From Trypanosoma brucei (Eukaryota), in the NCBI GenBank assembly GCA_000002445.1, contig CP000069.1, positions 1,312,001 to 1,376,000 of the forward strand: a stretch of DNA of 64,000 nucleotides, in the 5' to 3' direction. Position numbers and translations under genes: made by a program. The notes beneath the pieces were generated by a model, which had not been told where the DNA came from, ran no database searches, and saw nothing but the letters and a program-made list of their open reading frames with translations. Positions 1 to 64,000 of the stretch are shown here, piece by piece; positions within the stretch are counted from its first letter, which is position 1; every line of letters begins with the position of its first letter.

Positions 1-1
1 C

Positions 2-652
2 GTGCAGTATGTGCAATACAACACAACGTGCCCATCCAACCTTGGTTCGGGGGTAGGAGGGTTGGGTTCCTCTTCCAAACTCCTTTCTAGTAAGGAGGAT
101 TCGGCAAGCTTACCCACAAAGAAGTTCTCAGGGCCGGTGCGGGGTGTAGACGCTGCGGTTCAATGTGAGCAGGTCAGTGAGACTCAGGGGGAACCGGAGG
201 AGGAAGAGGAGGAACTGCGGGTGGCGGAACCACTAACAGAAAAGGGAGTTGGAGGAACATCGCTCGGACTGAGGGATTTACTGAAAACAAGCAGCGGGGC
301 TAATGTGGGAGCAAAGACGGGGAGATTGCTTACGTCGCGTCCAGTCTATCGTAGCATGCGGATTTCAGAGTGGGCCGCGAACCAGAGAAGTGGGTTGAAC
401 CTTTCTGATGCAACCATAGAGGGTAAGCAAAAAGGGTTCGACAGCAAGCTGCGGAAGGAGTTTGAAAAGTTTGCTGAGGGAAATGATTACATTGAGCGCA
501 GTCGGTTTGTGAAGTTGTACCTCTCGATGGAGCATTTCGGTCTGCCGCCCAGTGAGGCGCAGGTGAACGAACTTGTGTCCCGCTACTGTAGGGGTGACAA
601 GCTCAAGTTCAATGAGTTTTGTATTATCATGTTGCGCCGTGTTGGGATGTAG
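2..652 (+). CDS. Hypothetical protein, C-terminal fragment; the ORF is open to the window edge, so the 5' end lies upstream. It has an acidic stretch (EPEEEEEEL) and a C-terminal region that loosely resembles a degenerate EF-hand pair.
   Basis: Open frame from position 2 with no upstream stop in the window, ending at TGA 650-652. It is GC-rich, unlike the flanking T-rich DNA. The EF-hand resemblance is weak and by eye only. Confidence 0.35.
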   Translation: MQYVQYNTTCPSNLGSGVGGLGSSSKLLSSKEDSASLPTKKFSGPVRGVDAAVQCEQVSETQGEPEEEEEELRVAEPLTEKGVGGTSLGLRDLLKTSSGANVGAKTGRLLTSRPVYRSMRISEWAANQRSGLNLSDATIEGKQKGFDSKLRKEFEKFAEGNDYIERSRFVKLYLSMEHFGLPPSEAQVNELVSRYCRGDKLKFNEFCIIMLRRVGM

Positions 653-1723
653 GGGGGACGGATCTGCTGAAACCCATTTTGCGCTTACGTGCTCGTACGC
701 GGAACAATCTCCCATCGTCCGTTGGTACTTCCACTTGCCGTTATATTCAAGTGTCTCCTTATCCATGTGTCCGTATGTGTTGAGAGCACAGCGTCTATAT
801 TTGTCTTTTCTTACGTGCCTTTTTCCTTTTTACTGTTGTTATTATTGTTATTACTATTTTTTTGTTTCTCTTTTTTCGAAAATGATATTCCAGATCACGG
901 CCCCTACTTGTGTTAGTTGCGGTATGGAGGGTCGCGTGAGGTGTGTGTATGTGTGTGGGTAGGAGGGAATCAGAGGATCATAACAGCGAGGGAGTGTTAA
1001 CAGTGAAGCGGGAAATGAAGAAGAAATCAAATTGCATCGTAACACCGACAAGCGAAGAGGGGGGGGATTCATTGCATCGCGTATGTGTGTGTTGGTTGGG
1101 TGGTATTTGTTTCTTCTTTCCGCAAAATGGCACAACCGGACATGTAAAGTATTTGGTCCTCTTCATGGGTTAATGACCTCCATGATGTACCAAGCAGATG
1201 TATACACGGACGACAAAACATATCCTGTTTAAGGTTCCCAGCGTCCACAGCGGCGTCTTTTTGTATCTACAAAGGCGGTGTCGGGGAAACGGGAACGCGG
1301 AGTGTTTCCACTTAAAATTTCTTTTGCTTCTCAGTCCCCTCACCACTAATTTCCTTGAACCCACTTGTATGATTGACTTCATCTTTTCCCCATCCTTCTC
1401 CACACCAGCTGCAATAAAATGTGGGAGTTCTCTATGTGCCTTTTCCTCTCCACGGTGGTGGCAGAGAATGATATCTTTGTGTGAACTGTGCTGATGTATA
1501 AGTTAATTCTCCCCACCCTTTGGCATCATGCTTTTCTTTCCATAATTCCTTTCTTGTTTCATCTAAAAATTTGCTGAAGGACTTGAGCACTGAGAAAGCG
1601 TATATTTTTTCTGCCTTCTTTTATCCCCTCCCCCTTTACAGGCTTCTGGTGCGGCACAGCTATTTGGGTTTCAGGGTTTGCCTCCCGTTTCGGTAGGAGC
1701 CGCCCTAGTCGTTGCGGACGACC

Positions 1724-2341
1724 ATGCGACCGGAGCAGTGTGACACGTACACGGAGCTGTCCTCAGCCCCACGGGAGACGAAGGTAATATGCAAATATTT
1801 CGCCACGGGGGGCTGTAGCCGTGGGGCGGCTTGTGCCTTCTCTCACGTTCTTAACCAAAACGCACCTGAAGGTGTCGATGCTTCGCGTGGCTTCTTTATA
1901 TGTGGAAATGTTGCCAACTTCGGAAGAACCACGGCGTTGCCAACAACTCAATCCGTGCTGTCGTTGCCACCGAGTACAACACCGGAGGACTCTAGTATCC
2001 TCGTGGAGCAGATGTGTGCTGGTGCTCAACAGCTCCACGCACCAACGGCTGAACCTAAGTTAACACCCACAATCCCTTCACTCCCAACCATTGTTGATGC
2101 TGGAACGGCTCGAGCAACTTACAGCAGTATTCCGCCTGAAAGGTCCCTAATCTGCTGTGAGGAGTCGTGGATGCCGCAGCAACGACCCCTGGTGCCACTG
2201 AATCACAGTCCTGTTGTCCACTTTGTTGCACCGCCGCCTGCTATGGCGTTTTATCATCCAATGCCGTACGTATTGGTGGGGCAGGTTCCTTTGGGGTACT
2301 CTCTTCAGGGAAGCACCGTGAACATAACCCGTGCGAATTAG
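1724..2341 (+). CDS. CCCH-type zinc finger protein with a single C-x7-C-x5-C-x3-H finger near the N-terminus (CKYFATGGCSRGAACAFSH) and a Pro/Thr/Ser-rich low-complexity C-terminus. Probably an RNA-binding protein.
   Basis: The ORF track starts at TTG 1712. The first in-frame ATG is 1724-1726 (MRPEQCDTYTEL...), which I checked in the sequence. The CCCH spacing is read directly from the translation. Confidence 0.55.
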   Translation: MRPEQCDTYTELSSAPRETKVICKYFATGGCSRGAACAFSHVLNQNAPEGVDASRGFFICGNVANFGRTTALPTTQSVLSLPPSTTPEDSSILVEQMCAGAQQLHAPTAEPKLTPTIPSLPTIVDAGTARATYSSIPPERSLICCEESWMPQQRPLVPLNHSPVVHFVAPPPAMAFYHPMPYVLVGQVPLGYSLQGSTVNITRAN

Positions 2342-5300
2342 TCGAGGTGTGTGCACGTCCCGCGGATGGTGTTGCGGCCGGCTCATCGAAAATTATTCAT
2401 AGATGTCGTCGTGTCACTGGGCCTCCCGGAAAAGCTTATACAACTGTCGCTTGCAACTGCACCCAAGGTATAATGGGGTCGTTACGGAGGAGTACCCAGA
2501 TGGAGGGACACCCTGTTGGTGGAATTCGGGTAAAACTAGGCAAACCGAAGCGAAACAATTGTGGCAGAAGTGAACGGCAAATTGTAATTAGCACTTCGTA
2601 GGGAGGGAAGTAGTCATCTGTACCTGAGCGTGGTAGTGCAGAAGCATGCCGTTGAAAAGTGGAGAGGTAAATATGGGCAGTTTTTTTGTTATTGGTCTAC
2701 AAGTACATGTTTGTATCCTTAATAGATGCCCGTGTCACTGGGCTTTTGGCTCTCCCGCACAGTGCACGTCATCATCGTTGACTTATGGGGCGTTGTGCCT
2801 CCCTCAACTCTTCCCACTGCCGGCGCTTCGGGTGTATGACATGAAGTAATGCTAAGAATGACAACGTAAGAACAAAATGATTTTTACATTTCATTGGGCC
2901 ATACATTACGCTGAGTGAAGTTGCTTTGTATCGAGGAAGCTTACTGGGCTGTTGGGTGCAGTTTCTTTTTCGCGCGTGTTGTACCCTGGGGGATGTTATT
3001 CTTTTTTTTTTCCCTCTCTCTTTATTGCAATGCCTGGTTGGGTGGAAGTACGCGAATAGAGGATGGATTGTATTCCCCGTGTAGAATCATTGGAAAAACT
3101 GCTGCTTTCATGCCTTCCTCCCATTTCTTTTCTTCCTCTCACTACAAAACAGGTTGGTCCCTTCTTGTTTTTGCTTTTTTCCCCATTTCTTTTTCTTTCC
3201 TAATTTTTTGTTGTTCACGGGGCACTTCATCCATTTTGATGATAGTTTCAACGTGTGTGAATGCCCCCGACGACCTCCTTCGTGTGCTCGTGTATGTCTG
3301 TTGTTTAACTTTTCCTATTCCCGCTCACATGCAGACACACGTGTGCTTTTCAGGTAAATACTTATTTCATTTCATGATCAGCCTGTTCATCGTTTGGGCT
3401 TTTATACAGTTTTCTATCCCCTTCCATAAAGATATGTTCTTTTTCTCTTTGTGGGGTTATATTTTCATTTTCATTTTTATCTGCTTTGCTTTTTTTTTAC
3501 TGTCTTCGTGCACATTTGACAATGTTCTGTTCATTCTGTTTCCCTTTTTTTTTCTTTTGTTAAGTCGGCCAACGTTTTCTTTCACCCCACCAATGCGCGT
3601 TTTACTTTCCGTAATCCCTTTTCCGCATCTGTGTTTGGCAGCACAGTGCCACTACAAGTGAGTTGTAGCATGTGATATAACGAGGCATCTTTTTTAGTGC
3701 ATATTTGGTTCGTCGGCTGGGATTTTTTGGGAGATGAAATATGTTTTGTTTTTTTTGTTGAAAATCCTCTTCCGGCATTCCTTCATTTGCTGCATTTACT
3801 CATTTCAATCTTTTGTTGGTTCGTTTGTGTATCTCATGTGTAATAGCGGATGGGTATTTGATGAAGCGTGAGAAAAAAAAATGGGGGCGGGTGAATGGGT
3901 GGGGGTGTGGATTATTAGGATGGAATGAAGGGAAGAGCAGGATAAATCTAATTTAAAAAGAAAATTAAATATGAGTAAATAAATATTTGATATATATATA
4001 TATATGTATATATGGATCGAAAAGGTAATATTTTGTAAAGTGGAGTAATTATCAAGAGAGGAGTAGGGGATGGAGGAAAAGGAAAATGAAAATGAAAAGC
4101 TACAACAACGACAAAGCACCACTAATAAAAAAAACAGATAGGGGGAATTGATTTTTTTTTTTTGGAACATTTGCAGATGTAGTTTGCTTTTTTTTTTCGT
4201 GTGTGTTCTTTGTTCTACATTTTAAAAAAATACTTCCAGACTAGTTAAAAGGGTGTCGAAAACAAAAAGAAATTCAAAACAAACGAGAAGATGGGAGAGA
4301 ATTGTTCGTATATATGTATATATATATATATATATATATGTACCTGAACAACTGTAGGTGGATGTTGCAATAAGTGAGAAAGAAGAAAGGAAGGAACAGC
4401 AGCTGCGAATAACGTGGCGTGGACCCCTTTGAAAACCCACTGATGCGACCGATGTGTTTTCCTTTTTCTCCTTATTTTTCCTCCCCCCGTTTGTATTGTT
4501 TAGGGAGTCGCCACCGCCTCTCGTACAGTGCTGCAGCCTCTATTTTTTTATTTTTTTAATATTATTTTGAAACGCGAGCTGCTGGGCTTTCTGAACCAAA
4601 TGGGCAACTTGGCTGACATTGTATTTGAAAATATATTTCACGCCCCCATCTTTCCTCAAGTAACATATAACCCTTCAGTTGTACTTGTTTTCACTTCTGC
4701 TTCGTGCAGTTTGGCTACTTCAAATATCATCTTTCTAAACTTTGCGGTTTTCTCTGTTTTCTTTTCCGTTTCTCTTATTAAAACCATTGTTTCGCGTTGT
4801 CTTTACCGTGGCGTCGACGTGGAGGAATTTCTGTGAAGGGGGTTTGGCCAAAATTTGGAAGTCACTTTACCGTACTTGTGTTGCGGTGCGATTTACACCT
4901 TCCAATTCAGCTTTTCAGCATAAGTAATACGGTCGGAAGGGTGTAACAGTTGGGGAAAGGAAAGAGTTACAAGAATTATGGGTTACAAGATTGTGTGAGG
5001 GGTATTTCTGGTATTGTTACCAGCTTAGTTTCATGTCGGTTGTTTTATGATTCGCCAGTCGGACCGTTGCGCCTCGGCCTGTGGGAGACGGATTATGAGG
5101 CAATATGGATTGCATGTGAGTGGCAATTTGAATCACCGGTTTGACATCTGCTGCATGCGGCAGTTGGTAACATTCAATCGGTGGTTTACTCCTGGGGTTC
5201 GTATTATAATATAGGTGAAATGAGCGGTCACCCCAGTCGCAGCAAAGGTGTTTTGAGAGGGCTTAAGGAAGGCTAAGGAATGCTGTGCTCGGCGGTCGTG

Positions 5301-5877
5301 GACGTGTTTGTAAGTATGCATGCATATGTTCACATGTGAGCTTACACGTGTGAGCGTATGCGGTGGTTTTGTTTTATTTTTCTTATTCCATGTACTGGTT
5401 GACACTGAGAGAGCATGTGGCCTCTTTCACCGTGCCTCTATATTCTTCCCTCGACCCACCCAAATCATCGTTTCTACTGCCCGTGTTTTGATGCTCTTTT
5501 TCTTGTTCCTGCATTCGCCGGGTTTCAGTCTCCAAACCTTTGCCGGGGGAACCAAGAGCCCATTGGTTTGAGCGCTGCTTAAGCATATAGATAGAGAGTT
5601 GAGTAGAAAAGAAGGACAACAGCAGCGGGTCGCGATATAGGAGATTATATAAACTCAAGTACGCACACACACGAATACATACACCGTCTCAGTTCGAAGG
5701 AGGCGGACAGTGGGGGAGGATTGAGAGAGTTGAGGGTAAAGACAAGGGATCACTGAGTGTGTGTGTGTGTGTGGACCGATAATAACAATAATAACAATAT
5801 TAAAGAATAAAGCAAAGAAAGAACAAACAGAAGGGCAGATTGATAAAAAATTAAAAGGAAGAAGGAGATAAGGAATC

Positions 5878-8760
5878 ATGGATCCAATCAACCCGAATGA
5901 TCCCATTCTCACTAGGCGACTAGAGATGCTTGCTCAGAACGCCTTGTCCGTTGAGAGCGCCGATAGGGAGAGGGCAGAACAGGAGATCAGGGAGTTTCAG
6001 AATCGCGTAGACATACAGAGTGGTTTTGTGCTTTTGCTTCTCAACGTAGCGAGCTCCCAAAGCCCTGCAGCCTCTTTTTGTTCAATTGTGTTTAAAAACA
6101 CAGTGAAGAACTGCTGGAATGAGGGAACATCAGAACATTGTGTGGCGGAGAGTGATAAGGCTTTTGTTCGCAACAACATTACAGGTATCATGTTTAGCGC
6201 TCCTCTGAATGTCCAGCGGAACTTAGCAGAGGCCATTTCTATGATAGCTGAGACTGACTTTCCGTCCGCATGGCCTGATGCGCTGCAGCGTATTATTCAT
6301 GTTCTAATGAACGAAAAGAGTGTCGTGCTACACAGCGCAGCGTTATCTACGGCTCACAGCATTCTCGGACGTTATCGTAATCAGCCGGACCTTTCCCAGG
6401 AAACTGCCAATGATCTGCGAGTAATATACACGGATTTAACGTCACCGCTTCTTAACTCAATGGTGTTGCTTGTGGATGCTGTGGAAAAGTGTGGGACTGA
6501 CGCTCATGCTGCGTGCACGGGTCTTACCTCCGCTGTGGAGTGCCTTCGTGATATAACTGCTTTTGATCTTGGTGACGAGTTTATCTGGGGAATCGAGGGG
6601 TTCGTCCGTGTTTTATTACGTTGTCTTCAACTCGGTGGCTCTGGTGTATTGGGGGCATGTACAATAGAGCTGAAGTCCGTCGTAATCATGTGTGTCTCGC
6701 ACTTTCTTCTGCAATTTGATGAAGACTTTGAGAAGTACGCCTCGGAATTCCTTAAGGTTGTGTGGGACACCATTTCCTCCCCTTCGAGCTGTGAGAGTGA
6801 TATGGACGATATTGTCGTTCAGGGGATGGGTCTTTTAGCGGCCGCCTGTCGTGGCGCGACACGGGAAGTTTTTAACAATGAGAGTGTTCTTGTGAATTTA
6901 ATGACCGAGGTTATTATGCCAAACCTTGCGCTGCGGCAGGTGGATGTTGAACTGTTTGGGACAGAACCCGATGAGTATATCCAGAGGGATATTGAGGGTA
7001 GTGACTTTCACACTCGGCGGCGCGAGGCAGGTGAATTGGTACGAGCGTTGCTGTTATTCTTCCCTGAAAAAACCGGGCCACTCTTCACGGCAAAAGCGCA
7101 GGAGTTGTTGGCATCTGCCGCCCAAGGTGACTGGAAGGCTAAAGACTTGGCCATTTATCTCGTGTCTGCGCTCTCGTTGGAGGGGCAACACGTGAGCACA
7201 CAGAGGGGTGTGACGCAGTGCTTGAGTAAACTTGTGCCTTTCGAGCCTTTTCTAAAACAAAATGTATTGTCTGAGCTGTCGTGCGGTGTTTCGCCGCAGA
7301 GCCCTGCAATAGTCAAAGCAAGCTGTATTCGATTTGTTGCAGCCTTCCGCGCACACATTGAGCGCTCTCTGTTGCCGGACATCATAGCACTACTTGCCTC
7401 CTGGATCCTTTGTGAGGACACTGTGGTCCAGGTATATGCTGCACACGCTGTAGAACGTGTTTTAACTCTACAGGACCCGGGTAAACCGGGCCACGTTATC
7501 ACCGACACTGTGTTGGGGGACAAAGCACCTTCGCTTCTGCACAATCTTTGTGTGAGACTCAACCAGGAGAAGAAACCAATCGCGTACACAATGCAGTGCC
7601 TTATGCGTGTCTGCCAGAACTGTAGCGGTTGTGTGAAGTCGTTTGTGGGAGACATCATAACCTGTATGGTGCCTGTCATAAAAGAGAATTCAAAAAACCC
7701 GTCGAACCCATTGTTTAGTCACTGTATGTTTGAAGTTGTTTCCCAGTGCATCATGTTACGTCCGGAGGATGCAGCTGCTATCGAAAGCGCCTTGTGGGAA
7801 CCTATGATCTTCATTCTTCAGAATGACGTGCTCGAGTATGTGCCTTACACTCTTCAAATCATGGCTCAACTGCTTGATGCTCATGGGAGTGGCGCACCCG
7901 AGCCACCAACGTATTACCAGGCTCTCCTGGAACCGCTCCTTTTACCCGAAATGTACAAACAAAGGGGAAGCATTCCTGCTATTGTTCGTCTTTTGGTGTC
8001 TTTCATAGAGCACTACCCGGGATTTGTGCACGGCAAGGGCCTAACGGAGAGGGTAATAGCGGTAGTCAGGTCGCTTGTTCAGTATAAGAATTACGACCAC
8101 GAGGGACTTAACATCCTTACGACCATGATCAGAGCATACCCGAAGGATGTTATCTCACCATACATGGTGTCTATCTATCAGTCATTGATACAGAGGCTGC
8201 AGAAGTCTAGGACCCCGAAGTATGTTCGCATTCTCATCATCTTTTTGTCGATAACAGTGATCACTCATGGGGCTGACGATGTTGTGACGCAAATCAACCG
8301 CATTCAGGATGGGCTGTTCTGGATGTTGTTTCAACGTGTTTGGCTTCCCCACGTTCCAAAGGTCCTCGGAGTCCTCGAGCGGAAGACATGTATAATAGCC
8401 CTGGCCTCGCTTCTCGGTGATTGTGTAACGTTGCAGCAGAATGCTGAAACGTGGTCGACCTGTGTTGTGAGCTGCCTCAAAATGATTCACGGTGCTGTAG
8501 AAAAGGACGACTGGACGAGCTTTACACCACAAACTCATAGTGTCAATGACTTAGCCCAGCATGTTGCCGATATCGGGTATACAAATGCGTTTTGTCCACT
8601 TCAGGGCGCCGTGCAGACACCAGTTGACGTCTGTCCCATGGTTCAGCAGCCAGAGGCGCTTTTCCGAGAGCGCCTTCAGAAAGCCTTGAGTGGTCCCAAC
8701 GCGGAGCAGCTGGTACGGTTGCTGCAGGCTTATCCCGAGGTAATGGCGCAATTGCAGTGA
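5878..8760 (+). CDS. Importin-beta superfamily nuclear transport receptor, most like CAS/CSE1 (exportin-2), 960 aa
   Basis: Real ATG at 5878. The N-terminus (LAQNALSVESADRERAEQEIREFQNRVDIQSGFVLLLLNVA) fits the importin-beta N-terminal (IBN_N) pattern. The length (~960 aa) and helical-repeat character fit CSE1/CAS. The long uninterrupted GC-rich ORF is preceded by a polypyrimidine tract. Confidence 0.6.
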   Translation: MDPINPNDPILTRRLEMLAQNALSVESADRERAEQEIREFQNRVDIQSGFVLLLLNVASSQSPAASFCSIVFKNTVKNCWNEGTSEHCVAESDKAFVRNNITGIMFSAPLNVQRNLAEAISMIAETDFPSAWPDALQRIIHVLMNEKSVVLHSAALSTAHSILGRYRNQPDLSQETANDLRVIYTDLTSPLLNSMVLLVDAVEKCGTDAHAACTGLTSAVECLRDITAFDLGDEFIWGIEGFVRVLLRCLQLGGSGVLGACTIELKSVVIMCVSHFLLQFDEDFEKYASEFLKVVWDTISSPSSCESDMDDIVVQGMGLLAAACRGATREVFNNESVLVNLMTEVIMPNLALRQVDVELFGTEPDEYIQRDIEGSDFHTRRREAGELVRALLLFFPEKTGPLFTAKAQELLASAAQGDWKAKDLAIYLVSALSLEGQHVSTQRGVTQCLSKLVPFEPFLKQNVLSELSCGVSPQSPAIVKASCIRFVAAFRAHIERSLLPDIIALLASWILCEDTVVQVYAAHAVERVLTLQDPGKPGHVITDTVLGDKAPSLLHNLCVRLNQEKKPIAYTMQCLMRVCQNCSGCVKSFVGDIITCMVPVIKENSKNPSNPLFSHCMFEVVSQCIMLRPEDAAAIESALWEPMIFILQNDVLEYVPYTLQIMAQLLDAHGSGAPEPPTYYQALLEPLLLPEMYKQRGSIPAIVRLLVSFIEHYPGFVHGKGLTERVIAVVRSLVQYKNYDHEGLNILTTMIRAYPKDVISPYMVSIYQSLIQRLQKSRTPKYVRILIIFLSITVITHGADDVVTQINRIQDGLFWMLFQRVWLPHVPKVLGVLERKTCIIALASLLGDCVTLQQNAETWSTCVVSCLKMIHGAVEKDDWTSFTPQTHSVNDLAQHVADIGYTNAFCPLQGAVQTPVDVCPMVQQPEALFRERLQKALSGPNAEQLVRLLQAYPEVMAQLQ

Positions 8761-9608
8761 TGGGTGTGAGGAAGTATCTTTGCGTTGTATTTCCTTGGTT
8801 CCATTTTTCTGGCGTCCTTCGGTTCCACAGCGGCGGTTAATTTGCGTGGGCGGCTCCACATCTGGGCGGTGTGCGACCAACCGCAGTTGTTTTTTGTTCG
8901 CTTTTGTGTGTGTTTTCAATCATTTCTCCAGCTATTCGCTTTAGTTGCTGAGCGTCATTGACGCACCGCAACGGTCGTCGGGCTGCTGCATTACAACATC
9001 GGGAGAGAAGATGTTGCACTGAGTGGAGTAGGCTGGAGAGAAGGGTGATTTTTTTTTTTTTTTGTGTTGGTGTTTGGTTGTTTTTTTTTTATTCGTGGGC
9101 GATTTCCCCTCTTTTTTAAGGATGAGCAGAGGGTGATACGACCGTTTCCGCGGCGGAGCATCCGTGCCGAAGAAGTGCTGGCGATATGGACCGCCCGCGT
9201 AGACGGTAGGGATCCCTGCAGGAGGCACAGAGTGAGACGCAAGTTAAGAGAAGTAACAGGGGAACAAAAGTGACAACAGGGAGGAGAATACAAGTTTCTT
9301 TCGTGCCTTCTCATCTCGTTTATTGGTCTGTACGCTACACGTATGTGTCTCCTGTATTTACCTTGATGGGTCGGATGCTCCTATTTCTTCATATATTCCC
9401 CTCCGTTCTCCTTTTTTTTCCCCCCTTTCGAAAAATAAAAATCCCTTCACATCTTCCAATTTACCCTTCATTTGAGTCGTTGGCATTCTCGCAGTTGACA
9501 CAGCTGGTCCGTTGTCCGCGTAGTGTGACGTGTGTGGAGCGCATTACACTTGCATTAACTCACGTTGAAGGGGGCTGGGGGGGGGGGAGTCAGTAGGACA
9601 TCAGCAAC

Positions 9609-11483
9609 ATGTTCGCCTACATCTGTGCCACGGCCCAAGAGTTTATAGGGGGTGTGCACTTCGGTCCCGACAACCGCGTCGTTTCTGTAAACACCTCGGA
9701 ATATCCCTCACTCTCGGGCATTCAATGTGGAATGGTTCTTACATCCATCAATGGGACGCGTGTTGGGCAGTCCGAAGAGGAGAAGTTACGATGGAAATGT
9801 GCCGCTGGTGAGCTGATGTTAGTGTTCAACTCTAGGGCCCCGGGACAGCACGACGAGCTGGACCTGAGCTCTGCTGAGGAAGACGAAAATTTGTTGGACA
9901 GCCAGAAGACGCTGCTTTCACCAAACTTGGAGTGTGATGAAATCGTTTTCGGCCAGCGTAAGAGTGTGGACGTACTTATTGATGCAGTGGGGCGCACCGG
10001 GCCTGGCGGGTGCATTATCATCATGAGTGAAGGTGTTAACCCCTCCTATGCTCTTACGGTAGCTGCTGAGCAGTCATCGCGGACCACAATGTACATCAAC
10101 GCAGTTGCGCGGCTCAAGACACGCCAACCTCTCACTCGAGCAGGTGAAGATTTTCTCAAGTCCCTTAGGAAGGGACTGTGGATTTATATCGAACAGGCAT
10201 CAAAATCCATGTCGCTTCTTTACACCCTGGCCGAAAGCATCGAGGAGGCGAGGAGGAGTGCTACCATCGACGCCAATGCACGTGTTTTCCTCATGTGTGA
10301 GCCACATCCTCACTTTCCGGAGGCATTGCTTGAGGGGGCTGTAACACTCCGTAGTTCACTCCGCCCTGGAACGAGTGAGGTCATGCTGGAGGACAATCTT
10401 CTGGCAAGCGAGCAAAAACTTAGGGCTGTTCGAGGCGGCTCTCTTGTGACATCCGATGGGAAGGCAGAAATCACCAAAGTGAACGCACGCGTTAAGATTT
10501 CCCATGAAGTTAGCATTGTTCCTTTAGAGAAGAATGCCTTTATGGAACTGAGCCGAAGTGCAACAGCCCCCATCGAACGAGAGGCCGGCAGGGAGCAGGG
10601 CATAACACGCACTGCCAGGTACACTTTTGGCAAAAATGAAAAGTTTATTTCTCTCTGTAGGGTGAAGGATGGGTGTTATGCGGTGGGCACTTTGGGGGGA
10701 TATGTGATCATGATAGATGCAGACGGCTTACCCCTCATTCAATTCAGGCCGCACAAAGCGTGTATATGGGATGTCGCTTTCGCTTCACCGCACGACTTCG
10801 CCACTGCCTGCGACGACGGCGCCAGCGCCATTTTAAACTACTCACTGGAGGCACACGAAATTCGAGCTACTTCTGTGGCTTCATTTCAGCAAGAAGTCTT
10901 TGCGGTAACATATGTGACACCTGATGAACCGGATAGTGCTGTTGTATCCGGTGGCCTGAGCGCGACAATTTGTGTACTGCACTCAGATCGGCAGGTGAGC
11001 TCATTCATATCCGCCGGAATGACTATTCAGGCACTGCGCTCCACAAGGCAACGACACGTAATCGTAGGCGGTGGGAGCGGCGTCTGCGCGTTAATTGATC
11101 CGGTGGCATCGACTATTCTGGAAGAAAGCGGCCGCCACAAAAAAAAGGTACCGGCTGTGGCAAGTTACGGCGCTTTGGGTGTGACAGGGGGTTTTGATAA
11201 AGTGGTTCGGCTTTGGGATGTTAGGAATGGACTTCGTATGGTGACTGAAGTGGCCATGCCAGAGGTAGTTACAGCAGTTGCAGCTCATGGGGAGCATGTT
11301 GCTGCCTGTTGTGGCTCTGATCTGTTCGTGTGGGATGTTCGCAATTTATCCCGCCCGTTGGTACGGAGAGAAAAGGCATGGAAGGACCTCACCAGGGGTT
11401 TGGTTATGTGTGATAATTCAATTGTTACTGCCTCCGCGGATGGCGTAACCCGCTTCTGGTCACTCAATGCAACCAGCGAATAA
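9609..11483 (+). CDS. WD40-repeat protein, 624 aa, function unknown
   Basis: Real ATG at 9609-9611. The C-terminal half carries recognisable WD repeat ends (VVRLWDVRNG, LFVWDVRNLS, GVTRFWSL, ACIWDVAF). Confidence 0.6.
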   Translation: MFAYICATAQEFIGGVHFGPDNRVVSVNTSEYPSLSGIQCGMVLTSINGTRVGQSEEEKLRWKCAAGELMLVFNSRAPGQHDELDLSSAEEDENLLDSQKTLLSPNLECDEIVFGQRKSVDVLIDAVGRTGPGGCIIIMSEGVNPSYALTVAAEQSSRTTMYINAVARLKTRQPLTRAGEDFLKSLRKGLWIYIEQASKSMSLLYTLAESIEEARRSATIDANARVFLMCEPHPHFPEALLEGAVTLRSSLRPGTSEVMLEDNLLASEQKLRAVRGGSLVTSDGKAEITKVNARVKISHEVSIVPLEKNAFMELSRSATAPIEREAGREQGITRTARYTFGKNEKFISLCRVKDGCYAVGTLGGYVIMIDADGLPLIQFRPHKACIWDVAFASPHDFATACDDGASAILNYSLEAHEIRATSVASFQQEVFAVTYVTPDEPDSAVVSGGLSATICVLHSDRQVSSFISAGMTIQALRSTRQRHVIVGGGSGVCALIDPVASTILEESGRHKKKVPAVASYGALGVTGGFDKVVRLWDVRNGLRMVTEVAMPEVVTAVAAHGEHVAACCGSDLFVWDVRNLSRPLVRREKAWKDLTRGLVMCDNSIVTASADGVTRFWSLNATSE

Positions 11484-11595
11484 TGTACCGTTTGCGGCCA
11501 ACTGATCGAGATAGGAAAGTAAAAGAATGACCAGGCATGTCTGTGATTGTTTGCGCGGAGGAGAATTAAACACTTGTGATAAAACCTCCCACCCT

Positions 11596-11670
11596 CCCCT
11601 CACCTCACAGTTATTTTTGATGGTCGCGTCGCGGACTGAAGAATGCGAAAAAAAACTGTGAGGTGAGGTG
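11596..11670. repeat. Perfect 15-bp inverted repeat (cctcacctcacagtt ... aactgtgaggtgagg) separated by a 45-nt loop. It could form a stem-loop in the RNA downstream of the WD40 gene.
   Basis: Read directly from the sequence at 11596-11612 and 11653-11670. Confidence 0.6.
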
Positions 11671-12622
11671 GATCAGAATGTGTCTGAGGTTGGTGTCTCG
11701 GAGGCGGTGGTGCACCTGAACGAGACAAAAGTGTTCGTGCAGCATAATAGGTTTGTCGTGAGAGATATGGCTAAGATTGGGGGGGGGAGGGAGGGAGAGG
11801 CTTTCGTTATGGTAATTTTTAATGGTGCGCCGTAGTGCCGCGAGGGCTGTGCATGAGTATTGTTTAGTCTGTCCACTTGCGTGTGGAGTCCTTTGGGTAA
11901 GTTTCCCCCTCCCCTTTTCTGTTATGAGCATATCGAGGTTTGTTCTTTAATCGTGGGAAATATACGGGAGAGAGAGAGAAAGAAGGCGTGAACAGTAGGT
12001 GTGCGAGTAAAAAAGACTCTATGGGCATGCAAAAGGCACATATAATGCAAACCTTAAGGCCACTAACCAATTGATGTTTGAGAGTATCGCACTTATGGGT
12101 AAAAGAGAACTAAGCACACGGGGATCTTCCTGTTGTCCGTAGCCTCTATTTTTAATAATAATACTATTATTATTACTGCTACTATATATTTTTTGTCTAT
12201 TGGTTTTGTAATGTATTGTTGATAATAGTCTTACTACCATCCCTTATTACTATTATTACTATTATGATTTTTGTGTAAGTTTGTGCGACTCGGTTCCGAG
12301 TCGACCGTGCGGGGCATTGCGTTACCACCTTTATTTATTTTTCGTCCTTTTCCCCCCAGAAACTATATTGTTAACGTTTGCGCTGAACGGAGGTGTGGGC
12401 CCCTTTCGAGTGGACTAGCTGCATCGCTGGCCTTCACCAATATATCATTTCTCACACCGTTTGTTTTCATTCCCTTTTCCCCGGCTTTTTTTTTTCCAAG
12501 TTTGCCCTGTGTGTCCGGACGGGAGAAGTTTCCCTGATTTATTTGTTTGTTTTTGTTTTTTCTTTTGTTTTAATTTTCTGTTGCCGTTACGGCCCTTGTG
12601 TATCTATTTTTCTTTAGCTACA

Positions 12623-15007
12623 ATGTCGGAGCCGACTACACCAATAGAACCTAACTGCCTTACATCAAGTGAGTGCGTGCGACGTGTCGCCAAATTGCTC
12701 GAGCAACTTGATGCCGCTGGCCTGCGGTATGACCCCGCGCAACCCCCAGCTCCCGATGCGGTGGAGAATATTCTTATTACGGACAAGTGGAGTTGTCGAA
12801 CCTGCGGTGCGACTGATGTGAGCACATGCCCTCATACTGGCCGCCCGCATCGCAGGTATCTTGTTCGCATCGCGCAAGACATTTTGCGGCTCATCGGTGC
12901 GAGAACTGGTCAGTTTGTCGTACGTCCGCCGAAGATGTCCAGCAGTATGGACGGGAGGTCGCGGTTGCGCAGTTTGCGTCGTGTGACGATGAACCCTCAG
13001 GCTCTTCTGTTGGCGTACTATTATGCTATTCCCTCGTGCGAAGAGGTGGATTCACTCGTTACTGAATGCGCTCAGCACTTCTTGGTTTTGTTGGGTCACC
13101 TTAATCAGTACGGAGCGCAGGGGGAAGTGAGTGGAGAGTACGCCGACGCACTTCTTTCATCGACAGCCCTCATGTGGCGTGAATACAGCAGAAGGATAGC
13201 AGAGGGACTGGACCTGTCTAAAATCACGGACCGCCAAGCTTGTAAGGATACCCTCCTTAATGCAACGAAGGAGACTTATTTGGCCGTCGCACGGGAAATC
13301 CGAATCTCTCCATCCAATGAATGTTTGAACGCGTTCCTCCAGCTTCTCCGCGTGCGCTTGGGACGTGTGGCACCGCAAGAGGATTTGGACAAACTTGAGG
13401 CGAGCGACCAGCAGCAGCAACGCTATGACGATGATGAGGAACAGGCAGAATTAAATCGCCATGGGAAGTGTAGTCTCAACAGGACCTCCCTTCTACAATC
13501 CTCCGCTCCTCCTGTTCTTCTGTCGGAGGGCAACACGAGTGGATCTGATGCAGAAGCGCCTTCGCCTGTTGCCATTGGTCCCCCGCTGCCGCCAAATTGG
13601 TACATCGACGAGCACGGCCGCTCAAGACCACCACAGGTAACTGAGGAGCAGCGTCGTAAGGAGAGGTTCTCCAGGATGGAGTTCCGTGCGAGAAAGGCGT
13701 ATGAAACGGTAATTAAAGTGCCTGAGCAGAAGGATGATCCTCTAAAGAAAGAAGTTATCGCTGCGCTGAACGATGCGCAACTCGGGATCCTTGCGGAGCA
13801 GTGCAATCAACAACCGCCGGATTTGCGTAATGTCCCCTCTTTCCTAAACCTTGTTGTTGAAGGCCTGTTGAATGCCCTTCCGCGTCGCCTGCGGTCACGT
13901 GTCGAGCAGGAGGTGCGCGACGTTTTGGATTGGAGGGTTGTGCGTCGGTCCGTAATGGGTAGTCCGGGGAACATTTCGGTCCTCACGCGGTACGTAATGG
14001 GAAAGGTAGCGCAATATGGGGCGCCGGCGAAGTCAGAGGAGACTCTGAGCCTCGCGGAGCGTATCAGTGAGGATCTGGAAAAGTGCCTCCCAGACTTGGG
14101 GACTGCAGTTGCCAACGCTTTTCGAGTCATGTTCTCTTCTATCCGCCAGCTGCACGAAGACGTAGCTCACTACTCATTACTGTATATAGCCCCCCAACTT
14201 CGGGACAATGCGGTGCCTTTTATGCGAGAGTTTATTGTTGAGTGCCTGCCGTCTGTAGAAAAGTGGGAGAGCTCACTTGCTTTTGTAAGGCGGTACTTTA
14301 ATGATGAGCGTGTAACGGCGTGGATAGCTTCGCCCGTCGCAGCGTCGCTAACAATTGTGACGGAGAGTGCAAAGCGACTCCGCGGATGTTTGGTATTTGG
14401 GCTGATAGATCTCCTGCGCAGTAGTGGTTGTCAGCCGAACGAACGGTGGCATGATTATCCGACAGAATGTTTCTTCTTTGAGAAACCGATTGTTTTTTTT
14501 GCTGCGAATGCCGTGCAGGAGTGTGCCTTGTTGCTGCTGCTCTCAGGAACGGTTTCTACTATCTTTAGAGCCAAGGGGATGGATTCTGCCACCATTAACG
14601 GTATTCTAAAGCAACTACACGACAAGTTTCGTCGTTTACTCTCCGAGCAACTGACACTCTCTCTTTTGAAGACGTGTGTAAGTGATTTGATGAGGAAAGT
14701 GCTGGTTGAAACGAAACCCGAGTGTGTTCTTACCGATGCGGAAGTTCAGCAGCTCAATGGCGCTGTCGAGAAAATGACCGACACGGGCTCCACCTTGTAC
14801 ATGACCTTCGAGAAGAGAATTATATTATTTATCGAAGCGGTTCTGGCACGCGGGGAAAATGACCCTGCACCACTTGGCCTGGTAACCGATTCCCTGAAGC
14901 AAGTTGCGGCTTTACTCCAACGCGCGCTGACTCTCAATTGGGAAGTTTATCGCCTCGTTTATGATGGATTGCTCTCTCATGTTGAGCAGCAGGAGGCGTC
15001 CGCTTAG
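12623..15007 (+). CDS. Hypothetical protein, 794 aa, no domain recognisable by eye
   Basis: The ORF track starts at TTG 12461 and reads through a pyrimidine tract (MFSFPFPRLFFF...). The first in-frame ATG is 12623-12625 (MSEPTTPIEPN...), which I checked. The body is a long GC-rich open frame. Confidence 0.5.
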   Translation: MSEPTTPIEPNCLTSSECVRRVAKLLEQLDAAGLRYDPAQPPAPDAVENILITDKWSCRTCGATDVSTCPHTGRPHRRYLVRIAQDILRLIGARTGQFVVRPPKMSSSMDGRSRLRSLRRVTMNPQALLLAYYYAIPSCEEVDSLVTECAQHFLVLLGHLNQYGAQGEVSGEYADALLSSTALMWREYSRRIAEGLDLSKITDRQACKDTLLNATKETYLAVAREIRISPSNECLNAFLQLLRVRLGRVAPQEDLDKLEASDQQQQRYDDDEEQAELNRHGKCSLNRTSLLQSSAPPVLLSEGNTSGSDAEAPSPVAIGPPLPPNWYIDEHGRSRPPQVTEEQRRKERFSRMEFRARKAYETVIKVPEQKDDPLKKEVIAALNDAQLGILAEQCNQQPPDLRNVPSFLNLVVEGLLNALPRRLRSRVEQEVRDVLDWRVVRRSVMGSPGNISVLTRYVMGKVAQYGAPAKSEETLSLAERISEDLEKCLPDLGTAVANAFRVMFSSIRQLHEDVAHYSLLYIAPQLRDNAVPFMREFIVECLPSVEKWESSLAFVRRYFNDERVTAWIASPVAASLTIVTESAKRLRGCLVFGLIDLLRSSGCQPNERWHDYPTECFFFEKPIVFFAANAVQECALLLLLSGTVSTIFRAKGMDSATINGILKQLHDKFRRLLSEQLTLSLLKTCVSDLMRKVLVETKPECVLTDAEVQQLNGAVEKMTDTGSTLYMTFEKRIILFIEAVLARGENDPAPLGLVTDSLKQVAALLQRALTLNWEVYRLVYDGLLSHVEQQEASA

Positions 15008-16289
15008 TTTTTGTGCGAAATGTAGGTGTGAGTGGGGGCGCGCGTGTGGAGATACAATACGAGCTTGCATTTGTTTCCCCTCGCTGCTATATTATTTCCG
15101 ATTTTTACTTTTCTGCACCTTCGTTTTCGTTTCCCCTCTCTGTCGTTCCTCGCTTGCTTCCCGTTTTGTGTTATGTTGCTGTCTTTTGTTTTTTTGTTTT
15201 TTGTTTTCCTATCACCAGGGGACGTACCGGAAGAGCGATCTGAAGCGAAAGCAGAAGTGTGGCCACCGCACAAGATGCGTGATGTAACATCACCAATTCT
15301 TATTGTAGTTGTATATTGAACCGTCAATGCTGCATCCGCTGTCTCCTTTGTCATTGTTCCGAGATCTACAAAAGTGTACATAACCTGGAGGAAAAAAAGA
15401 ATTCAATCAAAAAAAAAAAAGTCTCCTTACACACACCGGCGCCGCGATGAGGGAGGCCTACTTTTTTCCTACTTTTTTTTGCCGCTATCTCGATTGGTCG
15501 CTTCTTTTTATCCCTATTTATTTATTTGCTTCTCCCCTCGTTTGTATATCTTCACGTAAATGTTCGATATTTATATATATATATTTATACAATTGATATT
15601 ATACCTATGATGATTATTATTGTTATATTTTGTTGCACTTCACTATGGACGTATCGTAAGTGTGCAGTTATCGTTTGGTACAACTGCAGTCATTCCATTC
15701 GTGTTTGTTGTTGTCTTGTTTGTTTGTGTCCTCAGGCGGTTGATTTTTATTATATGAACAAACTCCATTCCGCGCGTGCTCTGAGTTTACTTCTATTTTT
15801 TGTTGTTATGTTTTATTTTCCCCCTGTTGTGCTCGCTGCTTCTATGCTTACCATTCACTATTTTCTCTCCATCTTTTTTTTTTCTCGTTTTGTATTTTTC
15901 TCCTCGTATATGTGAGCCCACTGACCAATATCAACGGGGTTAACACACACAAAAAGTATATTACACGCGGTCCAAATACGTAGCAGAGACGGAGGAAAGG
16001 AAGGGGAAAAAAATAATTAAAACGCAAACTAAAATAAAAGGGAAGGCAATATTAATAGGGGCAAAGGAATAAGTGAGGCGGGATACGTAACAACAGCAGT
16101 GCTTAATAACAATAATAATAGAACAAAGGATAACAAGAGGGGAAAGGCACCAAGAAGAGGGTGTGGAGAATATACCAACGTGGAGGTTATTCACCACGCG
16201 ATATTTTGATTTACCATAGCTTTATTATTGTTTGTTTTCTTTTTGAGGAGTTCGTGACATCTTAGCGGGTTTTGGGTCCCACAGGAATC

Positions 16290-18497
16290 ATGTACCCCCG
16301 ACACGATGATGTGAGTTTGTTTCAACGTTTTGTTAATGATCACAAATTGGAGGAGAAGGGCCTTCCTCTCTATCAACTAGCGCAGCTCGAGGGAACGGAT
16401 CAGGTCATGTTGGGAGTGGATGGTACAAAGATTATTGACATGATTACGCAGGCGGTGCGGGAAAGAGAAAAGATGGCTATTTACACCTACACCACACCTT
16501 ACACGGTGTACGAAAAAATAAATGAGTTTCGGACAATGTTTCAGTCTATCAAAAATTGTACCCCAGTTTTTGTTTTTAACGGTATCCAGTATTCTCCAGA
16601 TTCTGCTGAGGAATTTGGAAGAGAGAAGAACGTGGTACCAAGCGAAGTAGCCGCTCTCACCGGGACGGACAGCTCGAGGTTGAGTAACACGACGAATGTT
16701 CGCTTTGCGGAGATTCACAAAAAAACCGCTAACCGATTTGTTGTGGAGGAGGATGTTGAAGGACAAATTATCAGAATTTTTCGATCAGAATTCAAGAATA
16801 CCATTCGTGCTCCTTACTTAGCCTGGGCTCAACTCTCCTCCTTCCGCCACTGTAACCACCGGCACATATCTGAAGTGTATGGTTGTTTGGAGCTACTTGC
16901 CTTCCCTGGCATTGATCGTGTTGTGACAAATATCAACCCAACAAGGGGAACTTTCGATGTGGTGTATAAGGCACGGGTTCTAGAGGCAGCTCGTTTGAGT
17001 GAAGAAGATCTGAGCAGCCTAATTTTGGTCGAGAGTCGGAGTCGTGTGATGAGGACTGTCACCCTTAAGTTTTCATCACTTGAGGATATGATAAAGAAGG
17101 TTGTTCGGTATAAGGGCTCCACTATTGGGGCTTCATTTGCACAACAACTTCACGAGGAGGCGATACGAGCCAGCGAGGCAAATCGCATGCGTGCGTCCAA
17201 CCAAAGGGGCGCCGCATTTCGCAATCTCTCTGCGTTCGCAAGCCCGGTGCTAACCTTGACTCCACCCCACTGCCTTCCTCTACATTTTCTCTACGGGATT
17301 CCGGGGTTTCCTCATGCCGACGCGGAGTCCTTCGTGGGGCTTCCGCTTCCGCCCGTGTTGTATTACATCATGTCAGCAGGGTTGCTGTCTCCGAGCCTCT
17401 TTGCTGCAGTCTCGCAGGAAACTGTGGTGGATGACTGGCCGCTTGTAGACTCCATCAAGTACAGAGACGTAGCTGAAACTGTATTGCCTCTGCGGGTGCA
17501 AACGATTTACCAGCTCGCCTGGACGATGAGCCGGGGCCTCGGTTCTATCTCATGGTTTCGTCGCTACAACGTTCTCCCGGCACGCGTGAGCAAATTGCAC
17601 GTGCCCCCAGCGATCCAACTTGATGGTTGGGCACTCCATAGCGTCACCGTACCCCGTGGCCTTCACCTCGTTGACGTGATGGAGTTCGCGCATCTCGCTT
17701 GCTCAGTTGATCAGGTGATTTACAATACAATGGAGGAAACTTACGCCGCAATTCTGCTGCAGTCCCTTGACTTACTTGGTTACCTAACGCACGAAACGCA
17801 GGACTTGCACGAGGAGGGCCAGTCAAGTGAGCCGTCAACATTCGGCCGAGCGCTGCAACTGTGCAGTGTGCCCACGCTGAGTGAGTACACCGTTCTGCTT
17901 ATTGAATTGGCCCGCACGAATGCCATCTCCACCGAGCCATTCCGAATTACTACGGAAGAAGTTAGTCCGCGCGATACCCCTCGTGATATTGTTTTCGCCA
18001 GCCGTGTTTTGTCCATTATTCCTTTGAATGTATCGGGACCTTGGACGGCACCCATCGACGCAGAATTAGCAGCCTTCAGTATGCTGTCGCGCATGATTTC
18101 TCGCTCGATACGCCAGCTCCTTGAGGCGATTACTACGTTGATGTTCTCAAAAGGGAGGACACACGTACCTTTGCACAGGATAGGCGAGATCCAGCGGCTT
18201 CTTCCCTTCTCCACGCCTGTTGAGTTTGGTTGCGGTGTGCTTGTTGAATACATGCTCATGAAGGATAAATGTACCCTAAAGGATCTTGAGGAGGCATTTC
18301 CTGAATGCACTTACCTCCGCCACGACCTCGCAACTCTTTTCTACTTCTGGGATCTGGCAGTGCAAGTGCTTCAGCGCATTGAAACGAAGGAAAACTTTTG
18401 CGTTGACCAGCATTGTCTTTCAAGCGCTAATGAGCGAATGAAGAGAGCCCAGAAGAATCTTAACATCCTCACGGGAGTGCGAGAAACATATTATTGA
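16290..18497 (+). CDS. MKT1: MKT1-like protein, 735 aa, with a degenerate XPG-N/PIN-like N-terminal region; a putative post-transcriptional regulator
   Basis: The ORF track starts at TTG 16272. The first ATG is 16290-16292 (MYPRHDDVSLFQRF...), which I checked. The N-terminal motif TPVFVFNGIQYSPD resembles the (K)PVFVFDG signature of XPG-N/PIN domains, which MKT1 proteins retain in degenerate form. The size and the position next to DNA ligase I match my recollection of the T. brucei chromosome 6 MKT1 locus. The identification is partly from memory and not verified. Confidence 0.5.
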   Translation: MYPRHDDVSLFQRFVNDHKLEEKGLPLYQLAQLEGTDQVMLGVDGTKIIDMITQAVREREKMAIYTYTTPYTVYEKINEFRTMFQSIKNCTPVFVFNGIQYSPDSAEEFGREKNVVPSEVAALTGTDSSRLSNTTNVRFAEIHKKTANRFVVEEDVEGQIIRIFRSEFKNTIRAPYLAWAQLSSFRHCNHRHISEVYGCLELLAFPGIDRVVTNINPTRGTFDVVYKARVLEAARLSEEDLSSLILVESRSRVMRTVTLKFSSLEDMIKKVVRYKGSTIGASFAQQLHEEAIRASEANRMRASNQRGAAFRNLSAFASPVLTLTPPHCLPLHFLYGIPGFPHADAESFVGLPLPPVLYYIMSAGLLSPSLFAAVSQETVVDDWPLVDSIKYRDVAETVLPLRVQTIYQLAWTMSRGLGSISWFRRYNVLPARVSKLHVPPAIQLDGWALHSVTVPRGLHLVDVMEFAHLACSVDQVIYNTMEETYAAILLQSLDLLGYLTHETQDLHEEGQSSEPSTFGRALQLCSVPTLSEYTVLLIELARTNAISTEPFRITTEEVSPRDTPRDIVFASRVLSIIPLNVSGPWTAPIDAELAAFSMLSRMISRSIRQLLEAITTLMFSKGRTHVPLHRIGEIQRLLPFSTPVEFGCGVLVEYMLMKDKCTLKDLEEAFPECTYLRHDLATLFYFWDLAVQVLQRIETKENFCVDQHCLSSANERMKRAQKNLNILTGVRETYY

Positions 18498-21400
18498 GGT
18501 ACCGAAGTAGTGGTGTACACCCCTTTACCCACTACTCCTAAAGGTGTCTCGGAGTTTTTAACGCTCCTTGTTGAGCGGAGCCAAGTATTAGCGTAAAGAT
18601 GGAAAAGGGCAGAGAAAGAAAAAAGGAAAAGAACATTGATTGTGACCAAAGACACGATAATTAAAAATTTTTTTTTTTGATAGAGAGCATGACGAAATAT
18701 CGGGTGGGAGGGTAAGAAAAGAAAAAAAAAGAAGAAAGGGGAAGAATTGAAGTTGCGGGAACATAAAATAAGGGATCACGTAGAAAACAGGTAAATGAAA
18801 AGAATATCCACCATACCCAACAGCAAACAATTATATATATATATATATATATTAAATGGCAATCAGAAGTTTGAAGGGGGTAAATGAACCGAGAAGGAAA
18901 GGAAAGAACGAAAAAGAAAAGAAACCCGATGGGGGGGGGTGAATAATAACGACGAAGGCGGAAGGCGGAGGAGGAGGGGGAAGAAGAAGAGAATTTTAAT
19001 GAAGTTGCGGAATGAGAAAGAAAAAGCGGGAGTTGGGAGCGAGCGAAAGAGTGGTTGAAAGGAGGGGGAAAATGCAAGAAAAAAACTCCTGTTTAATTAT
19101 GATTGAGAGGAAGGGGATATGTCTCATGTGTGACGCCTTTTTCGGTTTTTTGACATGTTGAAATGAGATGTGGTTGAACTTTGGCCGTTTTGCTTCTTCC
19201 TTTTCCTTTCCTTTATTTCCATTTAATCCTCTTCCCGCTGTTTGTCGTCTCCCTACGCATAGTAGGGTCATATTTTCATTTTTCTCTCTCCCCCACTCGC
19301 ACGGTACGGTTTCTTTTTCCCTTTCTTTCCTGGTATGTGTGCTATTTTTATTGTTGTTATTATTATTATAATTACTGTTGTTTGGTATTCATCGACTTGT
19401 ACTCCTTGTGGTTATTTCTATATTTCTATATTTCTATATGCATATATATATATATATATATTTGTGTGTGTGTGTGTGTGTGTGTACGTTTCGTTGTCGT
19501 GTTTTGTGCTGCTTTGTTACTTCCCCTCATTTGTTGTTGCCCCCCCCCGTCCCTGCTCCTTTTTGTGACTTTTTGTTTTTTTAAATATATTTTCGTTGTT
19601 TGTTGGCCTGAATCTGCCGCAGCACAATGTGCGGCAGGAAATTCTTTCTTGAATTTTTTTCTCTTCCCTTATTTCTGTTGTTAATCACTAAAGGAACGGG
19701 AAGTGTGTCAGTTACTTTTTTCTTTGTGTTTTCTTTTTTTTTTTTTGACGAAGGAGCTTGGAATGATATTTTTGCAAGAAAAAAAAAGAAAAAAATTAAA
19801 ATAGGAGTAGGAGGATGAGAAAATGATAGAGGGATTTTGTGGCAGCTGTAATGTGTTGGTGTAGGCTTACTAAAGGGACCACTGTAGTTATTTGGTTTAA
19901 GACGGAAGGAAGCACGCAAAGCAAAGGAAAAAGGGTGAAAACGGGGGAGGGGGGAGGGGAGAAAATGAAAGAGAGAGAGAGAAAAAAAAAGACAAGTTGC
20001 TGCGGCAGAGATATTCTTTTTTTCTTTTTCTTTTTTTTTTGTCGTTCCTCCTTTTTTTTTTTTGGTGAGTGAGGCGAGGAAGGTGGTGATCGATTAGATG
20101 TGTTTGAATAAACATGCGCAACCACCTGCTTCCACACGTCCATGCTTGTTTACGCATATTATATTGTTATATATGTGCATAAACTCTGGGTTTCTTGATC
20201 TTACCATACCATGCCATACCGTGCCTTACCTTATCTTATCTTATTTTTATTTTATTTTGTTTTTTGTTTTTGGTTATTGTTGAGGGGTGTGGGACACGCT
20301 ACGAAAGGCGATTTGTAGTTTTTTTTGTTTAATTCTCTTTTTTCTTTTTTGTGTTTGTTTGTTTGTTTGTTGTCCACCCTTCTTTCTTTCTTTTTGTTTT
20401 GTTTTTGTTGTTGTATTTTTCAATCTTCTTTCGCTGAAAGATGTGGTTATTTTCAGGATAGGGAGAGAGGAAAGATTACGCATTAAGATATTTATATTGT
20501 TAATACATAGAGAGATAGTGTTTTTTTTTTAAATTTTCCACCTTCTCCTCCTCCTCCTCCTCATTTGTTGGTGCTGGAGAGAAGAGGAAAGGGGGGGGGT
20601 GGTGGTGTAAAGATTGGTGGGAGAGGTAAATACAGACACGAAAAAGAATAAAAAAAAATGAAAAGAAGGAACGAAGAGCGTATGAAGTTGAATTTAAGTT
20701 GAAGTCTGAGAGGAAATGTGTTTTGTGTTTGTGTGTGCGCATATGTGAGATGACGCCAAAGGGGAATGCGAAGGGATGAATGGAATGGGATTAAATTAAA
20801 GGAAATGAAATGAAACGTGGGGTTTGTTTTGCAGCAGCGTACCAAACATGGAGGCGAGCGGTTTATCTTATGGAAGGAAGGTGTTTGGGGTCAGGGAGGA
20901 GAAGGAAAAGAAAAAAAAACAGGGAGGGGTACCAAAGGGAAATGTGGTGAATATTTATACATATATTTATATATACACATACATACATATATATGTATGT
21001 GTATCTTGCCATTATTTTTGAATACGCTTGGGGTTGTCAATCGCTGTGTGAGGGAAATCATGCAATGAAATGAGTAAGGTTGCATATGCGTGAATGTAGT
21101 GACTTGTAGTCAAGAGGAGGAGTACTTATATCAAAATTAGATTTGTTCTCTTCCATTGCCACAATGTGCTGCAGACGACTGAGGTGAAGGTCTTGATTTG
21201 CTTGAGCCTATTTCCCTTTTTTTTTTTGATTGATTGATTTTACTTTTTCTTTTTCTTTCCTCCATCCTTTTCGGCCTTTTCGTCTCTATTCCCTTCCCTT
21301 CATTTGCATCCGTCTGTAGTCGTGCTCAGCACAGACGGCGCCTCGCTTTCGACGTGTCCATGCGGTATGATTGACGGGAACGTGTCAGAGGATACACACA

Positions 21401-22044
21401 CGAAAAAACAACAACAACAAGAACAACAACAGCAGCCGAAGAGCTAAGCAAAAGAAAAAAAAAAGAAGCACACAAACTCACATATAAAAGAGAAGGAAAT
21501 AAATGTGTGAGAGGTGTTTGTGCTGAAGCCGGGTGCAGATTCTGATGGTTTCGTCGCGGCAGAGGATGGAGGAGGAATGTTGCGGACGCTAAATATCTTT
21601 TTGACGGCCTCTATTCTTTACGTTTCTTTACGTTTCTTCTTTTTTTTTTTTTGATTCCCTTTCTTTCACTTTTTTTTTTTCTTGCAGCCACTTTTCTTCC
21701 TTTGTTTTTCTACCCCTTTCGTTTTTTGTTGTGGTACTAGTGGTTAAGTTTGTTTCTTTGTGTCAACTTTGTTTCTTTTTCTTCCCGTTTTGCGTGTTGG
21801 CAACTGGTAATACCGGTAGCGGCCGTGTGTGCCTTCAAACCGCACCTCTGAAACCATTTCGCTGAAGGTAAATTATGTTTCTTTCTTTTCTCTCAACTTG
21901 CTGATGATGATCATGTCGCGAGCCACAGACTTCATTTTGTTGTCCTATTTCTTTTTTTTAAAATTATTTTCTACATCTTTATGCCTCTTATTTTCAATCA
22001 ATGCCGGGGTAGTCCCTCCCCTCCCACAGTGCAAGCACTTAACA

Positions 22045-24144
22045 ATGGTAAGTGGACCTACAGCTACTGCGGTTGTGCAACATAAGCGGATTCGTGAGGA
22101 TGAAGATGACATTTTCGATGGGGAGCGGGATGATGAAATGTCAGCCGGTTGTGTTAATATGGCAAAGATATTTTTACGTACACCACCGGATCCATACGGC
22201 GGCTGTCATGCATCGGTATGGCCTCGACCTCAAGAGAACCAAAAGCAGGGGCCGGACACTGTTCCTTATGCCGCTGTTGCGGATACTCTTGCGGATATTA
22301 GCGCGGAGAGTTCAAGGTTGGAGTGCATTCGACTCCTTTCAAACTTTCTCGTGGCTGTCATACAACGCAATCCAATAGATTTGGTTCCTGTTGTTTATCT
22401 CGTAATAAACAAGCAAGGGCCAGCCCATGAGGGGATAGAACTTGGTGTCGGCGATGCTCTGCTACTGAAAGTTGTTGCGGAATGTTGTGGCATAACGGAA
22501 GCACGTGCGAAGGAGGAATATAGACAAACTGGCGACTTGGCCGAGGTGGCACAGAGCAAAAAGCGCATACAATCCACCCTTGTGAAACCCAAGCGCTTGA
22601 CTGCACTAGCAGTGTTTCAGGCGTTGCGTGAAATTGCCCTCATGAGTGGGAAAGATGTGGCACGGCGCCGTGGTGACGTAATAAAGAGGCTCCTTCGTGA
22701 TGCCGTGGGTCCCGAGGTCAACTTGATTGTTCGAGCTTTGCAGCAGAAGATGCGTGTGGGGCTAGCGGAGACTTCTGTTCTTGCAGCTGTCGGTTACGCC
22801 TTTGCTATGAGCAACATTGGCGTTGCAAAAATACCATCTCTTACCCCAGAACAGCTGCAAAGGGAATTAAACGTTGGTGCGGCTAATCTCACTCGTACAT
22901 ACAATGAAGTTCCCTGTCTTGACGTTGTTTTGGCTGCTGTGTTGCAGCACGGCCTTGAAGTGATTGTTCCGACGTCTGCGGAAGCGAATATGCATGCGCG
23001 TGCCCTCTCCGTTCGCCCCGGTATTCCAGTGAAACCGCAACTTGCCCACCCAACCAGTGGTGTAAGTGTTATTTTGGATCGATTTAATGGCAAAGCATTC
23101 ACCTCTGAATACAAGTATGATGGTGAGCGGGCTCAAATTCACTATACGAGGAGTAGTGGAGTTCAGATCTTTTCACGCAACTCTGAAACAAACACGAGCA
23201 AGTACCCCGATATTATATCTATGCTTCCTGAAGCGTTTTCGGTTGACACCGTTGATTCTTTCATAATTGATGCTGAAGTGGTGGCGGTGGACAAGGTGAC
23301 TGGTGCTTTACAGGCTTTTCAGGTGCTACAACATCGGGGACGGAAAAACGTTTCGTTTGACAACGTTAAGGTTCCCGTATGCGTGTTCGCTTTTGACATT
23401 TTGTACTTCAATGGTGAACCACAGATGTCGAAGACGCTTTCCCAGCGCAGAGAAGTGCTCCACACCCATTTTAAACCAGTTTCCACGAAGTTTCGGTTTG
23501 CCGAGTACCTGGACAGCAATGATGTGGATGACATTCAGGCCTTCCTGGATCGCGCCATAAGAGATGGGACGGAGGGACTTATGGTGAAGACGCTCGAAGA
23601 GGAGTCGACGTATGTGCCAGCAAAACGTTCGCACTACTGGCTGAAACTCAAAAAAGATTATATGGATGGTGTTACCGATACGCTTGACCTCGTTCCCATT
23701 GGTGCATACTACGGGAAAGGGAAACGCACCGGTGTTTTTGGTGGATTTCTTCTCGCATGCTACGACGGTGAGGGTGACGAGTATCAGAGTATATGCAAGA
23801 TTGGAACTGGGTTTCAGGACGATCAGCTTGAGGCCATCACCAAATCACTCCAACCATCTATATTGGATGAACAACCGCGCTACTACCGCACTGAAGATAA
23901 GCCGGATGTGTGGTTTCAGGCATCGCAAGTGTGGGAAGTGAAGGCTGCTGATCTTTCTATATCCCCTGCCCATTTCGCTGCATATGGGTTAGTAGATGCT
24001 TCAAAGGGAATTGCACTGCGGTTTCCGCGGTTTATTCGCGTGCGTGAGGACAAGAAGGTGCATGAGGCCACATCGGCTGCACAGGTTGCAGAGATGTACC
24101 ACAATCAATCGCTCGCTCAAAGGGGTGTGGGCGATATGGAGTAA
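22045..24144 (+). CDS. LIG1: ATP-dependent DNA ligase I, 699 aa
   Basis: The ORF track starts at 21829 and reads through a T-rich tract. I chose ATG 22045-22047 (MVSGPTATAVVQHKRIRED...), which I checked. The nucleotidyl-transferase motif I KYDGERAQIH (KxDGxR) is present. So are the EGLMVK motif, DLVPIGAYYGKGKRTGVFGGFLLACYD, and a C-terminal OB-fold region (WEVKAADLSISP...GIALRFPRFIRVREDK) typical of eukaryotic Lig I. Confidence 0.85.
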   Translation: MVSGPTATAVVQHKRIREDEDDIFDGERDDEMSAGCVNMAKIFLRTPPDPYGGCHASVWPRPQENQKQGPDTVPYAAVADTLADISAESSRLECIRLLSNFLVAVIQRNPIDLVPVVYLVINKQGPAHEGIELGVGDALLLKVVAECCGITEARAKEEYRQTGDLAEVAQSKKRIQSTLVKPKRLTALAVFQALREIALMSGKDVARRRGDVIKRLLRDAVGPEVNLIVRALQQKMRVGLAETSVLAAVGYAFAMSNIGVAKIPSLTPEQLQRELNVGAANLTRTYNEVPCLDVVLAAVLQHGLEVIVPTSAEANMHARALSVRPGIPVKPQLAHPTSGVSVILDRFNGKAFTSEYKYDGERAQIHYTRSSGVQIFSRNSETNTSKYPDIISMLPEAFSVDTVDSFIIDAEVVAVDKVTGALQAFQVLQHRGRKNVSFDNVKVPVCVFAFDILYFNGEPQMSKTLSQRREVLHTHFKPVSTKFRFAEYLDSNDVDDIQAFLDRAIRDGTEGLMVKTLEEESTYVPAKRSHYWLKLKKDYMDGVTDTLDLVPIGAYYGKGKRTGVFGGFLLACYDGEGDEYQSICKIGTGFQDDQLEAITKSLQPSILDEQPRYYRTEDKPDVWFQASQVWEVKAADLSISPAHFAAYGLVDASKGIALRFPRFIRVREDKKVHEATSAAQVAEMYHNQSLAQRGVGDME

Positions 24145-25124
24145 GAGGCATTAGACCATATTAAGTTTTGTGCGACAGCCTCTATACAATGGTGTGATCA
24201 CTGCAGAAAAATCGGAAGAATGTGCGATGCGGGTATACCCGTATTTTTATTTTCCAAGATTTAGGTGTGCTCGCTTACGAGAAGAGGGCTAAGAGACGAG
24301 GTGTGTTTAAATTTAGGCGCATGTGGATACAGGGTAGAATTACGTTAGCGAAATAATATGCGTCGGAGGTATACCCCCATTTGCACGAGGAGATGCGCCC
24401 GATGCGAACATACAATCTGTTTCTATTTTCCCTTTTTTTTTTACTGTTGTTTCTAATTTGTTATTATCCCACAGGATTCCCTAAGGCTAATATCCTCTGC
24501 CTTCTCTCTCTCTTTCGTTTTTTTGTTGTTGCTTAACTTAACAGCATATTTTCCGGTGGCGGTGGTCGATGGAAGCCAATTACTTATGGGTGTAGCACTG
24601 CGGGTCATAACATATTTTCGTAGGGGACCGCTATGGGGACACCATCGGAAGCCGTCTAAAAGGCCACGGTCGAACTCTTTTGATGTTAATAATAAAAACT
24701 GCACAAGCACCGAATATGATAAGGGCGCACTCGCAGTGAATGAAAATACAAGGGATGAGGACGAAGGTGTGACGTCCCTTTTGGCCATGCGAGTGATGAG
24801 TGGCGCTGATGGTGCCACTGAAGTCCCACTCTGTCGTGCGGTGCTTCGTGGCTCGTCTGTGGAGGGCGCTTATGGTTGTCATTATCATGCATATCCCTCC
24901 GAATCCCCACACGGCGCTCACGGGACGTCGCTCTGTTGGTCCTTAGAAAAATCATCGATCAAATTGTACGAGCTTTTGTGTCTTTGTCGGCTAGCTAATA
25001 GCTGTCGGAAGGATGTTGTACTTTTCGATGGGAGGGAGGGTTTGCTCTTTTCGTACCGTGCAACCCTTTGAGGGGACATGTTTAACATACCGGCGACCAA
25101 TGCTGCCGGAAAGATACCATATTT

Positions 25125-25172
25125 ACACACACACACACACACACGTATATATATATATATATATATATATAT
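25125..25172. repeat. Compound microsatellite (CA)n(TA)n. Similar (TA)n, (TG)n and (CA)n tracts occur at about 3990-4010, 4309-4338, 5755-5773, 18836-18860, 19442-19486, 25255-25280, 50785-50872, 55105-55140 and 57770-57790 (coordinates approximate).
   Basis: Read directly: acacacacacacacacacgtatatatatatatatatatatatatatgc. All of these tracts lie in intergenic or UTR DNA. Confidence 0.8.
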
Positions 25173-25603
25173 GCATATTGCTTTGGTGCTAGTAGGGAGT
25201 TGTTGAGTTATGGTGGCTGGGACAAGGCAGAACAAACTTGCGAGGGGCGTTTTACCGTGTGTGTGTGTGTTTGTGTGTGTCCACCACATAAATCCTATAT
25301 GTTGTGTTGGTTAGCCAACCTTCAGGACGATAGTTGTGTTCTACCTTGTGGTGTGATGATGGGGTTTGCACTTTCCTTTCTCGCAAATTTCTTTGGTGTT
25401 GCTGCACTCTGGCTACAATGTGTTTTTTTTTTTCGCCCCTGACACTAAATATTGGACTCCACATCATCTTCCTTGTTCTTCGCTCCGTTTTTCAATCATC
25501 GCGGGATACTACAGGTAAGCGAAATTTCCGTCAGATCTACCCGCAAGAAGAAGAGGCAACATAGACATACACACCCGAGCAAGGGAAGTATTTGCAAAGT
25601 GAT

Positions 25604-26860
25604 ATGACTAGTATCGAGATGCAGGTGGATGTCGCTGAATTGGAAAGAAAATATGAAGCTCTGGCTAATGTAAAAGTTTTTGACGATAACGTTAGAAAAG
25701 GTGTCGATACGATCCTTGCAACGATGCCGAATCCTGACAAGCAGCACAGCCCCGAGGAGAAGGTGCGGTTATATGTCCTTCGTTGCAAGGCCTTGCTCCT
25801 GCTTCCAAGTTACTCAAAGGACTCTGAGCGGTGCTGCAGTGCTGCACTAAAGCTTCGAAACGATCGTCCTGATCTCTGGGTTTTACTCAGTGAATGCTTC
25901 ACGCAGCGGGGTGCAACCAAGGAGGCATGCGAGGCATTGGATAATGCCTTGCGGCTGGACAGTCGCAATGAGAAAGCCCTCAGCCAGTATAGCCAAGTCC
26001 TCCGCATTCGCTCAGCGGACTCCAAGCTGCCACTGCAGGAGAGCAGAAAATATTTAAGTGAGGCCGTGCTGCGTGCCAAAGAGGCTGTTGCAGTGTCCCC
26101 TGCGAGTGCATCATGTTGGCACCTTTATGGTATTGCCTTACTTTCTGAAGCACTCTCGAATGGTATGAATGTTGAAGGCGCGCAGCGTTCGTTAAAAGCA
26201 CTCGAGCAGGCTTCCCGGATTGAGCCCAGGGATCCTGACGTGTGCTACAACAAGGGCGCTGTTGAAGGTGTGCTTGGATACTTTGGAAGTGCGTCGTGCG
26301 ACCTGCTGACGGCGCTGGAGGAGGACCCCCACCGTCTGAAAGGGGCGAGAAAGCAACTGGAGGATTACCTTTCCATAATTAGGCGTGCGATTTCAATGAC
26401 TGAATCCATGCAACGAACGGGGAAGAAAGCATTTACGTCACTGGTAACCAAGCTTGCGAAACATGTAGATTCCATGACGCTGAGGGAAGCACTAGAACGG
26501 GAAACAAGTTCCTTATGTAAGGTGTCGGTGGGTGTAGTGGACGTTTTGAGCGAAACGACAATGGAGCCGATGGTTGTGCTTTCTGTCGACAGAGTCGGTG
26601 AGTTTTGTCTACTACTTTTTCACGGTATTCGCCGCGGTACCTTCAAGATGAGAGACGCCGTAGTCACTTTGACTGTCCCCAAGAGTAACCCCGTTCGTGT
26701 GACCCATGAAGTGCCTGCCATTCCTTTTTTGGATACAAGCGCGTACTCGTGCTCGTATGTGCAAGTGATCGTTGACGTTGATTCGACGATTGTTAATGGA
26801 GCACCAATTTCTTCACAGATGCGGGTGCCACCACAGGTCTCGACAAGGCTATTTATATAA
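25604..26860 (+). CDS. Hypothetical protein with a TPR-like helical-repeat N-terminal half, 418 aa
   Basis: The ORF track starts at TTG 25592. The first ATG is 25604-25606 (MTSIEMQVDV...), which I checked. Repeated amphipathic helix pairs with A/L/Y/W/N spacing (KALLLLPSYSKDSERCCSAALKLRNDRPDLWVLLSECF..., EKALSQYSQVLRI...) suggest TPR-like repeats. Confidence 0.5.
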   Translation: MTSIEMQVDVAELERKYEALANVKVFDDNVRKGVDTILATMPNPDKQHSPEEKVRLYVLRCKALLLLPSYSKDSERCCSAALKLRNDRPDLWVLLSECFTQRGATKEACEALDNALRLDSRNEKALSQYSQVLRIRSADSKLPLQESRKYLSEAVLRAKEAVAVSPASASCWHLYGIALLSEALSNGMNVEGAQRSLKALEQASRIEPRDPDVCYNKGAVEGVLGYFGSASCDLLTALEEDPHRLKGARKQLEDYLSIIRRAISMTESMQRTGKKAFTSLVTKLAKHVDSMTLREALERETSSLCKVSVGVVDVLSETTMEPMVVLSVDRVGEFCLLLFHGIRRGTFKMRDAVVTLTVPKSNPVRVTHEVPAIPFLDTSAYSCSYVQVIVDVDSTIVNGAPISSQMRVPPQVSTRLFI

Positions 26861-27336
26861 GTCCGTATCGCGCCACATGTGTGCATAATCTACTGACTGT
26901 CTATCCATCTATCTATTCATCTCTTTAAGTAGAGACGTATGCAAGTGCATTGTTGAGCGCATCTCGGCTTCCTCTAATAGAAGGACAGCAGCTTTGCGCC
27001 AAACAAGGTGATTGTTGTGGACTACATATCACAAGCAGACTAAGCATAAGTGATGCATGAGAGATGGGAGATGATGATGAAGGGATGGGGCTTCTGTTGT
27101 GTACCCCCTCGTTATCTTCTTTCTCTTCTTTTAAAATTTTTTTAAAATTCACATACTTGTTTCGCTCAACTTTCTTTATGCTGCTTCCGCGGCGATACCT
27201 GTGGTTTCACCACATATTAGTTTCTTCACTTTTTTCTTTCATTTTTAATTTTAATTTTTTTAAAATAAAATTTACTAATATAGTATCTGTGACGGCAGTG
27301 TTGGTTTTGCTGTGCTTAAGGAAGTGTTTTTGTCTG

Positions 27337-27690
27337 ATGGTTCAACGCATCCGCGTGTTGCATTGCGGGGTGGACAGTTACGGTTGCGGTCACTGTGGTG
27401 CATATTTCTGCGACAAGAGTGACGTCATCTCTCGTAATTTTAATGGGAAATTTGGTAAAGCTTATCTTGTGAGTCGTTGTTTTAACTTTTACTTCGGACC
27501 GGCAGAAGAGAAGGAGTTGATGACGGGAAAGCACATCGTGCGCGATGCTTTCTGTTCTAACTGCGATAGTTACTTTGGCTGGACGTATGACTTTGCCTAC
27601 GAGGACAAGGAGCGGTACAAAGTTTCTCGGTTTGTAGTAGAGCGCCAACTCTTGCAGGCAATAGCGGCGGGGCCCGCTGCCGGCTCGTGA
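27337..27690 (+). CDS. Yippee-like zinc-binding protein, 117 aa
   Basis: The ORF track starts far upstream in the pyrimidine tract. ATG 27337-27339 (MVQRIRVLHCGVDSYGCGHCGAYFC...) was checked, and the frame was checked codon-by-codon to TGA 27688-27690. The Yippee signature is present: CxxC ... GKAYL ... GPAEEKELMTGKH ... CSNCDSYFGWTYDFAYEDKERYK. Confidence 0.65.
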   Translation: MVQRIRVLHCGVDSYGCGHCGAYFCDKSDVISRNFNGKFGKAYLVSRCFNFYFGPAEEKELMTGKHIVRDAFCSNCDSYFGWTYDFAYEDKERYKVSRFVVERQLLQAIAAGPAAGS

Positions 27691-28915
27691 AAGTTAAACT
27701 GAAACACTGAGGCATGCATCATGTGCAGTTTTTGTGGAGAAAACTCTCAACTCTTTTTTTTTTGTATTTTGTTGTTCTCTTTTCCCTTTCTTGGTGTTTG
27801 GTTTTATGTCTTTAGTGCGTAATCGTTTGTTTCCTACCCTTCTCAAGGTACGTTGGGCATTGGTTTTCCTTACTGCAGTCGTTTGTTGAGGTCAGAAAAA
27901 TTTTGAAAAGATACGTATAATTTATATACCTGCATCTGCATGTGTGTGCATGATGTGTGCTTTTGTTTTTTTCTTTTTTGAGGGGGGGGGGAATGAATGT
28001 GGAATGAAGGAATGTTGAGAGGCATTAACGGAAGTGTAAAAATTCTGCAACTGGGCCACTGACTCCGCCCCATACTGCCACGAAATTCAAGTTTCTCATC
28101 TCCAGCTGTGTTATTAGTTGAGTATTTAAAGAAGAAAGAAAATTCATTATCCTTGTTTGCTATTATTTCAATCTCCGGCTCCTGTTGTTGATTAGCACCA
28201 GGGTGGTATTCAGCGTGTAACCAACAATAGCAAGGTTACCGGTGATTGGCCACTGCGTTTCGTTTACGCGACCCCATGCAACTGTTCAGCCTTTTCTCCC
28301 CTTCTTCAACAGCAGCAATAAGGATCCTTTGCGGTGATTGCTCATTGTGTTGTGGCCTTTTTTTAAAAAAAATTATTTCGTGAGTGCTTTTTTTTTAAAA
28401 TTCTTGTTTGTGTATACGTATGTGTATTCACTTTCTCACAGTTGGGGTTACCAAAGCCAATACCCTGTTTCTACGTTCCTTTTTATTCCTTATCTCCCAA
28501 TGCATTTCGTTGAATTCTCAACGAGGAAACAGAGACTTAAGGGGAGGGGGAGGGAAATGAGAAACGGGAAGTAAAGGAAAGCAAACCAATGGTATTTCGG
28601 TTCCTTTCCTGATGATTTTCTACCTTTTTTTCGTAGCAAAATATGTTCTTGCATTTATATATTTGATGAAGGTCCTGCTTTCGCTCTGCCACAGGCCATG
28701 TTGTTGTGCCAGTCATTTCATCGTCTGTTCAGCACATACAAATCTTTCTCCTCTACATGTTTGTTCGTGCCCGCTCCAACCTTAACGTTTTCCATTTTAT
28801 TATCATTATTAGGGCTTGCAATTGCTCAAGTGCACACACAAATCACCTAGAAAAAAGGTAGAGGTATTTAAGTAGTTTGTATACGTGTCGTTGTTGCTTT
28901 CTTTTTTAAAGATCC

Positions 28916-29707
28916 ATGAGCAACCCTTGGAACGCAAAGCTAGTGGAGGAGCTTCTCTTTCGTCAATATGAAAAAGGCGAGGACGTGTCAATGCTGCTCC
29001 CCCCACCACCTGCATTATCGGTTGATCAATACCTGAAGGAATACGAGCAGAGCACCAAAGTTCTCTTCGCATATGTTCGGAATGGTCCAGCCAATGCTCT
29101 CACGCCGCAGAATATCAATAACCCAAGGATGTACGGTGGTACCCCAACGAAGGGCTCGTCTTCCATGCAACGTACAGGTAACCAAGGAGGTGCGACATGC
29201 GCAACAACATCATCATCCTCGGCATGTGGTGTGGATTCTAAGGCACAAATGCAACGCCATCCTCGAGGGTTGGATGGCTCCCAATCCGCTGCACCATCTC
29301 TTCCCCTCACAGCGGGAGACGCTGCAGCGGGACAGGGAAGCATGGCCCCACCAGAACATATAAGGAAGCGCATTGAGTGGCCCGCCACTGTGCCCACCAA
29401 CTCCGCGTTAAAAAGCAACAGCCGCTCAAGGGTAGCGAATTTAACCACAAAAAGAGTAGCAGCACAGGAGAGAGTGGACCCGGATCTCATATTTATGCAA
29501 AACCCTGAGGAGTTGCCGCTTCATACGATCTTTGCTAAGTATCCCAAGGCCGTCGAATCCATTGCGGCCCTTCGTGGTGGTAGCGGTGATTGGCGTGAGG
29601 ATACTTTTACAGAAGAGGAAGAAATCCTTTACAAGCGCGAGCTGCGTTACAGTCACATGGGACCAAGTCAATGTGGTTTCTTCCGTTCAAACTTGATTCA
29701 AAGGTGA
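28916..29707 (+). CDS. Hypothetical protein, 263 aa, with Ser/Thr/Gly/Ala-rich low-complexity middle region
   Basis: Real ATG at 28916-28918, preceded by a T-rich tract and an AG. No domain recognised. Confidence 0.4.
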   Translation: MSNPWNAKLVEELLFRQYEKGEDVSMLLPPPPALSVDQYLKEYEQSTKVLFAYVRNGPANALTPQNINNPRMYGGTPTKGSSSMQRTGNQGGATCATTSSSSACGVDSKAQMQRHPRGLDGSQSAAPSLPLTAGDAAAGQGSMAPPEHIRKRIEWPATVPTNSALKSNSRSRVANLTTKRVAAQERVDPDLIFMQNPEELPLHTIFAKYPKAVESIAALRGGSGDWREDTFTEEEEILYKRELRYSHMGPSQCGFFRSNLIQR

Positions 29708-30103
29708 TACCCAGTGACAAAAGTGTACTTTGTTCAAATTTTGTATTTTTAGATGGTTTTGAAGAAGTTTTGTGGCGCCTTTGCTCTTTCAAAGAGCGCA
29801 GATCGGTTTTACTCTCACTTCCCCTTGTCTTTCTTTCTTCAACTTATTCGCTCTCTTTCTCCGTTGCTGACCGGACCACTCATATAACAAGGGTGACTGC
29901 AACTACTGGAGCGGTTCCGTGTGATGAGTATCGGCGTCAGGCGTGATCATTTGTATTCCGTAGACGCATCAGCAGTGGGTTGTGTTTCACTACTTGTCTG
30001 ACCCACTTGGTGTGTATGACTTGTTGGTATTCTTTTTTTTTCTTCTTTTACTTAATTTTGGACATTCGCTGTGCGTGAACTGTGCTAGGCTGCTGAAGCC
30101 GTG

Positions 30104-31696
30104 ATGCCGTACCCATTGGGGTCGTCTCTTTGGGTCAAGTGCGACGACGGAGAGTGGTGGCCCGCTACCGTCCGTGAAGTGGAGACTGAGTTGCTTCTCA
30201 GCATGGGTAGTGAATACGACACCTGCATTGAATTCTATCATGACCCAGGAAACTTTTATCCACTAGACTCTACTAGCGGAGGCGTGCGACTTCTACACCT
30301 TGCAGTCGAGGAAAGAGACAAGGATGAGCAGCGCCTGTTTAATGTGAGTGCGACGAAGGAGGCCGTAAGGCGGTTACTTGAGGAACGCAGCGGCACACCC
30401 ACGGCGTCTCCCACCGAAGATTCGCAACCTTACAGTGCAGCGGAAATGCGATATATGAGGTCCCTTGTAGATTCAGTGAGCCCAGATTCTGCCGCTGTGA
30501 TGCAAAATTCGTTAAAGCAAGAGGGGGTGAATATTTCTAGAAGGAACATCCGGCGTGTGGCAAGGAAGGAACGTTCTAGCAAGTCAAAGGTTTCGCGTTC
30601 GCGCACTTCCGTGGAGGAACGGAGCACAGTACGGTTGACAAGTAGCCTGGGTTCGACACAAAGTAGTAAAAGTACCAATCCAACACCCCCATTATCTTGT
30701 GGTAGGTCTTCTTCCTCGTGGAGAAGGAGGTCTGGGGGGCGTGGTGGAGTAGAAGTGTATGGGGAGTGTGTGTTTCAGGAGGCTGTCGATGCCGCTACGT
30801 TGGATGTACTACGTGCTGAAGTCTTCGGAAATCCTGACCGGTTCGTTCTTTCACCCTTGTACCGCTTCCTTGATGTGTTAGGCGCGGTGTCAGTCGAGGG
30901 TGAAAGCATAGAAACAACACTTCCATCCCCAGCGGCAGTAAACGAAGAGCCACCTCAGGGGTTTTCCCCTTCTCGGCGTGTTCTTCTGGTTCCTCTGTCA
31001 TCGTCGTCTTACAACCACACGGATGGCTGGTTGGAGTCTTTCGAGTTTGAGAATAAGAGAATAGCCATGGAACTGTTTGTGAACGGTTTGAAGGTTGTCA
31101 CCCCTCCCAACCCGTCGGTACCCTCTGGGAGGGAAAGTGTGGCCGTAAAAACGACACCTGTTGCGGATATAACGGAAATGGTCTCGGGGAAAGAGTTGTT
31201 TTCACTGCGTGTGCACTTTACAGGACTCATGGAGGATGCGACGTTGTGGGAAGGTTATATCGTTGCTGTTTACGTGGAGCGCACCGGCGTTGATTTGCTA
31301 GCCGAGCGAATTGTCTCCAACTACCATTCGTCGCCAGCGCAACGGGAGGTTGAAGGTGTTGTTGATGTGCAGGTTAGGGCCGTCTGTCCCATAACTGCGC
31401 TGCCACTAAGTGTTCCTGTTCGTGCCTGTGGTTGTGAGCACGTTCAGTGCATTGAATTACAGGCCGTGCTGATGCACTGCGATCGTACAAATGTGTGGAA
31501 CTGCCCGCTTTGCTGGGCGCCCATGACACCAGAAACTATTGCAGTGAATTATAGGTTAAAAGAGTGGTTGGACAGTAACAGATCACGCGTAAATAAGGTA
31601 GATTTCATCGTTGAAACCCCTCCTGGTCGGAACCTGAACGTCGTTTGGAGGAAGAACGAACCGAGAAAGATTGACAACATCGAAACGCTTGAGTAG
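30104..31696 (+). CDS. Protein with a C-terminal SP-RING/MIZ zinc finger (putative SUMO E3 ligase) and an N-terminal PWWP-like motif, 530 aa
   Basis: The ORF track starts at GTG 30101. ATG 30104-30106 (MPYPLGSSLWVKCDDGEWWPATV...) was checked. The C-terminus CPITALPLSVPVRACGCEHVQCIELQAVLMHCDRTNVWNCPLCWAP matches the SP-RING pattern (CP..., R..C.H.QCF/I.L..., W.CP.C). The N-terminal LWVKCDDGEWWPATV resembles a PWWP-domain core. Confidence 0.6.
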   Translation: MPYPLGSSLWVKCDDGEWWPATVREVETELLLSMGSEYDTCIEFYHDPGNFYPLDSTSGGVRLLHLAVEERDKDEQRLFNVSATKEAVRRLLEERSGTPTASPTEDSQPYSAAEMRYMRSLVDSVSPDSAAVMQNSLKQEGVNISRRNIRRVARKERSSKSKVSRSRTSVEERSTVRLTSSLGSTQSSKSTNPTPPLSCGRSSSSWRRRSGGRGGVEVYGECVFQEAVDAATLDVLRAEVFGNPDRFVLSPLYRFLDVLGAVSVEGESIETTLPSPAAVNEEPPQGFSPSRRVLLVPLSSSSYNHTDGWLESFEFENKRIAMELFVNGLKVVTPPNPSVPSGRESVAVKTTPVADITEMVSGKELFSLRVHFTGLMEDATLWEGYIVAVYVERTGVDLLAERIVSNYHSSPAQREVEGVVDVQVRAVCPITALPLSVPVRACGCEHVQCIELQAVLMHCDRTNVWNCPLCWAPMTPETIAVNYRLKEWLDSNRSRVNKVDFIVETPPGRNLNVVWRKNEPRKIDNIETLE

Positions 31697-32593
31697 CGTG
31701 TACGCACCTTCCACATGTTCACTTTTGTATTTCGAGTGGAATAATGTCAAATAAAAACGAAACAAACTGAGGGGGGGGGGAAATAACTTGAAGCACGCAT
31801 TACGCCACGGCTTGGCGCGGCTATTCGGGTTGCCATTCACGGAATTAGTAAAATATTTAAATAATGCAGGAAAAACAAAACAAAAACACGCAGCTTCACT
31901 CTATGCATACCACAAAAGACGAACTCTTTTCTTTACTCACCGTTCTCAACTCAAAATAAAGAAAAAAAACACATGAAAAAGGCAGATATAAAAAAGGAAG
32001 CGCATGGACCCAATGGGGTCCCAACATTGGTATTAAAACCACTGTCAAACGACTATGTTGTCACCATCCGCTCCATGAAAGTAAAGCACTATTTACTTGT
32101 TCGTAAGAAAAAGTCAGTTATAAGGAAAAAACTAATCCACATGCAAATCTGTGGCGCACCGCGACATTATAACATTCGCAAAAAACACGATATGGAAAAA
32201 AACAATTAAGCAACAATATGAAACGGAGATATTATCGCAACATAACAGGAATCAAGTTTCTATCCGTCTCAAACCACTTCCACTCGCTTAAAAAAAGGTA
32301 GAAAACCAAAAAGGATATGGGTAAAGAAAAGAAATGAAATAAAATTAACACACAACAACGAAAACAAATAATAATAAATAAAATTAATGAAACAACAACA
32401 GCAAAAATGTAATGAAAAAAAAAAAATAAAAGTTTTCACCTTACTTTGCTCTTTTCCTCTCAATTCCTCTCCCTGTCGGATGTACCATTAGTTTAAAGCT
32501 ACTTCGCGTATACACCTCAGTGTACCCCTATTTCGTTTGCTCTACTCCGCAAGGTTCTACATCAATCCTACCGCCCTTGTTTCGTGAAAGGTG

Positions 32594-33787
32594 ATGTCCG
32601 TGCGCCAGATATTCTTCACGTCGGAGCATGTGAGTGAAGGTCACCCCGATAAACTATGCGATCAGGTGTCGGATGCCGTACTGGATGCATGCCTTGAGCA
32701 GGACCCGCTCTCTAAGGTTGCATGCGAGACGTGCTCAAAGACGGGGATGGTGCTTGTGTTTGGTGAGATCACAACGAAGGCTGTGATTGACTACCAGAAG
32801 GTCGTACGTGACACGGTTAAGGAGATCGGCTTCGATAACACTGAGAAGGGGTTGGACTACCGTTCACTGAACCTGCTTGTGGCCGTTGAGCAACAATCAC
32901 CCGATATTTACCAGGGCCTCGGTGACTTTGGCGGGGAGAACCTCGGTGCTGGAGACCAGGGCATGATGTTTGGTTATGCGACGAATGAGACGGAGACACT
33001 AATGCCACTCTCTTACGAACTTGCGCGCGGTCTTGCAATGACATACAGCGAGTTGCGACGCAATGGTGGTCTTCCGTGGGCGCGCCCCGACGCTAAGACG
33101 CAAGTGACAGTGCAGTACGAATATGACACCCGCGGTGGCAAGCAGTTGCTGACACCTAAGCGAGTGGCTGTGATTCTTGTTTCTGCCCAGCATGACGACG
33201 GTGTGTCAAATGAAACCATCCGCGAGGACCTGGTGAAGAAGGTAATCAGCACCACCATTCCCGCGAAGTTCCTCGATGAGAACACCAAATATCACTTGAA
33301 CCCATCTGGGCGTTTCGTCATCGGTGGCCCACATGGTGACGCTGGGTTAACTGGTCGCAAGATAATTGTTGACACGTATGGCGGTTGGGGTGCCCATGGT
33401 GGTGGCGCGTTTTCTGGCAAGGATCCCTCGAAGGTGGACCGGTCGGCAGCGTATGCTGCTCGCTGGATTGCGAAGTCTCTGGTGGCCGCAGGTCTTGCAG
33501 ATCGGTGCCTTGTACAACTTTCGTACGCCATTGGAGTTGCGGAACCGCTCAATATCCATGTCGACACATATGGCACTGGTAAGCGCGATGACGAGTATAT
33601 ATTGGGTATTGTGCAGAAAAACTTCCGACTGCGCCCGTACGACATAATCAAGGAACTTGATCTTCGTCGGCCGATATACCGCCAGACTGCCTGTTTCGGG
33701 CACTTTGGGCGTGTGGACACGAACGGGAAGGGAGGATTCACGTGGGAGGTGCCCAAAACACTAGAGGGTCTTAGTGACGTGCAGTAG
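32594..33787 (+). CDS. METK1: S-adenosylmethionine synthetase (methionine adenosyltransferase), array copy 1 of 9
   Basis: ATG 32594 (the ORF-track GTG 32591 is one codon upstream). MAT signatures are present: [76 protein letters not shown] and AYGHFGR-like CFGHFGR. It is very close to human MAT2A over its length. Confidence 0.92.
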
Positions 33788-34504
33788 TGTGTACTGCGCA
33801 CGAATAATCAGGCACACCTCCTTGCCCATCCTCACTGTTTGCGAGTAACTGCTCGCTTCCCGCCGAGTGGGTTCCTGTTGGTAACAACACCCGCCTTCGC
33901 TTATTTTTCGTTGTTACGTGATGTCATGTACTTGGCGATGTTGTGCATAAGGGAGTGGAGTAAGTAATAACAGTAGACAGGAGGTGGACGTTGCAATTAA
34001 ATTGTTTGACAAGTGTGAGGGTAGAGGGGGAAAGAATATATATATATATATATATATAACATATACCTATTTATTATTTTTAGGTATGCTATTTCGTACA
34101 CTAACGCTGTACTTTAATTCCTGGTATTTCCCACATATTGTTTCTCGGATGCGGTTTGCTCCTCATTCTTTACCTTTTTTGTTTTCTTTCGTTTTTACTC
34201 CATCATATGTTACCTTGACTGTAAACGTGTTGTTGTAAGTACTGTGACCTGTTAGCGTTACGTTTCAACTTTTTTCCCCTGCCTTACTGGGAGGTAAGTG
34301 TGATAACGACAGCAAGTGGGTACCATTATGATTGTAATTGTAAGAAATATTATTTCTGTTACATCAACCTTTGTCATTTAACTGTCACTCACGTATGGTA
34401 AGTCCTACGGTCTGTCGCCGGGGCTTTGCTTACCGTTCGTTGCTCTATCCGCTGCTGCGCACATGTAGTGAAGTACCTCGTTGTAACTGTAGTAAATAGC
34501 TAAT

Positions 34505-34604
34505 CTCCTATGTCTCCTTATTATTGTCCTTCTTTCTTCTCTTCTCTTTTGTTTTTTTTTTACCCTCAATTCCTCTCCCTGTCGGATGTACCATTAGTTT
34601 AAAG
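34505..34604 (+). promoter_or_regulatory. Polypyrimidine tract plus AG dinucleotides, a probable spliced-leader trans-splice acceptor region for the downstream METK copy. The same element recurs about 100-200 nt upstream of every array copy.
   Basis: An 85-nt run that is almost all C/T (ctcctatgtctccttattattgtccttctttcttctcttctcttttgttttttttttaccctcaattcctctccctgtcgg) is followed by AG at about 34596 and 34603, roughly 100 nt before ATG 34700. The general mechanism is established for kinetoplastids. The exact site is inferred. Confidence 0.45.
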
Positions 34605-34699
34605 CTACTTCGCGTATACACCTCAGTGTACCCCTATTTCGTTTGCTCTACTCCGCAAGGTTCTACATCAATCCTACCGCCCTTGTTTCGTGAAAGGTG

Positions 34700-35893
34700 A
34701 TGTCCGTGCGCCAGATATTCTTCACGTCGGAGCATGTGAGTGAAGGTCACCCCGATAAACTATGCGATCAGGTGTCGGATGCCGTACTGGATGCATGCCT
34801 TGAGCAGGACCCGCTCTCTAAGGTTGCATGCGAGACGTGCTCAAAGACGGGGATGGTGCTTGTGTTTGGTGAGATCACAACGAAGGCTGTGATTGACTAC
34901 CAGAAGGTCGTACGTGACACGGTTAAGGAGATCGGCTTCGATAACACTGAGAAGGGGTTGGACTACCGTTCACTGAACCTGCTTGTGGCCGTTGAGCAAC
35001 AATCACCCGATATTTACCAGGGCCTCGGTGACTTTGGCGGGGAGAACCTCGGTGCTGGAGACCAGGGCATGATGTTTGGTTATGCGACGAATGAGACGGA
35101 GACACTAATGCCACTCTCTTACGAACTTGCGCGCGGTCTTGCAATGACATACAGCGAGTTGCGACGCAATGGTGGTCTTCCGTGGGCGCGCCCCGACGCT
35201 AAGACGCAAGTGACAGTGCAGTACGAATATGACACCCGCGGTGGCAAGCAGTTGCTGACACCTAAGCGAGTGGCTGTGATTCTTGTTTCTGCCCAGCATG
35301 ACGACGGTGTGTCAAATGAAACCATCCGCGAGGACCTGGTGAAGAAGGTAATCAGCACCACCATTCCCGCGAAGTTCCTCGATGAGAACACCAAATATCA
35401 CTTGAACCCATCTGGGCGTTTTGTCATCGGTGGCCCACATGGTGACGCTGGGTTAACTGGTCGCAAGATAATTGTTGACACGTATGGCGGTTGGGGTGCC
35501 CATGGTGGTGGCGCGTTTTCTGGCAAGGATCCCTCGAAGGTGGACCGGTCGGCAGCGTATGCTGCTCGCTGGATTGCAAAGTCTCTGGTGGCCGCAGGTC
35601 TTGCAGATCGGTGCCTTGTACAACTTTCGTACGCCATTGGAGTTGCGGAACCGCTCAATATCCATGTCGACACATATGGCACTGGTAAGCGCGATGACGA
35701 GTATATATTGGGTATTGTGCAGAAAAACTTCCGACTGCGCCCGTACGACATAATCAAGGAACTTGATCTTCGTCGGCCGATATACCGCCAGACTGCCTGT
35801 TTCGGGCACTTTGGGCGTGTGGACACGAACGGGAAGGGAGGATTCACGTGGGAGGTGCCCAAAACACTAGAGGGTCTTAGTGACGTGCAGTAG
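34700..35893 (+). CDS. METK1: S-adenosylmethionine synthetase, array copy 2; carries two copy-specific synonymous changes (near 35421 and 35577)
   Basis: Identical translation to copy 1. The differences were seen by aligning the repeat units by eye. Confidence 0.92.
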
Positions 35894-36805
35894 TGTGTAC
35901 TGCGCACGAATAATCAGGCACACCTCCTTGCCCATCCTCACTGTTTGCGAGTAACTGCTCGCTTCCCGCCGAGTGGGTTCCTGTTGGTAACAACACCCGC
36001 CTTCGCTTATTTTTCGTTGTTACGTGATGTCATGTACTTGGCGATGTTGTGCATAAGGGAGTGGAGTAAGTAATAACAGTAGACAGGAGGTGGACGTTGC
36101 AATTAAATTGTTTGACAAGTGTGAGGGTAGAGGGGGAAAGAATATATATATATATATATATAACATATACCTATTTATTATTTTTAGGTATGCTATTTCG
36201 TACACTAACGCTGTACTTTAATTCCTGGTATTTCCCACATATTGTTTCTCGGATGCGGTTTGCTCCTCATTCTTTACCTTTTTTGTTTTCTTTCGTTTTT
36301 ACTCCATCATATGTTACCTTGACTGTAAACGTGTTGTTGTAAGTACTGTGACCTGTTAGCGTTACGTTTCAACTTTTTTCCCCTGCCTTACTGGGAGGTA
36401 AGTGTGATAACGACAGCAAGTGGGTACCATTATGATTGTAATTGTAAGAAATATTATTTCTGTTACATCAACCTTTGTCATTTAACTGTCACTCACGTAT
36501 GGTAAGTCCTACGGTCTGTCGCCGGGGCTTTGCTTACCGTTCGTTGCTCTATCCGCTGCTGCGCACATGTGGTGAAGTACCTCGTTGTAACTGTAGTAAA
36601 TAGCTAATCTCCTATGTCTCCTTATTATTGTCCTTCTTTCTTCTCTTCTCTTTTGTTTTTTTTTTTTACCCTCAATTCCTCTCCCTGTCGGATGTACCAT
36701 TAGTTTAAAGCTACTTCGCGTATACACCTCAGTGTACCCCTATTTCGTTTGCTCTACTCCGCAAGGTTCTACATCAATCCTACCGCCCTTGTTTCGTGAA
36801 AGGTG

Positions 36806-37999
36806 ATGTCCGTGCGCCAGATATTCTTCACGTCGGAGCATGTGAGTGAAGGTCACCCCGATAAACTATGCGATCAGGTGTCGGATGCCGTACTGGATGC
36901 ATGCCTTGAGCAGGACCCGCTCTCTAAGGTTGCATGCGAGACGTGCTCAAAGACGGGGATGGTGCTTGTGTTTGGTGAGATCACAACGAAGGCTGTGATT
37001 GACTACCAGAAGGTCGTACGTGACACGGTTAAGGAGATCGGCTTCGATAACACTGAGAAGGGGTTGGACTACCGTTCACTGAACCTGCTTGTGGCCGTTG
37101 AGCAACAATCACCCGATATTTACCAGGGCCTCGGTGACTTTGGCGGGGAGAACCTCGGTGCTGGAGACCAGGGCATGATGTTTGGTTATGCGACGAATGA
37201 GACGGAGACACTAATGCCACTCTCTTACGAACTTGCGCGCGGTCTTGCAATGACATACAGCGAGTTGCGACGCAATGGTGGTCTTCCGTGGGCGCGCCCC
37301 GACGCTAAGACGCAAGTGACAGTGCAGTACGAATATGACACCCGCGGTGGCAAGCAGTTGCTGACACCTAAGCGAGTGGCTGTGATTCTTGTTTCTGCCC
37401 AGCATGACGACGGTGTGTCAAATGAAACCATCCGCGAGGACCTGGTGAAGAAGGTAATCAGCACCACCATTCCCGCGAAGTTCCTCGATGAGAACACCAA
37501 ATATCACTTGAACCCATCTGGGCGTTTCGTCATCGGTGGCCCACATGGTGACGCTGGGTTAACTGGTCGCAAGATAATTGTCGACACGTATGGCGGTTGG
37601 GGTGCCCATGGTGGTGGCGCGTTTTCTGGCAAGGATCCCTCGAAGGTGGACCGGTCGGCAGCGTATGCTGCTCGCTGGATTGCGAAGTCTCTGGTGGCCG
37701 CAGGTCTTGCAGATCGGTGCCTTGTACAACTTTCGTACGCCATTGGAGTTGCGGAACCGCTCAATATCCATGTCGACACATATGGCACTGGTAAGCGCGA
37801 TGACGAGTATATATTGGGTATTGTGCAGAAAAACTTCCGACTGCGCCCGTACGACATAATCAAGGAACTTGATCTTCGTCGGCCGATATACCGCCAGACT
37901 GCCTGTTTCGGGCACTTTGGGCGTGTGGACACGAACGGGAAGGGAGGATTCACGTGGGAGGTGCCCAAAACACTAGAGGGTCTTAGTGACGTGCAGTAG
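36806..37999 (+). CDS. METK1: S-adenosylmethionine synthetase, array copy 3; has a synonymous GTT>GTC change (attgtcgacacg) shared with copy 5
   Basis: Identical translation to copy 1. Confidence 0.92.
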
Positions 38000-38909
38000 T
38001 GTGTACTGCGCACGAATAATCAGGCACACCTCCTTGCCCATCCTCACTGTTTGCGAGTAACTGCTCGCTTCCCGCCGAGTGGGTTCCTGTTGGTAACAAC
38101 ACCCGCCTTCGCTTATTTTTCGTTGTTACGTGATGTCATGTACTTGGCGATGTTGTGCATAAGGGAGTGGAGTAAGTAATAACAGTAGACAGGAGGTGGA
38201 CGTTGCAATTAAATTGTTTGACAAGTGTGAGGGTAGAGGGGGAAAGAATATATATATATATATATAACATATACCTATTTATTATTTTTAGGTATGCTAT
38301 TTCGTACACTAACGCTGTACTTTAATTCCTGGTATTTCCCACATATTGTTTCTCGGATGCGGTTTGCTCCTCATTCTTTACCTTTTTTGTTTTCTTTCGT
38401 TTTTACTCCATCATATGTTACCTTGACTGTAAACGTGTTGTTGTAAGTACTGTGACCTGTTAGCGTTACGTTTCAACTTTTTTCCCCTGCCTTACTGGGA
38501 GGTAAGTGTGATAACGACAGCAAGTGGGTACCATTATGATTGTAATTGTAAGAAATATTATTTCTGTTACATCAACCTTTGTCATTTAACTGTCACTCAC
38601 GTATGGTAAGTCCTACGGTCTGTCGCCGGGGCTTTGCTTACCGTTCGTTGCTCTATCCGCTGCTGCGCACATGTAGTGAAGTACCTCGTTGTAACTGTAG
38701 TAAATAGCTAATCTCCTATGTCTCCTTATTATTGTCCTTCTTTCTTCTCTTCTCTTTTGTTTTTTTTTTTTACCCTCAATTCCTCTCCCTGTCGGATGTA
38801 CCATTAGTTTAAAGCTACTTCGCGTATACACCTCAGTGTACCCCTATTTCGTTTGCTCTACTCCGCAAGGTTCTACATCAATCCTACCGCCCTTGTTTCG
38901 TGAAAGGTG

Positions 38910-40103
38910 ATGTCCGTGCGCCAGATATTCTTCACGTCGGAGCATGTGAGTGAAGGTCACCCCGATAAACTATGCGATCAGGTGTCGGATGCCGTACTGG
39001 ATGCATGCCTTGAGCAGGACCCGCTCTCTAAGGTTGCATGCGAGACGTGCTCAAAGACGGGGATGGTGCTTGTGTTTGGTGAGATCACAACGAAGGCTGT
39101 GATTGACTACCAGAAGGTCGTACGTGACACGGTTAAGGAGATCGGCTTCGATAACACTGAGAAGGGGTTGGACTACCGTTCACTGAACCTGCTTGTGGCC
39201 GTTGAGCAACAATCACCCGATATTTACCAGGGCCTCGGTGACTTTGGCGGGGAGAACCTCGGTGCTGGAGACCAGGGCATGATGTTTGGTTATGCGACGA
39301 ATGAGACGGAGACACTAATGCCACTCTCTTACGAACTTGCGCGCGGTCTTGCAATGACATACAGCGAGTTGCGACGCAATGGTGGTCTTCCGTGGGCGCG
39401 CCCCGACGCTAAGACGCAAGTGACAGTGCAGTACGAATATGACACCCGCGGTGGCAAGCAGTTGCTGACACCTAAGCGAGTGGCTGTGATTCTTGTTTCT
39501 GCCCAGCTTGACGACGGTGTGTCAAATGAAACCATCCGCGAGGACCTGGTGAAGAAGGTAATCAGCACCACCATTCCCGCGAAGTTCCTCGATGAGAACA
39601 CCAAATATCACTTGAACCCATCTGGGCGTTTCGTCATCGGTGGCCCACATGGTGACGCTGGGTTAACTGGTCGCAAGATAATTGTTGACACGTATGGCGG
39701 TTGGGGTGCCCATGGTGGTGGCGCGTTTTCTGGCAAGGATCCCTCGAAGGTGGACCGGTCGGCAGCGTATGCTGCTCGCTGGATTGCGAAGTCTCTGGTG
39801 GCCGCAGGTCTTGCAGATCGGTGCCTTGTACAACTTTCGTACGCCATTGGAGTTGCGGAACCGCTCAATATCCATGTCGACACATATGGCACTGGTAAGC
39901 GCGATGACGAGTATATATTGGGTATTGTGCAGAAAAACTTCCGACTGCGCCCGTACGACATAATCAAGGAACTTGATCTTCGTCGGCCGATATACCGCCA
40001 GACTGCCTGTTTCGGGCACTTTGGGCGTGTGGACACGAACGGGAAGGGAGGATTCACGTGGGAGGTGCCCAAAACACTAGAGGGTCTTAGTGACGTGCAG
40101 TAG
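38910..40103 (+). CDS. METK1: S-adenosylmethionine synthetase, array copy 4; non-synonymous His>Leu in the conserved SAQ-H-DDGV motif (CAT>CTT at 39508)
   Basis: The translation reads SAQLDDGV instead of SAQHDDGV. The nucleotide context gcccagcttgacgac contrasts with gcccagcatgacgac in the other eight copies. Confidence 0.9.
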
Positions 40104-41015
40104 TGTGTACTGCGCACGAATAATCAGGCACACCTCCTTGCCCATCCTCACTGTTTGCGAGTAACTGCTCGCTTCCCGCCGAGTGGGTTCCTGTTGGTAA
40201 CAACACCCGCCTTCGCTTATTTTTCGTTGTTACGTGATGTCATGTACTTGGCGATGTTGTGCATAAGGGAGTGGAGTAAGTAATAACAGTAGACAGGAGG
40301 TGGACGTTGCAATTAAATTGTTTGACAAGTGTGAGGGTAGAGGGGGAAAGAATATATATATATATATATATAACATATACCTATTTATTATTTTTAGGTA
40401 TGCTATTTCGTACACTAACGCTGTACTTTAATTCCTGGTATTTCCCACATATTGTTTCTCGGATGCGGTTTGCTCCTCATTCTTTACCTTTTTTGTTTTC
40501 TTTCGTTTTTACTCCATCATATGTTACCTTGACTGTAAACGTGTTGTTGTAAGTACTGTGACCTGTTAGCGTTACGTTTCAACTTTTTTCCCCTGCCTTA
40601 CTGGGAGGTAAGTGTGATAACGACAGCAAGTGGGTACCATTATGATTGTAATTGTAAGAAATATTATTTCTGTTACATCAACCTTTGTCATTTAACTGTC
40701 ACTCACGTATGGTAAGTCCTACGGTCTGTCGCCGGGGCTTTGCTTACCGTTCGTTGCTCTATCCGCTGCTGCGCACATGTGGTGAAGTACCTCGTTGTAA
40801 CTGTAGTAAATAGCTAATCTCCTATGTCTCCTTATTATTGTCCTTCTTTCTTCTCTTCTCTTTTGTTTTTTTTTTTTACCCTCAATTCCTCTCCCTGTCG
40901 GATGTACCATTAGTTTAAAGCTACTTCGCGTATACACCTCAGTGTACCCCTATTTCGTTTGCTCTACTCCGCAAGGTTCTACATCAATCCTACCGCCCTT
41001 GTTTCGTGAAAGGTG

Positions 41016-42209
41016 ATGTCCGTGCGCCAGATATTCTTCACGTCGGAGCATGTGAGTGAAGGTCACCCCGATAAACTATGCGATCAGGTGTCGGATGCCG
41101 TACTGGATGCATGCCTTGAGCAGGACCCGCTCTCTAAGGTTGCATGCGAGACGTGCTCAAAGACGGGGATGGTGCTTGTGTTTGGTGAGATCACAACGAA
41201 GGCTGTGATTGACTACCAGAAGGTCGTACGTGACACGGTTAAGGAGATCGGCTTCGATAACACTGAGAAGGGGTTGGACTACCGTTCACTGAACCTGCTT
41301 GTGGCCGTTGAGCAGCAATCACCCGATATTTACCAGGGCCTCGGTGACTTTGGCGGGGAGAACCTCGGTGCTGGAGACCAGGGCATGATGTTTGGTTATG
41401 CGACGAATGAGACGGAGACACTAATGCCACTCTCTTACGAACTTGCGCGCGGTCTTGCAATGACATACAGCGAGTTGCGACGCAATGGTGGTCTTCCGTG
41501 GGCGCGCCCCGACGCTAAGACGCAAGTGACAGTGCAGTACGAATATGACACCCGCGGTGGCAAGCAGTTGCTGACACCTAAGCGAGTGGCTGTGATTCTT
41601 GTTTCTGCCCAGCATGACGACGGTGTGTCAAATGAAACCATCCGCGAGGACCTGGTGAAGAAGGTAATCAGCACCACCATTCCCGCGAAGTTCCTCGATG
41701 AGAACACCAAATATCACTTGAACCCATCTGGGCGTTTCGTCATCGGTGGCCCACATGGTGACGCTGGGTTAACTGGTCGCAAGATAATTGTCGACACGTA
41801 TGGCGGTTGGGGTGCCCATGGTGGTGGCGCGTTTTCTGGCAAGGATCCCTCGAAGGTGGACCGGTCGGCAGCGTATGCTGCTCGCTGGATTGCGAAGTCT
41901 CTGGTGGCCGCAGGTCTTGCAGATCGGTGCCTTGTACAACTTTCGTACGCCATTGGAGTTGCGGAACCGCTCAATATCCATGTCGACACATATGGCACTG
42001 GTAAGCGCGATGACGAGTATATATTGGGTATTGTGCAGAAAAACTTCCGACTGCGCCCGTACGACATAATCAAGGAACTTGATCTTCGTCGGCCGATATA
42101 CCGCCAGACTGCCTGTTTCGGGCACTTTGGGCGTGTGGACACGAACGGGAAGGGAGGATTCACGTGGGAGGTGCCCAAAACACTAGAGGGTCTTAGTGAC
42201 GTGCAGTAG
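41016..42209 (+). CDS. METK1: S-adenosylmethionine synthetase, array copy 5; synonymous CAA>CAG near 41313 and the GTT>GTC change shared with copy 3
   Basis: Identical translation to copy 1. Confidence 0.92.
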
Positions 42210-43121
42210 TGTGTACTGCGCACGAATAATCAGGCACACCTCCTTGCCCATCCTCACTGTTTGCGAGTAACTGCTCGCTTCCCGCCGAGTGGGTTCCTGT
42301 TGGTAACAACACCCGCCTTCGCTTATTTTTCGTTGTTACGTGATGTCATGTACTTGGCGATGTTGTGCATAAGGGAGTGGAGTAAGTAATAACAGTAGAC
42401 AGGAGGTGGACGTTGCAATTAAATTGTTTGACAAGTGTGAGGGTAGAGGGGGAAAGAATATATATATATATATATATAACATATACCTATTTATTATTTT
42501 TAGGTATGCTATTTCGTACACTAACGCTGTACTTTAATTCCTGGTATTTCCCACATATTGTTTCTCGGATGCGGTTTGCTCCTCATTCTTTACCTTTTTT
42601 GTTTTCTTTCGTTTTTACTCCATCATATGTTACCTTGACTGTAAACGTGTTGTTGTAAGTACTGTGACCTGTTAGCGTTACGTTTCAACTTTTTTCCCCT
42701 GCCTTACTGGGAGGTAAGTGTGATAACGACAGCAAGTGGGTACCATTATGATTGTAATTGTAAGAAATATTATTTCTGTTACATCAACCTTTGTCATTTA
42801 ACTGTCACTCACGTATGGTAAGTCCTACGGTCTGTCGCCGGGGCTTTGCTTACCGTTCGTTGCTCTATCCGCTGCTGCGCACATGTAGTGAAGTACCTCG
42901 TTGTAACTGTAGTAAATAGCTAATCTCCTATGTCTCCTTATTATTGTCCTTCTTTCTTCTCTTCTCTTTTGTTTTTTTTTTTTACCCTCAATTCCTCTCC
43001 CTGTCGGATGTACCATTAGTTTAAAGCTACTTCGCGTATACACCTCAGTGTACCCCTATTTCGTTTGCTCTACTCCGCAAGGTTCTACATCAATCCTACC
43101 GCCCTTGTTTCGTGAAAGGTG

Positions 43122-44315
43122 ATGTCCGTGCGCCAGATATTCTTCACGTCGGAGCATGTGAGTGAAGGTCACCCCGATAAACTATGCGATCAGGTGTCGG
43201 ATGCCGTACTGGATGCATGCCTTGAGCAGGACCCGCTCTCTAAGGTTGCATGCGAGACGTGCTCAAAGACGGGGATGGTGCTTGTGTTTGGTGAGATCAC
43301 AACGAAGGCTGTGATTGACTACCAGAAGGTCGTACGTGACACGGTTAAGGAGATCGGCTTCGATAACACTGAGAAGGGGTTGGACTACCGTTCACTGAAC
43401 CTGCTTGTGGCCGTTGAGCAACAATCACCCGATATTTACCAGGGCCTCGGTGACTTTGGCGGGGAGAACCTCGGTGCTGGAGACCAGGGCATGATGTTTG
43501 GTTATGCGACGAATGAGACGGAGACACTAATGCCACTCTCTTACGAACTTGCGCGCGGTCTTGCAATGACATACAGCGAGTTGCGACGCAATGGTGGTCT
43601 TCCGTGGGCGCGCCCCGACGCTAAGACGCAAGTGACAGTGCAGTACGAATATGACACCCGCGGTGGCAAGCAGTTGCTGACACCTAAGCGAGTGGCTGTG
43701 ATTCTTGTTTCTGCCCAGCATGACGACGGTGTGTCAAATGGAACCATCCGCGAGGACCTGGTGAAGAAGGTAATCAGCACCACCATTCCCGCGAAGTTCC
43801 TCGATGAGAACACCAAATATCACTTGAACCCATCTGGGCGTTTCGTCATCGGTGGCCCACATGGTGACGCTGGGTTAACTGGTCGCAAGATAATTGTTGA
43901 CACGTATGGCGGTTGGGGTGCCCATGGTGGTGGCGCGTTTTCTGGCAAGGATCCCTCGAAGGTGGACCGGTCGGCAGCGTATGCTGCTCGCTGGATTGCG
44001 AAGTCTCTGGTGGCCGCAGGTCTTGCAGATCGGTGCCTTGTACAACTTTCGTACGCCATTGGAGTTGCGGAACCGCTCAATATCCATGTCGACACATATG
44101 GCACTGGTAAGCGCGATGACGAGTATATATTGGGTATTGTGCAGAAAAACTTCCGACTGCGCCCGTACGACATAATCAAGGAACTTGATCTTCGTCGGCC
44201 GATATACCGCCAGACTGCCTGTTTCGGGCACTTTGGGCGTGTGGACACGAACGGGAAGGGAGGATTCACGTGGGAGGTGCCCAAAACACTAGAGGGTCTT
44301 AGTGACGTGCAGTAG
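43122..44315 (+). CDS. METK1: S-adenosylmethionine synthetase, array copy 6; non-synonymous Glu>Gly (GAA>GGA at 43741, SNETIRED>SNGTIRED)
   Basis: Translation difference seen in the ORF track, and the nucleotide difference (tcaaatggaacc versus tcaaatgaaacc) seen in the sequence. Confidence 0.9.
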
Positions 44316-45226
44316 TGTGTACTGCGCACGAATAATCAGGCACACCTCCTTGCCCATCCTCACTGTTTGCGAGTAACTGCTCGCTTCCCGCCGAGTGGGT
44401 TCCTGTTGGTAACAACACCCGCCTTCGCTTATTTTTCGTTGTTACGTGATGTCATGTACTTGGCGATGTTGTGCATAAGGGAGTGGAGTAAGTAATAACA
44501 GTAGACAGGAGGTGGACGTTGCAATTAAATTGTTTGACAAGTGTGAGGGTAGAGGGGGAAAGAATATATATATATATATATATAACATATACCTATTTAT
44601 TATTTTTAGGTATGCTATTTCGTACACTAACGCTGTACTTTAATTCCTGGTATTTCCCACATATTGTTTCTCGGATGCGGTTTGCTCCTCATTCTTTACC
44701 TTTTTTGTTTTCTTTCGTTTTTACTCCATCATATGTTACCTTGACTGTAAACGTGTTGTTGTAAGTACTGTGACCTGTTAGCGTTACGTTTCAACTTTTT
44801 TCCCCTGCCTTACTGGGAGGTAAGTGTGATAACGACAGCAAGTGGGTACCATTATGATTGTAATTGTAAGAAATATTATTTCTGTTACATCAACCTTTGT
44901 CATTTAACTGTCACTCACGTATGGTAAGTCCTACGGTCTGTCGCCGGGGCTTTGCTTACCGTTCGTTGCTCTATCCGCTGCTGCGCACATGTGGTGAAGT
45001 ACCTCGTTGTAACTGTAGTAAATAGCTAATCTCCTATGTCTCCTTATTATTGTCCTTCTTTCTTCTCTTCTCTTTTGTTTTTTTTTTTACCCTCAATTCC
45101 TCTCCCTGTCGGATGTACCATTAGTTTAAAGCTACTTCGCGTATACACCTCAGTGTACCCCTATTTCGTTTGCTCTACTCCGCAAGGTTCTACATCAATC
45201 CTACCGCCCTTGTTTCGTGAAAGGTG

Positions 45227-46420
45227 ATGTCCGTGCGCCAGATATTCTTCACGTCGGAGCATGTGAGTGAAGGTCACCCCGATAAACTATGCGATCAGGT
45301 GTCGGATGCCGTACTGGATGCATGCCTTGAGCAGGACCCGCTCTCTAAGGTTGCATGCGAGACGTGCTCAAAGACGGGGATGGTGCTTGTGTTTGGTGAG
45401 ATCACAACGAAGGCTGTGATTGACTACCAGAAGGTCGTACGTGACACGGTTAAGGAGATCGGCTTCGATAACACTGAGAAGGGGTTGGACTACCGTTCAC
45501 TGAACCTGCTTGTGGCCGTTGAGCAACAATCACCCGATATTTACCAGGGCCTCGGTGACTTTGGCGGGGAGAACCTCGGTGCTGGAGACCAGGGCATGAT
45601 GTTTGGTTATGCGACGAATGAGACGGAGACACTAATGCCACTCTCTTACGAACTTGCGCGCGGTCTTGCAATGACATACAGCGAGTTGCGACGCAATGGT
45701 GGTCTTCCGTGGGCGCGCCCCGACGCTAAGACGCAAGTGACAGTGCAGTACGAATATGACACCCGCGGTGGCAAGCAGTTGCTGACACCTAAGCGAGTGG
45801 CTGTGATTCTTGTTTCTGCCCAGCATGACGACGGTGTGTCAAATGAAACCATCCGCGAGGACCTGGTGAAGAAGGTAATCAGCACCACCATTCCCGCGAA
45901 GTTCCTCGATGAGAACACCAAATATCACTTGAACCCATCTGGGCGTTTCGTCATCGGTGGCCCACATGGTGACGCTGGGTTAACTGGTCGCAAGATAATT
46001 GTTGACACGTATGGCGGTTGGGGTGCCCATGGTGGTGGCGCGTTTTCTGGCAAGGATCCCTCGAAGGTGGACCGGTCGGCAGCGTATGCTGCTCGCTGGA
46101 TTGCGAAGTCTCTGGTGGCCGCAGGTCTTGCAGATCGGTGCCTTGTACAACTTTCGTACGCCATTGGAGTTGCGGAACCGCTCAATATCCATGTCGACAC
46201 ATATGGCACTGGTAAGCGCGATGACGAGTATATATTGGGTATTGTGCAGAAAAACTTCCGACTGCGCCCGTACGACATAATCAAGGAACTTGATCTTCGT
46301 CGGCCGATATACCGCCAGACTGCCTGTTTCGGGCACTTTGGGCGTGTGGACACGAACGGGAAGGGAGGATTCACGTGGGAGGTGCCCAAAACACTAGAGG
46401 GTCTTAGTGACGTGCAGTAG
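45227..46420 (+). CDS. METK1: S-adenosylmethionine synthetase, array copy 7
   Basis: Identical translation to copy 1. Confidence 0.92.
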
Positions 46421-47330
46421 TGTGTACTGCGCACGAATAATCAGGCACACCTCCTTGCCCATCCTCACTGTTTGCGAGTAACTGCTCGCTTCCCGCCGAG
46501 TGGGTTCCTGTTGGTAACAACACCCGCCTTCGCTTATTTTTCGTTGTTACGTGATGTCATGTACTTGGCGATGTTGTGCATAAGGGAGTGGAGTAAGTAA
46601 TAACAGTAGACAGGAGGTGGACGTTGCAATTAAATTGTTTGACAAGTGTGAGGGTAGAGGGGGAAAGAATATATATATATATATATAACATATACCTATT
46701 TATTATTTTTAGGTATGCTATTTCGTACACTAACGCTGTACTTTAATTCCTGGTATTTCCCACATATTGTTTCTCGGATGCGGTTTGCTCCTCATTCTTT
46801 ACCTTTTTTGTTTTCTTTCGTTTTTACTCCATCATATGTTACCTTGACTGTAAACGTGTTGTTGTAAGTACTGTGACCTGTTAGCGTTACGTTTCAACTT
46901 TTTTCCCCTGCCTTACTGGGAGGTAAGTGTGATAACGACAGCAAGTGGGTACCATTATGATTGTAATTGTAAGAAATATTATTTCTGTTACATCAACCTT
47001 TGTCATTTAACTGTCACTCACGTATGGTAAGTCCTACGGTCTGTCGCCGGGGCTTTGCTTACCGTTCGTTGCTCTATCCGCTGCTGCGCACATGTGGTGA
47101 AGTACCTCGTTGTAACTGTAGTAAATAGCTAATCTCCTATGTCTCCTTATTATTGTCCTTCTTTCTTCTCTTCTCTTTTGTTTTTTTTTTTTACCCTCAA
47201 TTCCTCTCCCTGTCGGATGTACCATTAGTTTAAAGCTACTTCGCGTATACACCTCAGTGTACCCCTATTTCGTTTGCTCTACTCCGCAAGGTTCTACATC
47301 AATCCTACCGCCCTTGTTTCGTGAAAGGTG

Positions 47331-48524
47331 ATGTCCGTGCGCCAGATATTCTTCACGTCGGAGCATGTGAGTGAAGGTCACCCCGATAAACTATGCGATC
47401 AGGTGTCGGATGCCGTACTGGATGCATGCCTTGAGCAGGACCCGCTCTCTAAGGTTGCATGCGAGACGTGCTCAAAGACGGGGATGGTGCTTGTGTTTGG
47501 TGAGATCACAACGAAGGCTGTGATTGACTACCAGAAGGTCGTACGTGACACGGTTAAGGAGATCGGCTTCGATAACACTGAGAAGGGGTTGGACTACCGT
47601 TCACTGAACCTGCTTGTGGCCGTTGAGCAACAATCACCCGATATTTACCAGGGCCTCGGTGACTTTGGCGGGGAGAACCTCGGTGCTGGAGACCAGGGCA
47701 TGATGTTTGGTTATGCGACGAATGAGACGGAGACACTAATGCCACTCTCTTACGAACTTGCGCGCGGTCTTGCAATGACATACAGCGAGTTGCGACGCAA
47801 TGGTGGTCTTCCGTGGGCGCGCCCCGACGCTAAGACGCAAGTGACAGTGCAGTACGAATATGACACCCGCGGTGGCAAGCAGTTGCTGACACCTAAGCGA
47901 GTGGCTGTGATTCTTGTTTCTGCCCAGCATGACGACGGTGTGTCAAATGAAACCATCCGCGAGGACCTGGTGAAGAAGGTAATCAGCACCACCATTCCCG
48001 CGAAGTTCCTCGATGAGAACACCAAATATCACTTGAACCCATCTGGGCGTTTCGTCATCGGTGGCCCACATGGTGACGCTGGGTTAACTGGTCGCAAGAT
48101 AATTGTTGACACGTATGGCGGTTGGGGTGCCCATGGTGGTGGCGCGTTTTCTGGCAAGGATCCCTCGAAGGTGGACCGGTCGGCAGCGTATGCTGCTCGC
48201 TGGATTGCGAAGTCTCTGGTGGCCGCAGGTCTTGCAGATCGGTGCCTTGTACAACTTTCGTACGCCATTGGAGTTGCGGAACCGCTCAATATCCATGTCG
48301 ACACATATGGCACTGGTAAGCGCGATGACGAGTATATATTGGGTATTGTGCAGAAAAACTTCCGACTGCGCCCGTACGACATAATCAAGGAACTTGATCT
48401 TCGTCGGCCGATATACCGCCAGACTGCCTGTTTCGGGCACTTTGGGCGTGTGGACACGAACGGGAAGGGAGGATTCACGTGGGAGGTGCCCAAAACACTA
48501 GAGGGTCTTAGTGACGTGCAGTAG
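47331..48524 (+). CDS. METK1: S-adenosylmethionine synthetase, array copy 8
   Basis: Identical translation to copy 1. Confidence 0.92.
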
Positions 48525-49434
48525 TGTGTACTGCGCACGAATAATCAGGCACACCTCCTTGCCCATCCTCACTGTTTGCGAGTAACTGCTCGCTTCCCGC
48601 CGAGTGGGTTCCTGTTGGTAACAACACCCGCCTTCGCTTATTTTTCGTTGTTACGTGATGTCATGTACTTGGCGATGTTGTGCATAAGGGAGTGGAGTAA
48701 GTAATAACAGTAGACAGGAGGTGGACGTTGCAATTAAATTGTTTGACAAGTGTGAGGGTAGAGGGGGAAAGAATATATATATATATATATAACATATACC
48801 TATTTATTATTTTTAGGTATGCTATTTCGTACACTAACGCTGTACTTTAATTCCTGGTATTTCCCACATATTGTTTCTCGGATGCGGTTTGCTCCTCATT
48901 CTTTACCTTTTTTGTTTTCTTTCGTTTTTACTCCATCATATGTTACCTTGACTGTAAACGTGTTGTTGTAAGTACTGTGACCTGTTAGCGTTACGTTTCA
49001 ACTTTTTTCCCCTGCCTTACTGGGAGGTAAGTGTGATAACGACAGCAAGTGGGTACCATTATGATTGTAATTGTAAGAAATATTATTTCTGTTACATCAA
49101 CCTTTGTCATTTAACTGTCACTCACGTATGGTAAGTCCTACGGTCTGTCGCCGGGGCTTTGCTTACCGTTCGTTGCTCTATCCGCTGCTGCGCACATGTA
49201 GTGAAGTACCTCGTTGTAACTGTAGTAAATAGCTAATCTCCTATGTCTCCTTATTATTGTCCTTCTTTCTTCTCATCTCTTTTGTTTTTTTTTTTTACCC
49301 TCAATTCCTCTCCCTGTCGGATGTACCATTAGTTTAAAGCTACTTCGCGTATACACCTCAGTGTACCCCTATTTCGTTTGCTCTACTCCGCAAGGTTCTA
49401 CATCAATCCTACCGCCCTTGTTTCGTGAAAGGTG

Positions 49435-50628
49435 ATGTCCGTGCGCCAGATATTCTTCACGTCGGAGCATGTGAGTGAAGGTCACCCCGATAAACTATGC
49501 GATCAGGTGTCGGATGCCGTACTGGATGCATGCCTTGAGCAGGACCCGCTCTCTAAGGTTGCATGCGAGACGTGCTCAAAGACGGGGATGGTGCTTGTGT
49601 TTGGTGAGATCACAACGAAGGCTGTGATTGACTACCAGAAGGTCGTACGTGACACGGTTAAGGAGATCGGCTTCGATAACACTGAGAAGGGGTTGGACTA
49701 CCGTTCACTGAACCTGCTTGTGGCCGTTGAGCAACAATCACCCGATATTTACCAGGGCCTCGGTGACTTTGGCGGGGAGAACCTCGGTGCTGGAGACCAG
49801 GGCATGATGTTTGGTTATGCGACGAATGAGACGGAGACACTAATGCCACTCTCTTACGAACTTGCGCGCGGTCTTGCAATGACATACAGCGAGTTGCGAC
49901 GCAATGGTGGTCTTCCGTGGGCGCGCCCCGACGCTAAGACGCAAGTGACAGTGCAGTACGAATATGACACCCGCGGTGGCAAGCAGTTGCTGACACCTAA
50001 GCGAGTGGCTGTGATTCTTGTTTCTGCCCAGCATGACGACGGTGTGTCAAATGAAACCATCCGCGAGGACCTGGTGAAGAAGGTAATCAGCACCACCATT
50101 CCCGCGAAGTTCCTCGATGAGAACACCAAATATCACTTGAACCCATCTGGGCGTTTCGTCATCGGTGGCCCACATGGTGACGCTGGGTTAACTGGTCGCA
50201 AGATAATTGTTGACACGTATGGCGGTTGGGGTGCCCATGGTGGTGGCGCGTTTTCTGGCAAGGATCCCTCGAAGGTGGACCGGTCGGCAGCGTATGCTGC
50301 TCGCTGGATTGCGAAGTCTCTGGTGGCCGCAGGTCTTGCAGATCGGTGCCTTGTACAACTTTCGTACGCCATTGGAGTTGCGGAACCGCTCAATATCCAT
50401 GTCGACACATATGGCACTGGTAAGCGCGATGACGAGTATATATTGGGTATTGTGCAGAAAAACTTCCGACTGCGCCCGTACGACATAATCAAGGAACTTG
50501 ATCTTCGTCGGCCGATATACCGCCAGACTGCCTGTTTCGGGCACTTTGGGCGTGTGGACACGAACGGGAAGGGAGGATTCACGTGGGAGGTGCCCAAAAC
50601 ACTAGAGGGTCTTAGTGACGTGCAGTAG
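49435..50628 (+). CDS. METK1: S-adenosylmethionine synthetase, array copy 9 (last); downstream sequence diverges from the repeat after ~50727
   Basis: Identical translation to copy 1. The 3' flank shares about 100 bp with the other units and then becomes unique AT-rich sequence with (TA)n tracts. Confidence 0.92.
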
Positions 50629-50920
50629 TGTGTACTGCGCACGAATAATCAGGCACACCTCCTTGCCCATCCTCACTGTTTGCGAGTAACTGCTCGCTTC
50701 CCGCCGAGTGGGTTCCTGTTGGTAACAACTTTATTTGTTATATAGGAGAGGGCATTGTTTTTTAAATTAATATTTTTTTTGTTAATATATATATATATAT
50801 ATATATATATTTTAAATTTTTTGTCTCTATGTTTTTTTTTCTGCTGTTATAATATATATATATATATATATGTATAATTTTTTTCTTTAAAAATTTTAGG
50901 GTTTTCGTTCTGCTGTTTTT

Positions 50921-51664
50921 ATGCTGGTTTCGTACTTGCGTCTGCAGGCAGACAGGCGCACAAGGCATCATATGATGGTTGATGGGCAAATAAATCCTCG
51001 CGAGTGGTTTAATTGGCATCCGAAAGAGTATCAGCCATGGTACTTTGATCGGCACAAATTTCTTTATGAGCAGCGGCAGTATGCACAGTTTCATCATTTA
51101 CTGTGTCACCAGGTGTATTTGAAAGATATGCTTCATCTCATGCGTTACCCAGAGCCTTATACTCATATTATCGACTGTCGTACGTCTACGCAAAAGATGC
51201 ATCGATGGGTTCCTCACAGTCTATGGTTACCTCGCGATGAGGTTGAATATGCTTTGCAGTTGAGTGCTGATGAATTTCTTGATATGTATGGGTTCAGGAA
51301 ACCAGACAAGTCAGATGATGTTATACTTTTGTCTCATAATGGAATTTACTCGGAGCAAGCCGGGTGGGAGTGGAAAAAGCAGTTTTTCCAACATGTGTAT
51401 AACTATCGTGGGGGGACTAACGAGTTGTTTGGTGAGTCTTATAGTGATATGAACGTTAGTGACGTGTTGTCTCCGTGGAAGGGCCCTTTTCCTCAGAGTG
51501 GAGTGTTTGTTGACAAGTGGAGCAAGAGGAAAGTGTTGACACGGACGGGACCGTTTGATCGTCAGTACGAGATGCAGGACTTTGCGTTGCCGGACCTTGA
51601 ACTGGAGAAGGCAAGGCATCCTGAAGAAGGTCCGCGGCAGAACATGCCTTTCGGTCTTCAGTGA
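50921..51664 (+). CDS. Rhodanese-like domain protein, 247 aa, predicted catalytically inactive (Ser in place of the active-site Cys)
   Basis: Real ATG at 50921. The rhodanese fold pattern is present (THIIDCRTSTQKMHRWVPHSLWLP ... DDVILLSHNGIYSEQAGWEWKK ... VYNYRGGTNELFG). The position normally occupied by the catalytic Cys in the CxxGxR loop reads LLSHNG. Confidence 0.5.
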   Translation: MLVSYLRLQADRRTRHHMMVDGQINPREWFNWHPKEYQPWYFDRHKFLYEQRQYAQFHHLLCHQVYLKDMLHLMRYPEPYTHIIDCRTSTQKMHRWVPHSLWLPRDEVEYALQLSADEFLDMYGFRKPDKSDDVILLSHNGIYSEQAGWEWKKQFFQHVYNYRGGTNELFGESYSDMNVSDVLSPWKGPFPQSGVFVDKWSKRKVLTRTGPFDRQYEMQDFALPDLELEKARHPEEGPRQNMPFGLQ

Positions 51665-51772
51665 GCTCTTTTACTTGTTGATAACGAGGTGGGGTTTCGT
51701 GGTTGCTATGTTTCTCTACAGTCTGCAATGTGTTTTACCGAGTCCTACTGTTTCCACTCTCTGTGGTAGGTG

Positions 51773-53182
51773 ATGAGGCCACGATGTGGCTACGCAAACG
51801 CCGTGGTCACTTTTTCGTCGTTGCCATGTTTGTTGACAACGTTCTGCTTCGGTGCGGAGACTTGTGGCGCATTTACTGCGGCGATAGTGTGCCCACAGCG
51901 ATGGTGCGCGGCGTTAGGTGAAAGGAGGTTGAGCCGAAGGCGTTACTCCGCGGCAAACACAAAAGGACGGTGCAAACACGTTTATAACATCATTAATTCA
52001 TTGAAACTGGTTCCCAAAGCGGTGCTCGCTTCAGAATTTGATAAATTGCATCCACGGGATAAGTTGGACGTGAAACGGGCGCTCGTACGAAGACGTAGCC
52101 GTCGGAGTAGTTGTTTGCCTGTTTTTAAAAGTGCGTTGTTCAATAGAAAGTACTTTTTCAGGGAGGCAGATCTAACGGAAGATAGTACGCTCGGTCGTGG
52201 TCCTGGGGGGCAGGCAACGAACAGGCGGAAACAGACGGCTATTGTGAAGCATGTGCCAACTGGAATTACCGTGAAGTTCAGCAAGTTTCCCTCTTACTGG
52301 CTTAACAGGAGGGCTGCACGGGATGTCCTCAACCTGCAGCTGGAGGAACGTATGCTCGGGTCGAAATCGGAGCTCGGCCGTATACGGGATCTGCGAGAGA
52401 GGCGGCGTTTGTGGCGGCTCAGAACAACGTGTAAATTAGTAGAAAGGGCAAGTAAAATCGCTGCAAAACGTAGTCAGAGACATGAGTTCCATTCCGTACT
52501 TACCAACCAACAACCCCTTTCCCGCGTGGCGGTTCTGCAGTTGGACCTTGACCAAAGTAAACAGCCGATGTACTTGTCTGACCTCTTCGATAGGGAGTGC
52601 GGGCAGTGGTGGCCGTTGCTTTCGAAAGCCTTCGTGAGAATAAATGCTGAATCATCGAATGAAAAAAGCGCTAAAGTACCGGATATATTGTTCTACACGT
52701 TCCCTTCAGTTCGCAGGCACGGCGAAAGTGTAACTTCCGTCGAGCAGTATGAGATGAACCAGGTTAAAAAATGTGCCGCCGATGAAGTATGCCTCGCGAA
52801 TGTGAAACGTGCGTTGAAGTGCTTTGTTGAACTGTTTGGTCTTCGGTTGTACGAGAAGCCAACGACAACCGCAAAAAACTGTAGTGTTTTGGTGCTCGGA
52901 CGTGACGGTCTCAACTGGATGGAGTTCCGGGGGAGGATGGTGGATTCAAGTGGTTTGATGACCCCATTAGCACTTGCTTGCTTTGCTCATGTGACATTGA
53001 GTCTTGCACAGCTTCGGTGTGCGCGTGAGGTGAATGCAATCCGGTCCTTCTTTCGTCGCGAAGCAAAAGCAGGGGTGCCGGGGAAATGGGCAGTACAGGG
53101 TCAAGAGGGGATTACTGAGGTGTTAAGGTGCTGTGAGCTCCATGAAGAGCATCACCCGACTGGCGTGGACGGTGTTGTGTAA
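51773..53182 (+). CDS. GGQ-motif protein of the class-I release factor / peptidyl-tRNA hydrolase (RF-1 domain, ICT1-like) family with a long basic C-terminal extension, 469 aa; possibly mitochondrial
   Basis: The ORF track starts at GTG 51770. ATG 51773 was checked. The core DSTLGRGPGGQATNRRKQTAIVKHVPTGITVKFSKFPSYWLNRRAARDVLNLQLEERM carries the universally conserved GGQ and the basic helix that follows it. The N-terminus is Arg-rich, like a mitochondrial presequence. Confidence 0.55.
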   Translation: MRPRCGYANAVVTFSSLPCLLTTFCFGAETCGAFTAAIVCPQRWCAALGERRLSRRRYSAANTKGRCKHVYNIINSLKLVPKAVLASEFDKLHPRDKLDVKRALVRRRSRRSSCLPVFKSALFNRKYFFREADLTEDSTLGRGPGGQATNRRKQTAIVKHVPTGITVKFSKFPSYWLNRRAARDVLNLQLEERMLGSKSELGRIRDLRERRRLWRLRTTCKLVERASKIAAKRSQRHEFHSVLTNQQPLSRVAVLQLDLDQSKQPMYLSDLFDRECGQWWPLLSKAFVRINAESSNEKSAKVPDILFYTFPSVRRHGESVTSVEQYEMNQVKKCAADEVCLANVKRALKCFVELFGLRLYEKPTTTAKNCSVLVLGRDGLNWMEFRGRMVDSSGLMTPLALACFAHVTLSLAQLRCAREVNAIRSFFRREAKAGVPGKWAVQGQEGITEVLRCCELHEEHHPTGVDGVV

Positions 53183-53427
53183 CCACACGGCTTGCAGTTG
53201 TGGTGGTTGTTTTCTTATCAATTGTCGTGAGTTTCTTGAGTGCGTTTCCCCTCTCCCTCTCCCTCTCCCTTTTCTTCTCTCTGTCTGCTTCGAGCCTGCT
53301 ACCGCTCTCCGTCCTATCCTCTCCAAAGCATATGCTTCCTTGCTCGATTTTGATGGTCTAGCAATTCTGTGGTTTTGAAGAACCAGGTTGTATATTTTTT
53401 TGCCCTTTTCTTACCATCAAGACGGTG

Positions 53428-53931
53428 ATGCAAGCGGAAGAGACCACAGCCGTAGAGGTTCTTCAAGACGCCCCAGTACAAGAGACCATGCAGTCTTGTC
53501 TTCACTATGTCCGATACTTTGCTGGCCACACGGGTCGTTATGGAAACGAGTTTCTGGAGTTTGACATACGAGATGACGGCACGTTGAAGTATGGAAATAA
53601 CAGCCGTTACCGAAACGAGAATATCATCAAGAAGCAAGCGCGTATCTCACCTGCCGTTTTGGAGGAGATCAAACGTCTCATTATCCTCTCTGGAATTCTA
53701 GAACGCGACGATGAATGTTGGCCACAACCGGACCGGAACGGGCGACAAGAGCTCGAGATACACCTTGGAGACACCCACATTTCATTTGTAACCAACAAAA
53801 TAACTTCTTTAAGTGAAGTTGAGAGCCCTGACAAACCCAAGGGACTGGACACCTTCTACTATTTTGTGCGAGATATTAAAGCACTGGTACTTGCGCTTGT
53901 TTCGCTGCATTTTAAAATCAAGGCGTGGTAG
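53428..53931 (+). CDS. MAGO: Mago nashi homologue (exon-junction complex core subunit). It is 167 aa from the first ATG, but the conserved Mago core begins at the internal ATG 53488 (147 aa).
   Basis: The translation aligns along its whole length with animal Mago/MAGOH. Compare [55 protein letters not shown]...[32 protein letters not shown]...[29 protein letters not shown] with human [43 protein letters not shown]...[32 protein letters not shown]...[29 protein letters not shown]. Confidence 0.85.
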
Positions 53932-54187
53932 TCTGATGAGACGGAGTCTGATAACAGGTGTGGCTGTGAGTCTGAATCACTCGCTGATTCTTTGCCTTTT
54001 TTTCCAGGGCCGGAGGAACGAAAAGGGGTGAATGCGACTTGTTGCGGATCTGAAATTGGATACGACCCGCGTCATACCATCACACTATGTGTTTGCTACC
54101 ATCACGGCTTTGGACTCCACTGTTCTTCATTTCGCCTCTTTGTTTTTTCTGTTGCTGTTATTGTCTTTTTGCAGCTTAGCGATAGCG

Positions 54188-54973
54188 ATGTCATTTACGG
54201 CTAACTCTGGCAACTCGCCAATGTCGCAGATGAGTCCCCTCTCGCAGCCGTACACTTCACCTCAGATGCTCCCCCAGTCGTCGCTCCGTCCTACCGCACC
54301 ACCATTTACACTCTCCGGCACGGAGGACCAACCCACTGCTGGCGCTCCCATTCGGAAGGGAGGCACAGACCCTACGAGGTACAAAACAACGATATGCCGC
54401 AATTGGGAAATGGGTTCGTGTTCGTTTAAAGGTTGTACATTTGCTCACGGTGAGGAGGAGCTGCGAATGCCACCTCGGGTGGAACGCTACAAGAGCTCAG
54501 GTTTTGATACGCGGCGTTCCTTGACCGCAGAAACTCCGCCGCTGTATCCATTGAATCCCTTGCCACACAGCGGCGTGGGCCGGATCGAGCATTTACTCAA
54601 CATGTTGTACTCAGAGGTACTTCGGGAGCGAAACCGCTTTGTTGCACACGAGGAAGCGAATCAGGCGCTCGAGGCCCTGCTCAAGAAGGAGCAAATGCAG
54701 CGTGAAGAAACCGAAGTTCAGTTGGAAGCTGCAAGATGGAAGCTGGAGCAACTGAGGACTACGGTGCACGAAGCTAGTGTCGAAATCAACACCCTTCTTG
54801 CCTCCTCCCCTGCCAATGAGGAATTGCGCGACCGAGTTGCTATGGTGACGCAGAAGATTGCCAGCGTTTTCTCTTCTGAAGACACTGCTGTAGGTGGAGG
54901 TCGTGAGGATGAAGAAAGAGTTATGAAACTGCTTAGTTCATTGCAAAACTGTCAGAGCACGGAAGACATGTGA
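54188..54973 (+). CDS. CCCH zinc finger protein (one C-x7-C-x4-C-x3-H finger, YKTTICRNWEMGSCSFKGCTFAHGEEEL) with a C-terminal coiled-coil-like region, 261 aa
   Basis: The ORF track starts at 54032 and runs through a T-rich tract. ATG 54188-54190 (MSFTANSGNSPMSQ...) was checked. The finger spacing is read from the translation. The TICRNWE...C..G.CTFAHG context resembles TIS11-type fingers. Confidence 0.55.
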   Translation: MSFTANSGNSPMSQMSPLSQPYTSPQMLPQSSLRPTAPPFTLSGTEDQPTAGAPIRKGGTDPTRYKTTICRNWEMGSCSFKGCTFAHGEEELRMPPRVERYKSSGFDTRRSLTAETPPLYPLNPLPHSGVGRIEHLLNMLYSEVLRERNRFVAHEEANQALEALLKKEQMQREETEVQLEAARWKLEQLRTTVHEASVEINTLLASSPANEELRDRVAMVTQKIASVFSSEDTAVGGGREDEERVMKLLSSLQNCQSTEDM

Positions 54974-55565
54974 GCATACCCAACGTGCAATATATCTGGC
55001 TGTACGCACTGGGTTGAAACTGTTTTCGGCGAGAAGAGTTCTTATTTGAGTCAGTGGTTCGCACTTTACTAACTAATATATTCCCCCCCCTTTCGTAATA
55101 CAACACATATATATATAGACATATGTTTATATATATATACACATATCTATTTATTTATTTATTCATGTACTTATCGCGCGCTGAGCGTTACATTGTAAAG
55201 TAGGCGTGGGATACTGCATAAACATGTAGCCCTGCCAAAAAAGTAATCAGTAATAATAGGCGAGAGGAATGGAATATAACACGTTTATTTAATATTTTGA
55301 ATCAGCTGATGAATAATACCGCATTTTGAATACCCTCGCATTTATTTATTTTTTTTTTCACCTATTTATCTTACAAATGGCAAAAGCATATTGGCTAGTG
55401 ACGGCGAAGGGAGCAGCGCGCATTGACCCGTCGACCTTTCCTCAAGTTCATACACATAAATAAATAAACATATTCATCTATATCTGTATAGGCATATAGA
55501 TATTCTACATTTATTATATATAGAGTAGCGTCGACAAGGCGTGTAAAGGGGCCGTACCTAGTCTA

Positions 55566-57737
55566 ATGCCCCGACCCGACAGAAGAGCAAAATATGGGAG
55601 GAGAGCGCAAAATAAAATAACAACGGGGGGTGGCGGTGCAAAGAGAAAGTCGAAACCCATAGCGCCACACGTTGAAAAAGATGGTATTGACATTAATGCA
55701 CTGTTGGAGGAAATCGAGCGTAACGACTCGCCGGCCGAGGAGAAGGTGCCCAAAGAGACCACGAAAAAATCGCGGAGGAGGCGCAAAGCCGAAAAAGTAG
55801 AAGGTCTTGCGGTAAAACCCGGAACCACAGTCGCGCAAGCCCGAATGCTAGCAAGTAAAATGCAGCAAAGGCACTCCGCTTCCACGAATGGGCCCAGTCA
55901 GCCTGCCCATCAGAGATCAGAAGAGGACGAAGATGAGGACGACGATGATGAGGAACAGGACGGTAGCGGTGAGGACTACAGCGATATAGCAAATGAGCGA
56001 CCGAGTGAATATCGTAAGGGAGGCTACCACCCAGTCGTGGTGGGCGAAGTTTACAATCAACGCTATCGAGTTGTGCGTAAACTCGGATGGGGTTACTTCT
56101 CCACTGTGTGGCTCGTTTGGGATTATGTGGAGAAAGTGTTTCAAGCTATGAAGGTGCAGAAGTCGGCCAAGCACTACACAGAAGCGGCGTATGACGAGAT
56201 CAAACTACTCGGAGAGATCATGACTGCAGATCCAGAAAAAGTCCGTCGGTGTGCGCGGTTAAATGATCACTTTGAGCAGCAGGGGCCGAACGGAAAGCAC
56301 GTTTGCATGGTGTTCGACGTCTATGGGGAGGATCTACTTTCATTGATCGAACGCTATAAGTACCATGGTGTCCCGCTGCCGATAGTTAAGTGTATTTCCA
56401 GACAAATCCTCATAGGGTTGGAACATGTGCATTCTTTGGATATCATTCATACGGATCTAAAACCAGAGAACGTGCTACTCTCGGCACCAAAACACGCCAT
56501 CGTATCCCAAATGAAACGTTTTAAGCCTCCTCCGCTCCACGACCGACCGTCTTTGGTGAAACGCGACCCCAAAACAATGACCAAGTCTCAACGCCGTCGC
56601 TACTACAAAAAACTTCGCGCTGCGGGAAAGGGTAAGGACAGTGCCGAGGGGAATGAAGAGCAGAATGATGATGAGGACATTGCAAGGGAGGTCCACGTCG
56701 ACCCTAACGAGGCTGCACCGCAACAAAGTGAGAAAGAACCGTTGAGCGAAACGGATTCTGAGTGGGAAGTTGAACGCCTTCATCATGTAGTGCTGGCGGA
56801 TTTTGGTAATAGCTGCTGGACGTACAGACAGTTTACGGATGAAGTTCAAACTCGTCAATACCGTTCCCCAGAAGTCATATTGGGTTATCCTTACTCCACC
56901 TCAATTGATTTGTGGTCTGCCGCCTGTATGATCTTCGAGCTGATCACGGGTGAGTTTCTGTTTGACCCACGAAAGGGATCTGACTATTCCCGTGATGAAG
57001 ATCATTTAGCTTTGATCTCTGAGTTACTTGGAGTACTACCGGTAAGTATGCGGCTAGGTGATGGGAAGTACCGCGCTCAGTACTACAACTCACGGGGTGA
57101 ACTTCGTAGCATAAAGGATCTTAATTTCTGGGGCTTGGAGGATGTTCTCTACCGAAAACACAAGTTCACACGCAAAAAAGCGAAAGAAATAGCGGAGTTC
57201 CTTTTACCAATGCTCGAATTGGAACCTCATAATCGAGCAACAGCCACCGATATGCTTAATAATTTTCAGCACTTTTTTGAGGTACAAGAGGATGATTACG
57301 CACCACTTTGCTTCGTACCTTCTTCGGATGATCACCGTGGTGGGGAGCGGAGCTCAGGAAATATGGAGGAGTCAGAGTTCAGCGATACCTTTGAAGAAAC
57401 CGATGACTACGATCGCTCCCGAAGACTCGACAGAACGTATGATGCAATGGAAGATTCTCTGAGCAGGCAGGACGAGGAGACTGCACGGTATTTGGCTGGT
57501 CATTCCCTGCTCAACGAGGCATCCTTGGCAAAACGTGGGTTAACAATTTTAGATATTCAAGCCGTTCTATCCGGGCAACAACTGGAGGATGAGGAAAGGC
57601 AAGCTGCTGCCACTGAAATTATTCGTCTTCTCTCAGAGGAAGCGGATGACAGCAGCGATGGACACTGCGCAGACAGGGAAGACGGGGATTCAAACTCATC
57701 TGTAGATGAATCTGACAGCAGCTGCACTAATGACTAA
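55566..57737 (+). CDS. SRPK1: Serine/arginine-rich protein-specific kinase (SRPK family), 723 aa, kinase domain split by a long spacer
   Basis: Real ATG at 55566. Subdomain I-II: YHPVVVGEVYNQRYRVVRKLGWGYFSTVWLVWD...AMKVQK. Catalytic loop HTDLKPENVLL. A highly charged insert of about 100 aa follows. Then ADFGNSCW...TRQYRSPEVILGYPYSTSIDLWSAACMIFELITGEFLFDP. This bipartite layout is the SRPK hallmark. Confidence 0.85.
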   Translation: MPRPDRRAKYGRRAQNKITTGGGGAKRKSKPIAPHVEKDGIDINALLEEIERNDSPAEEKVPKETTKKSRRRRKAEKVEGLAVKPGTTVAQARMLASKMQQRHSASTNGPSQPAHQRSEEDEDEDDDDEEQDGSGEDYSDIANERPSEYRKGGYHPVVVGEVYNQRYRVVRKLGWGYFSTVWLVWDYVEKVFQAMKVQKSAKHYTEAAYDEIKLLGEIMTADPEKVRRCARLNDHFEQQGPNGKHVCMVFDVYGEDLLSLIERYKYHGVPLPIVKCISRQILIGLEHVHSLDIIHTDLKPENVLLSAPKHAIVSQMKRFKPPPLHDRPSLVKRDPKTMTKSQRRRYYKKLRAAGKGKDSAEGNEEQNDDEDIAREVHVDPNEAAPQQSEKEPLSETDSEWEVERLHHVVLADFGNSCWTYRQFTDEVQTRQYRSPEVILGYPYSTSIDLWSAACMIFELITGEFLFDPRKGSDYSRDEDHLALISELLGVLPVSMRLGDGKYRAQYYNSRGELRSIKDLNFWGLEDVLYRKHKFTRKKAKEIAEFLLPMLELEPHNRATATDMLNNFQHFFEVQEDDYAPLCFVPSSDDHRGGERSSGNMEESEFSDTFEETDDYDRSRRLDRTYDAMEDSLSRQDEETARYLAGHSLLNEASLAKRGLTILDIQAVLSGQQLEDEERQAAATEIIRLLSEEADDSSDGHCADREDGDSNSSVDESDSSCTND

Positions 57738-58238
57738 AATAAGGATCGGCAACAAAAAACATACACACGTACATATATATATATATATACTTTTCCAACA
57801 TACGTTATTGGGCTGCGGATCGTGAATAACAGTGAGGGAGATAGCATGAAGGTGTTATGAGGTGTGAAACAAATTTTATGTTGGAGCGCAACACGGCGCT
57901 TCTCAGGATTTGTCCACATTAATATTATTGACGATGTTGTTATTCCCCTTCCAGAGGTTTTCTCGTTTTTAACTTGTGGCCAGTCACAAATTAATCTTCC
58001 AAGGCGCTTTACGGTACCCTGTAGGGGGACCGAATGTGACATCCATATCCCGCAAAATAAGTTCTTTGTTGTCTTGCATGGATGCGCATGCCTCTAAATT
58101 TGTTACTCGTCCGATTAAGAGAGGGAGAGAGGGTGGTATACCATTGGTGTCGGGCGTTTTGACATTGCTTCTTTTTTTTTTTTTTTAAGATTCTTTCCCT
58201 TTCCCTTTTTTTTATTAACGGTTCAGTGTTTCAAAGGT

Positions 58239-58673
58239 ATGTCCAAGAAACAAGAGGTGAAGTACTACGGCTCCAGCGCGGGGAAGGACCAGCTGGTTTA
58301 TGGCGTTGTGCACATCTATGCATCCTTCAACGACACCTTCGTTCATGTCACTGACATGTCTGGTCGTGAAACATTCTGCAAGGTGACAGGAGGTATGAAG
58401 GTAAAAGCAGATCGCGATGAAAGCTCACCATACGCTGCGATGATGGCTGCTCAGGATGTTGTTGCCCGTTGCAAGGAGTGCGGCATTAACGCTCTGCACG
58501 TGAAGATGCGCGCCACTGGTGGTGTTGGCACTAAAAGCCCCGGGCCTGGCGCTCAGGCCGCCCTCCGTGCACTCGCCCGTGCAGGCATGAAGATTGGCCG
58601 CATTGAAGACGTCACACCGGTGCCAACGGACTCCACTCGCCGCAAAGGTTCCCGTCGTGGCCGCCGCTTGTAG
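58239..58673 (+). CDS. RPS14: 40S ribosomal protein S14 (uS11), 144 aa
   Basis: Real ATG at 58239. Near-universal uS11 sequence: [26 protein letters not shown]...[94 protein letters not shown]. Confidence 0.92.
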
Positions 58674-58981
58674 ACATACGGAACACAAAACCACACCAGT
58701 GGCTATTTTTGTTTTGTTTTAGTGGTAATTTGCCGCGAACTGATAATTTTATAGTGAGAATTTTCTTTCCGTGTCGTTATTCACGGTGTTGGCGCGACAC
58801 ATTTTGAACCTGGAGCTGGTGAAGAAGAAGGAGCAGTACTCCCCTGCTCTTCACCAGCTCTTGCAGTGTGACTTGTTTTGTTTTACACCGAAATCGCTTC
58901 TTCTCTTTCTTTCTTTCTTGCCCAACGCCCTTTCTCCTCGTCGATCCGATAACAAAAAGGAAAGGAAAGGGTTCGTCATTC

Positions 58982-59530
58982 ATGTTTCGCACGTTCGGTC
59001 GGCGGCTTGTATCCTGCACGCTTCCCCTACTTCAATCGGCACCTCATGATCTGCCAGAGGGATTTGAGTTTATGGAGCACAAGGTTGTAAACAAGGACAT
59101 TCATGCTCCGCATGAAAATCTTGAAACCCTCCGGTTAACTCTTACCCGCCAGGACGAATTCCTTTTGCGTGAAGAGCCCGTCAAGTGCGTAACTGTAACG
59201 GGAACCAACGGCGAATACGGTATCTATCCCGGGCACGCGTATAAAATTGTTCAGCTTAACCCCTCTCCTCTCACAGTGGAGTACACGGATGGGACCACAA
59301 AGAAGTACTTTGTTAGCGGTGGATTTGCGCACATAAACAATGAGGGATCGTGTGATGTCAACACTGTGGAATGCACTCTGCTGGATGATTTGGACCTTGC
59401 CATCGCTGAAAAGGAGCTTGCGGCACAACAGGCAGCGTTAGGGTCGGCGAAAGATGACAAGGCGAAGTCTGTTGTTGAAATTCGCATATCTGTCATTGAG
59501 GCTGTTATTGCTGCCCTAAAACACCACTAG
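58982..59530 (+). CDS. Mitochondrial F1 ATP synthase delta subunit (homologue of bacterial epsilon), 182 aa
   Basis: The ORF track starts at GTG 58868. ATG 58982 (MFRTFGRRLVSCTLPLL..., presequence-like) was checked. Family signature VTVTGTNGEYGIYPGHAYKIVQLNPSPLTVEY followed by a C-terminal helical hairpin (AIAEKELAAQQAALGSAKDDKAKSVVEIRISVIEAVIAALK). Confidence 0.75.
   Translation: MFRTFGRRLVSCTLPLLQSAPHDLPEGFEFMEHKVVNKDIHAPHENLETLRLTLTRQDEFLLREEPVKCVTVTGTNGEYGIYPGHAYKIVQLNPSPLTVEYTDGTTKKYFVSGGFAHINNEGSCDVNTVECTLLDDLDLAIAEKELAAQQAALGSAKDDKAKSVVEIRISVIEAVIAALKHH

Positions 59531-64000: not shown

Follow-up and report, generated by a model that had tools for sequence, protein, structure and literature searches.

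The 64-kb window (the whole stretch of Trypanosoma brucei DNA that was analysed) contains nine head-to-tail, + strand copies of a gene for a 397-aa S-adenosylmethionine synthetase (METK), as established from the ORF list and exact repeat extension in the TREU927 assembly. Very probably, this tandem array is expressed by polycistronic read-through, has a dosage role, and is kept uniform by concerted evolution. It is already annotated and published and is a real but ordinary dosage case; the small additions made here are an array in T. vivax, the single-copy state of T. grayi and T. melophagium, the short 3'UTR of the last copy, and changes at conserved residues in copies 4 and 6.

The extent of the array was delimited by exact-extension boundaries, blastn of the spacer against the flanks, the ORF list and gene IDs, as follows.

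32459-50729, + strand: whole METK tandem array, Tb927.6.4840-Tb927.6.4920; 18,271 bp, equal to 8.68 units of ~2105 bp, with nine CDSs and eight full spacers.

The ATG codons of the nine copies lie at 32594, 34700, 36806, 38910, 41016, 43122, 45227, 47331, and 49435, a period of 2104-2106 bp. At the left edge, 135 nt upstream of the copy 1 ATG are identical to the other units (142 nt if two mismatches are allowed). Exact extension and blastn place the right edge 1295 nt beyond the copy 9 ATG, 101 nt after its stop codon. Pairwise identity of whole units, with indel columns counted, ranged from 99.67 to 99.91% with a mean of 99.77%, and repetition of such length and identity cannot have arisen by chance. 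The initial annotation had described a nine-copy head-to-tail array at 32458-50727; the ORF positions, the period and the unit alignment bear this out, and its bounds were correct within 1-2 nt of the exact extension. Its figure of ~99.9% for unit identity was right in substance but slightly too high. Tandem Repeats Finder (TRF) did not call the array solely because its maximum period is 500, and no other repeats were found in the 64-kb window at E ≤ 1e-10.

The region is the METK1/TbAdoMetSyn array Tb927.6.4840-Tb927.6.4920 on chromosome 6 of T. b. brucei TREU927, the window spanning 1,312,001-1,376,000 of that chromosome in v4 coordinates. The METK protein is an exact match to AAZ12042 and neighbouring TREU927 entries, and seven flanking proteins exactly match AAZ12032, AAZ12033, AAZ12040, AAZ12051, AAZ12054, AAZ12055, and AAZ12059, which lie on one contig of 1,618,915 bp. 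A single offset of 1,312,000 fits three published chromosome 6 features, namely the Tb927.6.4830 CDS and the stops of Tb927.6.4880 and Tb927.6.4920, the two stops being derived as poly(A) position minus 3'UTR length. The same gene range has been named a “9-copy tandem array” (Patel et al. 2018, PLoS Pathog 14:e1007404), and these protein, coordinate and gene-range matches agree with the earlier statement that a METK array is annotated in T. brucei. The array also corresponds to the invariant array “Tb47” of Jackson (2007, BMC Evol Biol 7:54), in which the terminal UTRs match the internal spacers exactly but are cut short and the copies are monophyletic with 500/500 bootstrap support. The array in the window has the same invariant coding and non-coding parts and the same curtailed terminal UTRs. 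However, Jackson (2007) gives Ds = Dn = 0.0000 with “very occasional silent changes,” whereas six CDS sites vary in the window, two of them non-synonymously. Likewise, Patel et al. (2018) refer to “18 identical copies,” but with six variable CDS sites the copies in the window are not all identical.

Three Pfam S-AdoMet_synt domains, each near full length, were detected in the METK translation: PF00438 (N; E = 3.9e-41), PF02772 (M; 1.7e-41), and PF02773 (C; 2.2e-66). Residues 6-390 align to rat MAT1A (1o90) and human MAT2A (2p02), the best solved relatives (E ~1e-159), and the match to E. coli MetK has E ~1e-135. Methionine adenosyltransferases (MATs) carry the PROSITE signatures GAGDQG-x3-GY and GGGAFSGKD together with an N-terminal GHPDK. 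The signature motifs, including GGGAFSGKD, are present in METK, which thus resembles the rat and human enzymes in full-length homology, three-domain architecture and signature motifs; the domains and this homology support the assignment as S-adenosylmethionine synthetase made in the initial annotation. Mammals possess two or three diverged, separately regulated MAT paralogues and a regulatory β subunit, whereas T. brucei has many identical copies of a single gene. Recombinant TbAdoMetSyn is active, with a kcat of 0.19-0.24 per s and Km values of 31-45 μM for Met and 0.31-0.35 mM for ATP, and its depletion by RNAi causes growth arrest and lowers AdoMet and decarboxylated AdoMet by 80-90% (Patel et al. 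2018).

The individual CDSs are distinguished as follows.

32594-33787, + strand: METK copy 1, 397 aa plus stop; CDS identical to those of copies 7, 8, and 9.
34700-35893, + strand: METK copy 2, with private synonymous SNPs C723T and G879A.
36806-37999, + strand: METK copy 3, with synonymous T777C, common to copy 5.
38910-40103, + strand: METK copy 4, with A599T (window 39508) giving H200L; matches AAZ12045/Q586F9.
41016-42209, + strand: METK copy 5 (Tb927.6.4880), with synonymous A300G and T777C; the published poly(A) coordinate fits a stop at 42209.
43122-44315, + strand: METK copy 6, with A620G (window 43741) giving E207G; matches AAZ12047/Q586G1.
45227-46420, + strand: METK copy 7, from the ORF list.
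47331-48524, + strand: METK copy 8, from the ORF list.
49435-50628, + strand: METK copy 9, the last copy (Tb927.6.4920); only the first 101 nt of its 3' sequence are common to the other copies.

In all, the units vary at six SNP sites in the CDS and two in the spacer, and in (AT)n and poly-T length. Nucleotide diversity in the CDS is low (π = 0.0013), and two of the six variable sites (H200L and E207G) are non-synonymous. Across the 116 aligned homologue sequences, the residue changed in copy 4 never varies, and that changed in copy 6 is Glu or Asp in 112. None of the six TREU927-private SNPs recurs in any other strain compared. Given these six SNPs, two of which fall at conserved residues, either the copies have not been fully homogenised or there are base errors in the reference.

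The spacers separating the copies comprise 3'UTR, poly(A) region, polypyrimidine tract, predicted splice acceptor, and the 5'UTR of the next copy, and their GC content is 41% compared with 54% for the CDS. The relevant features, together with the neighbouring genes, are given below.

30104-31696, + strand: upstream neighbour Tb927.6.4830 (chr6 1342104-1343696), a zf-MIZ (SP-RING) protein.
33788-34699, + strand: representative intergenic spacer of 912 nt; the spacer occurs eight times (~911 nt each).
34036-34058, + strand: (AT)n microsatellite in the 3'UTR part of the spacer, of varying length among units.
34527-34580, + strand: polypyrimidine tract of three pyrimidine runs, read from the sequence; predicted trans-splicing signal for the next copy under the general rules in Kolev et al. 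(2010).
34596-7 and 34603-4, + strand: predicted splice acceptors, the first two AG dinucleotides after the tract.
42799 (chr6 1,354,799), + strand: major poly(A) site of the internal copy Tb927.6.4880, as entered in Table S13 of Kolev et al. (2010), offset 1,312,000; 3'UTR ~590-616 nt.
50783 (chr6 1,362,783), + strand: major poly(A) site of the last copy, Tb927.6.4920, from the same table and offset; 3'UTR ~153-155 nt.
50921-51664, + strand: downstream neighbour AAZ12051, a rhodanese-domain protein.

A polypyrimidine tract followed by AG is found 96-173 nt upstream of each METK ATG, and the predicted acceptors would imply a genomic 5'UTR of ~96-103 nt. The left boundary of the array falls in the equivalent polypyrimidine region upstream of copy 1 (32449-32474); the mapped transcript end of Tb927.6.4830 is at window position 32439, 20 nt before the array start. 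With the right boundary at 50729, the 3'UTR of copy 9 is short and differs from those of the other copies, its last ~54 nt being unique. The spacer interior (~670 nt) matched neither array flank by blastn, so the unit is not accounted for by a simple single-step duplication of the flanks as they now stand.

Given a 2.1-kb period at 99.8% identity, which is hard to assemble, the number of units might be an artefact, with fewer (or more) real units having been misassembled or two diploid haplotypes merged. Other Trypanozoon assemblies do give lower counts: four METK copies in L001, at least six in T. b. gambiense DAL972 (which has two 100-N gaps), one annotated copy in T. equiperdum OVI, and a single-unit contig of 2139 bp in Logan ERR034315. 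In addition, the SNPs private to TREU927 are absent from other strains, so that some could be base-call errors. However, the lower counts all stem from gapped or low-coverage assemblies, in which strain variation is inseparable from collapse; the published T. equiperdum IVM-t1 assembly, which L001 may or may not be, drew on only 7,508 PacBio reads. Furthermore, most units in the window bear their own mark, unlike the product of copy-and-paste: units 1 and 6 can be told apart by their (AT)n or poly-T lengths, and units 2, 3, 4, 5, 6, and 8 by private SNPs. A large copy number also agrees with the high mRNA level of the family reported by Kolev et al. (2010), and a long-read contig of T. vivax carries at least eight METK units with a period of ~1775 bp, so arrays of such size exist in the clade. 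An artefactual nine-unit structure is accordingly very unlikely. Collapse of the array in short-read assemblies, anticipated in the initial annotation, was seen, for example, in the Logan contig and in T. congolense, where tandem units with a period of 2118 bp lie in a collapsed 3.5-kb contig.

Beyond these species, one syntenic METK copy is present in each of T. grayi and T. melophagium and two copies in Novymonas esmeraldas; L. infantum has two METK genes (LinJ.30.3560/LinJ.30.3580). Wherever flanks were available, the zf-MIZ gene lies upstream and the rhodanese gene downstream as in T. brucei, the latter adjoining METK at every trypanosomatid locus examined. The loci nevertheless differ in copy number, and the spacers of T. 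brucei, T. congolense, and T. vivax are unrelated, with no detectable similarity among the three. Within T. congolense and T. vivax, units are 98-100% identical, compared with 77-79% for the CDS between species.

Comparison of strains revealed substitutions common to all copies of one strain. At CDS positions 600 and 656, all nine TREU927 copies differ from every gambiense/equiperdum copy; the gambiense-specific states at spacer positions 1956 and 1958 occur in four of four spacers, and the L001-specific state at position 1405 in three of three. Strain-specific homogenisation of the copies is directly evident here, and the strain-fixed substitutions, together with species-unrelated spacers, uphold the earlier claim of concerted evolution rather than old duplicates held by selection. 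Were the copies old duplicates held similar by purifying selection at the protein level, without homogenising recombination, likeness of the coding sequences alone would be unsurprising, MAT being highly conserved (68-90% identity for the listed non-brucei homologues). Within T. brucei, however, the spacers resemble one another as closely as the CDSs do and yet are unrelated between species, and changes at synonymous and spacer sites are fixed in all copies of a strain but differ between strains. Selection on the protein cannot produce alike but species-specific spacers or strain-fixed silent changes; old duplication is thus contradicted and has next to no probability.

Near-identity by itself cannot tell young copies from homogenised ones, and spacers that are unalignable between species would also fit independent amplifications. 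The copies might therefore be alike because they are young, each lineage having undergone one recent burst of amplification with no continuing homogenisation. Against this, arrays occur in all three salivarian lineages examined, compared with one syntenic copy in T. grayi and T. melophagium; parsimony therefore favours one origin with subsequent turnover over three or more independent bursts. Moreover, within each of the very close T. brucei subspecies, every copy bears substitutions private to that subspecies. Since the subspecies split, the array must therefore have repeatedly contracted and re-expanded, or undergone conversion, which amounts to concerted evolution. A single burst per lineage is accordingly very improbable, and concerted evolution remains the preferred reading; recurrent in-register unequal crossing-over and/or gene conversion would maintain the near-identity of copies and spacers.

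In Leishmania, changes in METK dosage accompany resistance to sinefungin, methotrexate, antimony, and allopurinol, raising the idea of a stress- or drug-selected amplicon in a laboratory line instead of a stable genomic feature. The array, however, is chromosomal, has conserved gene order, and occurs in independent isolates of several subspecies and species; direct or inverted repeats flanking it were not found anywhere in the 64-kb window. Membership of the Leishmania-type amplicon class was rejected on the absence of such repeats from the window and the occurrence of the array in several subspecies and species, and a selected amplicon is almost certainly not what the array represents.

Trypanosomes have no gene-specific Pol II promoters, and copy number consequently sets basal output. 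All ORFs of at least 200 aa in the 64-kb window are on the + strand, and Table S14 of Kolev et al. (2010) lists a + strand Pol II polycistronic unit from Tb927.6.4590 to Tb927.6.5200. Within this long unit, the polymerase would read all nine METK copies in one pass. The polypyrimidine tract and AG of each spacer would direct spliced-leader trans-splicing of the next copy, at an acceptor whose exact position is predicted, with polyadenylation of the previous copy coupled to it; one pass would thereby yield nine mature mRNAs for the same enzyme. In the counts given by Kolev et al. (2010), the METK family accounts for ~97.5 mRNAs per cell (genome median, 3), or ~10.8 per annotated copy. Because this per-copy value is already ~3.6 times the median, dosage is not the sole contributor and mRNA stability must help. 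The family counts and the published view of Jackson (2007) support the reading of amplification as a dosage device put forward in the initial annotation, and dosage is probably the selected trait. The high output is plausibly tied to a slow enzyme (kcat ~0.2 per s) that would supply AdoMet for methylation and, via decarboxylated AdoMet, for spermidine and trypanothione synthesis.

Other invariant arrays of T. brucei include those of α/β-tubulin, histones H2A/H2B/H3/H4, PFR1/2, cysteine peptidase, and glycerol kinase. The METK array resembles them in lying head to tail within a Pol II unit, in having CDSs and spacers that are almost identical, in its high summed mRNA, and in within-species homogenisation. 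Most of the others, in contrast, encode structural or very abundant proteins, whereas METK is a metabolic enzyme, and in Jackson's table the METK array is found in African trypanosomes only, the tubulin and histone arrays having a wider distribution.

Nine open reading frames of 398 codons each were found on the + strand within window 32591-50628. Because every one of them opens with GTG-ATG, the METK (S-adenosylmethionine synthetase) protein is 397 residues long when counted from the ATG. The open reading frames and a unit-by-unit comparison together confirmed the initial annotation of nine co-oriented, near-identical tandem copies. The limits of the array were set by extending the match base by base outward from the end copies. 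Upstream of the first ATG, 135 bases were identical (142 if two mismatches were allowed), and downstream the match ran for 1295 bases from the last ATG, ending 101 nt beyond the stop of copy 9. The resulting limits lie no more than 2 bases from those first proposed.

Window 32459-50729, + strand: whole METK array, 18,271 bp or 8.68 units
Window 32594, 34700, 36806, 38910, 41016, 43122, 45227, 47331 and 49435, + strand: ATGs of METK copies 1-9, in order, spaced 2104-2106 bp apart

The array contains nine CDSs and eight complete spacers of ~911 nt. Unit analysis was scripted in place of Tandem Repeats Finder, whose period ceiling of 500 bp kept it from reporting the array. No repeats other than the METK array were detected in the 64-kb window.

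The assignment to S-adenosylmethionine synthetase was borne out by the presence of all three domains of the enzyme, by full-length alignment to the rat and human methionine adenosyltransferases (E ~1e-159), by family signature motifs readable in the translation, and by an exact sequence match to the T. b. brucei TREU927 entries “S-adenosylmethionine synthetase, putative” (AAZ12042 and neighbors). Seven further window proteins are exact TREU927 entries, including an importin-alpha re-exporter, CPC1, and rhodanese-domain, zinc-finger and SRPK proteins. A single offset of 1,312,000 brings the window into register with published coordinates on chromosome 6. The CDS of Tb927.6.4830 (1,342,104-1,343,696) falls at window 30104-31696, and the stops of Tb927.6.4880 and Tb927.6.4920, calculated from poly(A) position and 3′UTR length, fall at window 42209 and 50628, the ends of copies 5 and 9. 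Given this fit, the window corresponds to Tb927_06_v4:1,312,001-1,376,000 and the nine genes to Tb927.6.4840-Tb927.6.4920, the array identifiers used by Patel et al. 2018.

As a discovery the array carries little weight, because it has been annotated before and two papers or more describe it. In a survey of all T. brucei tandem arrays, Jackson 2007 (PMC1855330) placed “Tb47, S-adenosylmethionine synthetase” among the invariant arrays, with gene order conserved in T. brucei, T. b. gambiense and T. congolense, monophyletic T. brucei copies (500/500 bootstrap) and non-coding parts that are typically identical. The 135- and 101-nt terminal stubs match exactly the last array property listed there, the curtailment of terminal UTRs. 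Patel et al. 2018 found recombinant TbAdoMetSyn to be active (kcat of 0.19-0.24 per s, Km for methionine of 31-45 μM), and METK RNAi caused growth arrest with an 80-90% fall in AdoMet and decarboxylated AdoMet; RNAi was chosen because knocking out all 18 copies in a diploid cell is impractical. The METK array is not mentioned in the 2026 T. brucei pangenome preprint or the 2026 T. congolense long-read assembly paper.

With indel columns counted, whole-unit identity was 99.67-99.91% (mean of 99.77%). The total variation between units amounts to six CDS SNP sites, two spacer SNP sites and the lengths of the (AT)n and poly-T runs. Most TREU927 units bear sequence marks of their own, which argues against a copy-and-paste assembly artifact. 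Two of these copies encode changed residues. In copy 4, A599T (window 39508) produces H200L, replacing a histidine that every one of the 116 aligned homologue sequences retains; in copy 6, A620G (window 43741) produces E207G, where 112 of the 116 have E or D. Both changes are also present in public entries (AAZ12045/Q586F9 and AAZ12047/Q586G1, respectively) and are at odds with two published statements, Dn = 0 and “18 identical copies.” Either base-calling errors or mildly impaired copies that redundancy allows to persist may account for them. MAT active sites sit at the dimer interface, and if the two changes are real, defective subunits could lower the activity of mixed oligomers. None of the six private TREU927 SNPs recurred in another strain, so some of them may be base-call errors.

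One spacer SNP, at window 34467 (unit position 1874, the same place in each spacer), reads A, G, A, G, A, G, G, A in units 1-8, and the position is A in all copies of the other strains. Such an almost regular alternation could stem from growth of the array in two-unit blocks or from two haplotypes interleaved in the assembly.

Counts of METK differed between assemblies: nine in TREU927, at least six in T. b. gambiense DAL972, where the array is interrupted by two unsized gaps (100 N each), four in a “T. brucei equiperdum” assembly (L001, GCA_003543875.1), and one annotated copy in T. equiperdum OVI. A 2139-bp short-read contig (L004) holds a single unit. Such counts might be taken as proof of real copy-number variation between strains. 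This reading was rejected since every lower count derives from an assembly that is gapped, low in coverage or built from short reads; they are instead an instance of the collapse that had been predicted for short-read assemblies. The published T. equiperdum IVM-t1 assembly, which may be the same as L001, was made from 7,508 PacBio reads plus MiSeq data, with chromosomes built on TREU927. The TREU927 count of nine is itself probably best read as that of the reference assembly. The practical warning is that the locus collapses in short-read or low-coverage assemblies and that multi-mapping reads mask per-copy expression.

Alignment of the units from TREU927, DAL972 (contigs L002 and L003), L001 and L004 revealed substitutions that are fixed in all copies of one strain and present in no copy of the others.

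CDS position 600: T in 9/9 TREU927 copies, C in all others
CDS position 656: G in all TREU927 copies, A in all others (S219 versus N219)
Spacer positions 1956 and 1958: C in 4/4 gambiense spacers
Spacer position 1405: C in 3/3 L001 spacers

Strain-fixed synonymous and non-coding changes imply that unequal crossing-over or conversion has acted since these close relatives split, and they rule out the alternative of old duplicates held alike by selection on the protein. A drug-selected amplicon was also considered and rejected. Between species the same pattern holds: identity between units is 98-100% both within T. congolense and within T. vivax, whereas the METK CDSs of these species share 77-79% identity with that of T. 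brucei, and their spacers have no detectable similarity to the T. brucei spacer. The concerted evolution proposed on first inspection is thus supported both among strains and among species.

METK loci of other trypanosomatids were as follows.

T. congolense IL3000: 3471-bp contig, one full and two partial units, period of 2118 bp
T. vivax (L006; GCA_021307395.1, SOPI01000006.1): 1-14355, seven full and two partial units, period of ~1775 bp
T. grayi and T. melophagium: one METK copy between the zf-MIZ and rhodanese genes
Novymonas esmeraldas: two METK copies

The T. vivax long-read contig is array from end to end, with units 98.4-99.5% alike and reading frames broken by indels of the kind typical of uncorrected long reads; it carries no flanks, so genomic position and synteny are not readable from it. 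T. vivax was not scored for the METK array in the table of Jackson 2007 (PMC1855330), and its array is a small update that leaves the published picture unchanged. Large METK amplification is present in all three salivarian lineages sampled and in none of the species sampled outside them.

A tblastn search of the T. brucei window recovered no homologues of three genes that T. grayi (L008) and T. melophagium (L007) carry in the syntenic block. One encodes a protein kinase of 387-389 aa, one is a gene of 271-288 aa lying directly upstream of METK, and the third encodes a cytochrome P450. The intervals compared were, in order, window 27691-28915, 31697-32458 and 53183-54031 against L008 4619-5788, 8986-9801 and 13965-15491, and also L007. 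Given that the kinase and the P450 also occur at the Novymonas locus, both seem to be ancestral genes that T. brucei has lost or relocated.

All ORFs of at least 200 aa in the 64-kb window lie on the + strand, and Table S14 of Kolev et al. 2010 (PMC2936537) lists Tb927.6.4590-Tb927.6.5200 as a single + strand Pol II transcription unit. The whole window therefore lies inside this unit, and the array is read through within one polycistron. No tRNA genes and no Rfam matches at gathering thresholds were found across the window; the spacers are accordingly not explained by an embedded snoRNA or tRNA. Each spacer has the same elements, given here for the first.

Window 34036-34058, + strand: (AT)n microsatellite, present in each spacer
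Window 34527-34580, + strand: long polypyrimidine tract, present in each spacer
Window 34596 and 34603, + strand: first AGs past the polypyrimidine tract, 97-104 nt 5′ of the next ATG

This layout is standard for spliced-leader trans-splicing, a role predicted here from general rules (PMC2936537). For the internal copy Tb927.6.4880, the poly(A) data of that study give a 3′UTR of ~590-616 nt with the major poly(A) site at window 42799, ~220 nt upstream of the next copy's predicted acceptor, a distance that fits the known coupling of trans-splicing and polyadenylation.

A 169-aa antisense ORF (window 33292-33801, - strand) overlaps the 3′ part of the METK CDS and is repeated in every unit. Pfam returned no match for it, and the strand that carries it is not the one transcribed in the polycistron, so the ORF is in all likelihood a spurious by-product of the GC-rich coding strand.

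The expression values in the same source (PMC2936537) place METK family mRNA at 97.5 per procyclic cell, a rank among ribosomal-protein genes, against a genome median of 3 and a range of 1-10 for 75% of genes. Divided among nine annotated copies, this corresponds to ~10.8 mRNAs per copy, or ~3.6 times the median, so dosage would contribute a roughly nine-fold factor atop that per-copy level. These values favor the dosage interpretation offered in the initial annotation, and the array, although a known feature, provides a clean worked example of gene dosage replacing promoter control, combined with concerted evolution. That the enzyme is slow (kcat of ~0.2 per s) is, by our own reasoning, a plausible cause of a high protein need. 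The polyamine and trypanothione pathway, validated as a drug target in sleeping sickness, draws on AdoMet synthesis, and METK dosage therefore bears on drug response. In Leishmania, shifts in METK dosage accompany resistance to several drugs.

Copy 9 (Tb927.6.4920) shares only the first 101 nt past its stop with the other copies and then diverges. Its 3′UTR is ~155 nt long (window 50629-50783) in the published poly(A) mapping (PMC2936537), and the final ~54 nt are unique to the terminal copy. Comparison of this region with window 33788-34400 and its equivalents sets a short terminal 3′UTR against internal ones of ~590-616 nt, so the array yields two mRNA classes, eight plus one. Because the terminal 3′UTR is both short and divergent, its regulation might plausibly differ from that of the eight internal copies; Tb927.6.4920 could, for example, escape a long-UTR post-transcriptional control responding to life-cycle stage or to methionine/AdoMet supply. 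That the two classes are regulatory ones is a tentative proposal that we consider rather unlikely, as is the related one that METK amplification from one or two copies to at least eight is a derived trait shared by the salivarian trypanosomes (T. vivax, T. congolense and T. brucei) and tied to a clade-specific rise in AdoMet demand. If true, two-class regulation would be a modest finding, since terminal-copy UTR differences are known from other T. brucei arrays.

No match to the spacer interior (~670 nt) turned up in either array flank, at the loci of T. congolense, T. vivax and T. melophagium, in the intergenic flanks of T. grayi, or in the gene upstream of METK in T. grayi and T. melophagium. 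Neither the flanks nor the spacers of other species account for its origin.

The edges of the array adjoin AT-rich low-complexity tracts: an A-rich repeat of 25-nt period upstream (window 32376-32431) and (AT)13 directly downstream (window 50785-50810), with a similar (AT)n run in the internal spacers. Such tracts are common in trypanosome UTRs; those at the edges could have been left behind by the original unequal exchange or have served as its substrates.

Follow-up and report, generated by a model that had tools for sequence, protein, structure and literature searches.

The METK array of Trypanosoma brucei under ordinary concerted evolution, with a plausible but unproven local two-unit step

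Two single-nucleotide variants alternate along part of a tandem gene array in Trypanosoma brucei. Do they record a higher-order repeat of two units (4.2 kb) inside the array, as an earlier note on this DNA proposed, or the ordinary turnover of near-identical copies? The array lies in the 64-kb window (the whole stretch of DNA that was analyzed) and is the published nine-copy array of METK (S-adenosylmethionine synthetase) on chromosome 6 of T. brucei TREU927, Tb927.6.4840-4920. Its proteins are identical to TREU927 entries AAZ12042-47, and the same locus is array Tb47 in the survey of Jackson 2007 (BMC Evol Biol 7:54; PMC1855330). Nine copies are also stated in PMC6221367, where activity of the enzyme (TbAdoMetSyn) is reported. 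Precomputed Pfam matches for the N-terminal, central and C-terminal MAT domains (PF00438/PF02772/PF02773) cover the full length of P0001, a protein one residue different from the array METK, and 7950 homologues were found at E<=1e-100.

We delimited the array by lag identity and open reading frames (ORFs). It is 18.3 kb long and comprises nine coding sequences and eight full spacers, with a unit of 2104-2106 bp:

32459..50729 (about), + strand: METK array, nine copies head-to-tail (lag self-identity at 2104-2106 and homology limits)
32594..33787, + strand: METK copy 1 coding sequence, 397 aa (ORF list, translation, Pfam on the near-identical P0001)
34700-35893, 36806-37999, 38910-40103 and 41016-42209, + strand: coding sequences of METK copies 2-5 (ORF list)
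43122-44315, 45227-46420, 47331-48524 and 49435-50628, + strand: coding sequences of METK copies 6-9 (ORF list)

Spacer comparisons were made on units 1-8, leaving out the non-homologous 0.9 kb 3' of copy 9. Tandem Repeats Finder, with a maximum period of 500 bp, reported no repeat for the array. The range considered in the earlier note, 34700-46420, begins at the ATG of copy 2 and ends with the stop codon of copy 7.

Both variants that had drawn attention were borne out by direct pattern searches. The spacer motif ACATGT[A/G]GTGAAGTACC has eight matches, one in each spacer (chance expectation 0), and the variable base in spacers 1-8 is, in order, A,G,A,G,A,G,G,A. The coding motif ATTGT[T/C]GACACG has nine matches, and the change to C, synonymous at codon 259 (GTT>GTC, Val>Val), is confined to copies 3 and 5:

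36571 (spacer 2), 40781, 44993 and 47096, + strand: spacer A/G site with the derived G (pattern search; A in all other assemblies)
34467, 38675, 42887 and 49200, + strand: spacer A/G site with the ancestral A (pattern search)
37582 (copy 3) and 41792 (copy 5), + strand: derived synonymous C, always 3' of a G spacer (T in all other assemblies)

The two sites are ~1 kb apart and form one linked haplotype, and the phasing rests on exactly these two. Four units carry the ancestral A-T, two carry G-T and two carry G-C, whereas A-C is absent. With three of the four possible haplotypes present, the variants are nested, and no recombination has taken place between their sites. Along the array the haplotypes run a c a c a b b a (a, A-T; b, G-T; c, G-C).

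The trans-splice acceptor follows the spacer A/G site at a distance of 131 nt, and the region is laid out in spacer 2 as follows:

36656-36667, + strand: poly-T tract of spacer 2 (10-12 T depending on the spacer)
36702-36703, + strand: trans-splice acceptor AG of spacer 2, 3' of the poly-T (poly-T-to-AG element 36656..36703)

The acceptor AG ends at 32491, 34597, 36703, 38807, 40913, 43019, 45124, 47228 and 49332 for copies 1-9, so that each of the nine + strand copies has a conserved acceptor upstream, as in other trypanosomatid tandem arrays. Two RNA-seq contigs of another strain, L006 and L008, join the 3' end of the spliced leader directly to TTTAAAGCTAC, and the METK 5' UTR is 102 nt. The spacer A/G site may be absent from the mature mRNA. 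The expectation that copy-specific transcripts can be told apart holds in principle for the coding variants (copies 2, 3/5, 4, 5 and 6), but perhaps not for this site.

Tabulation of the whole array (18.3 kb) gave eight SNP sites and two length-variable tracts. Six of the eight SNPs are singletons, leaving the two variants above as the only informative sites, and six of the eight are transitions. The singletons and the first (AT)n tract are:

35422 (C>T) and 35578 (G>A), + strand: singletons in copy 2
39508 (A>T), + strand: singleton in copy 4, H200L
41315 (A>G), + strand: singleton in copy 5
43741 (A>G), + strand: singleton in copy 6, E207G
49275 (T>A), + strand: singleton in spacer 8
34036..34057, + strand: (AT)n tract 3' of the stop codon in spacer 1, 11 repeats

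In spacers 2-8 the (AT)n tract starts at 36142, 38248, 40352, 42458, 44564, 46669 and 48773. Its repeat counts in spacers 1-8 are 11,10,9,10,10,10,9,9, and the poly-T lengths are 10,12,12,12,12,11,12,12. Across spacers 1-8 and the nine copies, a period of two is followed by none of the six singletons, nor by (AT)n or poly-T. We did not take the two tracts as decisive phylogenetic markers, since they mutate fast and are prone to read errors.

The two-unit higher-order repeat itself did not survive these comparisons: its period-2 signal is not significant, its blocks are not the closest pair and its alternation breaks. The segments and units compared were:

35894..40103, + strand: proposed block A (spacer 2, copy 3, spacer 3, copy 4)
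40104..44315, + strand: proposed block B (spacer 4, copy 5, spacer 5, copy 6)
45078..49199, + strand: units 7 and 8, neighbors and the most alike of all pairs, with 0 SNP differences

The two blocks had been said to share the same structure. They do at the two shared sites, but they are otherwise three SNPs (39508, 41315, 43741) and one (AT) repeat apart. Block A, the second two-unit block along the array, is just as distant from blocks 4, 6 and 7 (3 SNPs and 1 indel in each case), and block pairs 5-6 and 6-7 are only 2 SNPs apart; in this comparison along the array, two-unit blocks are thus not each other's nearest relatives. Mean SNP differences are 2.71-3.0 at lag 1 versus 2.0-2.17 at lag 2. 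Exact permutation of the eight units gave P = 0.047-0.067 for SNPs and 0.11-0.17 with indels, so that adding tract lengths only lowers the period-2 signal. Alternation at the A/G site is equalled or surpassed in 8 of 70 arrangements (0.114), and the three-type haplotype pattern has a permutation P of 0.12. Overall, with P 0.05-0.2, the signal for a period of two falls short of significance. The informative sites do not all keep the period along the array: alternation holds through spacer 6, after which spacers 6-8 read G,G,A. In addition, (AT)n is out of phase, with 9 repeats in spacer 3 versus 10 in spacer 5. The longest exact repeat (2018 bp) is found at lag 2104 (45078-47095 = 47182-49199), and at lag 4210 no exact match is longer than 1526 bp (35579-37104 vs 39789-41314). 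The 2018-bp repeat of units 7 and 8 points to a probable one-unit duplication or homogenization. The array is therefore one without higher-order organization, bearing at most the trace of one or two local two-unit events, and the two phased variants are weak evidence for a two-gene duplication step.

What the array does show is ordinary concerted evolution. Every unit of four other assemblies or contigs has the majority state at all eight SNP sites, which marks the minor alleles as derived; Logan contigs from other samples represent mRNA or collapsed units, in which minor variants are not visible. All nine TREU927 copies are distinct at unit positions 600 and 656 (S219/N219) from every unit of L001, DAL972 and ERR034315. 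At positions 1956 and 1958 the eight TREU927 spacers agree with L001, and all of them are distinct from DAL972 and ERR034315. Strain differences such as S219 versus N219 are thus fixed in all nine copies, which indicates efficient homogenization. Copies are more alike within the genome than between strains, with eight SNP sites in 18 kb within TREU927, and the flanks of the array diverge by 0.2-1.3% between strains.

How, then, could two derived alleles become interleaved on so uniform a background? The minimum number of events is six with mutation only, six when one-unit duplication and deletion are added, five with two-unit duplication and deletion, and five with gene conversion. The argument that two-unit duplication, and not independent mutation, explains the pattern thus stands against mutation but does not separate duplication from conversion. 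Likewise, a period-2 arrangement needs fewer changes than mutation only, but does not need the fewest, being tied with conversion. Variants cannot become interleaved through unequal exchange that is one unit out of register: in a toy simulation the observed pattern arose in 0 arrays under this process, and at least six transitions were never reached. Mixed registers gave the exact pattern with a probability of 0.006-0.011 in the same simulation, compared with 0.003 when conversion was independent of distance and 0.0003 when it was neighbor-biased. The likelihood advantage of mixed registers in this model is only ~2-4 fold and comes from 11-18 simulated hits with arbitrary rate choices.

We consider unequal sister-chromatid exchange in mixed registers, acting on a near-uniform array, the most likely history by a modest margin, with a probability of roughly 0.35. 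Recombination between repeats keeps the array almost uniform. On this background a few young, TREU927-specific mutations would have arisen, an A>G in one spacer first and later a T>C in a gene copy that follows a G spacer at a distance of ~1 kb. Both derived alleles would then have been passed to further units by recombination inside the array. One possible course begins with duplication of a G-spacer gene and an A-spacer gene as a two-unit block, followed by the T>C mutation; a second two-unit duplication could then have placed the G-C haplotype at copies 3 and 5, and a one-unit duplication could have produced the neighboring G spacers 6 and 7. The last step is consistent with units 7 and 8 being identical at SNPs and having the 2018-bp exact repeat in common. 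A local two-unit step in the array is therefore plausible but unproven. We infer both the two-unit steps and the correctness of the deposited unit order, and only tentatively hold that the interleaving of G-C and A-T is real and also records two-unit unequal exchange.

Gene conversion between non-adjacent units, with copy number unchanged, is the foremost alternative and only somewhat less likely. It would take one non-reciprocal transfer that moved G and C together on a tract of 1 kb or more, and two short transfers that moved only G. If conversion acts independently of distance, the order of the units is in effect random, and the alternation that is observed has a probability of ~0.11; the out-of-phase (AT)n and the absence of excess similarity between 4.2-kb blocks need no extra events. 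Conversion usually prefers neighboring repeats, however, and with such a bias the probability of the pattern in the toy model is 20-40 fold lower than under mixed-register exchange. Moreover, the absence of an A-C haplotype means that the two sites were never separated by conversion. Putative partial conversion is nonetheless reported in 21 of 47 T. brucei arrays (Jackson 2007, PMC1855330). Far less probable is a mosaic built by repeated meiotic crossovers between an all-A and an all-G haplotype array. T. brucei is sexual, and joins of a prefix to a suffix could in principle interleave variants, but the six transitions need about six crossovers in 18 kb with no homogenization meanwhile, and the G and C alleles are in none of the other assemblies examined. 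That the same two nucleotides mutated repeatedly and independently from unit to unit is a formal possibility, both changes being transitions. Four of the six events required would be recurrent identical hits, in an array with only eight variable sites in 18 kb, and C is found only behind G; parsimony and the linkage of the two variants led us to reject it, at odds we regard as negligible.

The remaining alternative, ranked just behind gene conversion, is that the alleles are real but that the data do not fix which unit carries which. G-type and A-type units could lie on different homologues, or finishing could have distributed reads among near-identical units. Reads of that era were under about 900 bp, and in addition to the 2018-bp repeat a 1596-bp stretch occurs three times. 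With exact repeats of 1.6-2.0 kb exceeding the assumed read length, the unit order rests on the assembly, that is, on clone mates or finishing decisions. G is present in 4 of 8 spacers (50%), as expected if it were fixed in one of two homologous arrays. Other assemblies render the array very differently, with one copy in L005, four in L001, six with two N gaps in L002/L003 and a single circular unit in L004. H200 of METK is invariant in 121 of 122 homologues, and the H200L change at this residue hints that some variants are clone or read errors. On the other side, chromosome 6 was presumably sequenced BAC by BAC, in which case one clone is one haplotype. Private markers (copies 2, 4, 5 and 6; spacers 1, 5, 6 and 8) would let 2-4 kb mate pairs order the units, a purely modelled array would show identical units, and the excess of transitions among the SNPs is as in real mutations. 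The 64-kb window holds no second repeat family to serve as an internal control for assembly noise. A literature search found no account of how the TREU927 chromosome 6 arrays were finished and no long-read TREU927 re-assembly resolving the array, but phased work on Lister 427 instead. Mis-assembly of reads from different copies is a known hazard of such arrays, and read vouchers were checked for chromosomes 9-11 only, not for chromosome 6 (Jackson 2007, PMC1855330).

Higher-order repeats such as primate alpha-satellite have a multi-unit block as the unit of duplication, so that variants recur every several units; their blocks are far more alike than adjacent monomers, and the period persists over many repeats. 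In the METK array, by contrast, the advantage of lag 2 is 2.0 versus 2.7 SNPs (P 0.05-0.17), and the pattern involves two sites over at most three periods and then breaks. The alpha/beta-tubulin array of T. brucei (Tb3 in Jackson 2007) resembles the proposed two-gene repeat unit and is likewise read in a polycistron, but its unit is two different genes, whereas the METK 'sub-units' are the same gene, 1-2 nucleotides apart. The METK array is itself among the 'invariant' arrays of the same survey: coding and intergenic sequence are near-identical throughout, silent changes occur now and then, simple-sequence tracts vary, terminal homology is curtailed and strain differences are fixed in all copies. 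In that survey, homogeneity was ascribed to unequal crossing-over, with coding sequences identical save very occasional silent changes (PMC1855330). The METK array departs from this description in that two copies carry amino-acid changes (H200L, E207G) and that the two shared variants lie interleaved, a pattern that one-unit unequal crossing-over cannot yield by itself.

The finding, in an array that was already described, matters little overall, and it is also a caution that fine structure in near-identical arrays of older references needs a long-read check before interpretation. If verified, the pattern would be a small data point for exchange in registers above one, or for conversion between non-neighbors, in array homogenization; two-unit exchange, if true, would mean that one-unit unequal crossing-over is not the sole process in 'invariant' arrays. 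With copy-specific coding SNPs, RNA-seq could distinguish some members of an array usually called 18 identical copies per diploid cell, and private coding variants, if true, could be natural barcodes for position-dependent expression along a polycistronic array.

Neither the METK array nor its mode of evolution is new: the locus has been reported as a nine-copy array (PMC6221367) and, as Tb47, is among the "invariant" arrays ascribed to unequal crossing-over (Jackson 2007, PMC1855330). Here a 397-aa ORF is present in nine copies, arranged head to tail on the + strand in units of 2104-2106 bp. Its homology limits are at ~32459 and ~50729 (window coordinates), that is, 132 identical bases before the copy 1 ORF start (GTG at 32591; ATG at 32594) and 101 identical bases past the copy 9 stop. 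The ORF encodes S-adenosylmethionine synthetase (7950 homologues at E<=1e-100), and domains PF00438, PF02772 and PF02773 were precomputed on a protein one residue different from its product. The majority protein is identical to a deposited TREU927 entry (AAZ12042 and others), and the copy 4 and copy 6 variants are identical to AAZ12045 and AAZ12047, also from TREU927, which places the window on chromosome 6 of T. brucei brucei TREU927, at genes Tb927.6.4840-4920. Within the coding sequence of every unit there are also two antisense ORFs, of 169 aa (33292-33801, - strand) and 118 aa (33347-33703, - strand); they recur solely through unit repetition, with no sign of being genes.

The nine coding sequences and eight spacers vary at just eight SNP sites and two length-variable tracts.

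Variable sites in the METK array (window coordinates)
35422, copy 2, C>T, silent, singleton
35578, copy 2, G>A, silent, singleton
39508, copy 4, A>T, H200L, singleton
41315, copy 5, A>G, silent, singleton
43741, copy 6, A>G, E207G, singleton
49275, spacer 8, T>A, singleton
37582 and 41792, copies 3 and 5, T>C, silent, shared (T/C site)
36571, 40781, 44993 and 47096, spacers 2, 4, 6 and 7, A>G, shared (A/G site)
(AT)n tract, spacers 1-8, 11,10,9,10,10,10,9,9 repeats
poly-T tract, spacers 1-8, lengths 10,12,12,12,12,11,12,12

Only the A/G and T/C sites carry SNPs common to more than one unit, the other six being singletons. The earlier note had read the A/G site along the spacers as A,G,A,G,A,G,G,A and confined the coding change to copies 3 and 5. 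Both readings are exact: the A/G motif occurs once per spacer, and C at the T/C motif (Val259, GTT>GTC) is found in no other copy. Two copies carry amino-acid changes, though the literature calls the array copies identical. Of 122 aligned homologues, 121 have His at residue 200 (Leu in copy 4) and 117 have E or D at residue 207 (Gly in copy 6). For each change the choice is between a recent, damaging mutation that redundancy makes tolerable and a clone or read error.

With the two shared sites ~1011 bp apart, the eight units (spacer plus downstream gene) fall into haplotypes A-T (a, four units), G-T (b, two) and G-C (c, two), and A-C is absent among them. The series A-T, G-T, G-C is therefore nested, without recombination, and its order along the array is a c a c a b b a. 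This phasing had been taken to suggest a two-unit (4.2-kb) higher-order repeat, but there is no such repeat array-wide. The block from spacer 2 to copy 4 differs from that from spacer 4 to copy 6 by three SNPs and one indel, the same distance as separates it from the two-unit blocks starting at spacers 6 and 7. The closest units are the adjacent 7 and 8 (no SNP differences). Exact repeats reach their greatest length, 2018 bp (45078/47182), at a lag of 2104; at lag 4210 the best is 1526 bp. The period-two signal itself falls short of significance, with exact permutation of the eight units giving P = 0.047-0.067 for SNPs and 0.11-0.17 with indels included. The alternation at the A/G site (six transitions) is equalled or surpassed in 8 of 70 arrangements (0.114), and the three-type pattern has P = 0.12.

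What survives of the two-unit interpretation is local. One or two two-unit exchange steps within the array would be a plausible and marginally favoured source of the pattern, with a probability of about 0.35. In a breadth-first search over array histories, mutation alone required at least 6 events, as did mutation with one-unit duplication or deletion, and adding two-unit steps lowered the minimum to 5. Independent mutation, which the earlier note had held would not give the pattern, is thus the worst account, and one-unit unequal exchange cannot produce the interleaving of variants. The two-unit history is not uniquely the most economical, however, as gene conversion between units, together with mutation, also reaches 5. 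A toy forward simulation with arbitrary rates and 4-18 hits per model modestly favoured the two-unit model: mixed one- and two-unit (and three-unit) exchange produced the exact pattern, counted in both orientations, with probability 0.006-0.011, versus 0.003 for distance-independent and 0.0003 for neighbour-biased conversion, and one-unit exchange alone never produced it. Conversion is a somewhat less probable source of the interleaving than the two-unit steps.

An assembly or haplotype artefact behind the unit order is about as probable as conversion, and has specific points in its favour. G occurs in exactly four of the eight spacers, as would also be expected if the site were fixed in the array of one homologue and the two haplotypes had been mixed. 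Reads of that sequencing era are assumed to be shorter than ~900 bp. One 1596-bp stretch occurs exactly three times and the 2018-bp stretch twice, both longer than such reads, so reads alone would have been insufficient for unit order, and the deposited order must rely on clone mates or on choices made in finishing. Jackson 2007 (PMC1855330) names as a hazard that reads of different copies are mis-assembled; read vouchers could be examined there for chromosomes 9-11 only. Copy number also varies with the assembly, others showing 1, 4 or 6. On the other hand, private markers on units would permit ordering, and a modelled array would be expected to be uniform, unlike the observed units.

Among these assemblies, T. 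equiperdum OVI has one METK copy (L005, 10001-11194) and GCA_003543875.1 has four (L001, 10001-17600), the fourth without a gene call. The ERR034315 Logan contig (L004; 2139 bp with a 30-bp end overlap) is a single circularised 2109-bp unit. In T. b. gambiense DAL972 (FN554969.1; L003, 4370-7894), the first copy is followed by ~0.5 kb (5696-6202) that looks like the terminal downstream flank, with 95.7% identity to window 50760-51271, and then by a 100-N gap; its two 100-N gaps and truncated gene calls make that array assembly unreliable.

In RNA-seq contigs from another strain (L006 and L008), the spliced-leader 3' end is joined directly to TTTAAAGCTAC, so the trans-splice acceptor AG falls at 36702-36703 and recurs at the matching position of all nine units. 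The poly-T tract precedes the acceptor by 34 nt, and the 5' UTR measures 102 nt. The A/G site precedes the acceptor by 131 nt, in a zone where polyadenylation sites coupled to a downstream acceptor usually lie, so it may not be present in mature mRNA. The coding variants, if real, would tell apart copies 2, 3/5, 4, 5 and 6. Ahead of copy 1 (32400-32491), the acceptor and ~30 nt upstream of it are kept, and in place of the T10-12 tract of internal spacers there is a shorter, different CT-rich stretch after an A-rich run; the trans-splicing efficiency of copy 1 may differ.

We compared the units with those of GCA_003543875.1 (four copies), DAL972 (L002/L003, six copies), ERR034315 and OVI (collapsed to one copy). 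Every unit of these four sources has the TREU927 majority state at all eight SNP sites, so the minor alleles are derived and, within this small sample, TREU927-specific. The four-copy array has private variation of its own (position 1405 is C in all three spacers, 1607 is C/G/G, and there are small poly-T indels); low-level between-unit variation is thus not peculiar to TREU927. The array flanks diverge by 0.2-1.3% between TREU927 and other strains. At unit positions 600 and 656, all TREU927 units differ from GCA_003543875.1, DAL972 and ERR034315, and at 1956 and 1958 from DAL972 and ERR034315 only. Position 656 (33249 in copy 1) gives Ser219 in all nine TREU927 copies and the single OVI copy, and Asn219 in DAL972, GCA_003543875.1, ERR034315 and the RNA-seq contigs, a strain-level difference homogenised over the whole array. 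Such between-strain differences, fixed across all TREU927 units, are the signature of concerted evolution.

Follow-up and report, generated by a model that had tools for sequence, protein, structure and literature searches.

Does a histidine-to-leucine difference in one member of a tandem gene array mark an altered enzyme, a modifier of its sister subunits or an error in the sequence? The question is raised by the METK (AdoMet synthetase) genes in a window of 64,000 nucleotides (the whole stretch of DNA analysed here, to which all positions refer). The window belongs to chromosome 6 of Trypanosoma brucei brucei TREU927 and its METK proteins match TREU927 entries exactly in an exact-sequence look-up. 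H200L, in the fourth of nine copies, is either a sequence error or a missense change of an ordinary kind, private to one copy of a well-known dosage array. Its biological weight is very small: eight wild-type copies remain and copy 4 is unmarked as specialised.

Nine METK copies and one leucine codon

According to the ORF list of the window, nine open reading frames of 398 codons lie head to tail on the + strand, at a spacing of 2104-2106 bp. Each opens with a GTG one codon 5′ of the real ATG and its product is an S-adenosylmethionine synthetase of 397 residues. Together, the nine repeat units (2104-2106 bp each) make up a tandem array at 32452..50728 on the + strand, as delimited by repeat identity, which begins at 32452, 139 nt 5′ of the start of the copy-1 ORF, and stops at ~50728, ~100 nt 3′ of the copy-9 stop codon. 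This is the same locus as the nine-copy TbAdoMetSyn array, Tb927.6.4840-Tb927.6.4920, named by Patel et al. 2018 (PMC6221367); recombinant wild-type TbAdoMetSyn is active (PMC6221367).

The nine coding sequences, all on the + strand, are 99.8-100% identical. Copy 1 (32594..33787) represents the array consensus, with His200, and is identical to copies 7 (45227..46420), 8 (47331..48524) and 9 (49435..50628), the last of which runs into the end of the repeat; the consensus protein exactly matches AAZ12042-44/46 and others. Copy 2 (34700..35893) has two private synonymous changes, 35422 C>T and 35578 G>A. A synonymous T>C is common to copies 3 (36806..37999, at 37582) and 5 (41016..42209, at 41792), and copy 5 also has a private synonymous A>G at 41315. 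The remaining two copies differ in protein sequence: copy 6 (43122..44315) carries a private missense A>G at 43741, giving E207G (AAZ12047.1 / XP_845606.1 / Q586G1), and copy 4 (38910..40103, 397 residues and a stop codon) is the sole copy with Leu200 (AAZ12045.1 / XP_845604.1 / UniRef100_Q586F9).

At 39500-39515, copy 4 reads TGCCCAGCTTGACGAC. Numbered from the ATG at 38910, codon 200 occupies 39507-39509 and is CTT (Leu) in this copy and CAT (His) in the eight others, the changed base being an A>T transversion at 39508 that turns SAQHDDGV into SAQLDDGV. Both the substitution and the retention of His by all other copies had been read from the letters of the window beforehand, and both were confirmed, with CAT at the equivalent codon in all eight. 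H200L is the sole nucleotide difference between the coding sequence of copy 4 and those of copies 1, 7, 8 and 9, and the intergenic DNA on both sides of copy 4 holds zero private changes.

The H200L protein is already known as a deposited entry, under the accessions given above. An exact-sequence look-up in the assembly index returned no gene on record for the Leu200 protein, and a cluster look-up returned TREU927 NCBI and UniRef entries only; a literature search found no paper treating Tb927.6.4870 or Tb927.6.4890 individually. Although genes Tb927.6.4840-4920 are generally handled as copies of one sequence, the deposited proteins of copy 4 (H200L) and copy 6 (E207G) each carry a private missense difference. 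Such variants have separate UniProt and RefSeq entries, which can mislead proteomics databases or variant calling; to know this is of minor practical use to those who curate or work with the TREU927 sequence.

In its overall architecture, the copy-4 protein is that of an intact methionine adenosyltransferase (MAT). All three Pfam MAT domains score above their gathering thresholds—PF00438 at 140.1 bits (cut-off 33.1), PF02772 at 136.9 (29) and PF02773 at 222.4 (25)—and the motifs EGHPDK (from residue 15), GAGDQG (118), RPDAKTQ (164) and GGGAFSGKD (269) are unchanged. EGHPDK includes the catalytic His, and RPDAKTQ the ribose-binding Asp and Lys (roles as given in PMC3853416). Rat MAT1A and human MAT2A are the best-scoring solved chains for METK (E about 1e-159) and, as METK shares 60-65% identity with solved MATs, its fold is already fixed. 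Rat MAT1A, human MAT2A and E. coli MetK are like METK in their three Pfam domains and catalytic motifs, but have His at the aligned position where copy 4 has Leu.

Conservation and likely role of residue 200

To gauge conservation, the consensus METK protein was scored against 1.84 billion representatives of clusters formed at 50% identity, and the best 150 were aligned. In the column of His200, 141 of the 147 representatives with a residue there have His (96%) and none has Leu. The column ranks 32nd of 397 in conservation; in the same sample Lys168 (E. coli K165) does equally well and the catalytic His17 slightly worse. The six rows without His comprise two misaligned fragments, one Gln, two Thr and one Ser; the Gln row is a degenerate MAT-like protein that deviates in 24 conserved columns, catalytic ones included, whereas the two Thr rows and the Ser row are otherwise normal MATs encoded on metagenome contigs. 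Closer to home, Q-H occurs in 125/125 other proteins, made up of members of the T. brucei-group cluster and the 120 closest homologues, largely from kinetoplastids.

METK His200 aligns with H210 of rat MAT1A and H209 of human MAT2A in a phmmer comparison with solved chains. In E. coli MetK it presumably corresponds to H189 (mature numbering), a placement in an alignment that reproduces the known K165 and H14. The claim that the changed residue is a conserved histidine of the family thus stands: the column is near-invariant, and Leu is found in neither the 147 representatives nor the 125 relatives. Replacement by Leu lowers the PF02772 score by 4.6 bits, from 141.5 in the consensus to the value given above for copy 4. 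What copy 4 lacks is therefore the near-invariant His of an S-x-Q-H block, a feature that is conserved in the MAT family and not formally defining for it. Among the natural MATs without His here, we looked for a compensating change and found no coupled partner residue; one of these proteins (P0245) has zero other deviations in conserved columns and another (P0175) has two.

A conserved residue may serve catalysis or structure. The active-site residues given for E. coli and human MAT are His14, Phe230, Ile102*, Asp163, Asp238, Gln98*, Lys269* and Arg229 (PMC3853416), and the equivalent of His200 is not on this list (PMC3853416). A literature search that included MAT structure papers found no discussion of MAT2A His209, E. 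coli H189 or rat H210.

By the secondary structure and pLDDT of an AF2 model of moderate confidence (mean pLDDT 77.3, with 93 and 89 for the blocks around residue 200), strand 185-200 ends at H200. It pairs in a hairpin with strand 163-178, and a short loop and helix 206-221 come after it. The partner strand, 163-178, carries Asp166 (E. coli D163, which binds the ribose hydroxyls) and Lys168 (E. coli K165, a phosphate- and substrate-binding residue). Elsewhere in the model, pLDDT falls below 50 at residues 102-121 (the gating loop) and 244-279 (the segment with GGGAFSGKD), leaving the region of residue 200 unaffected; low confidence there is likely due to modelling of a monomer without its dimer partner or ligands and to a shallow alignment of 33 sequences.

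From the strand position in the model, and because the natural substitutes are small and polar (Thr, Thr and Ser), we infer that His200 would play a structural part from the second shell, by hydrogen bonding or by capping the strand, and none in catalysis. With Leu the hydrogen bond would be lost, so a defect in folding, stability or activity is likely. The H200L subunit is thus most likely a hypomorph in which, going by the model, folding, stability or activity would be lowered with no new function gained. The sequence-only reading had gone further, to a functionally altered or dead enzyme. Strong conservation of the residue argues for an alteration; its place off the active-site list and the Thr or Ser of three intact MATs set limits to that reading, and a dead enzyme, though plausible, is unproven.

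Young mutation or sequence error

If copy 4 encodes a damaged subunit, how did the change come to stand in one member of so uniform an array? We lean towards a real, young copy-private mutation, which we favour over a consensus or assembly error. Concerted evolution would have kept the array otherwise uniform, and the CAT>CTT of copy 4 would have arisen recently. In an array transcribed polycistronically, one copy would supply ~1/9 of METK mRNA, or ~1/18 if the change is heterozygous, and selection against a defective copy would be weak because the deleterious change sits in one of 9 copies (18 per diploid). H200L would then persist until gene conversion or unequal crossing-over removed the copy-private base, and the net change in cellular AdoMet synthesis would be small.

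That the array evolves in concert follows from strain-specific substitutions fixed across all of its copies. In TREU927 the His200 codon is CAT in all copies except copy 4 (33191-33193 in copy 1, for example), whereas it is CAC, also His, in 11/11 copies recovered from other T. brucei-group sequences: four from GCA_003543875.1, six from the T. b. gambiense assembly DAL972 and one collapsed unit from Logan ERR034315. Similarly, residue 219 is Ser in 9/9 TREU927 copies and Asn (G656A) in the seven full-length copies compared from other assemblies. The METK array (Tb47) has been placed among the invariant arrays, silent changes excepted (Jackson 2007), which agrees with concerted evolution and counts against a real missense difference. 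In an array so homogenised, a copy-private change is either very young or not real.

The second of these possibilities, which the sequence-only reading had also allowed as a base-calling error, deserves to be taken seriously. On that account, the T at 39508 arose in the consensus calling or assembly of a 2005 Sanger-era reference, all nine copies encode His200 and the Leu entry is an artefact; we consider this quite possible, at somewhat less than an even chance. The change is a singleton transversion, at a residue conserved in 96% of representatives, to an amino acid never observed there. It is one of two transversions in the array, both of them singletons, while the two differences common to more than one copy are both transitions. 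A search for the same allele in other strains came back empty, with Leu200 in 0/11 copies from the three other data sets. It was absent, too, from the rest of the 90%-identity cluster, whose seven distinct sequences—the TREU927 consensus, the two TREU927 variants, T. b. gambiense DAL972, T. equiperdum, a low-quality DAL972 copy and a Logan contig—have Leu200 in copy 4 alone.

Repeats of 2.1 kb that are nearly identical are also hard to assemble, and tandem arrays may be collapsed or unresolved in an assembly (Jackson 2007). The DAL972 array (FN554969.1) has six copies, with two 100-N gaps, two 5′-truncated copies and a ‘low quality’ copy of 414 residues with a 1-bp indel; the array of GCA_003543875.1 (CM010677.1) has four, the last frameshifted by a 1-bp indel and without a gene call; and in the short-read assembly Logan ERR034315 the array has collapsed to one unit of 2139 bp. 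Because the copies range from 4 to 9 per assembly, with visible defects, the copy number of the species is not reliably known from assemblies.

Against a sequence error stand the quality of the record and the pattern of variation within the array. The TREU927 record is finished-grade sequence, and the strain is diploid and field-derived, so copy-private variants are to be expected. Across the units, eight single-base columns are variable (six in coding sequence, two intergenic), alongside two simple-repeat length differences. Six single-base differences are private to one copy in the ~18 kb array, five of them in coding sequence, of which two are missense (H200L and E207G). The nominal standard for finished sequence is fewer than one error per 10 kb; six private differences in ~18 kb exceed that figure. 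Together with the missense share of the private coding differences, 2/5 against 76% expected for random changes (P=0.09), this suggests that part of them are real and have been filtered by selection.

These points tip us towards the young mutation, with one reservation about its address: since the 2.1 kb near-identical repeat is longer than a Sanger read, a real variant might still sit in a copy other than copy 4. If the allele is real, it would offer a small, clean case in which the number of copies shields a mutation, probably a deleterious one, under concerted evolution.

Dosage, co-assembly and neighbouring features

A third explanation grants the mutation a function. Copy 4 would be a specialised subunit, a nascent pseudoenzyme or dominant modifier that co-assembles with wild-type METK and damps or tunes AdoMet synthesis. 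Were this true, the Leu200 copy would be expressed and maintained for that effect, as an incipient pseudoenzyme inside a dosage array, in a parasite whose adjacent polyamine pathway is already pseudoenzyme-regulated. The substituted His is highly conserved, and in MATs the active sites are located at the dimer interface, which lets one subunit affect the other (PMC3793261). R264H is known as a dominant allele of MAT1A (PMC7271947), and pseudoenzyme paralogues act in a neighbouring pathway of T. brucei (PMC6221367).

Neither precedent carries over well. The R264H allele, associated with hypermethioninaemia, is like H200L in being a missense change in an enzyme with interface-shared active sites, where an effect on the partner is possible in principle. 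However, MAT1A R264 lies at the dimer interface and forms a salt bridge with Glu57 of the partner subunit (PMC3793261), and its allele makes up half of the subunits, whereas H200L accounts for at most 1/9 of METK and affects a residue off the active-site list. The AdoMetDC prozyme shares with the proposed modifier its organism, its pathway neighbourhood and the principle that an active enzyme is modulated by an inactive paralogue. Known prozymes, though, are diverged paralogues conserved across species, separately from their active partners, whereas copy 4 differs by one base and is private to one strain and one copy; it is no diverged conserved paralogue that has lost its catalytic residues.

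Dosage sets a further limit. The flanks of copy 4 are the same as those of its sister copies, from which its mRNA would be ~1/9 of METK mRNA. With the variant at 1/9 of subunits, we calculate that 79% of dimers and 62% of tetramers have no variant subunit, which limits poisoning to about 21% of dimers; an unstable H200L protein would cost at most 11% of dosage. The earlier suggestion of a dominant modifier thus finds no support, and we judge it very improbable, given that a single substitution is the whole difference and leaves the listed catalytic and binding motifs intact, that nothing in its regulatory or UTR sequence is private to copy 4 and that Leu200 is absent from the DAL972, GCA_003543875.1, T. 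equiperdum and Logan sequences.

The other missense difference in the array, E207G in copy 6 (GAA>GGA at 43740-43742), falls at the start of helix 206-221 in the AF2 model. MATs differ at residue 207 (E 61, D 29, K 15, G 5 and others; conservation rank 257/397), for which reason the change looks tolerable; PF02772 scores 139.3 bits, 2.2 below the consensus. Judged by this family variation, E207G is probably tolerated.

Between the genes, the intergenic regions (~909 bp, in eight full units) contain two variable columns: one divides the units 4:4 between A and G, and the other differs in unit 8 alone. The A/G dimorphism lies at 34467, 36571, 38675, 40781 and equivalents (column 1922 of the repeat unit) and runs A G A G A G G A in unit order. 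This near-alternation, together with the T/C difference common to copies 3 and 5, might stem from two subtypes of the repeat, from an assembly that mixes the two haplotypes or from arbitrary placement of reads. The units differ in length solely by the number of repeats in an (AT)n tract (~34036-34039) and the length of a poly-T tract (~34551), with equivalents in each unit. The intergenic poly-T tract, ~140 nt 5′ of the ATG, may be the polypyrimidine tract for trans-splicing.

An antisense ORF of 169 amino acids recurs on the - strand inside every METK copy (33292-33801, 35398-35907, 37504-38013, 39608-40117 and so on). It recurs because the DNA itself repeats, and it overlaps the region coding for the conserved C-terminal domain; there is no reason to think that it is a gene.

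Gene calls in the DAL972 and GCA_003543875.1 loci place a zf-MIZ protein upstream of the array, at 30101-31696 on the + strand. Downstream, also on the + strand, are an RF-1 family protein (51770-53182), Mago nashi (53425-53931) and a protein kinase (55566-57737). Across the whole window, all long ORFs that correspond to called genes in related loci lie on the + strand. Kinetoplastid genes are organised in polycistronic transcription units, and this gene order is consistent with one such unit.
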